From positions 1 through 64,000 of IMG/VR virus record IMGVR_UViG_3300035670_010555: DNA of 64,000 bases; one strand, 5' to 3'. Every line of letters begins with the position of its first letter. Position 1 is the stretch's first letter. The DNA is from a virus. Below are positions 1 through 64,000 of this stretch, piece by piece. Below the pieces are notes generated by a model that saw nothing but the letters and a program-made list of their open reading frames with translations, searched no databases and was not told where the DNA came from. A program made the translations under genes and the position numbers.

Positions 1-421
1 TAGTTCCTGAAGTTCCGCTTGTACCTGAAGTACCGCTTGTACCTGATGTACCAGATGTTCCTGAAGTCCCTGAAGTACCACTTGTACCACTTGTTCCCGA
101 AGTACCACTAGTTCCTGAAGTTCCGCTAGTACCTGAAGTTCCGCTAGTACCCGATGTACCATTGGTACCACTAGTTCCTGACGTACCACTTGTTCCTGAA
201 GTTCCACTTGTTCCTGAAGTTCCACTTGTTCCTGATGTTCCGCTAGTACCTGATGTACCACTTGTACCATCGGTTCCACTTGTACCATCGGTTCCACTTG
301 TACCCGATGTTCCCGAAGTACCACTAGTGCCAGAGGTACCACTAGTTCCTGATGTCCCCGAAGTTCCGCTAGTACCTGATGTCCCATCCGTTCCTGAAGA
401 ACCAGATGACCCAGATGTACC
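1..421 (-). repeat. Second Gly-Thr-Ser repeat tract (~46 triplets, continues beyond the window)
   Basis: Same 9-bp unit and same reading frame as the 3940 ORF. Confidence 0.9.
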
Positions 422-3400
422 ATTTACAATACCCAACGTAGTTTGTGCGTAGGAGTAATGTATCGAACCTTCAGTCGCTAAGGTAACTGTTCCTGTGACA
501 CTTCCTGTATTTGTTGCACGTACCTTAACAAGTATTTGGTCCGAAACTGTGAAAGTGTATCCAGTTTGATATACATCAGAAATTTCCATCGTAAACGTTG
601 GTGAATCCGATAATATAGGTGTTGGATCTGACGAGAATAAAAATGTTTCCGTACCTCCCGTAGTTCTTTTATACACCTCACAGAATATATCGAAAGCAGT
701 ACCACTTGATTTATAACTATGTAAAAAGAATTGCCATATTCCCGCAGGAATTGATGTAACCCCCGGAAAACCTGTATCCGTCAAAAATGACTGAATTGTA
801 TCTGTTAAACCAGATGCAATCGATGGCGATATTATAGTTTGTTCACCAGTATCCGTTGGAGATATCGAAAACTCCTTATATGGGCCTGAAGTGATTGACT
901 CATTGAAGTAGTATATGGCCCCTCCCGAAACCCCATTTACACCTGATGTTCCACTAGTACCTGAAGTACCAGACGTTCCGCTAGTACCTGATGTTCCCGA
1001 TGTTCCTGAGGTACCACTAGTTCCTGAAGTACCCGAAGTACCCGAAGTACCTGAGGTTCCTGATGTACCACTAGTTCCTGAAGTTCCACTAGTTCCTGAT
1101 GTACCTGAAGTACCCGATGTACCACTAGTACCTGAGGTTCCTGAAGTACCTGACGTACCACTTGTCCCTGATGTACCTGAAGTACCCGATGTACCGCTAG
1201 TTCCCGATGTACCACTAGTTCCCGATGTACCTGACGTACCACTTGTACCTGATGTACCTGATGTACCCGATGTACCACTAGTACCCGAAGTACCTGAGGT
1301 TCCTGATGTACCGCTAGTTCCTGAGGTTCCTGATGTACCGTCCGTTCCACTCGTACCCGATGTACCACTAGTGCCTGAGGTTCCTGATGTACCGCTAGTT
1401 CCTGATGTACCGCTAGTTCCTGATGTACCACTAGTACCTGATGTACCATCCGTTCCTGAGGTTCCTGATGTTCCACTAGTTCCTGAGGTACCTGATGTTC
1501 CACTAGTTCCAGATGTTCCCGAAGTTCCGGAAGTACCAGACGTCCCACTAGTACCTGATGTACCTGATGTACCACTAGTTCCAGACGTTCCACTAGTTCC
1601 AGATGTTCCCGAAGTACCACTAGTACCCGACGTACCACTTGTCCCTGATGTACCTGAAGTACCGTCCGTTCCACTTGTCCCTGATGTACCGCTAGTACCT
1701 GATGTACCGCTAGTACCTGAGGTACCACTAGTACCTGATGTTCCACTAGTACCTGATGTTCCACTAGTTCCAGATGTTCCACTAGTACCTGATGTCCCTG
1801 ATGTACCACTAGTACCTGATGTACCACTAGTACCTGATGTACCACTAGTACCTGATGTTCCCGATGTTCCTGAGGTACCACTAGTACCTGAGGTTCCACT
1901 AGTACCTGATGTTCCACTAGTCCCTGAAGTACCGCTAGTACCTGATGTTCCACTTGTACCTGAGGTTCCACTCGTACCTGAGGTGCCAGAAGTCCCACTA
2001 GTGCCAGATGTCCCATCAGTTCCACTTGTACCAGATGTACCACTAGTACCAGATGTGCCGGAAGTACCACTTGTTCCACTAGTTCCACTAGTTCCACTTG
2101 TTCCTGATGTACCAGAAGTTCCGCTGGTACCACTAGTTCCAGATGTTCCACTAGTCCCTGAAGTTCCTGACGTACCAGAAGTTCCTGAGGTGCCCGAAGT
2201 TCCACTAGTTCCTGAGGTACCAGAAGTTCCACTAGTGCCACTTGTTCCTGATGTTCCGCTTGTTCCTGAAGTTCCGCTGGATCCTGAAGTTCCTGATGTT
2301 CCATTCACACCCGAAAGACCTGATGTTCCTGAAGTCCCACTTGTTCCTGAGGTACCACTTGTTCCTGATGTACCACTTGTTCCTGAGGTACCACTTGTTC
2401 CTGAGGTACCACTTGTTCCTGAGGTACCACTTGTTCCACTAGTACCACTTGTTCCTGATGTTCCATCAGTTCCACTAGTACCTGATGTACCTGAAGTACC
2501 AGATGTTCCTGATGTTCCTGATGTTCCTGAAGTACCACTAGTTCCAGATGTTCCTGAAGTACCACTAGTACCTGAAGTACCACTAGTACCTGAGGTACCA
2601 CTTGTCCCACTAGTGCCCGATGTTCCTGAAGTACCCGATGTACCCGATGTACCCGATGTACCACTAGTACCTGATGTACCACTAGTTCCAGATGTTCCTG
2701 AAGTACCACTAGTACCTGAAGTACCCGATGTTCCACTCGTACCTGATGTTCCCGATGTTCCTGAAGTACCCGATGTACCACTAGTACCTGATGTTCCTGA
2801 TGTGCCACTAGTTCCTGAAGTACCTGACGTACCACTAGTACCTGAGGTGCCACTAGTACCTGAGGTGCCACTAGTACCTGAGGTACCACTAGTTCCTGAT
2901 GTCCCTGACGTACCCGAAGTACCATCAGTTCCCGAAGTACCATCAGTTCCACTAGTACCATCAGTTCCACTAGTACCTGAAGTACCAGATGTCCCTGAAG
3001 TACCACTAGTTCCTGATGTACCACTTGTACCTGATGTTCCCGAAGTACCAGATGTACCAGATGTTCCTGATGTTCCTGATGTCCCATCGGTACCTGAAGT
3101 ACCTGATGTTCCCGAAGTACCACTTGTGCCACTGGTCCCTGAAGTTCCACTAGTTCCTGATGTTCCGTCTGTTCCTGATGTTCCGTCTGTTCCTGATGTT
3201 CCGTCTGTTCCTGATGTCCCATCGGTACCTGAAGTACCTGAGGTTCCACTTGTACCTGATGTACCAGATGTTCCTGATGTTCCCGAAGTACCTGATGTAC
3301 CACTTGTACCTGAAGTACCATTCGTTCCCGCCGAACCAGATGTACCCGCTTGCCCAATAATATTTAACGTAAATTGAGTATCGTTTGGTATTGAACCAAC

Positions 3401-3940
3401 TCCACCTGTTGCCACTTGTAAAACTTCATAATCTTCATAATTCGAAACCAAAGGGTCAACCGCTGTAATTCGTAATAATTTGAAAAAAGTTGAATCATCA
3501 ACTCTGACTATTTTAAGTGTTGTTCCAACTGTAAGGGTATTAAGTAAACTTTGAAAGTTTTGAGCAGGATTGAATGCTATGTCATTTATTGTAATCCCTG
3601 TGGTTGTTAAAGAAAAATCGTCCCCTGTGTTGAGTGAAAAATACCCTGTTCCAGGATCTGTCATACTAGTACTTCCAGTAAATCTCCAAACCGCAACATT
3701 ACCATCCAAACCCGATGTACCTGAAGACCCACTAGAACCCGAAGATCCGCTAGAACCTGATGTTCCAGCAGTTCCTGAAGTACCACTTGTACCACCTGAA
3801 ATGCTTGCAGTTAATGAAGAAAATGCAATTTGACCTGAGGTTCCAGAGGTTCCTCCTGTGAAGTCAGTGACAATATAAAATCTATCGTTGGATGACGCAG
3901 ATAATACTATGGGTAAATCAGTTATTCTAGTGTTCGACAT
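1..3940 (-). CDS. Giant Gly-Thr-Ser (Gly-X-Y) repeat fibre / collagen-like protein, 3'-partial (>1300 aa, runs off the left end)
   Basis: Not in the ORF track. ATG at 3940 (MSNTRITDLPIVLSASSNDRFYIV...) and the frame stays open to position 2. Layout: short GTS/GSS tract, a globular domain (VWRFTGSTSMTDPGTGYFSLN...), a long GTS tract at 923-3355, a ~165-aa globular domain (AIYYFNESITSGPYKEF...GIWQFFLHSY...), then a second GTS tract. TATTTATA box 4 nt upstream. Confidence 0.9.
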   Translation of the reverse strand, partial: MSNTRITDLPIVLSASSNDRFYIVTDFTGGTSGTSGQIAFSSLTASISGGTSGTSGTAGTSGSSGSSGSSGSSGTSGLDGNVAVWRFTGSTSMTDPGTGYFSLNTGDDFSLTTTGITINDIAFNPAQNFQSLLNTLTVGTTLKIVRVDDSTFFKLLRITAVDPLVSNYEDYEVLQVATGGVGSIPNDTQFTLNIIGQAGTSGSAGTNGTSGTSGTSGTSGTSGTSGTSGTSGTSGTSGTDGTSGTDGTSGTDGTSGTDGTSGTSGTSGTSGTSGTSGTSGTSGTDGTSGTSGTSGTSGTSGTSGTSGTSGTSGTSGTSGTSGTSGTDGTSGTDGTSGTDGTSGTSGTSGTSGTSGTSGTSGTSGTSGTSGTSGTSGTSGTSGTSGTSGTSGTSGTSGTSGTSGTSGTSGTSGTSGTSGTSGTSGTSGTSGTSGTSGTSGTSGTSGTSGTSGTSGTSGTSGTSGTSGTSGTSGTSGTSGTSGTSGTSGTSGTDGTSGTSGTSGTSGTSGTSGTSGTSGTSGTSGTSGTSGTSGTSGTSGTSGLSGVNGTSGTSGSSGTSGTSGTSGTSGTSGTSGTSGTSGTSGTSGTSGTSGTSGTSGTSGTSGTSGTSGTSGTSGTSGTSGTSGTSGTSGTSGTSGTSGTDGTSGTSGTSGTSGTSGTSGTSGTSGTSGTSGTSGTSGTSGTSGTSGTSGTSGTSGTSGTSGTSGTSGTSGTSGTSGTSGTSGTSGTSGTSGTSGTSGTSGTSGTSGTSGTSGTSGTDGTSGTSGTSGTSGTSGTSGTSGTSGTSGTSGTSGTSGTSGTSGTSGTSGTSGTSGTSGTSGTSGTSGTSGTDGTSGTSGTSGTSGTSGTSGTSGTSGTSGTSGTSGTDGTSGTSGTSGTSGTSGTSGTSGTSGTSGTSGTSGTSGTSGTSGTSGTSGTSGTSGTSGTSGTSGTSGTSGTSGTSGTSGTSGTSGTSGTSGTSGTSGTSGTSGTSGTSGTSGTSGTSGTSGTSGTSGTSGTSGVNGVSGGAIYYFNESITSGPYKEFSISPTDTGEQTIISPSIASGLTDTIQSFLTDTGFPGVTSIPAGIWQFFLHSYKSSGTAFDIFCEVYKRTTGGTETFLFSSDPTPILSDSPTFTMEISDVYQTGYTFTVSDQILVKVRATNTGSVTGTVTLATEGSIHYSYAQTTLGIVNGTSGSSGSSGTDGTSGTSGTSGTSGTSGTSGTSGTSGTSGTSGTDGTSGTDGTSGTSGTSGTSGTSGTSGTSGTSGTSGTSGTSGTNGTSGTSGTSGTSGTSGTSGTSGTSGTSGTSGTSGTSGTSGTSGTSGTSGTSGT
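923..3355 (-). repeat. 9-bp degenerate coding repeat, ~270 in-register Gly-X-Y triplets (mostly GTS; some GTD/GTN/GSS)
   Basis: Gly codons at 3353, 941, 932 and 923 are all congruent mod 9. The antisense translation shows Pro at every third residue throughout. Synonymous codons vary. Confidence 0.95.
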
Positions 3941-3944
3941 AACT

Positions 3945-3952
3945 TATAAATA
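3945..3952 (-). promoter_or_regulatory. Putative late-promoter box TATTTATA
   Basis: Sense orientation, 4 nt upstream of ATG 3940; recurrent motif. Confidence 0.55.
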
Positions 3953-3998
3953 TTTTTCTATTTATTTTTTTCTCTATATCATTTTTTTATTTTTCGTT

Positions 3999-4328
3999 CT
4001 ATAGAGGAACGTCACCTGATGATTGTAAAACCAAACTGTCACCACTTTGAGTTATTATAATAATTCCATTTTGAGTTATGATGAAATCACCAAACACGCA
4101 GGTCAATACCTTAAATACCTGACAATTGTTGGTATCTACCATTTTTAGTAAAATTTCAGGTGCAGTTTGGAATATTGAAGGAATAACTGTATTATATTCA
4201 ACTTGTGGAGGGACTGCCCCACTGATTGTGCCAAGAAACGTTTCATAGTTTCCATATATGTCAGATATGTAGACATTAATTGGTGGAGTTCCTCCTGTTA
4301 CCGATGTTACAACTACCTGATTACTCAT
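3999..4328 (-). CDS. Small virion/fibre-associated protein
   Basis: Start revised to ATG 4328 (ATGA overlap with the upstream stop). N-terminus resembles one SprB-like unit (VTGGTPP); C-terminus has FIITQNGIIIITQSGDSLVLQ. Confidence 0.7.
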   Translation of the reverse strand: MSNQVVVTSVTGGTPPINVYISDIYGNYETFLGTISGAVPPQVEYNTVIPSIFQTAPEILLKMVDTNNCQVFKVLTCVFGDFIITQNGIIIITQSGDSLVLQSSGDVPL

Positions 4329-6460
4329 GATAAACAAATTATATTATAGTCTATAACTAGATCGATTACTATTTCTTCTCCTTCTAAAGAAGTATTATTT
4401 CTACTTGTTTCGATAGTTATTTGATTATTTAATTGGTCGATACTAACATTCCCTACACCAGGTATTCCCAACAACAAATTACGAATTGTATTATACCATT
4501 GGTTATCAGTTGGAACTTGAACCAAAGAAGTTGATGTAAAGAAATTTTGAGTTACAATTATCCCTGATGGATTTACTGAAACTTTTGCAGTGAATGTTGC
4601 GCTTATTAAATCACAACTTGTATTTCCTGATGTTAAATCAAAGAATCCTTCATTCAACATTTGTAATAATCCAAATTTGGTCGGAGACTGGATGTTAAAT
4701 ACTTCAGCCCCCATAACATAAGTCTGATAAGATGTCGAGTTTGTATTACAGGTTATCGTAGTGTTTTTCGTTAATGAGCAACCATTTGCGTCTACCACGG
4801 TCAAAGAATAGGTACCCGCAGTCAATCCACTAACTTGAATTTGTTGTGGTTCATTTGGTACATTGTCGGACCAATTGAAACTAAATGGTGGTTCTCCAGA
4901 AGTAATGAATGCCGTAATTTTTCCACTTGACCCACTACCACAGGAAGTACTATATAAAGAATAATTTAAGGATTGACTACTTGGAACTAATATGTTTGTT
5001 GTTTGAACACATCCATCCGCATCAGTCACCGTAATAACATGAGTACCTGATGATAAATTATTGAAAGTTACTGCAGTCAAATTTGTGTCAATCACATTTT
5101 GTACTCCATCAACAGAATAATCTAATGGTAATGTTGCCCCTGTTGTAGTAAAAATCGTCACAGACCCATTATTTTGGTTACAACTTGTTCCAACGACTTG
5201 TGTTGATATTGTAAATTTGTTTTGGGCGACTAAAGTAACTTCTTCCAAGAAAGAACAACCAGTATTGTCTGAGACACCTACAGTATAAGTTCCTCCACTC
5301 AAGTTATTAAATATTTGAGTTGTTTGAGAATTACTAATATTCAATTGATTACCAGTCGGATAAATTAAAGTATAGGTATAAGGTGAATTGCCCCCAACAA
5401 CAGTTACAGTAATTGAACCATTCGTACTTGAACAGGTTGAATTTTGCCCTTGAGCAGTAACACTTGTAATTCCACCAGGAGTTTCAAGTGTAGTTCCTGC
5501 AAACATTTGGCAAAGGCCCGCGTCCGTTACCTGAAAATTGTATTGCCCTGCAGACAATCCTGAAAGTGTGAATGTTCTTGAATATGAAACTAAAACATCA
5601 CCTGTAGATGCCGAATAGTAAAAAGGTGCAGTTCCACCTGTGATGGTCATGTTAATGACTCCATTTGATTGGAGACACGTTGGAGCGGTTGATGTAAATA
5701 TCCCAAGCCCAACTGAATTAACATCAGTTATTGTTGCCGACTTCGATAAAACACAACCAAAAGCATCAGTAACTTCAACAGAATATACGCCTGAAGTTAA
5801 TCCTGTAATTGTGCTACCTGTCTGCGCATTGCTCCACAAATAACTATATGGTGCTTGTCCCGTTTGACCCGTTACAAAAATTTTACCTATAGGGGTTCCT
5901 CCACAACTTGAGTTAGGTACTGTATATAATCCAAAATCCAAAGGAGTTGATTCTTCAATAATAAAAGTTTGGGTGAATGCAGTACAACCACCCAAATCAG
6001 TAACACCTAAATAGTAAGTTCCAGCACTTAATTGTCCAAAGACAACAGCATCTGTATTTGTGGTGGCTGAAGAGATATAATTATTATTTATATCATATAG
6101 TGAAAAATTTGTAGAAGAATATAATGATGTTGAAGACCCTGTCACCGAACCATTATTACTACCACAAGTTGTATTCTGAACCGCAACTATAGAACCACAA
6201 ACTCCACTTGAGATGGGTATGTTTAATAGAAATTCATTGTTGGTCGGTAAACTACTATCATTAACCCTTAATTGATATACATTACTTGCCAATCCTACCA
6301 ATGATGCTGGTTGTGTTGTAATTGTTTGTGATGCGTAAGATGGATTCAGAAATTGTACGGTATATGGAGGTGTTCCAGCACTGACGAAAAGATTGAATGC
6401 CCCTGAATTATTATTGGAGCAATCACCAGTTACCGTTATATTATAATTTAATACCGCCAT
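4325..6460 (-). CDS. SprB-repeat beta-rich adhesin-like virion protein
   Basis: About 7 units of type C-x3-G-x-I-x4-GG-x-(A/P)PY-x-Y...GLxAGxY-x-V-x-VTD-x2-GC, as in Bacteroidota SprB repeats. Confidence 0.75.
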   Translation of the reverse strand: MAVLNYNITVTGDCSNNNSGAFNLFVSAGTPPYTVQFLNPSYASQTITTQPASLVGLASNVYQLRVNDSSLPTNNEFLLNIPISSGVCGSIVAVQNTTCGSNNGSVTGSSTSLYSSTNFSLYDINNNYISSATTNTDAVVFGQLSAGTYYLGVTDLGGCTAFTQTFIIEESTPLDFGLYTVPNSSCGGTPIGKIFVTGQTGQAPYSYLWSNAQTGSTITGLTSGVYSVEVTDAFGCVLSKSATITDVNSVGLGIFTSTAPTCLQSNGVINMTITGGTAPFYYSASTGDVLVSYSRTFTLSGLSAGQYNFQVTDAGLCQMFAGTTLETPGGITSVTAQGQNSTCSSTNGSITVTVVGGNSPYTYTLIYPTGNQLNISNSQTTQIFNNLSGGTYTVGVSDNTGCSFLEEVTLVAQNKFTISTQVVGTSCNQNNGSVTIFTTTGATLPLDYSVDGVQNVIDTNLTAVTFNNLSSGTHVITVTDADGCVQTTNILVPSSQSLNYSLYSTSCGSGSSGKITAFITSGEPPFSFNWSDNVPNEPQQIQVSGLTAGTYSLTVVDANGCSLTKNTTITCNTNSTSYQTYVMGAEVFNIQSPTKFGLLQMLNEGFFDLTSGNTSCDLISATFTAKVSVNPSGIIVTQNFFTSTSLVQVPTDNQWYNTIRNLLLGIPGVGNVSIDQLNNQITIETSRNNTSLEGEEIVIDLVIDYNIICLS

Positions 6461-9447
6461 TAGTTATTAGTACAGTTTATACTTATATTTATCCCCGAAT
6501 TCAAGGAAAGTGTCTCATTAATATTTCTTTCAGTACAAGTAAGACTTGTTATTGTTAATAAATTACCATTCAAGAAATATGTAAATCCATAATCATATAG
6601 TTGTGGAAGATACTGTATTAAAGCGTTTCTCCACATTGTATTAGTTGGAACATCCGTCAAACCATATCCAACATAAAATAATTCTTGAATTATAATATCT
6701 CCTCCAATTCTTAAATCAACATACCAACTACTTTCAACTGAATTCTGAATACAATCATTTAATGTTAATCCACTCTGTACCAACATATTATTAACTCTAT
6801 TTGACAAAATACTACTAAAATTACTCACATCTACATCTCCATTCAACCAAGGAAATATGTTAAAGTCTGTATATTCAGTTGTACATGTATAATCAAAAAT
6901 GTTTGAAATTATAAAACAAGGTTCGACAGGTACAGGAATAAACTGACATCCTCTTTGTCTTCGATAAACAAACTTCTGTCTTTGGAATATTGAGTTTTCC
7001 ATTCTTACCCCCGTATTCCATATTGTTGTTGCGGGAATCATTTGTTCCACCAACTTCATCCAAAAAGGACCAATACCATTTACATAATCAATTAATTTCT
7101 GATAGGTATATTTGTTATTTGGTAATCCAACGGTGCTTTCTGATTCGATATATTTCCAAAAAATTGATTGTAGTGTTGGATAACCTCCTGTCTTTCCGTC
7201 AGTGATGTACTGACGGTTTCTAACATTAATCATGTTCTCCCAAAAAGTTTGAGAGAATTCAAAAAATGTTTTCTTTTTTGGCTGTGGATTTATGAATGTA
7301 GAATCCACACCACCAGGGACTGGATATCCAACTGTCAATCCTGATTCAGGTATGGGATAATCGTATCTTCTTGATTGGTCCCAAACATCATAAACTAAAC
7401 CTTGCGCAGGATTTAAGAAAAGGTCAACGTTTTTAACATTTAATACTAACTTTTCATTGTCTACGAAATAATAGGCATTATAATCAGCGCTTGTTGAAAC
7501 TCTTATTCTGTCATCTTCTTCTAACCAAGACTTATTATTATCAACTACTTTTTTTAGTTTGAATCCTTCAGTCATGAATGGGAAATTCCTAAATCTATTC
7601 AAGTAAGTTTGACCGTAAGTAAACGGAGCCAACTGTGTTTGAATATTAAAATTTTGCCCTGTAAATACCTGTCCTGTTACAGTAACTTCGTCAGGACTTC
7701 TGTGTGATGGTGTTGATTCATACCATCCAGACCCTATTTGAAAGAAATAACTTTCAGTGTTAGCAGGTGCTTTCGGAAACCCTGCTAAATCAACAGGATA
7801 GTCGTCCAATCTTGTATTCACATCTTGATATGTGTTAGTGGATGTAAATGCGCTGAAAGTTTGACCCTTAATTTTATAAGTTGAACCAGGTATAAAACCT
7901 GGAGTACTTTGAACATATGTACCTCCTGAAATTGCCGCCCATTGAACCCCAAATTGGTCCATGTTTATTTTTTGGTCAGCTAAATAGATGTGTTCATTGA
8001 ATTCTATTAACGAATCGGGAGCACCAATTAACCTCAACATAAATTCAACAGACCTTCTTGTTCCTTTTGATTTGAATAAATAAGACGCATTTAGAATTAA
8101 ATTACGATAAAATGCATAGTTTAATTCTGTTGGTGTTAACGCTCTAGCATATCCGGGATATGTTGGAGTTGATGTATTACCAAACACCGAGCTTAGAAAA
8201 TCTTCATTTGTAATAGGAGAGAAGTTTGAACTCCACCCAAGTGTTTGAGCCAAGTTAACCAAAAGTTGTGATGGAATATCGTTTGAAGGATTATAACTAA
8301 CTGAATTCATGTACGCCAACGCGTCTATAAATTGTTTGATTTGGTCAAAACTTCTACCATATATTTGAAATATTTTTTCTACTTTTTGCCCTAACGTATC
8401 AAATTCTTTCAACGAATCTGTAACTAAAAATCTTGAAATTAAATTAGTTTTGAATGAATCTAAATTAACCGCTATCTCTTCTAGCTGCCCCAAATAATTT
8501 TCGAATAAAAAAGACCTAATATCTAAATTCCAAGAGCCTTCCTTAGGCCATGTTACTTGTTGAAAGTCTGTAAAAAATTGACCTGACTCATTCTGTTGTG
8601 GTACTTGGAAAACTGCGGTATATTCAGGTCTTATAAGTCGATTTAACAAGAATTTTTGTACCTCATCGAAATCCTCCGCAAAAATTCTATCAACAACAAA
8701 ATCATTAGGTCTTATTTGGAAACCCTCATTAGATGTTGTTGCAGTTATGCCGAATGGAGCTCCTGAAACAATAAATTCAATGAATCCTGTAGATAATGTT
8801 TCTGATGGTGTAAATGCAACGACATTAAAAATGTTATCATTAATTGAAATACAATAATCCAAATACGTGTTATATAAATTTCTATACTTAGAAACCGTAA
8901 TTTCTCTTATAGATAAGTTCGTTGTTGCACTTAAAGAATAATCAATGTCAAATGGGTTGTTAATTCTACTAACATCGATTCTAAATGATGTTTCATTTAA
9001 TGTAGAGTCATATTCAATATTGGTTGCAGTTGCACCAGTGACAAAATCATTATTATTAAATACAATATCCAAAGATGCTGGAAATCTATGTATAATTTCA
9101 GTAATAGAAACTTGGAACCTTTTACTCAAGGAACCATACATCGAAAAATTTAGAACCTGTGATACATCATAGTTCGGATATACTCTGAACTGTGTGGCCA
9201 TTATAGCTCTACTCTCGGTTAAGTCATTAATATTTAACCCTTCCAAACTTATTGGTTCGGAGAACGCTCCTACGTTGAACGTTCTAGTAGTTCTTTCCGT
9301 AACCGAAGTTGTGAACTCAAAGTTACCTTGCGTAAGTCCTCCCCCTTCTACCGTTTGTAATCCTACAATATTGTCAGAGAAGGTTGCAGCCCCACTACCT
9401 GGTCGTGGTGGGTAAAAAAATTTGGTAGTCCTTTGAGTCGTAGCCAT
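6460..9447 (-). CDS. Baseplate wedge protein (P2 gpI / T4 gp7-like)
   Basis: LAQTLGW...YRNLILNASYLFKSKGTRRSVEFMLRLIG motif; near gp6- and gp25-like genes. Confidence 0.65.
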   Translation of the reverse strand: MATTQRTTKFFYPPRPGSGAATFSDNIVGLQTVEGGGLTQGNFEFTTSVTERTTRTFNVGAFSEPISLEGLNINDLTESRAIMATQFRVYPNYDVSQVLNFSMYGSLSKRFQVSITEIIHRFPASLDIVFNNNDFVTGATATNIEYDSTLNETSFRIDVSRINNPFDIDYSLSATTNLSIREITVSKYRNLYNTYLDYCISINDNIFNVVAFTPSETLSTGFIEFIVSGAPFGITATTSNEGFQIRPNDFVVDRIFAEDFDEVQKFLLNRLIRPEYTAVFQVPQQNESGQFFTDFQQVTWPKEGSWNLDIRSFLFENYLGQLEEIAVNLDSFKTNLISRFLVTDSLKEFDTLGQKVEKIFQIYGRSFDQIKQFIDALAYMNSVSYNPSNDIPSQLLVNLAQTLGWSSNFSPITNEDFLSSVFGNTSTPTYPGYARALTPTELNYAFYRNLILNASYLFKSKGTRRSVEFMLRLIGAPDSLIEFNEHIYLADQKINMDQFGVQWAAISGGTYVQSTPGFIPGSTYKIKGQTFSAFTSTNTYQDVNTRLDDYPVDLAGFPKAPANTESYFFQIGSGWYESTPSHRSPDEVTVTGQVFTGQNFNIQTQLAPFTYGQTYLNRFRNFPFMTEGFKLKKVVDNNKSWLEEDDRIRVSTSADYNAYYFVDNEKLVLNVKNVDLFLNPAQGLVYDVWDQSRRYDYPIPESGLTVGYPVPGGVDSTFINPQPKKKTFFEFSQTFWENMINVRNRQYITDGKTGGYPTLQSIFWKYIESESTVGLPNNKYTYQKLIDYVNGIGPFWMKLVEQMIPATTIWNTGVRMENSIFQRQKFVYRRQRGCQFIPVPVEPCFIISNIFDYTCTTEYTDFNIFPWLNGDVDVSNFSSILSNRVNNMLVQSGLTLNDCIQNSVESSWYVDLRIGGDIIIQELFYVGYGLTDVPTNTMWRNALIQYLPQLYDYGFTYFLNGNLLTITSLTCTERNINETLSLNSGINISINCTNN

Positions 9448-10355
9448 TAACTAGTTATATTTGTAAAGTTTTTACTGAAATCGATATTATTACCTCTACT
9501 TTGTCTAACCTCATAAAGAAGAGCATTAAATTGGTCTCTAATTTCATATAGGTTGTATTGTCTATATATGTTATCATTAGAGTCGTAGATAGTGTAGATA
9601 CCATCATCAATAGACTTGGTTTGATTACCATATAGTGCAATAGCAAGAGAAGAAATATCGTACTCAACCATTTCAATCTCAATAGACACCGGATTGAAAA
9701 AAGTGTTTGTAATAATAATATCTTGGTCAGGCTGTCCGATGTACGGAGTTGCATTTGGTTTGTTGGTTGGTGATGAAGACGGTGATAATGTTAAGAATAT
9801 CAAATTTGAATCCCCTTCAACATATCTATATCTTATAGACTTTTGAGTTGTATTAACTTCATTTGTAGGTACAGTTTCACAAAAGAAACTTGAAGTTACA
9901 ACTCTAAAGAAATTAGGAATTTTTGACCCGTCGGGATTAAGGTATTCAACTCTGAATCCAACCAACCCTTGTGGAACAAATTTATTTTGATATTGTGTTG
10001 GTACATCATTAATATCAATGATGATACCTTTAACGTTTGGTAAAGCACTTAAAACACCACAATCAGTAATTACCGTTCTAATCTCTGCAGGTCTGATATA
10101 TAAAGTGTAAATCCCCAACGCATTGAACTGATTTGCGGGTAATGTCAAATTATAAAGACCTCCCAAAACTTCAACACCAGCATTCCCTCCCGTTTCAGAG
10201 TTTGCGAAGTAAGGTCTTAATATTGTTTGTGCATCCAACTTTGTTAGGACAAACTGGTCTGTCACATCCCTTGTAGGTGTGTAATTCATAATGATATCAA
10301 CATCCGCTGGTGAAACATCTGAAGGTCTTATTGTACCGTATGAGCCGATTGCCAT
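9447..10355 (-). CDS. Hypothetical virion structural protein
   Basis: 302-aa ORF, coupled to the next gene, preceded by a TATTTATA box. Confidence 0.7.
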   Translation of the reverse strand: MAIGSYGTIRPSDVSPADVDIIMNYTPTRDVTDQFVLTKLDAQTILRPYFANSETGGNAGVEVLGGLYNLTLPANQFNALGIYTLYIRPAEIRTVITDCGVLSALPNVKGIIIDINDVPTQYQNKFVPQGLVGFRVEYLNPDGSKIPNFFRVVTSSFFCETVPTNEVNTTQKSIRYRYVEGDSNLIFLTLSPSSSPTNKPNATPYIGQPDQDIIITNTFFNPVSIEIEMVEYDISSLAIALYGNQTKSIDDGIYTIYDSNDNIYRQYNLYEIRDQFNALLYEVRQSRGNNIDFSKNFTNITS

Positions 10356-10371
10356 ATTCTCTTATTTAATT

Positions 10372-10379
10372 TATAAATA
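10372..10379 (-). promoter_or_regulatory. Putative late-promoter box TATTTATA
   Basis: 16 nt upstream of ATG 10355. Confidence 0.55.
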
Positions 10380-10394
10380 CTTTATTTCCTTTTT

Positions 10395-11489
10395 TCAATT
10401 AGTTCTTTCTTTATTAACTACGTTGAAAAATCCATATCCATAGTTAATCATATCTCCCAAGTTGTCAACTTCACCTAACCTCATTACTCTTTCATAGGCA
10501 CTATTCTTCCCCCTTTCAACGAATACATTGGTTTGTATTTGAGCTTGGTCGATTACTTTAAGTAAAACTTCATCTTTTGTAATAGGTTGTGCCGTTAAAT
10601 TATTTGATGTTAATCCCGATGATTCTTGGAAAAATATTGTGGTTCCATCATTGTAATCATAATAATGAACTCCAGTAATTGTATAGGCGGTAAAAACAGG
10701 ATTCATATCTGATATCGCCCCCCATATTTGCCCATAACTAATTACAGGTACTCCAACTTGAAACTTTGGGCTACCATACAATGCTAATTCATTTACTCTA
10801 GATTTTGTGTTTCCTGAAACCATAAATGGAATAGTAACATAGTTGTTAGATGTTTGAGCTGAGACTTCATTTATAGCATCTCCAGAAAAAATATAATTAT
10901 AAGATACAGGTGTCCCAATCCAATTCCCCGTTGATGGTGCAAAAAATGCTTCACCTTGTGGATTGAAAACCACAACATCGGTAAATGGTACATTGATTGT
11001 TTTCGATACTTTTGTTATACCCCAAGGATTAGTTTGTTCCAAAGTTATAGTATATTGTTTAGTCGCGGTTGGATAAGTATGAGTTATTGAATTGGGAGCA
11101 TAAGTTGTTATGGTTTGTTTCGGACTTCCATCCCCCCAATCCACTCTATACACTGACAACTCCAAAAACTTTTGGAATTCATCCGAAGTATTATAAACAT
11201 TCCACACATATGGATTAGTTGTTGTAGATGAGAACAAAAAGTTAGTTACAACATCTTTTTGCAACACCGCACCATCAAAAGGACTATAATATCCAGCATC
11301 AACTGCAGTTTGTCTTAGTAGTATAGGTACCGATAAATTAGTGAGTAATGATGTTCCATTAGGTCCTGAACTAACAACTTGGGTCATTGCAGAATAAACA
11401 CCGACAGGCGTTCCTTGGTAATTTACAACGGATAAATCCCTTGCAACATTTTCAGGAGAGACAATAAATCTGTAAGTATCCTGTGACAT
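10395..11489 (-). CDS. PKD/Ig-like domain structural protein
   Basis: YRVDWGDGS...ITHTYPT...YTITL PKD-type motif. Confidence 0.65.
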   Translation of the reverse strand: MSQDTYRFIVSPENVARDLSVVNYQGTPVGVYSAMTQVVSSGPNGTSLLTNLSVPILLRQTAVDAGYYSPFDGAVLQKDVVTNFLFSSTTTNPYVWNVYNTSDEFQKFLELSVYRVDWGDGSPKQTITTYAPNSITHTYPTATKQYTITLEQTNPWGITKVSKTINVPFTDVVVFNPQGEAFFAPSTGNWIGTPVSYNYIFSGDAINEVSAQTSNNYVTIPFMVSGNTKSRVNELALYGSPKFQVGVPVISYGQIWGAISDMNPVFTAYTITGVHYYDYNDGTTIFFQESSGLTSNNLTAQPITKDEVLLKVIDQAQIQTNVFVERGKNSAYERVMRLGEVDNLGDMINYGYGFFNVVNKERTN

Positions 11490-12319
11490 TATTGTGTTGG
11501 ATTTACATATTCATACCATTTTATGGGTATATTGGTACCCACCCTTTGCCCGCTAGTATTAAACACTTGGTAAGTTTGTGTTTCATAATCAAGTCTGACG
11601 GTATAATAAAAAAACTGTGTATTATCAAAAGCAAACTTATTTCCTCTCAAATTGAACTGAGGCCCGTTTGTAAGGTCAATTGAACTTGTTCCTCTACCTG
11701 TCATCATTTTTGTAAATTGCCCCGTCTTCGCATTGAAAAACTTTGCCGTCATATAAAATGTGTCTATATCAAGGAAGTTACGTTTTTTCAACCAATAGAT
11801 AAAAAATCCTTCTTTATCCCCAACATAATCTAAAATAAATTGAGGTTTTCTAATATTGACCAATGTACGTTGCATTTGTGTCTCCATCATCAAACCTTGT
11901 TGTGTTGGTAATATAATGGTCAAATAATTTGTTTGTTGTTTTTCATCAGGTGTGTCATAAAAATCTAACTTAAAAAACGAATTGGCAAACACATTTTCAT
12001 AATAATATACTTCTTGTGGAGTAAATCCTTCACTTAAATAATTGATTCTCCAATTACTTGAATCATCAAGGGACCCTCCAGAATAAAAATAAAATTCATA
12101 ATTAATTAATGTATCATTCGTCGTCCCTGTTGCAGGGGCATGGGCAAATCTTGACACTTCAAAATCTCTACCCTTACCGATAACATCTCTAATGACTTTG
12201 ACTTCATACTCATCAATCGCCAAACCCATACCTAAATAATCCCACTTGAGTTCCACAGGTATGTTGATTTGTTTGTCAACAATAACATTTTGTTTAATTA
12301 CAAACTTATTCACACTCAT
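11489..12319 (-). CDS. Hypothetical structural protein
   Basis: 276-aa ORF overlapping its neighbours in the structural operon. Confidence 0.7.
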   Translation of the reverse strand: MSVNKFVIKQNVIVDKQINIPVELKWDYLGMGLAIDEYEVKVIRDVIGKGRDFEVSRFAHAPATGTTNDTLINYEFYFYSGGSLDDSSNWRINYLSEGFTPQEVYYYENVFANSFFKLDFYDTPDEKQQTNYLTIILPTQQGLMMETQMQRTLVNIRKPQFILDYVGDKEGFFIYWLKKRNFLDIDTFYMTAKFFNAKTGQFTKMMTGRGTSSIDLTNGPQFNLRGNKFAFDNTQFFYYTVRLDYETQTYQVFNTSGQRVGTNIPIKWYEYVNPTQ

Positions 12320-14003
12320 CGATTAGTGGTTTTATTGCAAAGTCAAATCCATTAAGATTATCGTTATAATTTATTCCTTCAGGTATCAATCTGAAAATGA
12401 CTTGAGTATATGGATATTGCGCCGAATTCAAAAATGGATAATTCACTCCACGACGCAAGTTGTCAATAAACCCATAGGTATAAATATCCCTCCATCTGAA
12501 CTCTTGGTCCGCTGTAGAGTAAAATGACCAACTTGGAACATTTTCAATTGACCCTAATTCAGCTGTTTCAATATAATCCGAAAATACTTTAAGAACCATC
12601 GAGTTGTGAGGCTTATAATAATATCCAGGTGAATTGGTTGAAAAATTATTTGTGGTTTGAAACACAGTTTGGTTAAACTTTATCTTATGATAATATGGGG
12701 AAACAACGCGCTCAATTTGCTCATAATCATTCCATTCACAAAAATCCCCATCCATAATATCTCCAGCTTTCAAATCAGCATTATAATAGAATGTTTTTGT
12801 CGCACCGCTTGTGAGAGTATATGATGAAACTGATATGCTTGTATTTGACCTTTGATTATTCAAATCCCACCAAGGATTTGTTGTTTTGGATAAATTGAAC
12901 TCCCACCCTTGTTTCAATCCAACTCCATTAAATGGTTGATTGAAATATCCTGAGTATCCTCGATTTATTATCGTTAGACTAATTTCATTTATCGGTCTTT
13001 TTTGATTATCCAATAAACCCGCCAAATTCAAATCATAATTAGAAGTAACGTCATACGCGTTACTACTCGTCTTCTGAGATATCCTTGTAACATTGTTTGG
13101 TGTAATTGAACTAAACTCTAATTTCTTATCTTCCCCAAATACATTTTTTTCGAATCCAGCCTTTGTAATCGCAAGGTCTGTCACATTGGTTAATACCTTA
13201 TATTTCTTGACATAATATTTCGATCTAGTTTCAGTCAAGTTATCAGGATTAATCACCCTTCGAAATGTTCCGATAGTACCATTACTGAATGTTGCGCCAG
13301 TAAATCCAATATTAAATAAATTGAAAACATGTGAGCTGCTCCCAAGCAATCCATTGCCAATAGAGTATACCTGAAATATATTAGACCCCCTATAAGTCAA
13401 AGATAACTCAACGTATTCTCCCGTAGTTAATCCATGAGGTGCAACACAGACAAATGAAACCAACCCATTACCATTTTGCGTAGTATTCCTGATTGAAAAT
13501 GGGATTCCACTAGATGCAACCCAATTGACATCATTATTTGTTGAGGAGTAATATGTTAATTGTCTATTACTATCATTTTCATATGGGTATGTTAAATAAT
13601 ACATCCAATTATAGGTGTAAGCACTTTTTGCTTTGTATTGAAAATGGTTGTCCCCTACATTAGGCCGATAAAAATCAAACTCATAATACTGAGGAAATCC
13701 TCTCCAAATACCACTTTGTTTTGAAGACGTTGGATTGGTATAATAAAGATTGTATTGAAATGGTAAATAGGTCGTAGTACCAGTATAGGTATTATCATAC
13801 AAATATGTAATCTTAAATGTTGGTCTAAATATCGTACTTGTCTGTCGTTCATCATCATAAACCTGAGCAAGATTTAAGGTCGAAGTCCTATCATACTCAG
13901 TAATTTCTTGACTCTGTTCTTGGAGCGTTACAGAAAGTTCCTCATCTAAAGATGGTGCACCTTTATATCTAAGTCCACTTGGTATTATCGTATACTTATT
14001 CAT
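12306..14003 (-). CDS. Hypothetical structural protein (baseplate/fibre region)
   Basis: 565 aa; APHGLTTGEYVEL beta-barrel-type motif seen in phage structural proteins. Confidence 0.65.
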   Translation of the reverse strand: MNKYTIIPSGLRYKGAPSLDEELSVTLQEQSQEITEYDRTSTLNLAQVYDDERQTSTIFRPTFKITYLYDNTYTGTTTYLPFQYNLYYTNPTSSKQSGIWRGFPQYYEFDFYRPNVGDNHFQYKAKSAYTYNWMYYLTYPYENDSNRQLTYYSSTNNDVNWVASSGIPFSIRNTTQNGNGLVSFVCVAPHGLTTGEYVELSLTYRGSNIFQVYSIGNGLLGSSSHVFNLFNIGFTGATFSNGTIGTFRRVINPDNLTETRSKYYVKKYKVLTNVTDLAITKAGFEKNVFGEDKKLEFSSITPNNVTRISQKTSSNAYDVTSNYDLNLAGLLDNQKRPINEISLTIINRGYSGYFNQPFNGVGLKQGWEFNLSKTTNPWWDLNNQRSNTSISVSSYTLTSGATKTFYYNADLKAGDIMDGDFCEWNDYEQIERVVSPYYHKIKFNQTVFQTTNNFSTNSPGYYYKPHNSMVLKVFSDYIETAELGSIENVPSWSFYSTADQEFRWRDIYTYGFIDNLRRGVNYPFLNSAQYPYTQVIFRLIPEGINYNDNLNGFDFAIKPLIDECE

Positions 14004-17000
14004 CTACAGAATACTTTGTTTTGAATTTATCCAAAGCGGTTTCTCCTACAATTGTCCCAAAATAAAATTGGAAGGGAGCCCCCACTACAAATTTTTGTTT
14101 CAATGCTCCATTCGAAACGTATTGCCCATTTCCAACAGTCCCATTGACATTGAAAATATATCCACGTGCATTCAAATCATTGGACATAAAGTTAGACCCT
14201 AAAAAATAATCAGTGTTTGTCGAATATCTATCTAATGATTGATATCTAGTGTTTTGAATAATATCTGATGAAGATGTTGCCCAAGTATTAAATTGGTTTC
14301 CAAATATCAAATTTGTATTCGCCAATCTCCACTGATAGAAAGGAACTTGTTGTGATTTAATTCCATATGGATATGGATAATAACCAATATCGTCACTACC
14401 TCTAAAATTAATTCGTCCAGGGGCAATATAATCTTTTGTTTGTAAATCTTGAGTTGTAGAAGAAAACCATACTGCAATTGTTGGATTTTTTGGAGTTCCA
14501 AGAATTTGAGTTGGTTGGTTAGTCTCACCAGAAACACTATCATAATATTCAGGTGAAAAATTAATATTACCAATTTCACAATTAATAGACATTAATTGTG
14601 CCAAGTCTCCATCAATTCTTCTCTCGTCCCTTGAAAATAGTTGATTAATAGAATTATCTCCCAAAGGTATTAACTGTTGTAAGAAATTTTCATCAGTGAT
14701 TCTTGAAACCACAAATAGATTAATTAAATCAGATGTATCCCCATAACTTGTAGGACTAATGTTTGGCATTATAAATCCTCGAGTCGATGGATCGTAGGTT
14801 ATTTCTGAATAGAAATAATCTTTCATCCCTAAATTTATAATAGTGGTTGGAAACAATAGATTCAAATCATTTACACTTCCATCATTATTTGTTTGTTTAC
14901 CAACAAATCTATTAGTACTAAAATTGTAAGGACTACTTCTATAGTAGAAGTTATTACTATCCCGATTATAATAAATCACATCTTCACAAAATCTAACTTG
15001 ACTTACTCTATTTTGCCTATTATAGAATGTGTCTACTTGAATTGGGAAAAAATATAAAGAACCATTAACCCAATTATTCATGAATGATTGGGATAAAACT
15101 CCTCTACATAGGCCATAGAAAAATCTAAACCTAAACGCCCATTCTCCGAAGTTTTTAAGATCTTTAACCAAATCCAAACCAGGTCTCCTCATAAAAATAT
15201 AACAACCTTTTTCAACCGCATCTTTCGTTGTACACTCCTGATTAACTTCAAAGTTATCACCAAAACCTGTATAACAATCCAATCCAACCATATTCTCACA
15301 ATCAAAGGATGATAATACTGTTATTTCGTTTGGTAATCCCTCCAAATCTGCAGTAGGAATTTGCGCACCTGTAGCATAACCTACTAACTCAACAGGCTCA
15401 TCTAACTCGGGTATTTCATAAAAAACAAAATTATTATTCTGTTGTAACAATGCCGGATTAGTAGTCCAAGCACTACCATTCAATGCATCAGATGAAGGTA
15501 GTCTATCAGTCCTCATTACATTATTAATTTTAGAGGAAATTGCCATTGGAGACCCTGTCAATTGAGGATAAGCATTCGGAGTGAAATACTGAAATCTTAC
15601 ATCTCTATAACCAAAACTTGCTCCCGCACTAATATTTGCAAATATGTACGATGCACCAGACACATCCTCAGATAAATCATATTTTGCTGAGTTTTGAGTT
15701 GATGAATAGAAATCATTATTAGTTCTTGAAACCATTCCAACGACTCCTCCAATATTTCTTTGGTTCAATCTATTAGTATTAAATGTCGAGTCTAAACTAC
15801 CATAATAACCAACCGTTGAAGTTGTAAATCCACTAAAATCATTTCCAGCCTCAAAAAAATACGACGGATAGAACATTCCACTTTGAGTAAAAGGTTGAAC
15901 AGAAATATTTGTCTGCTCCAACTTTTGAATAGGTATATTCAATCGAGTTGATGCGGTAATTGTTAGATTTGAATCATCTATATTTTTTCCAAAAAGTCTA
16001 CCTAATTTATATTCGTTTTCATATTTAGGAGAATAGGGGTCCACTCCTCTTTGAAGAATTAGTATATATTGGTTATCTAAATTTTCTAAAACTGAAAGTG
16101 GACTAATTAATAAATTACCATCATCTTCATACCCTGTAAGTGGGAAACCTCTTTTTTTCCTTAAAAATATTCTAGATGGCGCACTTAAAACATTGGGGAA
16201 TGCTTCTAAATTAGTTGTGTCCCATATTTTGATAGCTTCCGAAATTGTTATTGCGGTAACGACTTGAAAATATTCTCTATCTTGTGGATATTGCTGACGG
16301 GTTACAGTACTACCCGTTGGTAAAGAATAAGAAACACTACTATCTGTTAGTTCGGTTACAGCATATTTTACAGTTACATTTGTTGACCCTTGTGTTGTTG
16401 TCCCCGTAATTCCATTGGCCAATCCATTGTCAGTTTGTGTCAAATACAAGAAATTTTTATCAGTAGATGTCGAAGGGTTGACTGTTGTTAATAATTGTCC
16501 AGATTCATAGAATTGGTTTGCCAAAACAGTTACAGTATTATCAAAGTGAAATTTTCCTAAGTTCGAATTTTTAGAAAAGGTTACCTTAATTTTATTCAAT
16601 TCTTCAAAATATGATTTTCTAGTGTTAAACACATTTATTCTTTCTCCCAAAGTAAGACTTTCGGCATATGCGAAATATCTTCTTTCATCAGACTCTTCAG
16701 ATAAAAATCGCACAACTTGAGATACGGGAGTTTTGAATATATTCAAGTCAGTAACCGAATCATCATTACCTGCAATGGCCTCTGAAAAAATTAATGATTT
16801 TAACTGAACGTCTTCTGACGGCGTACCATCAGAACCAAAAAAAGACTGTAATCCATCGTAATAACTTAAAGGTGAAGAAACGTAGGACAAAATACCATTT
16901 GTTCCCCCTAAGACATCAATCGATTCGACGTTTGTATCTTTACAAGTACAAGATTGACAGTCAGGATATGTAATCATTGGTAAACGAACCAAAAAACTTT

Positions 17001-18702
17001 TTGTTTCACATGACAACCTTAAAGCATTACAAATAAACGCAAAAGGCCTTATACGTAAAATTTTTACCCCACACAAGAAACACAAAGCCCTAATGACCGT
17101 TGTATAGATAAAAAGTAAAAGGTGAGCTTGAACCAAAAGAACTGACCCAACGAATTGAATTACTGTAAAAATAATTGAAAATAAAAAATACAGTAAATCA
17201 AAATTTTTGAATCCATCATTCACAGGAAACTTATTAATAGTACTCGAACATGTATCATCATCAATTTCTTTGATACCAATAAATCTGCCTCGACCACCTT
17301 TCTTATATTGGTCAATCAATGAAGATATTGTATAAACTCTATTAAACTGAAACTCATAGAATGTATCTTCACAGTCAATAATTTCATTTAATCTATCAAT
17401 TCTTTCAGATCCTGTAAATCCATTAGTATAACCAGTCCAAGATAAACCAAAATAATATGAACTTTCTTGTATATCTTTTCTTGTTTGGTCTTCTACATTT
17501 GTTGGGTCTGAAAGCGAATTAGTCCATCCATATTCCTTTACATTTGGTACTAGATAACTCGGCCTCCTTGTTTGAATAGTTAAATCATTTGGTTGTGTCC
17601 ATTTAATTTTGAATCTGTATTTACCTTTGGTCGGTATCCCCAATGTTGAATCATTAGACAACACCCTTTCTCCAAATTCATTGGTAACTATATAATCCAT
17701 ATTCATCGGTAACTCGGTTAACCAAGTCCCATCCCCATCGATGACGTTTCCAGCCTGTTCCAACTCAAAAACTTCTAAAACAGGATTTCCATCTTCATCT
17801 TGTTCCACAGTTTGTCGAATCGCCAATATTTGGCCTGGACCTGAAGTTAAGTCACATAAGTTACCTAGATTGTCTTTAGGTTTACAATTTTTTCTAATCC
17901 TAAAATTATCCGGTGAAGAAAACATAGACCCCATGAAAACCGAGGTTGGCTGAATATCAACATTAGCATCATCTCGTAAATCAAAATCTACTCTGTTAAT
18001 TGATATATCGCATATTTCAGGGTCTCCCCATAATGGAGATATCTCAGCCCTTTTAGATAAATTAATTATCTGAGGTAATGAATTTAAGTCGTTCGATGTA
18101 CGAAATCTATTGCCCGCAACTTGAGCTTCAGTAGCTAAACCAATTCTAATTAAATCTTGAGGTGTTAAAGAAAATTCACCGATATCAGAAAGGTCAACAT
18201 CCATGACTATGCTTTGTTCTCCAAGTGGAACTCCCATAATCATGTAATCACCACTATCATTAGTTTTTGAAGTGAATCGATAATACTTGTCATAAATCTC
18301 GACTGCAGTAGTGCCTGTTAGAACATCAGATTTTGTAGGCAATGTTCCTGTTGCAGAATGTTTTGAATATGAAGGAGTATAGGGGAGTAAATTATACCTA
18401 TATCCATCCTCATTTTTGTCATTTGGTGACTTGTATGGGTAGATACTTGTGATTAATGGATTTGACTCATCAACCTGAGATATAGGAATAAATATCGAGA
18501 CTCTTGCGTTCGGTACTCCAAAACCATTGTTTGCAGTGACTCTTCCCACCAAAACACCATAATCCGCACAACTTCTTGTGTAGATGTCAGTTTGTTGTAT
18601 TTTAAGAGATAGTATTTCTAAGAACTCAAACTCTTGGTCTAACTGTACATTAATAGATTTGTTAATACCAAGTTCGGTCTTAATTCTATATGAATCACCC
18701 AT
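13996..18702 (-). CDS. Large virion protein with an N-terminal carboxypeptidase-regulatory-like beta-sandwich and an internal hydrophobic/Cys-rich segment
   Basis: GVLVGRVTANNGFGVPNARVSIF...TNDSGDYMIMGVPLG motif; hydrophobic stretch FDLLYFLFSIIFTVIQFVGSVLLVQAHLLLFIY. Confidence 0.65.
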   Translation of the reverse strand: MGDSYRIKTELGINKSINVQLDQEFEFLEILSLKIQQTDIYTRSCADYGVLVGRVTANNGFGVPNARVSIFIPISQVDESNPLITSIYPYKSPNDKNEDGYRYNLLPYTPSYSKHSATGTLPTKSDVLTGTTAVEIYDKYYRFTSKTNDSGDYMIMGVPLGEQSIVMDVDLSDIGEFSLTPQDLIRIGLATEAQVAGNRFRTSNDLNSLPQIINLSKRAEISPLWGDPEICDISINRVDFDLRDDANVDIQPTSVFMGSMFSSPDNFRIRKNCKPKDNLGNLCDLTSGPGQILAIRQTVEQDEDGNPVLEVFELEQAGNVIDGDGTWLTELPMNMDYIVTNEFGERVLSNDSTLGIPTKGKYRFKIKWTQPNDLTIQTRRPSYLVPNVKEYGWTNSLSDPTNVEDQTRKDIQESSYYFGLSWTGYTNGFTGSERIDRLNEIIDCEDTFYEFQFNRVYTISSLIDQYKKGGRGRFIGIKEIDDDTCSSTINKFPVNDGFKNFDLLYFLFSIIFTVIQFVGSVLLVQAHLLLFIYTTVIRALCFLCGVKILRIRPFAFICNALRLSCETKSFLVRLPMITYPDCQSCTCKDTNVESIDVLGGTNGILSYVSSPLSYYDGLQSFFGSDGTPSEDVQLKSLIFSEAIAGNDDSVTDLNIFKTPVSQVVRFLSEESDERRYFAYAESLTLGERINVFNTRKSYFEELNKIKVTFSKNSNLGKFHFDNTVTVLANQFYESGQLLTTVNPSTSTDKNFLYLTQTDNGLANGITGTTTQGSTNVTVKYAVTELTDSSVSYSLPTGSTVTRQQYPQDREYFQVVTAITISEAIKIWDTTNLEAFPNVLSAPSRIFLRKKRGFPLTGYEDDGNLLISPLSVLENLDNQYILILQRGVDPYSPKYENEYKLGRLFGKNIDDSNLTITASTRLNIPIQKLEQTNISVQPFTQSGMFYPSYFFEAGNDFSGFTTSTVGYYGSLDSTFNTNRLNQRNIGGVVGMVSRTNNDFYSSTQNSAKYDLSEDVSGASYIFANISAGASFGYRDVRFQYFTPNAYPQLTGSPMAISSKINNVMRTDRLPSSDALNGSAWTTNPALLQQNNNFVFYEIPELDEPVELVGYATGAQIPTADLEGLPNEITVLSSFDCENMVGLDCYTGFGDNFEVNQECTTKDAVEKGCYIFMRRPGLDLVKDLKNFGEWAFRFRFFYGLCRGVLSQSFMNNWVNGSLYFFPIQVDTFYNRQNRVSQVRFCEDVIYYNRDSNNFYYRSSPYNFSTNRFVGKQTNNDGSVNDLNLLFPTTIINLGMKDYFYSEITYDPSTRGFIMPNISPTSYGDTSDLINLFVVSRITDENFLQQLIPLGDNSINQLFSRDERRIDGDLAQLMSINCEIGNINFSPEYYDSVSGETNQPTQILGTPKNPTIAVWFSSTTQDLQTKDYIAPGRINFRGSDDIGYYPYPYGIKSQQVPFYQWRLANTNLIFGNQFNTWATSSSDIIQNTRYQSLDRYSTNTDYFLGSNFMSNDLNARGYIFNVNGTVGNGQYVSNGALKQKFVVGAPFQFYFGTIVGETALDKFKTKYSVDE

Positions 18703-18717
18703 GTAATATCTTTAGTT

Positions 18718-18725
18718 TATAAATA
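18718..18725 (-). promoter_or_regulatory. Putative late-promoter box TATTTATA
   Basis: 15 nt upstream of ATG 18702. Confidence 0.55.
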
Positions 18726-18800
18726 GTTTATGTGTAATTTTTAAAAATTAAAAACACACACATTATAAATTATAACCCAAAGCCTTGGATAATAAACCGA

Positions 18801-20639
18801 TTATGATAAAGTAGTAGATTGGAAATTCTGAACCGAAACCTTTATATCTTTGTTTGGATATCTGATTTGATAAACCTGTGATGGTTGAGCAAAAATTGTT
18901 GAATTAACAGGTTGAATTTCTCGTGTTTCAGGATTAGCGTACTCCATAGAAGTTTCAGCAGACGAATATTGTCCACCTACGTTATTGAAAACTTTGATTG
19001 AAGATACGGTTAACACTCCGTTTTGATTTTGAACAATACTTTGTAATTCAGACAAATAAACGTTTTGTCCTAATTCTCTAACTTGTGGATTAAAGTACGT
19101 AGCGATTCTATCTACCACATCAGCAATAACTTGACCTGAATTTTGTGCAGAAGTTAACACAATCTGTACTTCAACACTTAAGTCAATAACCTCAGCAGTA
19201 AGAATTGAAATGTAGTCATTCATCATTCTATAATTAGAAAGATAGGTTGCAATATTTTGTCTTAATGTGTTTGACACAATGTTTGTTAATCTTCCTGAAG
19301 TATCGTATGATAACAATTGAATTAAAATTTTATTATCTATTTCGGTTACCGAAACTTTAGCAGGAGCACCAAATTCAGATGGCATATTTCTAATAATAGA
19401 CTCATAGTCTTGTACCGTAACTGCTCTCTTTTGAGCTGAGAAGTTGAATGAGACATAATTTCTAATTTCTTCAAGTGATGGTAATCCAGCTCCACCGATT
19501 GCCGCAGTAACGTTATTACATCTTAATGAGTTAACCACAGATGAGTTAGTAAGTTCTGATGGCCCATTTACAAAGAATGATACTGATCCAATCTGAGTAA
19601 TAACATTCGTTCCCAAGTTAGTACCTAAACCACCTCCAATTCTATATTGTACAAATAACGTTGAGTTTGGGGTCAATGCTGAACCTAAAGATATGTTATT
19701 CGAATATCTCTGTAAATCAATTGTGGTGCCTAATGTTGTGAATTGATTGAGAGCATCTTGCGCAGTATTTGTACCTCCACCAAAAGTAAGTTTTTTGAAC
19801 CCTTCTGGTGTATATTCACTAATGAACCTGTTCGGTGTTTGGATATATCTACCAACTTTAATACCCGGTTGGTCAGATACTTTAGTCGGGTCTTCGATAA
19901 AAACTCTATCTTCGGCCAAAGCGTCTACTTCATACCATTTATTTGCAGAACCTAAAAATTCCGCAGTTGTTGGTATGTTGGTATATTCAGTTCCACTTTT
20001 TAATAAAACACTTGTGATCCCTAATACATTTTTTTCAGGTAAAAATAATTCAAAAAATGGTTTAACATCATTTGGAGTAATAACTCTTTTGAATACCTTA
20101 GTAATACCATTAACAACCAATTCTCGTTTGGTAATAGTATAGTTCACTAGTACGTTGTTGGCATTACGATTTGGAATTTTAAGTCTGTTTGGAAAACCTT
20201 GGGCGTTGTATGGTGAGGTAAAATCTACGTCGTATATATTTTCAAACACAATGCCTGCACCTGAAACTTGTGATCCTCTGGCTAAAGTTCCAAGATATCT
20301 TTCATCTTCTTTGTCACCGAAAACCGGCACCGTAATTGAAAAATCTACTAAAGATACTGATGGTCTTTGACCAGGAAGTTTTAATCCATAAGTTCTTGCA
20401 ATATTATATATTGAAGACCTTTGTTGAGCATATTGTAGTACAGTTTCTTGAATACTCCTATCAATATGATAATGTAAGTTATCCGCAACCGCAGCATTCA
20501 AATCTAAGAATACTGAGAATACAGATGCATCATTAAAATCCTGAATTAGTTCTGGATAGTATGTTCTTACATAATTTAGTAACTCAGTTCTTATCCCCTG
20601 ATAATCTCTAGTTGTATATGAAATTTTACGATTTGCCAT
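18801..20639 (-). CDS. Baseplate wedge protein (T4 gp6 / baseplate J-like)
   Basis: YTTRDYQGIRTEL N-terminus; GGAGLPSLEEIR...AQKRAVTVQDYE motif. Confidence 0.85.
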   Translation of the reverse strand: MANRKISYTTRDYQGIRTELLNYVRTYYPELIQDFNDASVFSVFLDLNAAVADNLHYHIDRSIQETVLQYAQQRSSIYNIARTYGLKLPGQRPSVSLVDFSITVPVFGDKEDERYLGTLARGSQVSGAGIVFENIYDVDFTSPYNAQGFPNRLKIPNRNANNVLVNYTITKRELVVNGITKVFKRVITPNDVKPFFELFLPEKNVLGITSVLLKSGTEYTNIPTTAEFLGSANKWYEVDALAEDRVFIEDPTKVSDQPGIKVGRYIQTPNRFISEYTPEGFKKLTFGGGTNTAQDALNQFTTLGTTIDLQRYSNNISLGSALTPNSTLFVQYRIGGGLGTNLGTNVITQIGSVSFFVNGPSELTNSSVVNSLRCNNVTAAIGGAGLPSLEEIRNYVSFNFSAQKRAVTVQDYESIIRNMPSEFGAPAKVSVTEIDNKILIQLLSYDTSGRLTNIVSNTLRQNIATYLSNYRMMNDYISILTAEVIDLSVEVQIVLTSAQNSGQVIADVVDRIATYFNPQVRELGQNVYLSELQSIVQNQNGVLTVSSIKVFNNVGGQYSSAETSMEYANPETREIQPVNSTIFAQPSQVYQIRYPNKDIKVSVQNFQSTTLS

Positions 20640-20644
20640 CTATA

Positions 20645-21115
20645 TTAAATATTAATAATAACAAAATCACTTTGAGCAAAAGATGATCTGTTGTTTGAAT
20701 AATCTATTCTAATTTTTGCAGTATATTCCGAGGTACCTTTTCCGGGTAATCTATAAATTGGAGATTCGCTTGTACCAATAATGTTTTCACCTATCATAGT
20801 ATCTACTTCTTGCTCAGGGTCTGCTGGTGTAATTGTTATCTGATTTAATAAAAGGTTAGGCATAAATTGTTGAACCGCGTCTCTAATATCCGATTGAATT
20901 GCATCGAAAGTCAGTCCATCAAAAGGTTCAAATAAGAATTCGTATAATCTAGTACCAAATTCAGGTAAATAATATCTACTGCCTTTTCTTGTTAAAAGTA
21001 AATGTATTAAATCAGATTTTACCTGCTGAGCCTCTAACTGGGTAAGTTCTAAAAAATCACCACGTCTCGAATCTCTGAATGGAAAATTAATACCATATGT
21101 AACTCCGTTCGCCAT
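20645..21115 (-). CDS. Baseplate gp25/GPW-like sheath initiator
   Basis: LIHLLLTRKGSRYYLPEFGTRLYEFLFEP signature. Confidence 0.9.
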   Translation of the reverse strand: MANGVTYGINFPFRDSRRGDFLELTQLEAQQVKSDLIHLLLTRKGSRYYLPEFGTRLYEFLFEPFDGLTFDAIQSDIRDAVQQFMPNLLLNQITITPADPEQEVDTMIGENIIGTSESPIYRLPGKGTSEYTAKIRIDYSNNRSSFAQSDFVIINI

Positions 21116-21118
21116 AAA

Positions 21119-21153
21119 GATAAATATAAGTCCCTTGTTTTTCCTTATAAATA
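21119..21153 (-). promoter_or_regulatory. Tandem putative late boxes (TATTTATC 21119-21126; TATTTATA 21146-21153)
   Basis: Lie between the nrdA terminator and the gp25-like ATG. Confidence 0.55.
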
Positions 21154-21160
21154 GCCCAAA

Positions 21161-21188
21161 ATAAAAAATCCCGATATATGTCGGGATT
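21161..21188 (-). terminator. Intrinsic terminator after nrdA
   Basis: AATCCCGA-CATATA-TCGGGATT stem-loop followed by TTTTAT on the minus strand. Confidence 0.8.
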
Positions 21189-21198
21189 AATTATTTAA

Positions 21199-23625
21199 TT
21201 ACGAAGAACAACCAAAACATTCAATTTCAATTCCTTCTGGTTTTGGTGGTAAATTCATGTTACTGTAATCTACTTTAGGAACTTCTACAACTGGTTTTGG
21301 TTTTTGGTTTTTCGATATATCCACCGCTAAGTGTTTTGCTCCTGTTGAAATTGCTTTAGTTCTTACATAGTAACACAATGTTTTCAACCCTTTTTCCCAC
21401 GAATGAAAGTGAGATGATGTAATCTTTGACAATGTAGGATTAGACATATAAATATTCATAGACTGTGATTGGTCAATAAATGGAGCTCTGTCCGCAGCCA
21501 TATTAATCAATTCTTTCTGTGAAATTTCCCAAATAGTTTTGTATTTCGGAATCAAGTGTTCAATTCTTTTAACTTTTTTATTGTAGTTTTTATCTTCGAC
21601 ATCAAGATACTGATTGAAGTTAATATTTTGAATTGACCCTTCATTCAAAATAATTTCATTTTTCAAATCCTCAGACCAAATACCAATCTTCTCAAAATCA
21701 TTAATCAAGTATTTGTTCACAATCATAATTTCACCACCAACAACTCGTCTATTAAATAACGCTGAGTGAGCTGGTTCGGTCATCTCAAATGAACCTGTAA
21801 TCTTAGCGGATGATGCAACTGGCATCTGAGCGGTGAACAATGAATTACAAACACCATATTCTTGAACATCTTTTTTCAATGTTTCCCAATCTAAGAATAA
21901 ATCAGAATCATTAAGACCCCACATATCAAATTGGAAAATACCTTTTGACATTGGAGAACCTTTGAAGAACTCATAAGGGGTTCTAATACCTTTCTTACAC
22001 AAATCATTACTCTCAGTAACTGCCGCGAAATAAATTGCTTCAAAGATATTCTTATTCAATGACTTAGCTTCATCCGAAGTGAAAACATAATCTAAAAGAC
22101 AAAACACATCCGCTAATCCTTGAACTCCGATTCCAATTGCTCGTTGTTCGAGACCACCCTTAAGACCTTTTTCTGTTGAATAATTGTTTTTATCAATAAC
22201 ATTATTCAACGCTCTTACAACCTTTCTTACTTCTTGGATTAATAGATTATAATCGAACTTACCATCAACAATAAAGTTTTTCAATACGATGGAAGATAGA
22301 GTACAAATCGCGGTAGTTTTTTCGTCAGTGTACTGATAAATCTCATTACATAGGTTAGATTGTTTAATCACTCCAATGTTTTGATGATTCGTTTTCTTGT
22401 TAGCACTATCCTTAGCACACAAGTAAGGAACACCCGTCTCAATTTGAGATTCAATTACCTTACTCCATACTTCTTGAGCCTTTACCTTACGACCAAGACC
22501 CATGTCAACCGCTTTTTGATAATTACTTTCGTACTCCTCACCATAACACTCTTGTAAAGGTTTGATTCCAGCTTTAATAATGTCATTCGGACAGAATAGG
22601 TACCAATCTTCATTATTCTTGACCGCCCTCATGAAGTTATCAGGAATCCATAATGCGGTAAACAAGTCTCTTGCCCTCAATTCTTCAGCACCCGTATTCT
22701 TTTTGATATCCAACAAGTCGAAAATATCTTTATGCCATGGTTCCAAATAGATTGCAGCACTACCAGGTCTTCTCCCTTGTTGATTAAAGAATCTTAATGA
22801 TTCATTAACAATCTTTAAGTACTTTAACAAACCACCAGCAAATCCACCTGAAGATGTGATTCGACTTTCTTTACTTCTGATGTTAGACATCGATAATCCA
22901 ATACCCGCAGCGTCTGATGAATATGTTGAAATATCATTCAAAGTTTTCAACAAACCATCTCTAGAGTCGGAGTTGTTGTAATGTAACACACAAGATGCCA
23001 ACTGAGGAACTTTTGTTCCTGAGTTAATCATAATTGGTGTTGCCTTGGAAATACGTTGACTTGATAACGACTCATAATATTCAACTGCCTCCTCAAAAGT
23101 ATTGGTAACCCACAAAGCCACTCTCATATACATATGTTGTGGTCTTTCGATAACTTTTCCTTGGGGAGTCTTCAATAGATACATTTCTTGCAATGATCTC
23201 CAACCAAAGTAATCAAAATTATAATCATTTTCATGATTGATAACTTCGTCAATCTTGGACGAACCATACTCTTCAATCTTTGCCATCAAATCATCGTGAA
23301 CTACACCATCAACGTGTAATGTGTGCATAACATTAGAAAAACTTGGGTCGGTCTCTTTGTGATACGATGAAATTGCGACTGATGATGCAAGTCTTGAATA
23401 GTCATAGTGACTGCCAGTATACGCCGCAGCAATTTCATACACAAGTTTATCCAACTCTTTTGTTGTTATGTTACCTTCAGTTGGTACTGATGTAATTACC
23501 TTAATGAATATTTCGTCAGAGTTTACGGTTAACCCTTTCGCAGCCCTTTTAATTCTGTTATAAATTTTTTGAGGATTGAATGCAACATCTTCCCCCCCTC
23601 TTTTTTTAATTTTTAATGACATCAT
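21199..23625 (-). CDS. nrdA: Ribonucleoside-diphosphate reductase class Ia, alpha subunit
   Basis: N-terminal ATP cone, QLASC, QSNLCNEI, TLCYYVRT and C-terminal CFGC; no intein-sized insertion. Confidence 0.97.
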   Translation of the reverse strand: MMSLKIKKRGGEDVAFNPQKIYNRIKRAAKGLTVNSDEIFIKVITSVPTEGNITTKELDKLVYEIAAAYTGSHYDYSRLASSVAISSYHKETDPSFSNVMHTLHVDGVVHDDLMAKIEEYGSSKIDEVINHENDYNFDYFGWRSLQEMYLLKTPQGKVIERPQHMYMRVALWVTNTFEEAVEYYESLSSQRISKATPIMINSGTKVPQLASCVLHYNNSDSRDGLLKTLNDISTYSSDAAGIGLSMSNIRSKESRITSSGGFAGGLLKYLKIVNESLRFFNQQGRRPGSAAIYLEPWHKDIFDLLDIKKNTGAEELRARDLFTALWIPDNFMRAVKNNEDWYLFCPNDIIKAGIKPLQECYGEEYESNYQKAVDMGLGRKVKAQEVWSKVIESQIETGVPYLCAKDSANKKTNHQNIGVIKQSNLCNEIYQYTDEKTTAICTLSSIVLKNFIVDGKFDYNLLIQEVRKVVRALNNVIDKNNYSTEKGLKGGLEQRAIGIGVQGLADVFCLLDYVFTSDEAKSLNKNIFEAIYFAAVTESNDLCKKGIRTPYEFFKGSPMSKGIFQFDMWGLNDSDLFLDWETLKKDVQEYGVCNSLFTAQMPVASSAKITGSFEMTEPAHSALFNRRVVGGEIMIVNKYLINDFEKIGIWSEDLKNEIILNEGSIQNINFNQYLDVEDKNYNKKVKRIEHLIPKYKTIWEISQKELINMAADRAPFIDQSQSMNIYMSNPTLSKITSSHFHSWEKGLKTLCYYVRTKAISTGAKHLAVDISKNQKPKPVVEVPKVDYSNMNLPPKPEGIEIECFGCSS

Positions 23626-23643
23626 AGATATAAAAGTATTAAA

Positions 23644-24591
23644 TTAAAAATCAGAATCAAATGATAACTCTTCATTTAGTTTAGCTTTTTGGTATTCCAT
23701 TGTTCTTGACTCAAAGAAGTTACCCTTTGTTTCAACTGCAATTTGTTCCATAAACTTGAATGGTTGTTCAACATTGAATTCTTTTTTACATCCAAACTTA
23801 ACCAACAATCCATCAGTAACGAATTCCAAATATTGTTTCATAAGATTGGAGTTCATACCAATAAGTGAAACAGGTAATGATTCAGTGATGAATTCTTTTT
23901 CAATCTCCAATGCAGACAATAGAATTTCTTTGATTCTTTTTTCTGATGGTTTAGTCTCCAAGTGATTATTAACCAAGTGAATTGCAAAGTCACAGTGAAG
24001 ATTCTCGTCTTTAAAAATCAAACTGTTTGCATTACACAAACCTTGCATAATACCTCTCGACTTCAACCAGAAAATTGAACAGAAAGACCCTGAAAAGAAG
24101 ATACCTTCAACCGCAGCGAATGCCACAAGTCTCTCTTGGAAGGATGCGTTTTCAATCCAATCAAGAGCCCATTTAGCCTTCTTTTGAACTGCCGGTAGAT
24201 TATCTAATGCGGTAAAACAAAGTTGTTTTTCTTTCTCATTCGAGATGTAAGTATCAATGAGTAATGAATACATCAAACTGTGGATGTTCTCCATCATCAA
24301 CTGAAATCCATAGAAAAATTTAGCTTCAGGATATTGTACTTCCTTTAAGAAATTTTCTGCAAGATTTTCATTGACAATACCATCAGAAGCAGCGAAAAAT
24401 GACAAAATATTTTTAATAAAATATTGTTCATTTTCAGTAAGATTATTCCAATCTCTAATATCGTTAGTCAAATCTACCTCTTCAGCAGTCCAAAATGCTG
24501 CTTGATGTTGTTTGTAAAATTCCCAAATATCATTGTGCTCAATGGGGAATATAACGAACCTGTTGGGATTTTCTATTAAAATTTTTTCCAT
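23644..24591 (-). CDS. nrdB: Ribonucleoside-diphosphate reductase class Ia, beta subunit
   Basis: [59 protein letters not shown]. Confidence 0.97.
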
Positions 24592-24608
24592 AATTAATTG
24601 TGTGTTTT

Positions 24609-25985
24609 TTATAATTGTTGTTGTTCCTTTTGTTTTCTCTTCTCCATCAATTCTTTGACTCTGTCTCTCTTTTTCTCTTCTTGTTGTTCCTCAAATCCTA
24701 AGAACGTTACTGAACTTTCAGTATCAATTTCAAGAAGTTCATTGTTGAATTTACAGTTCTCGAATACAACTCCGTCTTTTCCAAGACGAGACTTTGTTAT
24801 CGCGATTGTCGCCAAATTCATTTCTTTCTGTTGAAGTGTTTTTGCCACCGTGATGATGACGTGTCCAACTTGGGCCTTTTTGATTGACCCACCCATTTGG
24901 TCTGTAGTAACTACCTCTGAAGAAATAGAACTTCTATTCCCTTGAGTTGCAGTCCAACCAACCAAGTTGAGTTCGTGGCACATTGCCTCAAACCCTCTCA
25001 TTACCGAACCTTCGGCTTTCCACTCATCCTTTGATGATGACTCAGGTAATACACAGTCGATATAATCTAACATAATCATATCAATTTTGTTTCCATCCGC
25101 AATCATTTTTCTAACCTGATTTTTAAGTTGGTTCATTGTCATAGTATCAGATGCCAACTTCTTCAATACAAGTTTGTTTTTCATTGTCTCTTGTATTTCA
25201 GTAATCTTAGACATTACATCTTCTCTATGTTTTGCCAACTCATCAGGTGGAATACCTGTCCATATTGTAAAATGTTTTCTTTGAACAATTTTAGGATTGT
25301 CTTCAAAGAATACCTGAAGGACATTATACCCCAAGTTGAATGCAGTATTCGCAATCTTAGTCAAGATAGTTGTCTTACCAACACCAGTTGGTGCAAGAAT
25401 TACCCCAATCTCTCCCTTGGCCAAACCACCTTTAAGTAGTTTATCAATACCTGGTATACCCATAGGTATTGGATGTCTATAGTCTTCATCCAAAACGGTA
25501 TCAAGTCCATAGAAAATATCTGTCTGTCCTTTGTCTATCTCACCTACTTGTAGTGCCTCTCTAACTAATCCCTCCACTTTATCGTAAGATTCAAAATCTC
25601 CTTGAGTGATAATTTTTTGAGCTTTATCCATAGCCTTTTGAAGTTCCTGTTGTTTACAGAATTTCAAGGCTTTTTCTTGAACAAACTGTGTTCCTTCAAA
25701 TGGAGCTTCTTTAACTTGTTTTAGGGTATCTAAAACAATTTTAGCAACCAATTCTTGAGAAACTTCAGACTTAATGATTTGTTCGAGAGTTTCGAAGTTA
25801 GGGGTTGATTCATACTTCACATAGTATTCCTTAATCATCTGTAAAAGAATTTTGAAATACTTGTTATCAAAGTATGTGGACTCGATGACATCAAGAATAG
25901 ATGATGAAAAATCTTTATCTACCACAATCTGATTCAATAACTGAATCTGGAAAGTGTTTCCTAAGTAATCGAAATTTTTGTTCAT
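24609..25985 (-). CDS. Replicative DnaB-like helicase (T4 gp41-like)
   Basis: Walker A APTGVGKT, Walker [22 protein letters not shown]. Confidence 0.92.
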
Positions 25986-26020
25986 ATATTTGTATTGCTC
26001 CCCTGTGTATTATTAAATAC

Positions 26021-26473
26021 TCACTTACTCAAATCAAAATCCAAATATTGATAAGATAATCTTTGTTCTGAAAAAATGTCAGTCAATTCTCTGAGAATAT
26101 CTTTCAAAAATGGTCGTACGTCAACGGTATAACGAACCTTCGGCGGAAAATATTTTCCATCAAAAATTCTATGACAAATTGTCGTGTCCCCATTCTTAAC
26201 AAAGATGTTAAAAATTTCTGGTCCATCAGTATAAGAGGTGTCCATAACTGATGGGTCATGCATGATAGATTCACTATTGTCCGTCATGTAAATAACAGTC
26301 TTCATTTTCAAATGATACTGTAGGTCATCTTTAATCTCATTAATGAGGTTATAGAATTCAATTGAGTTTTTTGCATTTGGATTGTAACCTCTAACATTAA
26401 AATACCTTTGAACAACAATGTTGTCGTTAAGGGTTAGAAGAAATTCCATTTTAGTGCTGTCTTGCTCTTTCAT
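26021..26473 (-). CDS. Hypothetical protein in the replication operon
   Basis: 150-aa ORF between the exonuclease and helicase genes. Confidence 0.75.
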   Translation of the reverse strand: MKEQDSTKMEFLLTLNDNIVVQRYFNVRGYNPNAKNSIEFYNLINEIKDDLQYHLKMKTVIYMTDNSESIMHDPSVMDTSYTDGPEIFNIFVKNGDTTICHRIFDGKYFPPKVRYTVDVRPFLKDILRELTDIFSEQRLSYQYLDFDLSK

Positions 26474-26480
26474 AAAGTTT

Positions 26481-27482
26481 TTAATTTTTGTTTGTGTTTC
26501 TTTTTTCTTTTCGTGTAAGTTTCATAAATGGTCGGAGGAAATTTACCCAAGCTTCATCGTTCTTGGGTAAGTACTTGAAGAGTCCGTCCTCCATCATCAT
26601 TCTCATCAAGTTTTTGTATCCACGGTCTGTGGGGTCTATTGTGTCTGTATGTATCTGTTCCACAAGTTCTTTACCATCATCAGTGATTAAAGGATTGTGA
26701 AGATCCACGATTTTTTTGTTTGTTTCAAAGAATTGTTCTCCAAATGTACCGCTTTTAGTTTTACCAATCAAAATGTTTTCTAACGCCTTTGGTTTTTTCT
26801 TTTGTTCGTTATTTCGTGCGTTGTCCAAGATTTCTTCGATAGTACATGGTTTCTCTAACAATTCAGGAAACAATTTGACCAAAGTCTTTTCTCCCAACAT
26901 TTCTATACCATCTATGTTATCAGACTTATCCCCTGTCATAATCTTAGTTAACAAGACGTTTTGGTGGGGTATGTTGACCTTATTGATAGTAATCATGTCT
27001 CCATACCCATAGTATTGTTTAGAGGTCGGAGAATAGATGGTTACCCGTTCTGATATAAGTTGAGTTAAGTCCTTGTCGGCAGAAAAAATTATGATTTCTT
27101 CATCGACAGACAATTTGGTATAATAAGCAATAAGGTCATCCGCCTCGTTGTTAGTCATTTCAACCTGACGCACGAATATCTCCTCAAGGTATTGTTTAAC
27201 CCGAGACTTCTGTTGAAGATATGACTCGTACTTAAACTCATTCATATCTTGACGACGATTCGCTTTGTATTGGGGATAGATAGATTTACGAATAGATGAG
27301 TTAGAGTTTCCATCCCAAAAAACCACAACCTTATCATGATTGTGTTCTTCTAAAAATTTTCTCAAGATGTTTATAAAATGGTAGATTCCACCTAAGTGGT
27401 CTCCACCATTATACAACTCCTTAACTCCATGAAATCCTATCTTGAACAGATTGTCTCCGTCCACTAATAATGTTTTAATCAC
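26481..27482 (-). CDS. 5'-3' exonuclease / flap endonuclease (T4 RNase H / PolA N-terminal-like)
   Basis: LLVDGDN, YKANR, EADDLIA, SADKDLTQL, GDKSDNIDGI..GEKT; GTG start. Confidence 0.92.
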   Translation of the reverse strand: MIKTLLVDGDNLFKIGFHGVKELYNGGDHLGGIYHFINILRKFLEEHNHDKVVVFWDGNSNSSIRKSIYPQYKANRRQDMNEFKYESYLQQKSRVKQYLEEIFVRQVEMTNNEADDLIAYYTKLSVDEEIIIFSADKDLTQLISERVTIYSPTSKQYYGYGDMITINKVNIPHQNVLLTKIMTGDKSDNIDGIEMLGEKTLVKLFPELLEKPCTIEEILDNARNNEQKKKPKALENILIGKTKSGTFGEQFFETNKKIVDLHNPLITDDGKELVEQIHTDTIDPTDRGYKNLMRMMMEDGLFKYLPKNDEAWVNFLRPFMKLTRKEKRNTNKN

Positions 27483-27511
27483 AATTCGTGATTTAAGTGT
27501 GAAATAATAAA

Positions 27512-28513
27512 CTAGTCTTCTTTTTCCTCTTTGAGGGTATAGTCACCATCGGTTCCGATAATATCTTTCCAATAGTCAGCATACTCTTTTTTGTATTTTT
27601 CCAATGAGATTTTCTCTTCAGCCGCCTCTTTACCTCCAATGAATCCGTGTGGTGTAACAATAATCTTTCCATCGTCATAACCCAATCCATTGATGTGGTT
27701 CTTCATTACTGAAACTTTTGTTCTTGACGCAAACTTAATAGTTCTTTTGTCTTTGGTCGCAGTAATCTTAGTTGTTCCCGCACCTTTTTGATTACCAAAC
27801 AAAAATACCAAAGATGAGTTTAACCAAATCGCTTCACCACCCTTAGCCTTAATTTTAGGTTGTCCAAATGGATTATCAGGAAGTTCAACCCAAGGTTGAT
27901 TAACAATAACCAAAGTGTTTTCATATTTTGAGTCAGCTTTACGAGACCCTGAAATACGTTGGTTAATACCCATTCCAATTTTATCCGCTAAAGTAGATGC
28001 ATTGTGTTGCTTTCCACCTTTTCCTTCATAAGTCATCTTACAAGGAACTGAACCAACCGAATCCCATAGGAATAACAAACTATAATCCAATTCACCTTTT
28101 TCTTGAGCATCCAACAAACTATTAATGTAGTCAGTTATTTGTTCAATATACTCAAAGTTATTATTGAATATATAAAATCCATCCCAATCCAATTCACCCG
28201 TTTCTTCATCAACAACTTCTTCACATTGGAACCCCATCAATTTGGCGTGTTCGAAACTCCATTTCTGTTCAGTAATAATGAACACAGGAAGGATACCTTT
28301 ATTCTGAGCATCAACTGCCGTTTTCACCAAAGCTGTAGTTTTACCAGTATCGGAGTGACCCAAGAACATGTTAAGATGTCCAATGGCTGGTCCAGGAAGT
28401 CCAACGGCATCCAAGAAATCAGGACCTAAGTCAAAAAATCTTTGTGGTTTATACTTTGCTGAAGTAGAAAATTTTTTCTTCAGACTTTCGAAATCGTTTT
28501 TCTTAATTGCCAT
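27512..28513 (-). CDS. uvsX: RecA/UvsX-like recombinase
   Basis: Walker A GHSDTGKT, LWDSVGS, VIVNQ, KGGEAI. Start revised to ATG 28513 (MAIKKN) because the longer start lies inside a hairpin. Confidence 0.85.
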   Translation of the reverse strand: MAIKKNDFESLKKKFSTSAKYKPQRFFDLGPDFLDAVGLPGPAIGHLNMFLGHSDTGKTTALVKTAVDAQNKGILPVFIITEQKWSFEHAKLMGFQCEEVVDEETGELDWDGFYIFNNNFEYIEQITDYINSLLDAQEKGELDYSLLFLWDSVGSVPCKMTYEGKGGKQHNASTLADKIGMGINQRISGSRKADSKYENTLVIVNQPWVELPDNPFGQPKIKAKGGEAIWLNSSLVFLFGNQKGAGTTKITATKDKRTIKFASRTKVSVMKNHINGLGYDDGKIIVTPHGFIGGKEAAEEKISLEKYKKEYADYWKDIIGTDGDYTLKEEKED

Positions 28514-28529
28514 AAGGTTAGGGAAATGA

Positions 28530-28558
28530 AACTCGGACACCATAATAGTATCCGAGTT
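28530..28558 (-). terminator. Stem-loop between SSB and recombinase genes (attenuator or stabiliser)
   Basis: AACTCGGATAC-TATTATG-GTGTCCGAGTT, 11 bp with one G-U pair; weak U-tract. Confidence 0.6.
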
Positions 28559-28569
28559 ATTTTATTTAA

Positions 28570-29418
28570 TTAGAACGGAAGGTCTCCGTCAGGTTCGTCG
28601 TTAGATTGTGGGTCTACATATGTAGATTTTTTGGAACCTCCACCGAATGATTCGGTCTCAACTGAACTGTCACCATAAACGTAACCACCTTTGTCTGAGT
28701 CCCACTTAGGAGTTTCTCCTCTTGCGATTGCCTCAAGGTAATCAACAGGTTTTTTGGAATAAACATCCAACCATGTCAACTCATCTTCCATCCAAGCCTT
28801 TGCTTGTTGTTTATCTTCATGTACTGGTGTTGGGTCATCATACATAATAGTTGAAACTGTTGTGTATTCTTTACCCTTTGGAGTTTTTGCTTTAGCAAGT
28901 TCAATGACTAAGTCACGTCCTTTTTCAGGGTCAGTAATGTCCCCTTTGTTTCTCCAAATAGGAATGATTTTGTCAAGGATACCATCATTCTTAAAGTTGT
29001 GTTTGAATCTCCAAAACTTTGGACCGTCTTCCTCGTGGTCTCTGTCAATTACCTTTACGATATAGAATTTTCGTGAACGATACTGAGCTGCTAATAATTT
29101 GTCAGACTCTTTACCTGTAGACATCAATTCTTCGTAAACCTCATTCAAAGGTGAACGTTCGTTGTCATTTTTTCCCGGATCGTAGAATTTCTGCCACTGC
29201 CCACCCACTTGAATTTCGTGATACCACGCCTCTTTGAATGGTGAGGATCCATCTGGTGTAGGGAGAATTCTAACTCTTCTCTGTCCTGATTTCTCTTTGT
29301 CTCCTAAGATTAAAGCGAAATACTTTTTCATTCTTTCGTCTTGCGACATTTTCGATTGGGCCCCGCCCCCTTGCTGATTTTTTTCGTACTGTGCCAATAC
29401 GGCGTCTAATGAACTCAT
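28570..29418 (-). CDS. Single-stranded DNA-binding protein (T4 gp32-like)
   Basis: RVRILP, FYIVKVIDR, DITDPEKGRDL, acidic C-terminal tail ending DGDLPF. Confidence 0.85.
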   Translation of the reverse strand: MSSLDAVLAQYEKNQQGGGAQSKMSQDERMKKYFALILGDKEKSGQRRVRILPTPDGSSPFKEAWYHEIQVGGQWQKFYDPGKNDNERSPLNEVYEELMSTGKESDKLLAAQYRSRKFYIVKVIDRDHEEDGPKFWRFKHNFKNDGILDKIIPIWRNKGDITDPEKGRDLVIELAKAKTPKGKEYTTVSTIMYDDPTPVHEDKQQAKAWMEDELTWLDVYSKKPVDYLEAIARGETPKWDSDKGGYVYGDSSVETESFGGGSKKSTYVDPQSNDEPDGDLPF

Positions 29419-29455
29419 AGTTTTTTTTAAGAATTAAAATGATAAATTATATAAA

Positions 29456-29486
29456 CAAAGATAAGTAAAAGTAAGAATAAGTCAAA
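29456..29486 (-). promoter_or_regulatory. Bacteroidota-type primary sigma promoter TTTG-N19-TATCTTTG
   Basis: -33 TTTG at 29483-29486, 19-nt spacer, -7 TAnnTTTG at 29456-29463; heads the replication operon. Confidence 0.75.
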
Positions 29487-29512
29487 TAAAAAAGGTACCC
29501 GAAGGTACCTTT
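29487..29512 (-). terminator. Intrinsic terminator with a cUUCGg tetraloop
   Basis: AAAGGTACC-TTCG-GGTACCTTT followed by more T on the minus strand. Confidence 0.88.
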
Positions 29513-29530
29513 CAAACGTTTCGTTCAGTT

Positions 29531-30208
29531 TTATCTGAATGAAGTTTTGTAAACTTCATTATCCATTCCTCCACCAGGTTGGAAGGAATTTTTAATGTCA
29601 TTTACATTAATATCAGTAACTTCGTCCGCAGTTAAAACATAATCATTTTTTCCGGTCTTTTCCATTTCTTCTGACTTATCATCAAAAAATTGTGAAAGTT
29701 TTTGACTAAATGGATAAGAGTCATATGTTCTCAACTCTAACTTTTCTTGTGGAGTTTTTTCTCTATATTTTTCAATCTTATTTTCAAGAGAGTTAAGTTT
29801 GTTCATAATGTTATCCATCTCACCTAACTTAGATTGTAAATCATTAAGTTGGTTAAATAAGTTATTGAAATACTCTTCTTGTTTGGTTTCAATATTTTTT
29901 TGTGAATCAACTAATTCAGTAATGTCTAATTCTTCAGACCCTGATTCGTCTCCTCCTTCTTGTGATTCACCTTCATCATCAATCTTCTCAACATCAGGAT
30001 CTGAATCAACATCGATAGGTTGTGGTTCAGTTGTTGGCGCTGGTGGAGGTGTTGCCTCTGCAGGCGCAGGCGCAGCTTCTGCTCCAGGTATTGGAGCCAA
30101 TGCCCCTAATGCATCGTCTTCAGGCGTTGCTCCCACTTGTTCTAAAATATACTGATTGATTTTTCTATGTCTTTCAATCTCCTTGATAATTTTTTTATCT
30201 AAACTCAT
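29531..30208 (-). CDS. Acidic/Pro-rich coiled-coil protein (possible head scaffold or internal protein)
   Basis: Low-complexity PA/DE-rich linker followed by a heptad coiled coil. Confidence 0.7.
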   Translation of the reverse strand: MSLDKKIIKEIERHRKINQYILEQVGATPEDDALGALAPIPGAEAAPAPAEATPPPAPTTEPQPIDVDSDPDVEKIDDEGESQEGGDESGSEELDITELVDSQKNIETKQEEYFNNLFNQLNDLQSKLGEMDNIMNKLNSLENKIEKYREKTPQEKLELRTYDSYPFSQKLSQFFDDKSEEMEKTGKNDYVLTADEVTDINVNDIKNSFQPGGGMDNEVYKTSFR

Positions 30209-30211
30209 TGG

Positions 30212-30436
30212 TTAACCATTTAATAATGTTTTTATTCCGTTAGCGGTTTCTACTCTAACCTTTCTGTTGGCTGTAGTTTGATGACCTGCTCTTTCGATAA
30301 GACCGTCTCTTTCTCTCACTGTGTAACAATCACCTGTATCCAAGTCACAAACTTGTTTAGTTCCATCTCCGTTGTCTTCCTGTGAAAATCTTACAGATTT
30401 ACCAAGATAATTGTCTAATGCTGATTTAATGTTCAT
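30212..30436 (-). CDS. Small hypothetical protein (74 aa)
   Basis: Start revised to ATG 30436 (MNIKSALDNY), downstream of the hub stop and of a TATTTATA box. Confidence 0.7.
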   Translation of the reverse strand: MNIKSALDNYLGKSVRFSQEDNGDGTKQVCDLDTGDCYTVRERDGLIERAGHQTTANRKVRVETANGIKTLLNG

Positions 30437-30449
30437 AAGAATCTTTTTA

Positions 30450-30457
30450 TATAAATA
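30450..30457 (-). promoter_or_regulatory. Putative late-promoter box TATTTATA
   Basis: 13 nt upstream of ATG 30436. Confidence 0.55.
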
Positions 30458-30467
30458 TGTTACTATG

Positions 30468-33400
30468 TTATAAAGTGAATGGATTACTTGTTGCGGTAAA
30501 TGTACCAGAGTTGTCAGCATTTTCATAAATGACCGATAAAACAAATCGACCACTAGAATTAACATCTATCACGTTTGTATATTTGGTGTCTGGATTATTT
30601 GTTATAGTTATGTTCAATGGAATAGTTTGTTTTGAAACCTCGGCGACGAAAACTTTAGATATTTTACAAAGTGGACAATTAAATCTATAAGTGATAAATC
30701 CTCCATCAGGTCTTCTAATATTATAATACAATGGTCCTTGGAAACTCGGTAATGTAACATCAGTACTTCTCTGAATGAACGATAATGACCCTTGAGGTTG
30801 CACCCCTGTTTCGGAAGATGGAACTATCATTCGGAACCTAACCGATTTAGTATCATCTTTTGGATTCTTTTCTCTATTTTCAGGTCTAGCACGTAAATAA
30901 ATTGATGTACTAATTTCCAATCTCTTTCCTTTTTCCATGTCAAGTACCTCACTAAACTCAGCATCAATAAACTGTTGTCTAGTAATTGAGAAAGTTTGTC
31001 CATCGGGGGATACAAAACCTAAAAGTTTAGACGATTCCGACGTTTCAATTGAAGTTCGAGTAACCGTATTATTAGGCCCCACTTCAATAAGGTCGATAAT
31101 ATAGCTATATTCTACTTGAGGCTCTATTTTCCATACCCCACCAACATAATCATTTTGGTCCACTTTAACTGTTAAAATTTCAGTACCAAGTTCATTATCA
31201 ATTTTTTCAGAAATAAACATAGGTGGATTTAACATAGTTTCTTGAAGATTGGCACTACCACTTACATTCTCTTGTTCAGAAACTGAAATAACTTCTGTAG
31301 TCTTAGTATCCTCGTAACCTCCAGGCGATGATGTTGTGGTATTCTGTAGTGCCGGATTAAATGTAAAATCCACTAAACTTTCAATATCACCATTTTCAGT
31401 TTTAACTGTTATTCTTCCTGTCGCGACAGTTTGTCCCTCAGGTATTTGAATTTCAGGTAAAATAAACCTTAATGTTTCAGAATTAAATACTGTAATATCC
31501 TTCAACTCAACAACTTTGTCAATTACTTGAATTGATTCAACTGACTCAAAATTTCTTCCATTAACTTGAACAATAGTACCCGTAAATCCGGCAGAAGGTG
31601 AGAATGTAGATAAAACTGGTGGTGGACAAGTTTGACCGATAGTTGGAGTTACAGTTGGTGTTTGCTCTTGGTTCCCGTCTTTCTCGTTATTTTCAATGTT
31701 TTCAAGTATTTCGTTCTTTGTCTTCAATCCAGATTCCGCAGCTGAAGTTAGAGCCTTATCAAATGTTTGTTTAGTCTGTAAAAATTCGTCTTTATTTTCA
31801 TCATAGTATTCTTCGGAAATGTTATCCACAGGCCAATGACAAACATAATATTTTGTTAATCCTAACAGTACTATTCTATCAAGATTGCTTCGGAGTCTCC
31901 CAGCCATAAATTGGATATATTTGTCTAATGACTCAAAATGAGCAATTGGCTCTGAAGAAGAGTTTCCCGGATTAGTTCTAATGTTAATACAACTATATCT
32001 TTTTTCTAAAAGTGAAACTTGTCCAAACCAATCTTGACTCAGTGATAATGTTGCAAAATTATTGTTCCATCCGTTGAACATTCCAGCACCTGTATTAGAA
32101 GCTTCTTGATAAGTTCTGATGTAAGAAATAGTATATATCGCAACTTGTAAATCAACGTTATTAGGAATTAACCTTTTCAACGCCTCAGCAAAAACTTGTG
32201 GAGTCATTTCAGTCAATGTCGCATCAACCGCTTCATATCCACCATTAGTGTATACAGGTGCAGTTATTTTTGAACTACAAGAATTTGTAGTGTCTTTTGT
32301 GTTATCCGCCTGTTGTACAACTTGAGTTGATTTAACATTATTAGTTGTTGCATTAATTTTTACTTGGTCCTTATTTATCTTCAGTATCTCTTCTAACTTT
32401 GTAATCAAATTTTGATTAATACTTTGTAGGAAACTATCTATAGTCGGTAAATCGAAATAACCTTGTCTTGTTCCATCAAATGTAGTTTGAAAGGACCCTT
32501 GTTGAATCGAGTGATTTACCTCAGTAATCAAGTATGGTCCATCAAACATGGGAACATGCCGTAAATTAAAATACATTGTAGGTTGTATTAACGCATTTCC
32601 CAAACTTGTTATCGAACATTTATATGACCTATTTTTGTATAAGTTATATAAACTATTATTTTGTGTTGCTATCTGTCTTCCTGAAGCTTGATTTGCCATG
32701 TCAAGTTGGACATTTATCGATTCAGATGTTGCAACCCCATTATCTTGTGAAACTGTCATGGAATAAAAAATGTTCTGATTTCTAATTCCAACATCGACAT
32801 TGAAACCAACGCACTTGTTTGAAAGAGCCCAATCCTTTTTTCCTTGTTGGTCTTCTAACAATGGATTACCAGAAGCTCTTCTCATTTCAAAAGCATCATC
32901 TCGATACTTAAAATCTCCTTTAGGTAATTTCAAATATTGTGAAGGTTTTCCAGCATAGAAGCAAACCATCTTTGGTCCCGAATTTCTATAGTCAACATCC
33001 AAAAATGTTCCCCATAAATTATTTGCAAATTGTTCGGGTCTATCAAGTCTTGGAGTCGCCGTCACATCAACATCTTGGATATTGTAAAAATTCACATATG
33101 CTGGAAGTGGCATCACAACAAAATTATTTTTAATCAAAATACCACTTATAAAAGTGAAAACACTCATTGCTTGATTAAGAGAAAAATCTCCAGGAGTTTT
33201 ACCTCCAACACCAAACATGTATTTCAAATCAAAAATATCGAGTAATATACTATCTCCAATATTTCTTGATGCTCTATCCAAAAACAACATATCTTCAAAT
33301 AGAGTTTTGGTTTTCCAATCCCCACCAGAAATCCACTTGTCATTCAACGCTTTGAAAACTTCATAATTTTCAACCTTACTTTGGTCTCCAGTAATGACAC

Positions 33401-36400
33401 TATTAATTGCACGTTCAGGTAATTGTACTTGATCTGGTAAATCTTTTCTCAGTCGGCTTAAAACTCCATTCAAAAAGTTGTTTTGTATCAGTGTTTCTCT
33501 CTCAAGATATTGATTTAGTTGATTTTGAAATTGTATTGCATTTAGATTTGGATTATTTAATTTCTGAGTAGCGTACATTTTAATAATCGGAGCCAACAAT
33601 GTAACATTCTCACTAGTAAATGCTATATTGTTATCGATAAAAAAATCTGTAATATATGACCCTATTGAACTATATCTTACATTAGGGATTGTTGAGAACC
33701 CTACTTCTGTTTCCAAAGCCGTCCAAGCCTGTCTATTATTAATTTGAGATTGACTTAATAATAAATTACCACCGGCACTCGGAAGAGAATTAGGTACGTA
33801 AGGTTCAAAAGTAATTGGGTCTACAACTTCCTGAGTATTATTATGAGATAAGTAAGAATCAAAAATTCTCCTTTCATAGTTGGAAGGATTACCATATTTG
33901 AATATGACATCATATTCCATAAATGATTTAATACCATTTTGAAATAATGAATATTGATTATTAATTACATTGTTAAAATATAATTCATCAGTTTCTGTTT
34001 GTGTTTTAGCAGGAACCACCATTAAACTTCTGAATAATGATTGGAAGTTTTTGAAAGTTGCATTTGGGTCAACGGGAGATTGTCCAAAAGTAACAATATT
34101 CCTTCCAGTTGAAGCATTACCAATCGGTTTACAAAAATTCAAAAATTCAGTTTCAAATGAATCTAAAATTTTCTTTTCGAAAACAGAAAACACTTCTTCT
34201 ATTTTTGTATAGTTGTCTTGTGTTAGAAAATACAATGGTGTTTGGCTGTTGCCAGTCGTGATTAAAGTTAAATAGGAATCTGGTTCAGGGAATGCCAACT
34301 GATTACTATCGAAATATCCAAAATTAGGTGCCGACCATAAACATCTTACCGACCCATTGTACATGTTTGGATTGTTAGTTAAATCCACAACAGTTGCTGG
34401 AGATGTTGTTTGTGCACTAAAACAAGAATCAACTGTTTGATTGAATTGTGTCCCAAACGACGGAATTACAAAATAATCATCACCTACAGTATTATCTTTA
34501 GGGTTACAATCAACTGGAGGTCTGATAGTTATATTTGGTAATAAAATTGACCATGTAGTCAATCTTAAATTTTTATCCCCTTGTTTAGCACTATTTATGT
34601 TTGATGAACTGAAATTATATAATTTCATACCAGAATTAACACTCTGTTGGATTTCCTCACTTGTATAATTTTCATACAAATCATATCCGTTTAGAAAAAC
34701 GTTGAAGTCATTAATAACTTTAGGATAAAACCCGACTTGCATCTGAATTTGATTTTCCTCTTCGTTTTGAAGTGTTATTTTTGTATCTACGTTTGAATAC
34801 TTGAATTCATACGTTTCAGTTACAGCACTTGTAACAGGATAGTAATTACCCGCGTAATCAAAGTTTTTCCAAGCACTTTCTAATATATCAACATTCGACT
34901 CTTTATATTTTTTATACCTGTGCCAAATCGAACCATATTTTAGAATCCAAGCATATGGTAACTTATGGATTGCACCAAATTTTTTGAATGTTGATGAAAT
35001 GTAATCCAAATCAGTTGTAATATTGTTAGAAACAGATTTGTATTTTTCTCTCAATGTTGCCAAAGGTAATGAATTCAAGAACATATATGCCGCTTGGACA
35101 TATGGATAGGTGATTCCTGACAACCTAGAATTATAAACTCCGTTTTGTACAGCATTTATAAAGTAAGGCGTATTCAACATTGAAGTGGTACTTCTTGGAC
35201 TGAACGCCCTTGTCGGAGTAGTCCCGTTGATATACCCTTCAGTCGCAACAAAATCCTGAGGGTTTCTATTCAAGTAAAACGCATTGAGTCCAAGTGGTCC
35301 ATAGGTCGTATATGTAGAAAGTCCAGTCGTATCAATAGTTTCAGTTGGATTTTGATTTAATATGTATGAAAAATTTGTTACAGGTCTATTCGTTGTGTAG
35401 TTATACACGTCACTAAAGTTTGCAATAATTCTTCTTTGCTCGAAAATAGTTAAAGACTTGTTTGTATTATAAACTTGATTGGACAAGGCGCTATTTCCTT
35501 GATTCAAATTGTTAAGGCACCAAGTTTGGTCTGTGTAGGGTAAAGTATCAACAATTAAAGGGTCATTTGGGGCATTGACTACTAAAGATCTTAATGCCTC
35601 TGATTTTGTTGCGGTCTGAGGTATTTTACCTAAATCCAAAGTACTAAGAATTGAAAAAGAGTTTTCAGTTATTCTCTTAATATAGGGGGTAACAAAAAAA
35701 TCTCTAATAAAATCTTGATAAGCTCTACCTGTTCCTGAGTTTGATATTGTCCTCAAAAATTCAGGATAGTCTTGAGCGTTCAGATTAAAGTTTTTAAGTT
35801 TTAATGTCAAGTAGGGAGAACTTATTCCAAGTTTTGAAATAATATTATTTGCTTCCGCCTCAATGTTTAACGTAATTAATTCATTAAGTTGATTTGAGTT
35901 ACCTCTTATGAATCCAGAATAATGAGAAGTTAAAAATTGTCTTTCCCATATTTCATAAAAAAACTTTATTTCTTCTTTGTTTGAGTATGCCAATCCCACC
36001 GATGGGAATTCAATCGCATTAATGTTAATGATATTAGTATCCCGTTCATTATCTAACGGTGGAGGGGAATTAGGATTTTGAAACTTTTGAGTCAATCCTT
36101 TCATATATTCCTCAACAAATTCAACTTCAGGCCATTTGTCGAAAAGGTATCCTTGAGTCAAATCAACAACAGAAGGGTCGGCAATGTATTTTAATTGAAA
36201 TTTGTTTTTTTCATCTTGAGTTTCAACAAAAAATTGTGGCCATGGATATACTGGTATCTCAGCTAACTTTAATCCAGTTTCTTCTTCGAATGCGTTTGAT
36301 GCTAATTTCAAATCATCTTGAGAGTCCGAACTTGGAGCTGAGGCTAGGTCATTCAAAATTGCCCGTTTTCTTACGGGGTCATATTTTACGTCCCAAGCGT

Positions 36401-38195
36401 TTGTATGAACATCATCCAAAAGACGGATGAAACCTTCTGCAGATGCCATAATAACCGCAAGCATATTTCTTACTGTAGGTTTGAACCCGATACCCGTCGC
36501 AGTATCCTCAACTTTTCTTAAAAGAGCGGTAGAAATTTGACTTTCGTAATCAGATAGTTTTTTGTTGGCTTGAGTTTCAAGTAATGCGATTTCTTTATCA
36601 AATCTTCCTTCATCTTCGAACACAAACCATTTTTCTTTTACCAAGGTACCTTTAGCTAAAAGTTCTAAGGTTTCAATAATTCCAGTTGGATTTTTTGGTA
36701 ACTCAATCGAAGTAGGAACAAAAAACTTTGTCAAATTAATCTTCGTTTGAGTTATATTTTCAACACTTGGGGTTACAATTCCAGTCTGAATTCTAGTAGT
36801 TTCTTCCCAATTTATTTCTGAAAAAACTGGAGCGGTAGCTTCAATCATATCATACTTTACAGGATTTGGAATCGGTGACGCTCCCTTGGACCCCAATGTC
36901 GGATTACTCGCTAGGGCCTCATTAAATTTCACAATATCACCCTGTAATTGAGTAATCGCAGTTTCTTTAGCTTCTCTTGATAGGTCTTTGAATACATATA
37001 ATTTTTGGCCTGTTTTGAGGACTATTGGATTAGTGTTTAGATTAATATTAAACCAAGATGTATTTGACCCTCTTATTGTTGTAAAATATTGTGTGAGAAC
37101 TGACTTATAATTTCTTATATTCGTTAAGGATTCAACTTCTGTTTTATCAAACGAGTCCGCGATTAGTGTTTCAAAATTTTCTAACTTATTCATAAGTTGA
37201 ACTAATGTCAACTCAGGAAAGTCAGGAGCAATTAATCCTTTAGCTTTGTATTCACTATAAACTTCTAATATTTTTTGATATCCCTTTTCAGCAACAAGTT
37301 GAGTAACAACCGCCTCATTAGAACCTAAATTATTAGCACCTCTTTCGGCTTGAGTACTTGCTTGGGACTCAGCCGCTTTATTAGGCTGTTGTGGACCATC
37401 TACTGTTTGAGTTACATCAAACCTTTGACTATACATGTGAGGAGCCGCCAATAGGTGACCCATGGAAACTTCATTTAAGATATTAAACTTGTATCCTACA
37501 AAAACCAATCTGACCTGATAGTTTCCACTAAACCCATTAAATGACGCATGGAAAGTTTTTAAGTTAAGTTGGTATCTAATCGCTTGTCCATAATACCCTT
37601 TTAATGTCAGATAGAATTGTGGGTAAGGTAAGTTAAAAAATGCCGAATAAGGTGAATTATTTCCTAATTGAAATAATCCTTTACCTTGGACATCTTCCAA
37701 TAACATTTCTACAGTAGGAATGAAGCTAGATGATGTTTTTATATTAATTGACGTAATTCCTAACAATCCGTTGTCGATTATATCTTTCTGATTAACAACA
37801 GTGTCAAGTATATAAGGGTCACTATTATCTGTTGCAGATTGTGATATCGCGGCTTTTTGATTTTCTCCTTTGAATTGTGTTGTATTTTCTCCAGTCAACT
37901 CATCATAATAACCTGTTCCAAGATATGAATTTTTACTAGGTTTCAGGAAATTCATTTTTGCAACAGAGATAGTCTTAACTCTATCATTAGGACTTCCTCC
38001 TACCGATAATTTTGTTCTTTTTAGAACATCGGCCTCCAAATTTGCATACATGACAAGATTTTCATGGTCAACAAGTCTTTCACTAATATTTCCAAAATCA
38101 TCTGTAGTTTTGTTAGGGTCGACTACAATAATATTGTTTTCGTCCAACTCAACTAAAATATTTCCACTTGTGTCCGCTTGTATGTTACCTGCCAT
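30468..38195 (-). CDS. Giant baseplate hub protein (gp27/VgrG-like), with a possible muramidase-like domain and an IPT/TIG domain
   Basis: SYKCSITSLGNALIQPTMYFNL..VPMFDGPYLITEVNHSI...FQTTFDG hub motif; PPVLSTFSPSAGFTGTIVQVNGRNF IPT/TIG motif; follows a gp53-like gene. Confidence 0.7.
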   Translation of the reverse strand: MAGNIQADTSGNILVELDENNIIVVDPNKTTDDFGNISERLVDHENLVMYANLEADVLKRTKLSVGGSPNDRVKTISVAKMNFLKPSKNSYLGTGYYDELTGENTTQFKGENQKAAISQSATDNSDPYILDTVVNQKDIIDNGLLGITSINIKTSSSFIPTVEMLLEDVQGKGLFQLGNNSPYSAFFNLPYPQFYLTLKGYYGQAIRYQLNLKTFHASFNGFSGNYQVRLVFVGYKFNILNEVSMGHLLAAPHMYSQRFDVTQTVDGPQQPNKAAESQASTQAERGANNLGSNEAVVTQLVAEKGYQKILEVYSEYKAKGLIAPDFPELTLVQLMNKLENFETLIADSFDKTEVESLTNIRNYKSVLTQYFTTIRGSNTSWFNINLNTNPIVLKTGQKLYVFKDLSREAKETAITQLQGDIVKFNEALASNPTLGSKGASPIPNPVKYDMIEATAPVFSEINWEETTRIQTGIVTPSVENITQTKINLTKFFVPTSIELPKNPTGIIETLELLAKGTLVKEKWFVFEDEGRFDKEIALLETQANKKLSDYESQISTALLRKVEDTATGIGFKPTVRNMLAVIMASAEGFIRLLDDVHTNAWDVKYDPVRKRAILNDLASAPSSDSQDDLKLASNAFEEETGLKLAEIPVYPWPQFFVETQDEKNKFQLKYIADPSVVDLTQGYLFDKWPEVEFVEEYMKGLTQKFQNPNSPPPLDNERDTNIININAIEFPSVGLAYSNKEEIKFFYEIWERQFLTSHYSGFIRGNSNQLNELITLNIEAEANNIISKLGISSPYLTLKLKNFNLNAQDYPEFLRTISNSGTGRAYQDFIRDFFVTPYIKRITENSFSILSTLDLGKIPQTATKSEALRSLVVNAPNDPLIVDTLPYTDQTWCLNNLNQGNSALSNQVYNTNKSLTIFEQRRIIANFSDVYNYTTNRPVTNFSYILNQNPTETIDTTGLSTYTTYGPLGLNAFYLNRNPQDFVATEGYINGTTPTRAFSPRSTTSMLNTPYFINAVQNGVYNSRLSGITYPYVQAAYMFLNSLPLATLREKYKSVSNNITTDLDYISSTFKKFGAIHKLPYAWILKYGSIWHRYKKYKESNVDILESAWKNFDYAGNYYPVTSAVTETYEFKYSNVDTKITLQNEEENQIQMQVGFYPKVINDFNVFLNGYDLYENYTSEEIQQSVNSGMKLYNFSSSNINSAKQGDKNLRLTTWSILLPNITIRPPVDCNPKDNTVGDDYFVIPSFGTQFNQTVDSCFSAQTTSPATVVDLTNNPNMYNGSVRCLWSAPNFGYFDSNQLAFPEPDSYLTLITTGNSQTPLYFLTQDNYTKIEEVFSVFEKKILDSFETEFLNFCKPIGNASTGRNIVTFGQSPVDPNATFKNFQSLFRSLMVVPAKTQTETDELYFNNVINNQYSLFQNGIKSFMEYDVIFKYGNPSNYERRIFDSYLSHNNTQEVVDPITFEPYVPNSLPSAGGNLLLSQSQINNRQAWTALETEVGFSTIPNVRYSSIGSYITDFFIDNNIAFTSENVTLLAPIIKMYATQKLNNPNLNAIQFQNQLNQYLERETLIQNNFLNGVLSRLRKDLPDQVQLPERAINSVITGDQSKVENYEVFKALNDKWISGGDWKTKTLFEDMLFLDRASRNIGDSILLDIFDLKYMFGVGGKTPGDFSLNQAMSVFTFISGILIKNNFVVMPLPAYVNFYNIQDVDVTATPRLDRPEQFANNLWGTFLDVDYRNSGPKMVCFYAGKPSQYLKLPKGDFKYRDDAFEMRRASGNPLLEDQQGKKDWALSNKCVGFNVDVGIRNQNIFYSMTVSQDNGVATSESINVQLDMANQASGRQIATQNNSLYNLYKNRSYKCSITSLGNALIQPTMYFNLRHVPMFDGPYLITEVNHSIQQGSFQTTFDGTRQGYFDLPTIDSFLQSINQNLITKLEEILKINKDQVKINATTNNVKSTQVVQQADNTKDTTNSCSSKITAPVYTNGGYEAVDATLTEMTPQVFAEALKRLIPNNVDLQVAIYTISYIRTYQEASNTGAGMFNGWNNNFATLSLSQDWFGQVSLLEKRYSCINIRTNPGNSSSEPIAHFESLDKYIQFMAGRLRSNLDRIVLLGLTKYYVCHWPVDNISEEYYDENKDEFLQTKQTFDKALTSAAESGLKTKNEILENIENNEKDGNQEQTPTVTPTIGQTCPPPVLSTFSPSAGFTGTIVQVNGRNFESVESIQVIDKVVELKDITVFNSETLRFILPEIQIPEGQTVATGRITVKTENGDIESLVDFTFNPALQNTTTSSPGGYEDTKTTEVISVSEQENVSGSANLQETMLNPPMFISEKIDNELGTEILTVKVDQNDYVGGVWKIEPQVEYSYIIDLIEVGPNNTVTRTSIETSESSKLLGFVSPDGQTFSITRQQFIDAEFSEVLDMEKGKRLEISTSIYLRARPENREKNPKDDTKSVRFRMIVPSSETGVQPQGSLSFIQRSTDVTLPSFQGPLYYNIRRPDGGFITYRFNCPLCKISKVFVAEVSKQTIPLNITITNNPDTKYTNVIDVNSSGRFVLSVIYENADNSGTFTATSNPFTL

Positions 38196-38508
38196 AATAA
38201 TAAAAATGATTTTCTAATGCTGCCTTATAGTCCTGTAAAGATGGTAATAACGGAAATGGGATAATCAATACCGCTCCGTCATAAATATTATTTTCAAGAC
38301 CTCCAAATTGCGGATTCGCCTGAAGAATTAGCCAGCTGAATACAGGTGAATTATAAAATTCTTGTGAAACTTTATCTAGTCTACTTTTAGCGACTTTATA
38401 GATAAATGCCTTATCTGTCGGTTTTTGAGGCAGGTATACAAAGGGTACAACTGTTTGTTCCCCATTAATAAGAAAATCACTATATCTATTCCAATATTGA
38501 TATGCCAT
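38185..38508 (-). CDS. Baseplate LysM-like protein (T4 gp53 / P2 gpX-like)
   Basis: RLDKVSQEFYNSPVFSWLILQANP...GAVLIIP. Confidence 0.8.
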   Translation of the reverse strand: MAYQYWNRYSDFLINGEQTVVPFVYLPQKPTDKAFIYKVAKSRLDKVSQEFYNSPVFSWLILQANPQFGGLENNIYDGAVLIIPFPLLPSLQDYKAALENHFYYYGR

Positions 38509-41500
38509 TAGTTAAGTTTTGATTTAGATATATATGCACCTGTAGTGTTTCCATTTGTATCATTCCAAGTTAATACATTTGTATTTTGATTTGTTGTATT
38601 TGCCAAACCTTTTATCATATTTTCTTGAGATGTTTTTTGTCCACTATCCGCAGAATTCTCTGTTGTAAAGGTCAAATTTCTTTGTTTGGTAGTGTCGAAT
38701 GGTGTATAAATTAAATAATCTTTCAAGTCATTTTTTTCCAAATTTTCTATGAATGATTTCGTAATATTATTTTCTTCTAAGAAAATAGGTCTAGCGGTTG
38801 CTATCCAATATGTATCAAATATTACTTCAATGTCAACAGATCCATCACCAAGTAATGCTTGGTTACCGAGAACATTTCCAATAAGTTCTTGTTTGAATAC
38901 CTCATATTTTTGCGCGTCGATTACATCATCAGAAATAGTCATATATACTCTTCTTTCAGCATTATTTCCTAAAAGAGGATTTGTACTGAATGGTAGGAAA
39001 ACTTGTTCGACTGTGACAGCATTTGATTTTCCGTTTACAGTTTCAAACACTAATGTCCCTTCATATGTGGTATTAGTCGCAGGATAAACAAATGGTCTTT
39101 TACCTTGAATAATAGTATTAAATGCTGCTATGTCTTGTTGTATTTTAACCGTGTCTTCAACTAATTCCAAATATGTGTCTGGACTTTCCGAAGTTGGGTG
39201 TATGTCTGTGGTTCCAGATGTTACATATATTCTTACAGGTCCGTTTTTAGCCTGAAGTCCATCAGTACCAGTGTTAGAATCAGTTGGGTCAAATAATATT
39301 GTATTCAATCTACCAAGAGTTTGTAGATATGTCTGTTCTTCATTTACCAAACTCTGTGTAATTGTTGATATCCCATTCTGAAATGAACTTCTTTTCCTTG
39401 ACACAAAATTTCGATAATTTTCTTTCAGTGCTCTGATTAACTTAGGCGATAAATTTTTCGATGGTTCAGAAATAAATTTAATAAATCCTTCTGTACCATT
39501 TTTTATATTTTCATCAAGTTGTACAAATATTTCATCAAATCTTTTCTCCACATTATTAGGTTTACCAAACAATACTACTGTATCAGCGGATACATTGAAA
39601 TTACCTTGAGTGTAATTTCTTTCTATCATCCATTGTTGTCTTACTGCATTGTTATATTGATTTACAGTTTCTTTGGTTTTATTGACAACATTTGTAAAAT
39701 ATGTTTGAGTATCAGTAACAACCTTACCCATAAATGCACTATAACTTATAACACCCGTCGTGATTCCACTTACATCTATTAAGGAACTAACTATCGTACC
39801 AATAGTATTATTATTATCTTGTCCATTGTTTGGAGCGGCACTGTTGACACCAGGTATTGGAGGAGGAACTTGACCCGCTAAAAATATTTGGTCTAATATT
39901 CTTGAAGACTCAATATCTGTTGAGTCCGCCCTTTCATCATAGATTTCAGTGTTAGCATAGTAATTGAATGTTAGTGCATTTTGTAACTTGTCAACCGATT
40001 CCTTCAATCCACTACCTCCAACAAAGTTAAATGATAATGTGACGTTTGCAATCATTGGTTGAACACCAATTCCTTCAGGATTAATATCTAACCCTTCATA
40101 GTTAATTGCTAACGATGTAGGAATAATCTTCGTATTATAAAAATCGCCTACTCTCAATACCAATACTGGAGGTGCTCCAAATGATGTGTTTGTAGCATTA
40201 TTATACTGTAGTTCTTGCTTACCACCTGGTGTGGATTGTTTAACTGTTGGTATTGTATCACCAGGTCTCATACACTGTTGTAAAAACGTCAACCTTGAAT
40301 TTAATCCTTCAGGTGTCATTGAATGGAATGATGGTTGAAAGAACTTTAATTTGTCTTTCAAGTTATCATAAACCATCGGCGTTTCAGATTTGATAGTTTC
40401 AAAATAATCGCACTCGGACAATAAAGCTCTAACGACTTTTTTTGTAATATTATCTCTTGGTTCCCATCTTGGTTCAATGACTGGTTCAGGTACAGTCTGA
40501 GTGACAACATTTCCAATCAACACTGGAATTGTACCTGAACTTGTAGTCGGATTTGTCTGTCCTCCTGGTGTTCCTTCACCATTAGGCCCTGTCTGTGGAG
40601 CTTTTAAGTTTGGAACTATCTTTGAAATAAATGACCTTCTACAAGCCATTGCTCCTACTGTAAAGATTTCTTTCGCACCAACCAAAGTATCCCCTCCTTG
40701 AACAGTAGTATCACTACATCCAAATGTTTTCCCGTTTGGTTCCAAAGAATCGATATATGGTCCTTTAGTCAAATTACTTTTCTTTGGATTAGATATCGCA
40801 ACCTCTCCGAGAGCTCCAGCTCGTCCACCCCCACTTCCAGTATCTTCTTTAACAATTAATCTAACAGGATTTGGTTCCATGTATTTTTTTGTTGCATCGT
40901 TTTCCACAAAAAATTTGACTGTTGCCGCTATTCTACGTTTTGATAACTCAAGATTATATGATTCAGTTGCAGGTGCTGAACAACTTGAACTAATGTATAC
41001 TGTTACAGTCCCTTCGTTAGTTTCTAATTGTTTTCCCAAATCTATCGCAAACTCATCCATTGCCTTATAATTTGGAGTAACAACTGTATCGAAAAAACTT
41101 TTGGTTTCTGTAGCATTTGATTTTTTGGAATACTGCTCATTAACTTCTGTAGTATATCTTGCGTATTCAGTTGTATAATTTATAGTTGTGTTCGGTTTTG
41201 GAAAATCGTTTCCAAAATAAAATCCTAGTTGTAGATATTTGTCGAAGTTTAAGTTTGTATTACCACCTCCTCCTTCTTGAGCAAGTGGTTGATCTCCTCC
41301 ATTAGGTGAAAAAGCTCCTGATTCTATGGTTCCACGAGTATATACAATTTGTTCTCGCGTCATTTCCTTTGAAGAAATTGCCTGTTGTAATTCGAACAAA
41401 TCATTTGGATTTACTGTTACATATTTTTTTGCCAACTCATAGATATCATATTTTCTACATCCAGCAAAAAATGATTCTAAAATACTATCAATACGAGTCT

Positions 41501-43619
41501 TGTTTGTTTCGTTATTCAAAACTTTATTCACAATGACATTAAGAACTGATGGATGGTCTACTACAATTTTCCATTGTAGTGATCCCGTTCTTGATGTATT
41601 TTTATAAGTATATATTGGTTCAGGTCGTCCCAAAAAGTCAGATTGATTCCAATTCGATGATATGCTTTCACTGAATGTTAATCCATATGGTGGAAACCAC
41701 ATAACTCTACCATCATTAGGTCCTCTCTCACAAACAGGTAAATCAGACGTTGAAAATCCTGGAGTACTAGATGTTCTCCATGCCAAATTTTCTAAAGAAA
41801 ACATATATTTTTTGGCAACCGCATTATTTATTGTACCAACAATATTCGTTGAATCCTGTCCACCTTCTTGTTTATTTGGTGCAATATTAAGGTTATAAGT
41901 CTTATCTAATACTGAATACGCAAATCTTCTGCCTTCAGTAGTAATACCATCTTGTTTCTGTAAATCGTTATACTGTAGATATGGTAAATCTTTAGCAAAA
42001 ACACGACAATACTCAGTACCTACCTCTTGACCGATAGCACCAACGTATCTATAAACTCTTGAACCTTTAGTAAGTTCTTTATATCCATCATTGAATACTT
42101 TACTTACTTGGTCTATTGCATTTCCAACGTGTTGAAGACGCTTACCTCCTTGAGGTTGGCTATCAATTATTCTTTGTGTTTTATCAAGGATTGAACCGTC
42201 CCTAAACTCATTATTGACCGATTCGGTATTAACGTAAGACGATGGTCTGAAGTCCTCATCTTGTTCAGTAACCTCACCACCAATACCAACTTTCTTACCA
42301 GCATTACCTCTGTACTTAGGTGAAACCCAAGTAAATCCACCTTCGATACCACCACCATTACTATATGTCGGCCCATTCGCACCAAGTCTTATTGATTGAC
42401 TTGGCCCTTCATATAACTGCGCCAACTCTGAAGGGCCATAGACAGGTGACTGTTGTTCAACACCAAATTGGTTAACTGGAACATCTCCTACAGGAGAAAA
42501 TACTTGGGATGGGTTAGAAGTTATACTTCCAACATAAAAGTTACTATTATCAGATACCGTACCTAAAAGAGTACCACCTAACCTTTGGAAAAAGTTTCTT
42601 GGGAAATTCGGTTTGTATCTGTTGAAATCAATGTTCTTGAATAGTCTAGACCTTTGTCCCGCTCCCATGTTATTAAACATGATTTGTGAACCTGTTTCTC
42701 CTCCGCCCATTAATCGGTTGAAGAACCTACCGACACCACTTCTTCTGAAAGCATTACCTAACTGTTGTATAGTTGTAGGTTGTCCTAAAGTAATGTTAGG
42801 GTCAAAATATGATCCAGGTATAGGTGATACAGGTAAAATACTACCTCCAAGTCTTAGTGCAAAATTAGTTGCTGCAAGTATTGGGTTTGCGGTTACTGTA
42901 ATGGTATAAACTGGTTCAATGATAGGTACAACACCAGCCAATATATTGACAATATCTGTCCCGCTTGAAACATTGAGAATATTTGCTCTACCTATTGTAT
43001 CTTGGCGTATTTGGTCCGCGATTCTTTGTTCAAACTCTCTCCTCAAAGTTTGAGCACCTAAACGTGCAATAAATGAATCTTGACTTAATAACCCATTACT
43101 ACCACTCGGATCAGGCGATAATAATATCGATACAGGTGTATAGGTTGATGATACAAAAGTTGTTGGATATGGTTGATTATTAAATGTGTTTCTTGCTAAA
43201 GGTCTATCTACTGACGAAAAAAATGGAGCACTATCTATTGGTAATTGATTTCCATTAGAAAAAACGTTGAGTGGTTTCCATTTTTGAGACTCAGGTCCTG
43301 ATTGGTCAAGTATGTTTGCATCTTGATATCCATACTCTCCCTCATTTGATTTTGTATTTAATAACGATCCAGGGTCTGGAACTTGTTCATAACCTCCTTC
43401 ATTTCCATATTGATTTAGTGGATATAATTTATTGGCAAAAGAAGGTTCATCAATCAATTTATCAGGACTATCTTGAACTGACGAATTCGATTGAACGTAT
43501 TCCGTATCGATTGGTTGTGTAGGTCTATTTGGAGCTTTTGCATAGGGTGTTAAATTCCTAGTCAAAAGTTTTTTTCTAAACCCCTCTGAATTTGCTAAAT
43601 CTAATAACGGACTTGCCAT
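38508..43619 (-). CDS. Baseplate tail-tube initiator-like protein (gp48/gp54 class) with an inserted OmpA-like domain
   Basis: WNQSDFLGRPEPIYTYKNTSR and FGAPPVLVLRVGDFY...PMIANVTLSF halves flank an FYFGND...YNLELSKRRIAATVKFF...ALGE...CRR segment. Confidence 0.65.
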   Translation of the reverse strand: MASPLLDLANSEGFRKKLLTRNLTPYAKAPNRPTQPIDTEYVQSNSSVQDSPDKLIDEPSFANKLYPLNQYGNEGGYEQVPDPGSLLNTKSNEGEYGYQDANILDQSGPESQKWKPLNVFSNGNQLPIDSAPFFSSVDRPLARNTFNNQPYPTTFVSSTYTPVSILLSPDPSGSNGLLSQDSFIARLGAQTLRREFEQRIADQIRQDTIGRANILNVSSGTDIVNILAGVVPIIEPVYTITVTANPILAATNFALRLGGSILPVSPIPGSYFDPNITLGQPTTIQQLGNAFRRSGVGRFFNRLMGGGETGSQIMFNNMGAGQRSRLFKNIDFNRYKPNFPRNFFQRLGGTLLGTVSDNSNFYVGSITSNPSQVFSPVGDVPVNQFGVEQQSPVYGPSELAQLYEGPSQSIRLGANGPTYSNGGGIEGGFTWVSPKYRGNAGKKVGIGGEVTEQDEDFRPSSYVNTESVNNEFRDGSILDKTQRIIDSQPQGGKRLQHVGNAIDQVSKVFNDGYKELTKGSRVYRYVGAIGQEVGTEYCRVFAKDLPYLQYNDLQKQDGITTEGRRFAYSVLDKTYNLNIAPNKQEGGQDSTNIVGTINNAVAKKYMFSLENLAWRTSSTPGFSTSDLPVCERGPNDGRVMWFPPYGLTFSESISSNWNQSDFLGRPEPIYTYKNTSRTGSLQWKIVVDHPSVLNVIVNKVLNNETNKTRIDSILESFFAGCRKYDIYELAKKYVTVNPNDLFELQQAISSKEMTREQIVYTRGTIESGAFSPNGGDQPLAQEGGGGNTNLNFDKYLQLGFYFGNDFPKPNTTINYTTEYARYTTEVNEQYSKKSNATETKSFFDTVVTPNYKAMDEFAIDLGKQLETNEGTVTVYISSSCSAPATESYNLELSKRRIAATVKFFVENDATKKYMEPNPVRLIVKEDTGSGGGRAGALGEVAISNPKKSNLTKGPYIDSLEPNGKTFGCSDTTVQGGDTLVGAKEIFTVGAMACRRSFISKIVPNLKAPQTGPNGEGTPGGQTNPTTSSGTIPVLIGNVVTQTVPEPVIEPRWEPRDNITKKVVRALLSECDYFETIKSETPMVYDNLKDKLKFFQPSFHSMTPEGLNSRLTFLQQCMRPGDTIPTVKQSTPGGKQELQYNNATNTSFGAPPVLVLRVGDFYNTKIIPTSLAINYEGLDINPEGIGVQPMIANVTLSFNFVGGSGLKESVDKLQNALTFNYYANTEIYDERADSTDIESSRILDQIFLAGQVPPPIPGVNSAAPNNGQDNNNTIGTIVSSLIDVSGITTGVISYSAFMGKVVTDTQTYFTNVVNKTKETVNQYNNAVRQQWMIERNYTQGNFNVSADTVVLFGKPNNVEKRFDEIFVQLDENIKNGTEGFIKFISEPSKNLSPKLIRALKENYRNFVSRKRSSFQNGISTITQSLVNEEQTYLQTLGRLNTILFDPTDSNTGTDGLQAKNGPVRIYVTSGTTDIHPTSESPDTYLELVEDTVKIQQDIAAFNTIIQGKRPFVYPATNTTYEGTLVFETVNGKSNAVTVEQVFLPFSTNPLLGNNAERRVYMTISDDVIDAQKYEVFKQELIGNVLGNQALLGDGSVDIEVIFDTYWIATARPIFLEENNITKSFIENLEKNDLKDYLIYTPFDTTKQRNLTFTTENSADSGQKTSQENMIKGLANTTNQNTNVLTWNDTNGNTTGAYISKSKLN

Positions 43620-43632
43620 TTATATTTTTATT

Positions 43633-43640
43633 AATAAATA
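43633..43640 (-). promoter_or_regulatory. Putative late-promoter box TATTTATT
   Basis: 13 nt upstream of ATG 43619. Confidence 0.5.
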
Positions 43641-43669
43641 GGTTATGATTGTTTTTTTATTTATAAATT

Positions 43670-45526
43670 TCAGTAGGTCGCGGCTCCCCCTCCTCTGAAT
43701 ACATTAGTAGGATTAGTAACTCTAACTATATAATCCTTAAACTTATCTTCATTTAATTTATCCGAGATAGTTTTCGTAATTTGTTCTTTCTGATCTGAAC
43801 TCAATCCTGTCGGCATTTCTTGGAAATTAACGTTTACCTTTATTTCTCCAAGTAACTCAATTAGACTCTTTTGTTCTTTTACTTGGTCAGCAACTGTACC
43901 TAAATTTCGGTTTGCACCTGACATTCCTTCAGATGTGACTTTTGTCCAAAAATCATCCTCAGTTGTCGTTCCTCCTTTTCCCCCACCTTTGAACATTTCA
44001 AAATCAAGCCCTTTAATTTTACCACTTAAATTATCAAGAAGTAAATCTATCTTGTCAGTCATATTTCCTACAAAACCCCCTTTTTGTGACAATTCCTCTT
44101 TTATTTGGTCGCCCGCCTTTGACAACATATCTTTGGATGAGTCTGTTATAGTCCCAAATGATGCGGTAGAATTTGTCACCAATGTATCCAACGCCCCTTT
44201 TATATCTCCCTTAACAATCATATCTTCAACTGACTTTCTAAAATTAGTTGAAGCGGCTTCACTCATTTCCCTAATTCTTTCCATAGAAATATTTTCAACA
44301 CCAGCTCTTCCCGTAACTTCAGCCAATGTTCTACCCCCTTCTCGTAAATCTTGTATATTCTTATCTGTTAAAATACCACCCAAAACGGCATATTTGATTG
44401 CCGCGATATCACTCTGTATGATCTCATCAACAGTTAATTGAGCTCTTTGTAACTCTTCTACAGTCATAGCTTCTGTTTTTTGTTCCTTAATCAAATCATT
44501 TAATTGTTCTTGAGTAAGTTCTCCTAACTTGACGGCTTCTTCCTGCCCTTTTATTTTTACTTCATATTGTCCACCTTCTCCCATCCTACCGATGTTAGCA
44601 AGATATTGTTTGTCCTCCTCATTTTCGAATTTTAGACTTGGGCTTATTTGACCTAATCTCTGATCGAGTTCGGCAGCAGCTAATCCCAATTTCGACATTT
44701 CTTTCGCGCTAACTCCCGTCTGAGATTCCAACTCTTTTAAGGTTAATACTCCTTGTGGATTTATTTTGAAAGTTTTGGTTTTTTCATCGAAGTAAGTGAA
44801 TTGTTGTGCTACCTCTACTAAACTGTCTTGCAATGATCCAGGGTCATTTATTGACGCGTTCATCAAGGCGAAAGGGTCGGCCAAATTACCGACCGCTAAT
44901 CCTAATCTTTGAAATGCCGCTGCAGTTTCGACCGCTCCTTCAGGACTTAAAACTCTTTCAGCTAACTGAAAAGTTTGTTGCATGTCAAACCTCAACATGG
45001 ATGCTTGAGCAGCCATTTTGGTTAATCCTTGAACTCCCCCCTCAAATTGGTATCGGTTCATTTGCTCCATGTTCTTTTGAACATCTTGCATAACTTGCCG
45101 AGCATTTCCACCAATTCCTCTTACATAATCTATTGAGCCTTCAAGAGCATCTGATATCGATTGAATCCCGACCCCAACGTCCAAAAAACTGTTGCTTAAA
45201 TCTTGAGCACTTATTCCAAGTACTTTGGACGCAGAAAATAAAGCTTTTATTTCTTCTTCATTAGCAACGACATTTCTTCGTGCCGCCACTCCTACTTCTT
45301 GTATAATTCTACCGACATCCTTAATATCCCCCCCTAAACTTCTTACAGCGGGTAAAGAGTCCGCCACAGCTCTCTCAAATTCGAAAACTCTCTCTCTTCC
45401 TTGTGTGAAGGTACCGATAATTTGATTAGATATTTTATCTAAACTTTGTCTAACATCATCAAAACTAAAATTGTCTTTGGGTTTTTCCGCTCCAGTACCT
45501 GAAGCCGTTGCTTCTTGAAAAAACAT
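43670..45526 (-). CDS. Probable tape measure protein
   Basis: Alpha-helical A/Q/E/K-rich composition; canonical position after tube and chaperone and before the hub genes. Confidence 0.65.
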   Translation of the reverse strand: MFFQEATASGTGAEKPKDNFSFDDVRQSLDKISNQIIGTFTQGRERVFEFERAVADSLPAVRSLGGDIKDVGRIIQEVGVAARRNVVANEEEIKALFSASKVLGISAQDLSNSFLDVGVGIQSISDALEGSIDYVRGIGGNARQVMQDVQKNMEQMNRYQFEGGVQGLTKMAAQASMLRFDMQQTFQLAERVLSPEGAVETAAAFQRLGLAVGNLADPFALMNASINDPGSLQDSLVEVAQQFTYFDEKTKTFKINPQGVLTLKELESQTGVSAKEMSKLGLAAAELDQRLGQISPSLKFENEEDKQYLANIGRMGEGGQYEVKIKGQEEAVKLGELTQEQLNDLIKEQKTEAMTVEELQRAQLTVDEIIQSDIAAIKYAVLGGILTDKNIQDLREGGRTLAEVTGRAGVENISMERIREMSEAASTNFRKSVEDMIVKGDIKGALDTLVTNSTASFGTITDSSKDMLSKAGDQIKEELSQKGGFVGNMTDKIDLLLDNLSGKIKGLDFEMFKGGGKGGTTTEDDFWTKVTSEGMSGANRNLGTVADQVKEQKSLIELLGEIKVNVNFQEMPTGLSSDQKEQITKTISDKLNEDKFKDYIVRVTNPTNVFRGGGAATY

Positions 45527-45542
45527 ACTTTGTTATTTTATA

Positions 45543-45550
45543 TATAAATA
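45543..45550 (-). promoter_or_regulatory. Putative late-promoter box TATTTATA
   Basis: Immediately after a terminator, 16 nt upstream of ATG 45526. Confidence 0.55.
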
Positions 45551-45551
45551 T

Positions 45552-45577
45552 AAAAGGACTGATTTTTCAGTCCTTTT
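45552..45577 (-). terminator. Intrinsic terminator closing the chaperone unit
   Basis: AAAAGGACTGA-AAAA-TCAGTCCTTTT; contains the TGA stop of the 45567 frame. Confidence 0.8.
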
Positions 45578-45746
45578 TGTTTAGTTCAACCCATTTATCT
45601 AAAAGATACTTCCTAATGAATATTGGCATTATTAAAAAATCAGAATAAGATATATTCAGAAGTGTCTTGAGATAGTAAAATTCATCTATCTGTCCTTTCC
45701 TATAATCAGAAGAAAGGACGAAAAAAGTCCACCCCAAACCCAACAT
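45567..45746 (-). CDS. Tail assembly chaperone C-terminal extension (gpT / gp51-like), probably reached by frameshift
   Basis: Unannotated 59-codon +1 frame: ...FVLSSDYRKGQIDEFYYLKTLLNISYSDFLIMPIFIRKYLLDKWVELNKKD*. It fills the gap exactly up to the terminator. Confidence 0.75.
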   Translation of the reverse strand: MLGLGWTFFVLSSDYRKGQIDEFYYLKTLLNISYSDFLIMPIFIRKYLLDKWVELNKKD

Positions 45747-46449
45747 TAACTGTTAGTTTCTCTCCTGATGGGGCCATTACTGTTCTCGTTAAATCTAGTT
45801 TAGGTTCATTTTCTTCCATGAACTTTCTTATGTATTTGGAATCCGCAATTGGCATTTGGTCTATAAATCTTGCGATTTCAGATTTATCTGTTACCCCATT
45901 TGCTTCAATAATTTGTTTGTTTAATCTCCAAGTAACTTTTGGTGCGGTTCTCCCTTGTGGATATGATTCCGACATTTTTTGAATTTCCAAAATTTCACCA
46001 TAAGTTAAAGGTTTAATCTTTACAGTTGTCTGAGACTTCGGTAACATAGTTACAAAAGTTCCATCATCAGATGGTTGTACCCCTTTAATAACATCTAATT
46101 CGTCAAGTCTAACAGCGCCTTTGAATGGTTTTTTTGTAATTGGGTCAACCAAGTTTAATTCCATTTCAGGTCCGAACGAGGTATTTCTTAAAAAAATTAA
46201 TATTGCTTCAACATCTCCTTCCAATAAATCTTCAATACGAACATCTGGTTCGTAAATCTTTGTTCTTAAAAGATTTTGAGTCATGTCGTTACCTCCAGCC
46301 ATTAGGATGTTTTCATCATTTGCTGTCAGGTATCCAACTTTGATTGATTTTTTCTTATTCTTGTAGAATAGACCTTGTGTCGGTAAAGGCACAACGTCGT
46401 GAGGTAACGTAAAATTCGATTGTCCGTGTTCTCTTGCTTGATTATCCAT
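45706..46449 (-). CDS. Tail assembly chaperone / baseplate hub assembly protein (T4 gp26-like)
   Basis: VPLPTQGLFY...YLTANDENIL...GDVEAILIFLRNTSFG...DSKYIRKF; lies between the tube and tape-measure genes. Confidence 0.75.
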   Translation of the reverse strand: MDNQAREHGQSNFTLPHDVVPLPTQGLFYKNKKKSIKVGYLTANDENILMAGGNDMTQNLLRTKIYEPDVRIEDLLEGDVEAILIFLRNTSFGPEMELNLVDPITKKPFKGAVRLDELDVIKGVQPSDDGTFVTMLPKSQTTVKIKPLTYGEILEIQKMSESYPQGRTAPKVTWRLNKQIIEANGVTDKSEIARFIDQMPIADSKYIRKFMEENEPKLDLTRTVMAPSGEKLTVNVGFGVDFFRPFF

Positions 46450-46455
46450 ATAAAA

Positions 46456-46490
46456 ATTTAACCGTAAAGTTTAGTGCTTTACGGTTAAAT
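46456..46490 (-). terminator. Perfect 14-bp stem-loop after the tail tube gene (terminator or attenuator)
   Basis: ATTTAACCGTAAAG-CACTAAA-CTTTACGGTTAAAT then TTTT; ends 6 nt before ATG 46449. Confidence 0.7.
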
Positions 46491-46530
46491 ATAAATGTAT
46501 TTGAATTTTAATAAATAGTATCTTGATAAA

Positions 46531-47019
46531 TTAGTAAACAAGTACGCAACGGTCCATTCTAAGTGTTGCGTTGATTGTCGCCAATCCATCCTGTGCGTAA
46601 CTCAAAGCGTTGAAGTTTACGTCAGTCAAAAATGTACCATAAAGAATCCATTTTTCTACAACAACTCCGGTTGGGTCCAACATTTCGAGGTCAACATCTT
46701 TTTTATAACCCGCAGCATAACCCATACGACCTGTCACAGATTCAGCGTGTAAACGTACCCATTCCATAAGAGCCTGAGCCGCTGAAGGTCCAATCGGATC
46801 TCTAAACACCGCTGGAATTGTTTGCCATGTGAACTTACCTGCAACATAAGTTTCAGTATTCAAGAAAGGAATTGGAACTGGGTTTATAACAATATGTGGT
46901 CTTGCAGAAGATTCAACAAACCATTCATTTATACCAAGTGATGATGGAAACCTTAAGATAAAACGATTCTGTCGTTTTGGTTCGTAAGGAATCGGCATTT
47001 TCATTAACAAATCAGCCAT
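46531..47019 (-). CDS. Tail tube protein (T4 gp19-like)
   Basis: YEPKRQNRF, YVAGKFTW, GYAAGYKKD..LEMLDPTGVVVEKW.L.G. Confidence 0.9.
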   Translation of the reverse strand: MADLLMKMPIPYEPKRQNRFILRFPSSLGINEWFVESSARPHIVINPVPIPFLNTETYVAGKFTWQTIPAVFRDPIGPSAAQALMEWVRLHAESVTGRMGYAAGYKKDVDLEMLDPTGVVVEKWILYGTFLTDVNFNALSYAQDGLATINATLRMDRCVLVY

Positions 47020-47053
47020 GTGTTTTTAATTTTTTTGTTTTTGTTATTTTATT

Positions 47054-47061
47054 GATAAATA
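47054..47061 (-). promoter_or_regulatory. Putative late-promoter box TATTTATC
   Basis: 34 nt upstream of the tube ATG. Confidence 0.5.
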
Positions 47062-47112
47062 TATCCTTTCACAAAAATTTTTCTATTTACTTTTTTTTTG
47101 AAAACGATATTC

Positions 47113-47943
47113 TTATTTAACTTCCTGCTTAACTCCTCCAGCAGTAGAATAAGTCTTTACTATATTATCTGGTTTATTTTTGAAGTGTTTTTGCATTACT
47201 TCTATATTTTTTGGATCATCGTCACTAAATCCTATAGATAAGTTATCTGGATTAAATTTATTACTAATATCCTTTTTTAAGAATGCTCTTTTATTTAATA
47301 CTGCGGCCATCGCCTTGATGTAATTTACAAAAGCCTCCATAGCCTCTACTTTAGCTTCTTCAGGATTAACCGCTCCTTGGTCATCACCAAAAGACACTGG
47401 ATGATACTTATTGAGTTCCAAATATGACTTGATTAATTCTTCGTCACTCATTTCATCTTCACCTACAAAAGACCGATATTTTTTAAGATTTTTAATTAAC
47501 TCGTCTTTATCTATCCCGTTGAATCCCTCTATAATATAATTATAAATTGCTTCTTTTATAGTGTTCGGGTTATGTCCCCTCGCAGTAATTATTGCAAATA
47601 TTGAACCGTTATTGATTGCCTCTCTAAAATCATCGAATGCTGGTCCTTTTTTTGCCCTCATAGCATCCACCAAAAAATCTTTGTCCCCGTCGGTTCTAAA
47701 ATTTCTGAATGGAGAATCACTATAACCCACAATCGTATTACCTTTATAACTGAATGGTTCTTTTCCTATTTGATGTCTAAACTCTGCGAAATCATCAGTA
47801 GACATTCCGACTTCATTGCCACTCTCATCTTTAACTAAAATTTTAGTCGGCATATGAACTATATTATCGTCCCAATCGAACGCGTAATATTTTAAGTCTG
47901 GAGTACCCTCACTTTTGAATCCTTCTGTAAAAATTTTTTTCAT
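47113..47943 (-). CDS. HAD-superfamily phosphatase-like protein
   Basis: Motif I YAFDWDDNI, motif II IITARG, motif IV GFSDDD. Confidence 0.75.
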   Translation of the reverse strand: MKKIFTEGFKSEGTPDLKYYAFDWDDNIVHMPTKILVKDESGNEVGMSTDDFAEFRHQIGKEPFSYKGNTIVGYSDSPFRNFRTDGDKDFLVDAMRAKKGPAFDDFREAINNGSIFAIITARGHNPNTIKEAIYNYIIEGFNGIDKDELIKNLKKYRSFVGEDEMSDEELIKSYLELNKYHPVSFGDDQGAVNPEEAKVEAMEAFVNYIKAMAAVLNKRAFLKKDISNKFNPDNLSIGFSDDDPKNIEVMQKHFKNKPDNIVKTYSTAGGVKQEVK

Positions 47944-47951
47944 TTGGCTTA

Positions 47952-47971
47952 AGGGGGGATTTCACCCCCCT
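47952..47971 (-). terminator. G/C stem-loop after the sheath gene (stabiliser or leaky terminator)
   Basis: AGGGGGG-TGAAAT-CCCCCCT; no long U-tract. Confidence 0.55.
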
Positions 47972-47979
47972 ATTAAATA

Positions 47980-50900
47980 TTAGATATTTTCGAACGAAGC
48001 TCCTGTTGGAGTGATAAAGAATTCGATATCGATGAATTCTAATGCCTTCGTAGGTTTCAAGTATATCTTTCCTGTTAATGTGTTTCTATCTAAATCTTCA
48101 GGTGAAGAAGAAACTGTAACTCTGAAGTCGAATAGACCTCTGTCTCTTCTAATTGAATCTAAGATAGGGTTAACACTGTCCAAGAATTGTTGTCTAACGA
48201 TTTGGTCATTTTGTTCGAACAACAATCTTACTGCTACTGCTGAAATCAACTTACGAGCTTGAAGTAATAATCTTCTTACGTTTAATCTATTAAGTGCAGT
48301 GTCAGCAACTTGTAAAGTTTTGTTACCCCAAATTACAGTTCCTACATCAGAGAAAGTTGCGATAGGGTTGATTCTGCCTTGATAAAGAGTGTCTCTATCT
48401 TCTTGAGTCAACTTAACTCTCGCTTTGATTGAGTTCACAAGACCTCTTGTGTAACCCGCTGAAGCGAACCAAGGGAATGCGATGTTATCTGTCAATGCCA
48501 AGTTTCTACAAACTTCACCTGTAGGTGGAAGATAGATTTGGGTATTATTTACAGTATCTCTTGTAAGAATCCAAGGATAATAAGTCGCAGTATAGTTAGA
48601 ATCGATACCTGTGTTATCCAAGTTGTCAACCGCTTCTTGAGGATAAATAATATCCTGTGGATTTGTTGCATCAGGAGTAAACATTTGGTAATCAGGTGTA
48701 GTTGCAATGTAAACTGAGTCCGCTCTTGAGAATTGTACCATGTCGATAGCTTCTTCTACAAGGTTAGAGTTGTTTACATAATCAATACTTGATGTTGCAA
48801 ATACGTTGATGTTGGTTGATTCAGGGTTAGCGAACGTTAAGATACCAAGTAAGTAAGCGTAGTAGTCGGTGTTTGCGAAATCTTGAGTATTGTTTTGAAC
48901 CACAATTCTCTTGAATAATCCAGTACCAGTTGCGTTTGGATATCTTTGAGACGGAGATGCTCCCGCCAAGAATCCTGTAGCTCCGATTTGGAATCTGTCC
49001 TCATTAGTCCTAAACTCTCTGTAAATGTCCCAACCATCAAAACCACCAGCAAAACATACCGTATATTTTCTTGAGAAGATGAAGTAATACGGATTCTCTT
49101 GAGTTTCAGGATCTCTCGTAAAATCAGCAACCCCACATTCAAATGCAGTTTGTCCACTCGTTAGTGAAGAGTTAGAAATTGTAACTACAGTTGCGCCTGA
49201 GTCCATGTGGAATCCTTTACTCAAGTAGTTCCAAGTTGCTCCTTCAACAGGTAATGGAGAATCTACCCAATTCAAAGGATTTTGTGTACCTTTGTATTGT
49301 AAGAATGAATCATCAATTCCGAATTGACTTGAGAAACCTAAATAACTTCTTCTAACAATATCTCCTGAAGATTCAGTTACATCAGTTGGTGCTCCGAATG
49401 GAGGGTTATAGATAACTTCACCAGGGAAATAATATTTTGTTTTGAAAATTGGAACTGGTGAAGGGTTACTTACTGAAGAGTATTCTCTTTGAGTGTAACC
49501 GTAGAAACCGCAAGGAATCGCATCGATTGGAGCTTCGTCAGCCAACTCAATCATTATGTAACGTGAAATCAAAGCGTATTCTCCATCACTTGAACCGATT
49601 TTCTTAGCAACGAAATTGTTTGAATTAGGATTCATGTTACAGTTAGTAAATTTCTCAATTACCACAGGGTTAGCATCAGTATCGAAGAAATTTCTTACTA
49701 ACACATCGAATGACATATTATTAAACGATAAGTTAGTGATAGAAACTTTTACTTCTGTGTTTGCTGCATTACCATCGGAAATTGATATAAACTTGAATAA
49801 GTTATAAACCTTGTTACCTCTGAGTTCAGACACTAAGAAAGGTGTACTTGGTGACTTATATTGGGTTACATTGTAAGCGATTGATTGTGGGTCTTGACTT
49901 CTAGCTCCTTCAAGTGCAATTAAATTACAATTCAAACCACGAATATATCCTTGGTTATAAGCGTAAGCCAAAGTTCCTGGATAAATTTCTTCAACATATA
50001 CCGGTACTTCATTTCTTGATTTACCAAAGTTATCAACACCTAATACTTTTGTTATGTACTTAGGAGAAGATGCTGACATAGATGTTTCAAAAGAGAAATT
50101 GTCGTTGTCTTTTGTAACACCTGAAATTAAGAATGACTCAAAAGGAGATTGAGTGACTCCTGAGTATTGTTCAGTACATACTAATTGTAAATCAGTTAAA
50201 CCACTAACTTCATAAATTGGTCCGTGGTTATCACTTGTTGTACTATTCGTATATAAAGATATACCTCTTGAACGTAAAGTCGCAACAACCATATTGTTGT
50301 ATTCAGAGTAAGCAGTACCTGAATAGTTATAAACCGTACCTGATATAGTACCTGAAAATGTAGATGATGCTCCTGAAGTTAGAGAAGATACATAATAAAA
50401 GAATGAGTATCCTGAATAAGCATTTCCTGATGTAATATCAAAATTAGCATAATACCATGGGTCATTTTCATCAGAGGACAAGTCATTAGTTGCAAGATTG
50501 ACAGTGTCACAAGCATATTCGTTAATGATGTTTGAATAAGTCGCGGTCAAATCATAAAAATCACTTTCAGGAAGAACTCCATAAACAACCGCAGTATTTG
50601 CGGATAGAGAAGGAGTATCCATGATATTATCAAGATTACTTGTAAAATCTAATCCTAAAGTTGATGTACTACCATCAGATAATCTGTATTGACTGTTAAA
50701 TTTAGCCAAAACTTCAGAAGGTAATGCTCCACCAACAAATTCAACAGTATTTCCTGAAGAAGACCCTGTGAAATCTGCCGACCAAGTAGTTCCTGTTACA
50801 GGACTGAGACCAATAGTTAATGGATCGACATTTGCAGTCACCTTAATACTCCAAGACGGACCAGCGTCATAACCTGATAAACCTAAAATTCTTGTTACGA

Positions 50901-51189
50901 AAAGTTGATTTGATTGTTGCAAATATGACTTTGCAATATATGCAGCTTCATACTTAGGGATTTGTGTGTTTATAAATTTTGTAGGTTCAGTCCCCCCAAA
51001 ATATGATTGAAACTCATCGTAGTTCGTGATGAAGATAGGTTCGAATGCGGGACCTTTGATTGTTTCCCCGACTAAACCTAACGTAGTCACACCTACACTT
51101 TGAGCCACAAATGATAAGTCAGTTTCAGACGTATATACTCCAGGCGATACGTATACCTTTTGATTTACTTGTGTTGCTTGAAAAAACAT
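47980..51189 (-). CDS. Contractile tail sheath protein (T4 gp18-like)
   Basis: VSPGVYTSETD N-terminus; YYPW, PWFASAGYTRG, LYQGRINPI, WGNKTLQ, RLNVRRLL, LKPTKALEFI. Confidence 0.95.
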   Translation of the reverse strand: MFFQATQVNQKVYVSPGVYTSETDLSFVAQSVGVTTLGLVGETIKGPAFEPIFITNYDEFQSYFGGTEPTKFINTQIPKYEAAYIAKSYLQQSNQLFVTRILGLSGYDAGPSWSIKVTANVDPLTIGLSPVTGTTWSADFTGSSSGNTVEFVGGALPSEVLAKFNSQYRLSDGSTSTLGLDFTSNLDNIMDTPSLSANTAVVYGVLPESDFYDLTATYSNIINEYACDTVNLATNDLSSDENDPWYYANFDITSGNAYSGYSFFYYVSSLTSGASSTFSGTISGTVYNYSGTAYSEYNNMVVATLRSRGISLYTNSTTSDNHGPIYEVSGLTDLQLVCTEQYSGVTQSPFESFLISGVTKDNDNFSFETSMSASSPKYITKVLGVDNFGKSRNEVPVYVEEIYPGTLAYAYNQGYIRGLNCNLIALEGARSQDPQSIAYNVTQYKSPSTPFLVSELRGNKVYNLFKFISISDGNAANTEVKVSITNLSFNNMSFDVLVRNFFDTDANPVVIEKFTNCNMNPNSNNFVAKKIGSSDGEYALISRYIMIELADEAPIDAIPCGFYGYTQREYSSVSNPSPVPIFKTKYYFPGEVIYNPPFGAPTDVTESSGDIVRRSYLGFSSQFGIDDSFLQYKGTQNPLNWVDSPLPVEGATWNYLSKGFHMDSGATVVTISNSSLTSGQTAFECGVADFTRDPETQENPYYFIFSRKYTVCFAGGFDGWDIYREFRTNEDRFQIGATGFLAGASPSQRYPNATGTGLFKRIVVQNNTQDFANTDYYAYLLGILTFANPESTNINVFATSSIDYVNNSNLVEEAIDMVQFSRADSVYIATTPDYQMFTPDATNPQDIIYPQEAVDNLDNTGIDSNYTATYYPWILTRDTVNNTQIYLPPTGEVCRNLALTDNIAFPWFASAGYTRGLVNSIKARVKLTQEDRDTLYQGRINPIATFSDVGTVIWGNKTLQVADTALNRLNVRRLLLQARKLISAVAVRLLFEQNDQIVRQQFLDSVNPILDSIRRDRGLFDFRVTVSSSPEDLDRNTLTGKIYLKPTKALEFIDIEFFITPTGASFENI

Positions 51190-51223
51190 AGTTCAAAATT
51201 ATTGTTAGCAAATTTATTTTAAT

Positions 51224-51231
51224 GATAAATA
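51224..51231 (-). promoter_or_regulatory. Putative late-promoter box TATTTATC
   Basis: 34 nt upstream of the sheath ATG, the same spacing as for the tube gene. Confidence 0.5.
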
Positions 51232-51291
51232 TTCATATCTGAGTGAAAAAACTTGACTTTTGAATATCTATTTGTAAGGAGTATGAATTTA

Positions 51292-51310
51292 TTCTACCTT
51301 TTTTCTACCT
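51292..51310 (+). promoter_or_regulatory. Direct repeat TTCTACCT x2 (11-nt period), candidate operator
   Basis: Copies at 51292-51299 and 51303-51310, abutting the ATG of the RHH-like gene. Confidence 0.4.
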
Positions 51311-51472
51311 ATGAAAACAACTAAAGAAATAAAGAATATCAAAATATCCCCTGAATCCCACGAGATATTAAAAAAGTACTGTGAAAAGCGTGGAATAAAA
51401 ATCTACAAGTTTTTGGAAAATCTTATTATAGAAAATTGTAAAGAGAAGAAAGATATTTACGGGGAGGACTAA
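51311..51472 (+). CDS. Ribbon-helix-helix-like DNA-binding protein (53 aa)
   Basis: Not in the ORF track: MKTTKEIKNIKISPESHEILKKYCEKRGIKIYKFLENLIIENCKEKKDIYGED*; strand-helix-Gly-helix pattern. Confidence 0.75.
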   Translation: MKTTKEIKNIKISPESHEILKKYCEKRGIKIYKFLENLIIENCKEKKDIYGED

Positions 51473-52509
51473 ACTAACTGAGATTCGAATTCGATGTTGG
51501 ACTCTAAGTCATTATCATTTTTGACAACATCAATTCTTAAAATATCATTTGTTGTGATTTGAATTTCGGAAACATCAGTACCAAAATAATCCCCATTTAT
51601 ATATACATCAAAACTATCAACATTAGTTGATTTAATTAAAGATAAGTTTGCTCTAAAATCAATAATTTCACTTAAAGTGTTATTCCCAACTATATATAAA
51701 AAGTTGGATAAAAATTCGTCAGGATTTTTAGGAAACTTTGGTCTTCTTCTCTTCAACACCGTGTTGTCCAACTCCATAATTTGCGAGACTCTGGCGATTG
51801 CTGGTTTAACTTCAAATTCCTCTTCATCAATCAAATAACCTAACATAGTAAAGTCATAATTTTGAATAAAATATTTTCTAGCATCAACCTGCATTTGTGA
51901 CTCGTCAGATATATTATTAAGAACAATTGGAACATATTGACCTTTGATAAAAGTATATGCTTGCCTTGAAGAAAACTTTTGCATAATAATCTTATTCAGT
52001 TGGTTAAGTTCTCTCATTCTGTTACAAATAATTTTCACACTATAATTAATGTCAACAGGTACGGGTTGAGGGATTGTGTAAATGTCCATACCCTGTTCAT
52101 TACCATTCCAAGTTGGCACAGAAGCGTAATAAAATTGTTTTCTATTTGGTATTGTATATTGTAAAGCCGGATTTGTACCGTACTTAACTTCGGGTTGTCT
52201 AACAACAGTTATGAATGGAGGTTCAGGATTGAAATCCAAGTTGGTAAATAAAGCCGTTTCAACATATTGAGACCAATTTTGTGTCGTGATTATAATATCA
52301 ACCATCGGAATAATTTTTCCCGCTGTCACAACTTTAAGATCTTCTTTGACAAAATCCAGCATTCCCCTATCCAAATCAGCGTGTAATACTGACTTTGGTA
52401 AATAAGTTCCATCTTTGTTTATAAACTCAAGAAGTTGTTCTCTTCTTGCGTACAAAGTTTTCTTTGGGACTAAAGGTAATGTAGGTTTAACTTGTTTTGG
52501 TAAAGGCAT
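51469..52509 (-). CDS. Tail terminator / sheath stabiliser (T4 gp15-like)
   Basis: PPFITVVR...IPQPVPVDINYSVKI...NQLNKII...YDFTMLGYL; located upstream of the sheath gene. Confidence 0.65.
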   Translation of the reverse strand: MPLPKQVKPTLPLVPKKTLYARREQLLEFINKDGTYLPKSVLHADLDRGMLDFVKEDLKVVTAGKIIPMVDIIITTQNWSQYVETALFTNLDFNPEPPFITVVRQPEVKYGTNPALQYTIPNRKQFYYASVPTWNGNEQGMDIYTIPQPVPVDINYSVKIICNRMRELNQLNKIIMQKFSSRQAYTFIKGQYVPIVLNNISDESQMQVDARKYFIQNYDFTMLGYLIDEEEFEVKPAIARVSQIMELDNTVLKRRRPKFPKNPDEFLSNFLYIVGNNTLSEIIDFRANLSLIKSTNVDSFDVYINGDYFGTDVSEIQITTNDILRIDVVKNDNDLESNIEFESQLV

Positions 52510-52515
52510 CTTTTT

Positions 52516-52677
52516 TTATTTTTCAGAATTATCATGTCCACATTTATGACACATGTAAGGGTCTTTCCCTCCTTCAGATAATTTCCAAGACCAACCACAT
52601 TCATCACAAATAACTTTCTCTTTGGTGACCTTTTCAACTATTCGAGCCAGCTGAGTTTCCCTAACAATAATTTTCAT
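52516..52677 (-). CDS. Small zinc-ribbon protein (53 aa)
   Basis: Not in the ORF track: MKIIVRETQLARIVEKVTKEKVICDECGWSWKLSEGGKDPYMCHKCGHDNSEK*; two CxxC pairs; TAATG overlap with the upstream gene. Confidence 0.8.
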   Translation of the reverse strand: MKIIVRETQLARIVEKVTKEKVICDECGWSWKLSEGGKDPYMCHKCGHDNSEK

Positions 52678-53192
52678 TATATTCCCCTAAATTCGTTTTC
52701 ACTAACATAAGTGGCAATAACAGTTCTATAGAAAGGTTTATATCCACCATATGTATGTTTATTATCAGATTTTACAAATCCATCATCGACAACAGAATAA
52801 TACCTAACTCGGTCTTCAGACTCGTAGTATCCAATGTAATCACCCATAAATATTTCAACACCCATATCATCCAAAGTTTTTTGATAGATACTAAATTTCA
52901 TATTACCAGGTTCTTGTTGTTCTATCTTGGAAGTTCCAAGATTTTTATTGACAGGTGCCATAACTTGAACCAATCCCTTCAGTTCAACAGGTGCAAGAAA
53001 CTGTATCCCATCTTCCAACACTTCTCCATATACATCATCAGTTTTCGTCTTTCTTCTATCAATACGGTAAAGTACTATAGTGAAATTCATATCACCGATT
53101 AGCCATTCTTCACCCATACCGATATCTAAACTATAATCTTCGGCTCCGAAGAATTTACCTAATCTTGAAATTGGAACTAACTTTTCTCCCAT
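52677..53192 (-). CDS. Head closure / neck protein (T4 gp14-like)
   Basis: IVLYRID...DDVYGE...PVELKGLV motif; upstream of the gp15-like gene. Confidence 0.6.
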   Translation of the reverse strand: MGEKLVPISRLGKFFGAEDYSLDIGMGEEWLIGDMNFTIVLYRIDRRKTKTDDVYGEVLEDGIQFLAPVELKGLVQVMAPVNKNLGTSKIEQQEPGNMKFSIYQKTLDDMGVEIFMGDYIGYYESEDRVRYYSVVDDGFVKSDNKHTYGGYKPFYRTVIATYVSENEFRGI

Positions 53193-53215
53193 TATATTAT
53201 ATGATTACCTATATG

Positions 53216-53246
53216 TTGATAAATACTCAGTTTATAACTATATTTT
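53216..53246 (+). promoter_or_regulatory. Possible Bacteroidota-type promoter TTG-N20-TATATTTT for the SNF2 helicase
   Basis: One mismatch to TAnnTTTG; overlaps the divergent late box. Confidence 0.4.
53218..53225 (-). promoter_or_regulatory. Putative late-promoter box TATTTATC
   Basis: 25 nt upstream of ATG 53192. Confidence 0.5.
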
Positions 53247-53267
53247 AATCAAATATTTTTCTTATAG

Positions 53268-55019
53268 ATGGATGTAAGTCTAGAATCGAAAGCATTATCA
53301 CTATTGGAATCTTATGAAGGTGGAAATAACTATTTACTTGAACTCAAACGAAAGTCTCAAATAAATAAAAGATTCTATCCAACAAGAAGCCAATCTGAGT
53401 ATATTATCAATAACCATAACAACCAACCAAAGGTTGCAAAGAAATGGGTCATACTAGATGCGTACTTTGCCAAAAAGTTAGCCGATGATAAATTATATAC
53501 CGTAATACCTGATAAAGTATGGGTTGAAAAATTATTGTGTGACACAGAAAAAGCTTTTCACATTTGGGGTAAGGTATTCGAAACTGAAGAATTCCACGAT
53601 TTTTGGTTACCAAAAGCTGCGATTATAAAAGACAATTCAGTTAAAGATGTTGTCATAGATTATAAAAAATATTCTCATAGACCCCCACTCGAACATCAAA
53701 AAGAAGCAATCCAAAAACTTGTTGAAAACAAAAAATACATATTGGCTGATGATATGGGTTTGGGGAAAACAACTTCAACGATCATCGCAGCTTTAGAAAC
53801 GGGAGCAAAGAAAATTCTAATCATTTGTCCAGCAACTCTTAAGATAAATTGGAAACGAGAAATTGAAAATTATTCAGATAGGTCGATATTCATATCAGAA
53901 GGAAAAACTTTTAGTACCGAACACGATTTCGTAATCATAAACTACGACATTATCAAAAACTTTCATGACACTAAGAAAAAAGATGAATCGCAAGTTATTG
54001 CTGCCAATTTTGATTTGGTGGTCGTTGACGAAGCTCACTATATCAAAAATCCTACAGCCCAAAGAACAAAACTAATAAACGACATCGCCAAAGGAGTTGA
54101 TAGATTATGGTTGTTAACAGGAACACCGATGACATCAAGACCTATGGATTATTTCAATCTATTACATCTTATTGAGTCGCCTGTTGCTAAAAATTGGATG
54201 GCTTACGCAATCAGATATTGTAGTGGGTATCAATTCAATGTTGGAGGACGTAAAGTTTGGAACGTAACAGGTTCATCCAATTTGGAAGAATTAAGAGACA
54301 GAACGACAGGTCTTGTGTTACGAAGACTCAAAGAAAACGTATTGGACTTACCCGAAAAAATAATAACCCCCGTTTATCTTAGATTGAAATCCAAAGCATA
54401 TGAAGAAGTTATGGGAGAGTATTATGATTGGTATGATAAGAACCCTGAAGAATCCAAATCATTAACGGTACAGTTTACCAAGCTTACCAAAGTACGACAA
54501 ATCATTGCCGATGAAAAAATACTTCAAACAATTGAAATTGCCGAAAACATTATTGAACAAGATAAGAAGGTAATTATTTTCTGTAACTTCACCGACTCTC
54601 TGAATAAAATTTGTCAACACTTTGGAAAAACTGCAGTCAAAGTGGATGGTTCGATGTCCAAATCTGAAAGACAACATAGTGTGGATAGTTTCCAAGAAAA
54701 TGATAAGGTCAAAGTATTTGTTGGTAACATTAAAGCTGCGGGAGTTGGTTTAACTTTGACTGCTGGTGAAGCGGTAATTATGAACGATCTATCATTCTTA
54801 CCATCTGACCACGCTCAAGCAGAGGATAGAGCATATAGATACGGTCAAAAAAACAACGTACTAGTTTATTACCCAATATTCGAAAATACAATCGAAGGAA
54901 TTATCTATGACATATTAAATAATAAAAAACAAGTCATAGCAACCGTAATGGGGGATAACCTTAATTCATCTGATATGGCTGAAGAAATTTTGAAGAGAAT
55001 AAACGAAATCAGAAAATAA
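53268..55019 (+). CDS. SNF2-family (SMARCAL1/HARP-like) helicase
   Basis: LADDMGLGKT, VVDEAH, LLTGTP, GVGLTLT, QAEDRAYRYGQ. Confidence 0.93.
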   Translation: MDVSLESKALSLLESYEGGNNYLLELKRKSQINKRFYPTRSQSEYIINNHNNQPKVAKKWVILDAYFAKKLADDKLYTVIPDKVWVEKLLCDTEKAFHIWGKVFETEEFHDFWLPKAAIIKDNSVKDVVIDYKKYSHRPPLEHQKEAIQKLVENKKYILADDMGLGKTTSTIIAALETGAKKILIICPATLKINWKREIENYSDRSIFISEGKTFSTEHDFVIINYDIIKNFHDTKKKDESQVIAANFDLVVVDEAHYIKNPTAQRTKLINDIAKGVDRLWLLTGTPMTSRPMDYFNLLHLIESPVAKNWMAYAIRYCSGYQFNVGGRKVWNVTGSSNLEELRDRTTGLVLRRLKENVLDLPEKIITPVYLRLKSKAYEEVMGEYYDWYDKNPEESKSLTVQFTKLTKVRQIIADEKILQTIEIAENIIEQDKKVIIFCNFTDSLNKICQHFGKTAVKVDGSMSKSERQHSVDSFQENDKVKVFVGNIKAAGVGLTLTAGEAVIMNDLSFLPSDHAQAEDRAYRYGQKNNVLVYYPIFENTIEGIIYDILNNKKQVIATVMGDNLNSSDMAEEILKRINEIRK

Positions 55020-55032
55020 ACTGATTTTGTAT

Positions 55033-55040
55033 TATTTATA
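55033..55040 (+). promoter_or_regulatory. Putative late-promoter box TATTTATA
   Basis: On the + strand, 17 nt upstream of a + strand gene. Confidence 0.55.
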
Positions 55041-55057
55041 GTAAATTAAAGCCAACA

Positions 55058-56596
55058 ATGAATAAAACAGAAGAAAAGATTCAACAACTCGAATTACAGA
55101 TTGTAGAACAAAAAGTAACCAGAGAAAAAGAGTTGTTAATCACCGAAATGAAAAAAATAGGAATTGAGAAACTACCATATTCCTATTCCGCCCTCAAACA
55201 ATTTATTGACCCCGAAACAATGGATTTCCATTATAACAAACATTACAAGGGGTATGTTGATAAATTAAACGATGCTCTATCCAAGAAAAAATATGGAGAT
55301 TTAGAGTTAGAACAAATAATCAAAACAATAAGCCGATTTGACAAAACAATTAGAAATAATGCAGGTGGAGCATTTAACCACGCATTGTTTTGGAACATGC
55401 TAACACCTGAACCCAAAAGACTCAAAGGGGATTTACAGAAAAAAATTATCAAAGAGTTCGGTAGCTTCATTTTATTTAAGAAAAAGTTCGAAGAAATTGC
55501 CAAAGAAAGATTCGGGTCAGGATGGGTTTGGTTAGTTTTAACTGGTAGAAATACTTTGAAAATTATGTCCACCCCAAACCAAGATAACCCTTTGATGAAT
55601 ATTATTGAAGGTGGTGGATTTCCGTTATTAGGTTTGGATTTATGGGAACATGCATATTATCTCAAGTATAAAAACAAAAGAGACGAATATATTTCTAACT
55701 TTTGGAAAGTGGTGAATTGGGAATTTGTTTCCAAACTTTATGATATGAAAACAGAAACAAAACTTTTGGAATCTGTTGAAATGAAAAAAATTATCAAAGA
55801 ATTCAAGGAACCAAAATTTTGTGATTCAAATGAAATTACTTTTTATAAAGAATTAATCAACAATCCAAAGATAAAAAAATTATACCAAGAAGGTGTTACT
55901 GATGTTTTGAAAAAAGTATTTCATGAATATTGGGTGGAGAGTAATGAGAAAGAAATGTCTGGCTTTTATGGGATTGAATCCGACAGTGCTAGATCAGTTT
56001 TGAATAATTTGAATACCAACTTTAACACTTTTTGTTTATTAACAAAAGCAATCAATAGACAGATAGAATCGATTAACAAACCAAACAAAAAATTCGATTT
56101 TTCCATCAAAGAGAAACGAACAATTAGTGAGGTCAATAGACTTATTGCTGCGTTAGATTATTTCAAAAAAGAAATTTTTACAAAAAACAACGAAGATTTT
56201 GTTAACATTATAAGTGTGTTATTAAAACTTTGGGATAGAGGGCAAAAATCTGAAGACAAAGTTCTTTCTAAAATAGAGCAATATTTCGGTAAAGATTCTT
56301 CAGTTGAAAAGATAGGTGGCCATGGTCAGAAAAGTGACGCATTCAAAGGTATTGATTTGATTGTCAATGTTGGTGGTAAAAAACACACCGCTCAAGTGAA
56401 ACCTTTTTCTTCTATAAAAAAAGAAGGAGATAAAATCACAGTTTTGAATACAGGTAACGTTAAACCATATAACGTAGATTGGATGATATTTATAAACACT
56501 AAGTCTAATAAAATTCTAATTATTGAGAATAATCCGATTGAGAGCCGTGACCAATATGTTTTCAATGTGTCATCTCTAATTCACGAAATAGATTAA
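55058..56596 (+). CDS. Fe/Mn superoxide dismutase fused to a C-terminal PD-(D/E)xK nuclease-like domain
   Basis: LPYSYSAL, HYNKH, NNAGGAFNHALFW, FGSGWVWL, TPNQD, DLWEHAYY; C-terminal GQKSEDKV...GIDLIV...TAQVKP. Confidence 0.85.
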   Translation: MNKTEEKIQQLELQIVEQKVTREKELLITEMKKIGIEKLPYSYSALKQFIDPETMDFHYNKHYKGYVDKLNDALSKKKYGDLELEQIIKTISRFDKTIRNNAGGAFNHALFWNMLTPEPKRLKGDLQKKIIKEFGSFILFKKKFEEIAKERFGSGWVWLVLTGRNTLKIMSTPNQDNPLMNIIEGGGFPLLGLDLWEHAYYLKYKNKRDEYISNFWKVVNWEFVSKLYDMKTETKLLESVEMKKIIKEFKEPKFCDSNEITFYKELINNPKIKKLYQEGVTDVLKKVFHEYWVESNEKEMSGFYGIESDSARSVLNNLNTNFNTFCLLTKAINRQIESINKPNKKFDFSIKEKRTISEVNRLIAALDYFKKEIFTKNNEDFVNIISVLLKLWDRGQKSEDKVLSKIEQYFGKDSSVEKIGGHGQKSDAFKGIDLIVNVGGKKHTAQVKPFSSIKKEGDKITVLNTGNVKPYNVDWMIFINTKSNKILIIENNPIESRDQYVFNVSSLIHEID

Positions 56597-56602
56597 TAAA
56601 GA

Positions 56603-56610
56603 TATTTATA
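56603..56610 (+). promoter_or_regulatory. Putative late-promoter box TATTTATA
   Basis: 4 nt upstream of ATG 56615. Confidence 0.55.
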
Positions 56611-56614
56611 TTAT

Positions 56615-57742
56615 ATGTCAGCAATACCAGAACCAGAACGAAGTAGGATATACACTAGAATTAAACACCAATTAGGTGCTCCACTCAGAAGTGTCGAACT
56701 CGAAGACGAAATGTTGGATTCACTAATGGAATTAGCCATAGGGGACTATGAAGAATATATCCTTCAGTGGTTAATCGATTCACAGTGGGTTAATCTCGTA
56801 AACTTGAATATGAACGAAAGGTCAGTTGCCAGAGCGTTGGTAACTCGAACTATGGATTTTGAACAACAATTCAGTTATTCATATTCGAAAATTGTGGGTC
56901 TACAAACCACAGGCCCTTGGGTTCTAAAAAAAGATTATTTTATTTTAAGTGCTAATACACAAACTTACGAAATTCCCGCAGGACGAGAAGTAAATGAATT
57001 GTTGTGGTTTTCTAATCAACCTTGGACAGCATTTGGATTAGGAGGGGTTGGAGGATTCGGATTCGGAGGTATCGGATTAGGGGCTAATGAAGCTGGTTAT
57101 GCTCAAATGGGATATCAAGGGTCATACTTTATGATGTCAGGATTTGACTACTTAATTAGAATGCAAGAGGCGAATATTCTAAACAGAATCTTAGGAGGTT
57201 CCTTAACATATAGAATTACTGGTCTTCCTGATGGAAAAAGACTTATCCACTTATATAACACTCCTGGAGGAAGATTCAATTGGAATAACTACAGTTTGTA
57301 TGTTGGTAAAGCGGTATGGTATTGGTATTATGATGTTGAACCTGATAGTCGAGCCGATTGTTTGAAGAACAATCCTGACATTATCAAACTACCTACTGAT
57401 GTACCTATTGAAGAATTGACTTGGACTGACCTAAATGTGCCAGGCCAACAATGGGTTAGAAGATGGTTCACCGCTTATTGTAAAGAAACTTTGGCAAGAG
57501 TAAGAGGTAAATATAGTGGTAATCTTAAGACACCTGATAGTGAGATAGTTATGGACTATCAGAGTTTGTTAACTGAGGCTAAAGATGAAAAAACTAAATT
57601 AATCGAAGAATTAATTGGTGCTGAAGGTTGGTTAACAAGATTGAGACCTGAAAAAGTAATGGAGAGAGAGGCATTAATTGCCGAAAATCTAAATAAACAA
57701 ATGAAGTTTAGAGCAATGCCTCGACAAATTTACGTAATTTAA
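56615..57742 (+). CDS. Neck / head-tail adaptor protein (T4 gp13-like)
   Basis: LGAPLRSVELEDE N-terminus; WVRRWFTAYCKETLARVRGKY...EAKDEKTKLIEEL C-terminus. Confidence 0.8.
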   Translation: MSAIPEPERSRIYTRIKHQLGAPLRSVELEDEMLDSLMELAIGDYEEYILQWLIDSQWVNLVNLNMNERSVARALVTRTMDFEQQFSYSYSKIVGLQTTGPWVLKKDYFILSANTQTYEIPAGREVNELLWFSNQPWTAFGLGGVGGFGFGGIGLGANEAGYAQMGYQGSYFMMSGFDYLIRMQEANILNRILGGSLTYRITGLPDGKRLIHLYNTPGGRFNWNNYSLYVGKAVWYWYYDVEPDSRADCLKNNPDIIKLPTDVPIEELTWTDLNVPGQQWVRRWFTAYCKETLARVRGKYSGNLKTPDSEIVMDYQSLLTEAKDEKTKLIEELIGAEGWLTRLRPEKVMEREALIAENLNKQMKFRAMPRQIYVI

Positions 57743-57746
57743 TTTT

Positions 57747-58082
57747 ATGGCAATAGTAAAATCAATACCTTCAAAAAGAATAATTAAGGGTGAAGTAATT
57801 AATGCTTCAGAAATTTCTGTAGTTTCCGAGACAAGTTACAAAACCAGCGGAGAGAGTTGTGTTATTGTAAGAGGTATTGCTCAAGCAGTTATAATTTTGG
57901 ATTCAACAAATACCGACCACGTTGTGGTTAAATCAATGACCAACCTCACCATACTTCCCGATGTCGGACTAATCGACGAAGAATATGATGAGGTTGTTGT
58001 TGATAAGTTTGCTTGTATTGAATTCAGATTTGTTGGTGGAAACTGGTACATCCTGTCAAGTGACGGACTTAAACAGTCATAA
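57747..58082 (+). CDS. Small beta-rich hypothetical protein
   Basis: 111-aa ORF directly after the neck gene; ends in FVGGNWYILS. Confidence 0.7.
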   Translation: MAIVKSIPSKRIIKGEVINASEISVVSETSYKTSGESCVIVRGIAQAVIILDSTNTDHVVVKSMTNLTILPDVGLIDEEYDEVVVDKFACIEFRFVGGNWYILSSDGLKQS

Positions 58083-60858
58083 GTTTTTCCTCCCACCCTT
58101 CTTCAGCTAAATCATACATGTAATTAGGACTCAATCCTCTCTTTTCCCAGTATTTGAGTTCTAACTCAGTAATATCTAACACGTCTTCTTGTAATCTATC
58201 TTGGTCACCTTCAGATAATGGGTGTCCATTTATCAATTCACATTGAGACGTTGTGAAGATTCCCCTTTTCTCAGGGTCACTCACAATTAAACCATTTCTC
58301 ACTTCATCTTGAAACACAACCATTAGAGGTTCAATTCGTTTGTTGAATGTTACTATCGCTCTCGGTACATTATAATCACCAGTCAAGGTTGGGTCATTGC
58401 TCAAAATATCTTTGTCTAACATATAACAGTTGACTATAACCCCATCTTTTACTTCAGGGGACTTTGGGTCTTGGAGTTTATTTGCAACATTCAAATCTTT
58501 TAGTTGTTTTACCGTCATCTTTTGAACATCTCCTTGAGAAGCCTTTGTACCATTATTAACATACATGATTACATCACCCAAGTTAACATTCAGTCCTTCT
58601 TGGATTGCAAGTTCCATGTGTGCCATACGAGACATACTATTGCCCGACTTAGTTTTGGTCGTTAATCTTTTCTTGTACTCATCAATAGTTAACTTCACTT
58701 TTGCCCTCTGTGCGATTTTGGAAAGAGGAATTTTTTTGTCATATATTGTCTGAAGATACTCGTAATAGTATTCAACGAACCCTTTCCCGTCCCCTTGTAA
58801 TAACATCTTGATACCTTTATCCAAAAACTCTTCAATATAGATTGGAAGTTTTTTTGACTTGATACTGTTACCCGTGAGTTTAATTTTACCCTTCGCATCC
58901 ATAACCGCATAGTTCTTACGAGCCAAGTTAATACACGATGGCCAAACGCCATCAGTATCCAAAGCCATCTCACCTCTCATGAATATGTCATTATATTCTG
59001 CAACGTCTGCTTCAGGTCCATAATATTCTTTACCCAACTTAACTTTCCAATTCAAACCACGTCCAACATAAACTCTATTCTTAGCATCCTCAGGTGTAGA
59101 AAAGTTCACACCATCAGTATCCATCACCAGTGGAACATATCCTTTGGTCATAAAAAACTTAATCATCTGACGAAGATACTGTCTTCCCGTGCACGTAATT
59201 TGTTCTCCCATATACATGTCACCCCAAGCATAAACCTGAGGAGCCGACAATGCACCGAACATGGAGTTAATAAAGATTTTAATAGGTAATTGTTTGTTAC
59301 CGTAAGACTCAGATTTTTTTCTGTCTGTTTCGTAGTATTGTTCCGCCAAGTTTTTGTATTTGATACGAGTATCTCGGAACCACTTCAACATACCTTTCAT
59401 CGCACCCGTGACATCACAGTCAGGGAATACGTCATGTACCAACTGAATGGAGGGGTATAGAGACGAGAAGTCAAGCTTGAGTACGTCCTTACTATATCCC
59501 ACCTTAAGTAGTCGTGAAAGACCTCCAACGAAGTCAGTCTTAGATTCTTTTGCGGGGATTGCAATGTTATGTTTATAAGACCAAGCCATCATCAACATCT
59601 TCCACAAAGTTGCGGTACCCATAGTAGATACTCTCTCATAGGTAGTTGGAATCATCGCAGCAAGCAAGAATGAACCTTGGTTGAATTCTTGGTCAACTTT
59701 CAAGGTCTCGTCCAAGTCATCGTCAAGATATCGTTCTACCAAGTTGTCTCCTGTTACTTTAAGATAAACATCAGTTCTCTCTTCACAAATCTTGTCTATC
59801 TTGGGGTCTTGTCCAACTTTGCGATAGTTACCATTTTGAGTATTCAACCAAAACTCTTCTTTCTTAGCATAAAACGGACCGATGTCCAAGTGGTCAATAT
59901 AAACTCGGTCAGGTGCCTCAGCGTTAATATATTGTGTAATATACTTCAAACCCGCAGACTTGATACTTGAATTGATTGCTTGTGCTCGTCTTACCGCGTG
60001 AATAATATCAATCACATTGTAACCCCAAATGGAAGTCTGAGTATACAACTCAACTTCGTTCGCAAGTTTCAACATACCCTCTTTTCTTGTGAATGAATGT
60101 TGGGGGTGTAGGGAACGACAAATCTTCTTTGGGTCAATACCCAAGATTTTACATCGTTCAAATATCCAATGCCAGTCAAAGTTTGCTGAGTTATATCCAC
60201 CAATAATACTTGGTTTCAACTCGTCAATAATATTAAAAAATTCTATGATGGCACCTCTTTCTTGAGATTCATCAATACATTCGATAACCTTATGATATCC
60301 TTTGTTGGTTTTGATTCCAATCATGAATATACGACCGTCTTTGGGCTCCAATGCGGTCGTTTCCAAGTCAAATACCAAACGGGTTACTTGATTATAATCT
60401 TCAAATCCTTTGAACAATCTTTTTTCTTTTGAAACAAGATATTGTTCTACCGGAGATAAAATCATTATTTTTTCTTTTGTCTTTTCACCCCACGGATCAC
60501 ACCCTCCTTCTCTGAAAAATTGAATGAGTTCGCGGTATCCTTTCAGAGATTTAACCATAAAGGTCATTCCTCTTTCTAATCTTTCATTGCCGTGTGTGTC
60601 AAGTTTTTCAATCATGATACCATGTTTGGTCATGGCTTCCTTCTGAGCGGCTTTTGAACCACCATAAAAGTTGATGTCTCGTAAATCACCAACCCATGCG
60701 AATGGTGTAAATGTATCCTTACGGATCTCTTTACCCTTACCAGGAATTTCTTTGATTTTGTAGATGGAGTTGGAAGCGTAGTCGAATTCGATTGCGACTA
60801 TAAATTCTTCAGGGTCATTTCCGTGTAGAAACGATTCAATTTCTTTTTCTGTAAACAT
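58069..60858 (-). CDS. Family B DNA polymerase with 3'-5' exonuclease
   Basis: ExoI FDLETT, ExoII YNSANFD, region A DFSSLYPS, region B KIFINSMFG, region C DTDG. Confidence 0.95.
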   Translation of the reverse strand: MFTEKEIESFLHGNDPEEFIVAIEFDYASNSIYKIKEIPGKGKEIRKDTFTPFAWVGDLRDINFYGGSKAAQKEAMTKHGIMIEKLDTHGNERLERGMTFMVKSLKGYRELIQFFREGGCDPWGEKTKEKIMILSPVEQYLVSKEKRLFKGFEDYNQVTRLVFDLETTALEPKDGRIFMIGIKTNKGYHKVIECIDESQERGAIIEFFNIIDELKPSIIGGYNSANFDWHWIFERCKILGIDPKKICRSLHPQHSFTRKEGMLKLANEVELYTQTSIWGYNVIDIIHAVRRAQAINSSIKSAGLKYITQYINAEAPDRVYIDHLDIGPFYAKKEEFWLNTQNGNYRKVGQDPKIDKICEERTDVYLKVTGDNLVERYLDDDLDETLKVDQEFNQGSFLLAAMIPTTYERVSTMGTATLWKMLMMAWSYKHNIAIPAKESKTDFVGGLSRLLKVGYSKDVLKLDFSSLYPSIQLVHDVFPDCDVTGAMKGMLKWFRDTRIKYKNLAEQYYETDRKKSESYGNKQLPIKIFINSMFGALSAPQVYAWGDMYMGEQITCTGRQYLRQMIKFFMTKGYVPLVMDTDGVNFSTPEDAKNRVYVGRGLNWKVKLGKEYYGPEADVAEYNDIFMRGEMALDTDGVWPSCINLARKNYAVMDAKGKIKLTGNSIKSKKLPIYIEEFLDKGIKMLLQGDGKGFVEYYYEYLQTIYDKKIPLSKIAQRAKVKLTIDEYKKRLTTKTKSGNSMSRMAHMELAIQEGLNVNLGDVIMYVNNGTKASQGDVQKMTVKQLKDLNVANKLQDPKSPEVKDGVIVNCYMLDKDILSNDPTLTGDYNVPRAIVTFNKRIEPLMVVFQDEVRNGLIVSDPEKRGIFTTSQCELINGHPLSEGDQDRLQEDVLDITELELKYWEKRGLSPNYMYDLAEEGWEEKLMTV

Positions 60859-60862
60859 TGTC

Positions 60863-60924
60863 TATATACGAGTGGTTTATTGGCTTTCACACTAACGTGA
60901 AGTTTACCTTGCTCATCGTATATA
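60863..60924 (-). promoter_or_regulatory. Structured 5' leader of the DNA polymerase gene
   Basis: TATATACGA/TCGTATATA outer stem enclosing a TTCAC-GTTAGT-GTGAA hairpin; ends 4 nt before the ATG. Confidence 0.5.
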
Positions 60925-60961
60925 AATATTAAACAAATTTATAGACTTATCAAATAGCGGG

Positions 60962-61459
60962 TTATAATAAAAGTTTTGGACTATTTTTGTTTTCCTTTGT
61001 CGTCATCAAATAAGAACCATTTTTTGAAAAAGCTGAAGTAATGATTTTATAATTTTTCAAATCATCTGCTAACACAATAAACTCCAAATAGTTCATAAAG
61101 TACGGTAATCCCAAATCATCTCCTACTTCTTTGATTACTGAAATAGTATTATTTGGTCTTACTAAATCTAACTTTGACATTTTATTTTTTATTTTATCAA
61201 AGTCGTCAATAAAAATACTTCCAATTAATTTATTGGGGGCTCCGACTCTTTCAAAAAATTTTGGGTTGTTAGCAAAATTATAATCGTAAATTTCCACAAT
61301 TTCGTCAAGAGATTTATTTCCTTGTCGTTGATTCCATTGATGGTATGTTGCAGACAAATTTATCAAAAATTTATCATGAACAAAACTCACAATAGGTAAC
61401 GACCCATCAGGTTTTACTTGTTCTAAAATTAAATCGGATAATAGTCGGGTTAGTTTCAT
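60962..61459 (-). CDS. Hypothetical protein
   Basis: 165 aa; N-terminus MKLTRLLSDLILEQ. Confidence 0.7.
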   Translation of the reverse strand: MKLTRLLSDLILEQVKPDGSLPIVSFVHDKFLINLSATYHQWNQRQGNKSLDEIVEIYDYNFANNPKFFERVGAPNKLIGSIFIDDFDKIKNKMSKLDLVRPNNTISVIKEVGDDLGLPYFMNYLEFIVLADDLKNYKIITSAFSKNGSYLMTTKENKNSPKLLL

Positions 61460-61462
61460 AAA

Positions 61463-61840
61463 TTAACAACATGCCGTTTCTGATATGAAACTATCTTGAA
61501 TATTTATGTATAATTCTTCCCTAATTGGTAATATTAAATTACCCTCATCATTTCTAATTAAAAATTGCCCTTGATATCTGCCAATCGTATTTGTATCTCT
61601 TGAACTGAACTTGAAATAAATATAATACTCAGGAGCTGCCCCCAAAGGTAGAATTAAATTAACGATTTCACACGGTGCGGAAACAATCTTAGGAATACCT
61701 GTTTCCACATCAATCATAGTAAAAAATATTGTCGAGACCTCAAGGTCTTCCATGAGTTGTTGGTAACCCGCTCTTCCATCCTTTACTACCTGCATTTTTA
61801 ATACAGGGAGAGTTGCGTTCTTTTTAATATAAAATTCCAT
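61463..61840 (-). CDS. BppU-like (baseplate upper protein N-terminal, Ig-like) protein
   Basis: Start revised to ATG 61840 (MEFYIKKNATLP); ...YFKFSSRDTNTIGRYQGQF; TATTTATT box at 61844-61851. Confidence 0.55.
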   Translation of the reverse strand: MEFYIKKNATLPVLKMQVVKDGRAGYQQLMEDLEVSTIFFTMIDVETGIPKIVSAPCEIVNLILPLGAAPEYYIYFKFSSRDTNTIGRYQGQFLIRNDEGNLILPIREELYINIQDSFISETACC

Positions 61841-61856
61841 AACAATAAATATACTG

Positions 61857-63533
61857 TTATGACTCTTTACGAAGCCCCCTATCGTAATGTTCAAATCTAT
61901 CGTGCTCCGTTGGTGTTAATAACAACAATGCGGGATTTAATTCTCCTTTTTTGACAAGTTGATACATGTGTGACATCCACGTTTGTTCAAACGGGTGTGC
62001 CCAAGTTGTGTCTAAGAACATCTTTTGATTCCCTGTTCTACTAACAATTTGAGGCCAATTGCAATAATAGACCTCACCCGCAGCGTATGGAAGTCCTTTG
62101 TGGGACAAGACTTTGTTGAATTGTGTTTTAGGGGCATTTGGGTCTAACCCAATTTCAGGTAGTCGTGGTTTACCCGGCCAAAATTCTGTCCTAACATGTT
62201 GTGGAACATTATACCAAGACCACTGAGTACCGTTATCACCATAAAATTCAGAATAATTAAGTTTCAAGAAATCGAAGTTTTCTTTTTTAATAATCTCCAA
62301 AGACTTACTGTACAGATTTGGAACGTACCTATTAAAACCATTTCTACAAACTTCACCTTCATTTGGATAAAAAAACATATCATCCTCAAAAAATAAATAA
62401 TAGTCCAAATCCGTTTCATTTTGAAAGTGCTCGGCAATCCATTGTCTTCCCCCACATATTCCCAAATTATCTTTTTTAATATGTTCAAATCCAAATTCTT
62501 CACAAATCTCAGAATATTCTGAGGTAGTTGTCAAATCACTTGAATTATCTAGTAAAAATTTACTTGTTTTATTAAGGTAATCTTTATCGTAAGCCAACAT
62601 CGAATCAATCAAGGTCATAAATTGGTTTGGGCTATTGAATGTGATAACATACAAACCGACTTTGTTTGTATCCAAATTATTTACAACTTGTACTGAACTT
62701 TCATTTTTGGATTTCAAGTTATCATTTTTTAAGTCCTCAAAGAATTTACCAACAAGTCCATTCCCTTCAATTTCAAAGTAATTGAAAAGGTCAGAATGTT
62801 TATAACACATGATACTGAATATAGATTCTTCAGTACCCATGTATCCTTCCTCTAAAGTACTTTTTAACAATCCATAATAAATTCCATTAACATCACCAAT
62901 TGTGTGTTTAGGACCTCCAAAAAAACCACCTCTTGCAACTTTTGTCACTTTATTGCCGGCAATATAATTTAACTTATTATATTCAAATCCATGAATTTCC
63001 CTCTCCGCTCCGTATGGAAAACAAATAAATGAAAATTTGGAAATGTATTTAGATAAGTTATTAAGAACTTTATCATGAGTGAAATAACCTGGATGTACTG
63101 TATTAGTTAATCCACCATCAATCCAAAACATATACTCCGAGTTGAACTGGTCCATAATTTTAGCATCATGTAACAAAAACATTTTGGACATTACTAATGG
63201 ATTGTAGTTTTCTAAACGACCTTGTGTCGATTCTTTTAACCACCCAACTTGGTCATACCACTCAGAACTTGTTCTAATTTTTTGAATTAAAGGAAAAAAC
63301 TCTGAATTGGTAAACCAGCTAAGTGGTCGCACAATAAATTGTGTGTTTTCGGTATTACGTCTTTCAAAAACGAAAGATTTCAGATCTTCGTCTCCAAATA
63401 TAATAAGGTTTTCTTCAACCTTTAATAACTGGTCGAATTTATCCAAATAATGCTGGTAGGATCTACTCCATCCTTCGGTTAATTCTCCTCGACCGATGTC
63501 CCAAATACCTGTAACTAAAGTTATATTACTCAT
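61857..63533 (-). CDS. Two-domain glycosyltransferase: HtrL/YibB-like N-terminal domain plus a GT-A-like C-terminal domain
   Basis: ITLVTGIWDIGR, FWIDGG, GGFFGG, TEESIF; second domain LYVITFNS...NLGICGGRQ...YLFFEDDM. Confidence 0.7.
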   Translation of the reverse strand: MSNITLVTGIWDIGRGELTEGWSRSYQHYLDKFDQLLKVEENLIIFGDEDLKSFVFERRNTENTQFIVRPLSWFTNSEFFPLIQKIRTSSEWYDQVGWLKESTQGRLENYNPLVMSKMFLLHDAKIMDQFNSEYMFWIDGGLTNTVHPGYFTHDKVLNNLSKYISKFSFICFPYGAEREIHGFEYNKLNYIAGNKVTKVARGGFFGGPKHTIGDVNGIYYGLLKSTLEEGYMGTEESIFSIMCYKHSDLFNYFEIEGNGLVGKFFEDLKNDNLKSKNESSVQVVNNLDTNKVGLYVITFNSPNQFMTLIDSMLAYDKDYLNKTSKFLLDNSSDLTTTSEYSEICEEFGFEHIKKDNLGICGGRQWIAEHFQNETDLDYYLFFEDDMFFYPNEGEVCRNGFNRYVPNLYSKSLEIIKKENFDFLKLNYSEFYGDNGTQWSWYNVPQHVRTEFWPGKPRLPEIGLDPNAPKTQFNKVLSHKGLPYAAGEVYYCNWPQIVSRTGNQKMFLDTTWAHPFEQTWMSHMYQLVKKGELNPALLLLTPTEHDRFEHYDRGLRKES

Positions 63534-64000
63534 ATATTCTGTTAAATTCTTCTAAGATTTTATAAAAACTTTTATTTTGTTGGAACAATTCTTCGGAAGT
63601 TCCCCTTGGAGCGTTATCTCTACACCACCAAATATCAAAATGTTTTCGTTCAAAAAGTTCTTTATGGTTATAATACATTAGAGTCATTACAGTTTCTTCA
63701 TGAGGTATACCCTTATCTTCAGGTATAATTTTACTAATATAATTTTCGAACAAAGTGACAACTTCATCCCACTTGCTCTTATGTCCCCCAAACAAACCAC
63801 CAATTATATGTAACCCTCTATCGTATTCTTTGTACCACTTTCTATCAACGGTTCCCGACCAAAAATTTCTATCATTTTCCTTTCCGATAATGATAAATTT
63901 ATCTTTCGTGTCTTCAATTAAATTTTTTAAGAACTCGTTATTGAATAATGAACTTTCATAGTATCTTCTAACAAGACCGTCATGAGTTAAATATTTTAAG
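63526..64000 (-). CDS. HtrL/YibB-like glycosyltransferase, 5'-partial
   Basis: Frame open from 63999 (LKYLTHDGLVRRYYESS...). HIIGGLFGG...HEETVM parallels GGFFGG...TEESIF in the neighbouring gene. Confidence 0.6.
   Translation of the reverse strand, partial: LKYLTHDGLVRRYYESSLFNNEFLKNLIEDTKDKFIIIGKENDRNFWSGTVDRKWYKEYDRGLHIIGGLFGGHKSKWDEVVTLFENYISKIIPEDKGIPHEETVMTLMYYNHKELFERKHFDIWWCRDNAPRGTSEELFQQNKSFYKILEEFNRIYE

Follow-up and report, generated by a model that had tools for sequence, protein, structure and literature searches.

The gene that follows the tail tube gene in an uncultured freshwater giant phage closes its main reading frame a few codons after a run of six T residues, and a second frame stays open across and beyond this run. 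The locus thus raises the question of whether one protein, two separate proteins, or a short and a long form of the same protein are made from it.

Layout of the locus and its products

In the 64,000-nucleotide stretch of phage DNA analysed here (the window), the 247-aa ORF ends on the minus strand as GAC TTT TTT CGT CCT TTC TTC TGA. The T6 run occupies 45726-45721, CGT 45720-45718 and the next C 45717, and this reading of the minus strand places the slip site named in the first-pass annotation exactly to the base. When TTTC is read as one step, a 293-aa product results, the last 50 residues of which run VLSS...NKKD. The same 50 residues and the same stop (TGA, 45569-45567, within the terminator-like hairpin 45577-45552) had been claimed for the open +1 frame and were recovered. 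The -1 frame at the slip site is closed after 13 codons. From base composition (34.5% G+C DNA), the chance of a 50-codon off-frame open stretch was estimated at about 0.02, and on this estimate the open +1 stretch exceeds chance expectation. The AlphaFold model of the 293-aa form (mean pLDDT 90.4, pTM 0.81) represents the extension as three helices (pLDDT 72-89).

Table 1. Features of the gene with two open frames and of its surroundings
Feature	Coordinates	Strand	Remarks
Tail tube gene	46531..47019	(-)	phrog_4542 'tail tube protein', E 1.8e-21
Terminator-like hairpin between tail tube and chaperone genes	46456..46490	(-)
Putatively recoded gene, both frames joined	45567..46449	(-)	Long form, 293 aa (P0001)
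Frame-0 ORF, short form, 247 aa, ending ...GVDFFRPFF	45706..46449	(-)	PF12322 and phrog_150 matches
ATG of the rival 59-aa ORF	45744..45746	(-)	+1 frame, probably unused
Candidate +1 shift site TTT TTT CGT C	45717..45726	(-)	Invariant except CGT/CGC in 80 loci
+1-frame extension, 50 codons VLSSDYRKGQ...ELNKKD and TGA	45567..45719	(-)	Putative gp51-type C-terminal tail
Hairpin GUCCUUUCUU / AGGAAAGGAC, 10 bp, 1 nt past the T-run	45692..45719	(-)	Candidate stimulator, z-score -3.26
Terminator-like hairpin with the extension stop codon	45552..45577	(-)
618-aa ORF at the tape measure gene position	43670..45526	(-)	Position only

The gene lies directly after the tail tube gene. The 618-aa ORF on its other side has no family or phage match in Pfam, PHROGs or tblastn; the gene in the corresponding place in Flavobacterium phage immuto carries a tape measure annotation, and the 618-aa ORF is presumed from its position to be the same. 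Neither the 1703-aa downstream ORF nor the 276-aa ORF between the sheath and tube genes received a name from Pfam, PHROGs or tblastn. Elsewhere in the window, a 98-nt overlap of ORFs 30212-30565 and 30468-38195 was put down to an over-extended ORF call; a likely start is the ATG at about 30435, past the stop of the large ORF.

The gene had been labelled a tail assembly chaperone, a label that needs correction. The 247-aa ORF matches PF12322 (T4_baseplate) with 38.3 bits (cut-off 24.5) over residues 31-231 and profile positions 11-205 of 219, and phrog_150 'baseplate hub' with an E value of 3.9e-14; once the frames are joined, the end of the phrog_150 match moves from profile position 233 to 251 of 282. 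No Pfam or PHROG tail-chaperone family matched the product in profile searches. By sequence, the gene is a member of the T4 gp26/gp51 family, encoding a predicted PF12322 hub-assembly chaperone, and not of a recognised lambda-type chaperone family. Foldseek found no match in the PDB at E ≤ 0.001. The top four rows from VIA-align include the HK97 chaperone 2ob9 (Z 5.4), YqbN 3klu (Z 5.5) and 3fgx (Z 6.8), matches that span the first 100 or so residues at Z values under the level that the tool calls reliable. Two Cys pairs retained by T4 and many relatives are missing from the window protein.

Conservation of the site and of the frame behind it

Close relatives comprised 80 IMG/VR loci of 76-96% identity, 44 of them distinct. 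The segment GAC TTT TTT CGY CCT TTC TTC TRA is kept in all 80. When the 44 distinct relatives were aligned over 880 columns, the two longest invariant stretches (columns 721-731 and 733-742) proved to cover the segment that opens at the slip site and closes at the frame-0 stop; in the rest of the alignment, just 8% of third positions in frame 0 are invariant. As far as column 720, variation is found at third positions of frame 0 and the +1 frame is scrambled. From column 745 it falls at +1-frame third positions, the entropy of the extension being 0.36, 0.22 and 0.83 at the three +1 codon positions. In this alignment, the T-run marks the exact point where selective constraint passes from frame 0 to frame +1. 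The GAC ahead of the run is invariant, although the contig favours GAT for Asp, and because of it the run length stays at six. Conservation of the slip site and of the +1 frame in homologous loci had been proposed as a check on the frameshift; both are kept in every relative examined, and the comparisons speak strongly for a real +1 frameshift.

In seven distant lineages (27-45% identity) the extension is found in the +1 frame behind UUU_Y: L086, L087, L088, L089, Flavobacterium phage immuto, Microcystis phage Mel-JY01 and megaphage LR756508. In Xanthomonas phage XacN1 the extension lies in the -1 frame, behind U_UUU_UUU. In a third arrangement the two parts form one ORF: homologues P0182, P0200, P0233, P0236, P0255 and P0256 cover the query up to residues 285-292 and are colinear through the junction, where they hold two hydrophobic residues (FF, FL or LL), not three. 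Most of the remaining matches stop at query residue 243, which is the slip site. In a fourth, seen in L091, a 288-aa paralogue ending in LFWPNAKI lies directly upstream of the long form P0182; L090 is arranged in the same way, with a short paralogue just upstream of the long form. The window extension is homologous to the +1 and -1 extensions and to the in-frame C-termini of these relatives.

The first-pass annotation had described the site as UUU_CGN. This stands for all 80 close relatives, L086 and L087, which have TTT CGT C or TTT CGC C; it does not stand as a family-wide signal, since the codon after UUU in the other lineages gives UUU_UGG, UUU_UAU or UUU_CUA. On the loci compared, the element common across the family is UUU_Y. 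The run is T6 in the window clade, L086 and L087 and T7 in Mel-JY01 and L089, and is short in LR756508 (TTT C TAT, within AAC TTT CTA), L088 (TTC TTT T) and immuto (TTT C TTT). The skipped base and the next codon also vary by lineage (C+GTC, T+GGC, C+TAT and T+ATC).

RNA structure near the site is less constant. The z-score of the hairpin just past the T-run (Table 1) refers to a 65-nt stretch of the window compared with shuffles. The hairpin is missing in roughly a quarter of close relatives and no comparable or significant structure was found downstream of the site in any of eight distant loci, so it was rejected as a family-wide stimulator. Its spacing of 1 nt from the T-run is odd, and an alternative pairing GGAC...GTCC would place the T-run in a loop. 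L086, L088 and L089 lack the G-rich GGGGTGG that stands ahead of the site. Per 1000 codons of the phage contig, from which host usage may differ, CGT is used 3.4 times, CGC 0.2 times and AGA 23.4 times. TTT TTT C occurs in frame nine times and TTT CGT C twice in the 116 long ORFs of the contig, too often for the motif to be a strong signal on its own.

Explanations for the change of frame

Taken together, we consider it very probable that this gene encodes a gp26/gp51-type hub chaperone in two forms made by a +1 slip. Standard reading would give the 247-aa short form, the counterpart of gp26. In a fraction of ribosomes, the P-site tRNA-Phe would slip by +1 on UUU_UUU_C, from UUU to UUC, during the time that the rare arginine codon CGU or CGC waits in the A site. 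Reading would then continue in the +1 frame to give the 293-aa long form, whose extra 50 residues would make a small helical domain like the gp51 tail. In this view, tape measure or hub proteins would be held by the part common to both forms, with a second contact provided by the extension. We infer that ribosomes make the shift and only some of them do so, that its driver is the rare codon in the A site, and that the short and long forms cooperate as gpG and gpGT do. Both the slip of tRNA-Phe on UUU_UUU_CGU_C and the pair of products (247 aa and about 293 aa) had been put forward earlier, and they are consistent with every comparative test made.

Slippage of RNA polymerase on the T6 run, yielding mRNAs one U shorter or two U longer, would lead to a protein that is identical or off by one Phe, and runs of six in the window clade, L086 and L087 and of seven in Mel-JY01 and L089 are what it would act on. 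Efficient polymerase slippage usually needs runs of about 8-9. The same +1 extension lies behind the too-short runs of LR756508, L088 and immuto, and the invariant GAC, used despite the commoner GAT, holds the run at six, all of which makes this explanation unlikely.

A ribosomal shift of -2 would reach the same frame with one extra Phe, and T6 does let tRNA-Phe re-pair two bases back. Such a shift has been proposed for the chaperone genes of phage Mu. The junction would read DFFFVLSSDYR (GVDFFFVLSS...) after a -2 shift and DFFVLSSDYR after a +1 shift; the predicted junction tryptic peptide is LTVNVGFGVDFFVLSSDYR for the +1 form and the same peptide with FFF for the -2 form. Re-pairing at -2 is impossible in LR756508, L088 and immuto, where +1 movement on UUU_Y is possible, and the junctions of the one-ORF homologues have two hydrophobic residues where a -2 shift would leave three. 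A -2 shift is thus very unlikely.

The +1 ORF could also be translated on its own, or by coupling, as an independent 59-aa protein (MLGLGW...) with no fusion. The in-frame ATG at 45746 that had been pointed out as its possible start (ORF 45567-45746) is present in the sequence and in all 80 close relatives, and gene callers mark small downstream ORFs in Mel-JY01, immuto and XacN1. However, the start is dispensable. In L008 the ATG is immediately followed by TAG, and L086 and L087 have a +1-frame stop four codons and one codon, respectively, ahead of the T-run and, past that stop, none of the start codons ATG, GTG and TTG, so that three relatives are without a usable start for a separate small ORF. 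The +1 codons between the ATG and the T-run vary freely (G/D/A/V, L/S, W/L/S) under synonymous frame-0 changes, the one-ORF homologues continue across the junction, and the XacN1 extension is in a different frame yet starts at the same FF junction. In addition, the ATG lies 40 nt inside a coding region, and genes of this phage use A/T-rich leaders without Shine-Dalgarno sequences (a Shine-Dalgarno core is found upstream of only 5 of 116 contig genes). The ATG is probably not used, and a separate 59-aa protein is highly improbable.

An unprogrammed break, whether a sequencing or assembly error at an error-prone homopolymer run, a dead gene, or complete (100%) recoding by a tRNA that reads four bases and leaves one form only, is scarcely credible, given that 80 independent metagenome contigs and seven distant lineages share the frame structure and the frame-0 stop, that no four-base word other than UUUY is common to the lineages, and that T4 and the L091 lineage retain both short and long genes. 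Four-base decoding by a phage tRNA was also rejected on the tRNA complement: ARAGORN found 17 tRNAs on the 170-kb contig, which covers part of a genome of about 320 kb; none of them lies in the window, and all 17 are ordinary, with no tRNA-Phe and no unusual anticodon among them.

Relation to T4 gp26 and gp51 and to known frameshift systems

In T4, gp26 (208 aa) and gp51 (249 aa) serve as hub assembly chaperones (Leiman et al. 2010, PMC3004832, Table 2), a role established in T4 only and described without a known mechanism; the two act in assembly, and the virion does not contain gp51 (PMC3004832). PF12322 matches both proteins alike, and PF28602 is assigned to gp51 relatives in precomputed tables. 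The C-terminus of T4 gp26 lies three residues past the conserved FF, at the junction, so that gp26 ends shortly after FF like the frame-0 product of the window gene. T4 gp51 has a C-terminal tail that is colinear with the window +1 extension: hhalign of the joined and one-ORF forms (A4) against the gp51 family (A3) gave a probability of 79.6% (E 1.5e-5), colinear to both C-termini. A profile built from the extension alone matched gp51 weakly (E 0.014 and 0.008) and did not match gp26. BLASTP of the joined protein against T4 gp26 and gp51 gave nothing significant, and the linkage is by profiles only. These comparisons suggest that the extension is the equivalent of the gp51-type C-terminal tail and the 247-aa form the counterpart of T4 gp26. 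They also support the earlier hint that gp26/gp51-like forms can be frameshift-linked, to judge from where gp26 ends, where the gp51 tail aligns and how the one-ORF homologues run.

The two phages differ in how the pair would be encoded. In T4, gp26 and gp51 come from separate, divergently transcribed genes away from the tape measure gene 29, whereas in the window phage a single gene with a change of frame, between the tube and presumed tape measure genes, would supply both forms. A search of literature that included few subscription journals gave no published report of a gp26/gp51 frameshift; this absence is not proof.

Xu, Hendrix and Duda reportedly described in 2004 a conserved frameshift of tail assembly chaperone genes. 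The window gene resembles lambda G/GT in that it follows the tube gene and, if the 618-aa ORF is a tape measure gene, precedes that gene, and in the predicted short and long products, which would share their N-terminal part and diverge by a frameshift close to where the short ORF ends. Lambda shifts by -1 on an X_XXY_YYZ heptamer, whereas the window gene would shift by +1 on UUU_Y; it has no sequence match to lambda-type chaperone families and its fold similarity to solved chaperones is modest. XacN1 carries a relative of the window gene with a -1 site, T_TTT_TTT. As for the lambda-type frameshift, arrangement is conserved but sequence and shift direction are not. The gpG/gpGT frameshift has been called widely conserved among long-tailed phages 'except T4' (Atkins et al. 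2016, PMC5009743).

We lean towards a joint reading in which T4 gp26 and gp51 are the long-missing counterparts of gpG and gpGT, in which two genes, a -1 shift and a +1 shift are interchangeable, and in which +1 shifting on UUU_Y is a distinct, widespread bacterial class. This class would pair UUU_Y with a sense codon that is read slowly, would involve neither a stop codon nor a Shine-Dalgarno stimulator, and would apparently extend to hosts that make no use of Shine-Dalgarno sequences. If this is true, the T4 exception vanishes, as the short and long forms would exist in T4 too, each with a gene of its own. The chaperone gene would also be mis-annotated in a large group of environmental giant phages: the long form is absent from all 120 listed protein clusters of close homologues, each of which is 247 aa long. 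Cultured relatives exist in Flavobacterium phage immuto, Microcystis phage Mel-JY01 and Xanthomonas phage XacN1.

The closest match to the slip site itself is in influenza A PA-X, where +1 shifting at UCC_UUU_CGU is proven (Firth et al. 2012, PMC3498833). The two sites have the same core, UUU_CGU with C after it, and the same proposed mechanism, a move of tRNA-Phe from UUU to UUC with a slowly decoded CGU in the A site. A site of the PA-X/amalgavirus type (UUU_CGN) is present, with UUU in the P site and then CGN, which is rare in the phage genes, although host usage may differ. PA-X is eukaryotic and unrelated, and the A-site codon in the phage family is not always CGY but varies with lineage. 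If the frameshift is real, it would be a natural bacterial case of +1 shifting on UUU_CGY, proven so far in influenza virus. In contrast to the prfB-type +1 shift, the A-site codon of the window gene is a sense codon and no Shine-Dalgarno-like stimulator is kept. Shifts of +1 rather than -1 have also been described for tail or structural genes of other tailed viruses: a likely +1 frameshift in the tail chaperone of Halorubrum myovirus HSTV-2, as cited in PMC5009743, and +1 frameshifts in structural genes of Listeria phage PSA (Zimmer et al. 2003, as cited in PMC9024508). The window gene would share this direction of shift with both viruses; it differs from them in protein family and host.

Reading frames and surroundings of the tail chaperone gene

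All genes in this region of the window lie on the minus strand. The first-pass annotation had described an ORF ending in a TTT TTT CGT C slip site, a +1 frame open for 50 further codons, a stop within a terminator-like hairpin and a competing ATG, and all of these details proved correct (see table). When TTTC is taken as one step, the joined product is a 293-aa protein (P0001). As terminator-like hairpins bound both sides, the ORF and its extension appear as a single small unit.

Features of the tail module around the chaperone gene
Feature	Position	Strand	Remarks
Tail sheath gene	47980-51189	minus	upstream
276-aa ORF, unnamed	47113-47943	minus	between sheath and tube genes
Tail tube gene	46531-47019	minus	upstream of 247-aa ORF
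Terminator-like hairpin	46490-46456	minus	between chaperone gene and tail tube gene
Frame-0 ORF, 247 aa	45706-46449	minus	3' end GAC TTT TTT CGT CCT TTC TTC TGA
Rival 59-aa ORF, +1 frame	ATG at 45746	minus	
Slip site, TTT TTT CGT C	45717-45726	minus	T-run (T6) 45726-45721
10-bp hairpin	45692-45719	minus	begins 1 nt past T-run
+1-frame extension, 50 codons past site	TGA stop 45569-45567	minus	open frame read from sequence
Terminator-like hairpin	45577-45552	minus	encloses TGA of +1 extension
618-aa ORF	43670-45526	minus	downstream
1703-aa ORF	38508-43619	minus	downstream

The 618-, 1703- and 276-aa ORFs had no match in Pfam or PHROGs, nor did the 618-aa ORF, the only one of the three searched by tblastn, match anything in the phage collection. 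Since the two downstream ORFs match no family, 'tape measure' is a label given by position alone. Elsewhere on the minus strand, the 98-nt overlap listed for ORF 30212-30565 and a 2575-aa ORF arises because the ORF call was extended too far; past the TAA of the 2575-aa ORF, at about 30435, there is an ATG preceded by an A/T-rich leader (window 30420-30600).

The 247-aa protein matched Pfam PF12322 (T4_baseplate; 38.3 bits, cut-off 24.5) and, as a second profile, phrog_150 'baseplate hub'. The whole contig (169,854 bases, 34.5% G+C) has 17 tRNA genes, which cluster at 133-142 kb; among them is tRNA-Arg(UCU), whose codon, AGA, is the dominant one. A Shine-Dalgarno core motif was present in 5 of the contig's 116 genes, below background, and this near-absence suggests a Bacteroidota-like host. 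The nearest relatives come from freshwater metagenomes, as contigs that reach about 326 kb. Many family members (hits P0140-P0270 to the joined protein) are 340-500 aa long, with an extra N-terminal region of ~100-190 residues before the PF12322 domain. Two Cys pairs (CxxC ... CxxC, zinc-ribbon-like) occur in T4 gp26, gp51 and most relatives (alignments A1/A4); all four cysteines are lost in the window clade, with DPITKKP and APSGEK in their place (window residues ~102-105 and ~226-229).

Constraint on the two frames in close and distant relatives

The close set comprised 80 IMG/VR loci with 76-96% protein identity, from which 44 distinct sequences were compared gap-free over 880 columns. The 247-aa ORF and GAC TTT TTT CGY CCT TTC TTC TRA were present in 80 of 80. 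Third positions of frame 0 vary freely through column 720 (8% invariant over the gene) and, because they are second positions in the +1 frame, the +1 codons from the ATG to the T-run are radically altered (G/D/A/V, L/S, W/L/S). The two longest invariant stretches in the alignment, columns 721-731 and 733-742, extend from the slip site as far as the frame-0 stop, and from column 745 on variation falls at third positions of the +1 frame. For frame 0 in the gene body, mean entropies by codon position were 0.26, 0.15 and 0.96; for the +1 frame from column 745 they were 0.36, 0.22 and 0.83. As third-position variation moves from frame 0 to +1, purifying selection switches frame exactly at the T-run.

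The first-pass annotation had allowed that the ATG might start a separate protein. The site and the +1 frame are kept in all 80 homologues; in one locus (L008) a silent GTT-to-GTA change neutralises the ATG by creating TAG right behind it, which leaves the separate ORF without any remaining start.

A phmmer search of 1.84 billion cluster representatives with the joined protein gave 1259 hits. Most align through query residue 243, where the slip site lies, and terminate 4-6 residues beyond, so the break is common to them. A homologous extension was found in the +1 frame in all seven lineages (27-45% identity) whose DNA was read: L086 (GAG TTT TTT CGT CCC), L087 (AAC TTT TTT CGT CCT), L088 (AGC TTC TTT TAT CCC), L089 and Microcystis phage Mel-JY01 (both AAC TTT TTT TGG CCT), Flavobacterium phage immuto (AGC TTT CTT TGG CCT) and megaphage LR756508 (AAC TTT CTA TTC). 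All share UUU with a pyrimidine (U or C) behind it, the context that tRNA-Phe requires to re-pair one base forward. In L086 and L087 a +1-frame stop lies four codons and one codon, respectively, ahead of the T-run and is followed by no ATG, GTG or TTG, which excludes separate initiation there. In Xanthomonas phage XacN1 the extension has a homologue in the -1 frame, which follows the classical heptamer T_TTT_TTT. The extensions align well (...L(S/T)xx(D/E)YR...(D/E)E(I/F)(F/Y)...MP(I/V)xxR(K/R)(Y/W/F)...).

Mechanism of the frame change

The change is +1 (or -2) and has to take place after the last stop in the +1 frame and before that in frame 0, leaving only AAC TTT TTT CGT CCT TTC TTC GGG CTA in L087. 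A -2 ribosomal shift or polymerase slippage would lead to the same frame, but both are disfavoured, being impossible in lineages with TTT C TAT or TTC TTT T. The +1 frameshift proposed at first pass is supported by these comparisons. In such a shift, P-site tRNA-Phe would move from UUU to UUC or UUU; of these, UUC is the better match for its GAA anticodon. In the A site the window has CGT, and 25 of the 44 distinct relatives have CGC. Codon use per 1000 on the contig, counted in phage genes, is 3.4 for CGT, 0.2 for CGC and 23.4 for AGA, which has the phage's own tRNA. The rarity of CGT and CGC fits the 'slow A-site codon' logic demonstrated for PA-X of influenza virus (UCC_UUU_CGU; PMC3498833).

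Since the 116 long ORFs of the contig contain nine in-frame copies of TTT TTT C and two of TTT CGT C, the slip motif is insufficient alone. The 10-bp hairpin (z -3.26) is missing in about a quarter of the close relatives and in all distant ones examined, and a Shine-Dalgarno-type stimulator is not plausible. GTCC behind the T-run can pair either with the downstream GGAC of this hairpin or with the upstream GGAC of GTG GAC (45715-45735, minus strand), and with the latter pairing the T-run would lie in a loop. Although GAT is the commoner Asp codon, the C of GAC before the T-run is invariant. These alternative pairings could be a switch or a coincidence.

Short and long forms and the T4 gp26/gp51 pair

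At least six representatives (P0182, P0200, P0233, P0236, P0255 and P0256; 304-344 aa) align as single ORFs to residues 285-292 of the joined query, and a seventh, P0272 (301 aa), to residue 261. The joined protein is colinear with one-ORF forms across the junction (for example, ...NFFGLPDNYRENLMDEIF... versus ...DFFVLSSDYRKGQIDEFY...). In locus L091 a 288-aa PF12322 paralogue lies immediately upstream of the long one-ORF gene P0182 (320 aa; 34% identity between them) and ends in ...LFWPNAKI, the short tail of frame-0 products in +1 lineages. The layout of L090 is the same (tandem paralogues at L091 2794-4622 and L090 2-1188). No overlapping frame constrains the short paralogue, yet it keeps a terminal ...LFWPNA(K/D)I, so the F-(F/L)-W-P tail may have a function in itself. 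The family thus obtains its short and long forms by three routes: two separate genes, a -1 shift or a +1 shift.

T4 gp26 (208 aa) and gp51 (249 aa), both hub assembly chaperones (Leiman et al. 2010, PMC3004832, Table 2), match PF12322 across the ~200 N-terminal residues, and gp51 extends about 48 residues further at its C-terminus. In a joint alignment gp26 ends three residues past the conserved FF and gp51 carries on. Profile-profile comparison of joined and one-ORF forms with 17 gp51 homologues (A4 versus A3) gave a probability of 79.6% (E 1.5e-5) and a colinear alignment of 177 columns to both C-termini, pairing DEFYYL...SYSDFLIMPIFIRKY with DEIFTFY...NYSLNSISKMIPAERGF. With the extension alone as the profile, the matches to these gp51 residues were weak (E 0.014 and 0.008), and gp26 was not matched. 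The gp26/gp51-like link suggested at first pass gains support from the profile alignment and from the end of gp26 at the junction; gp26 as the short form and gp51 as the long form is well supported, at a level below that of a strong pairwise match. In precomputed Pfam tables, PF28602 also occurs on T4 gp51 relatives, besides PF12322.

An AlphaFold model of the joined protein from a 33-sequence alignment (mean pLDDT 90.4, pTM 0.81) has three helices in the extension (247-264, 268-273 and 276-290; pLDDT 72-89). Foldseek found nothing for it in the PDB. The four best rows of an exhaustive VIA-align search include 3fgx (Z 6.8), YqbN (3klu, Z 5.5), presumably a Bacillus prophage chaperone of the XkdN type, and the tail assembly chaperone of HK97 (2ob9, Z 5.4); all match the N-terminal ~100 residues, with Z under the tool's reliable level, and give only a hint that the PF12322-type family shares the chaperone fold.

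In lambda, the tape measure is coated by the segment that gpG and gpGT have in common, and the tube protein is the binding partner of the T part (PMC5009743). In T4, genetics shows that hub assembly requires gp51, which is not part of the virion (PMC3004832). From this analogy and the gp51 genetics, we infer that the short and long forms may act jointly in assembly of the hub and tape-measure complex, the helical extension perhaps providing one more contact. According to Atkins et al. 2016 (PMC5009743), long-tailed phages 'except T4' widely conserve G-T frameshifting, and one archaeal myovirus probably uses a +1 shift. Literature searches, incomplete in coverage, returned no report of a gp26/gp51-type frameshift or of equivalence to G/GT. 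The sequence evidence supports a +1 shift in the T4-type chaperone family as a new form of a known frameshift-linked system, of interest to specialists in phage assembly and recoding.
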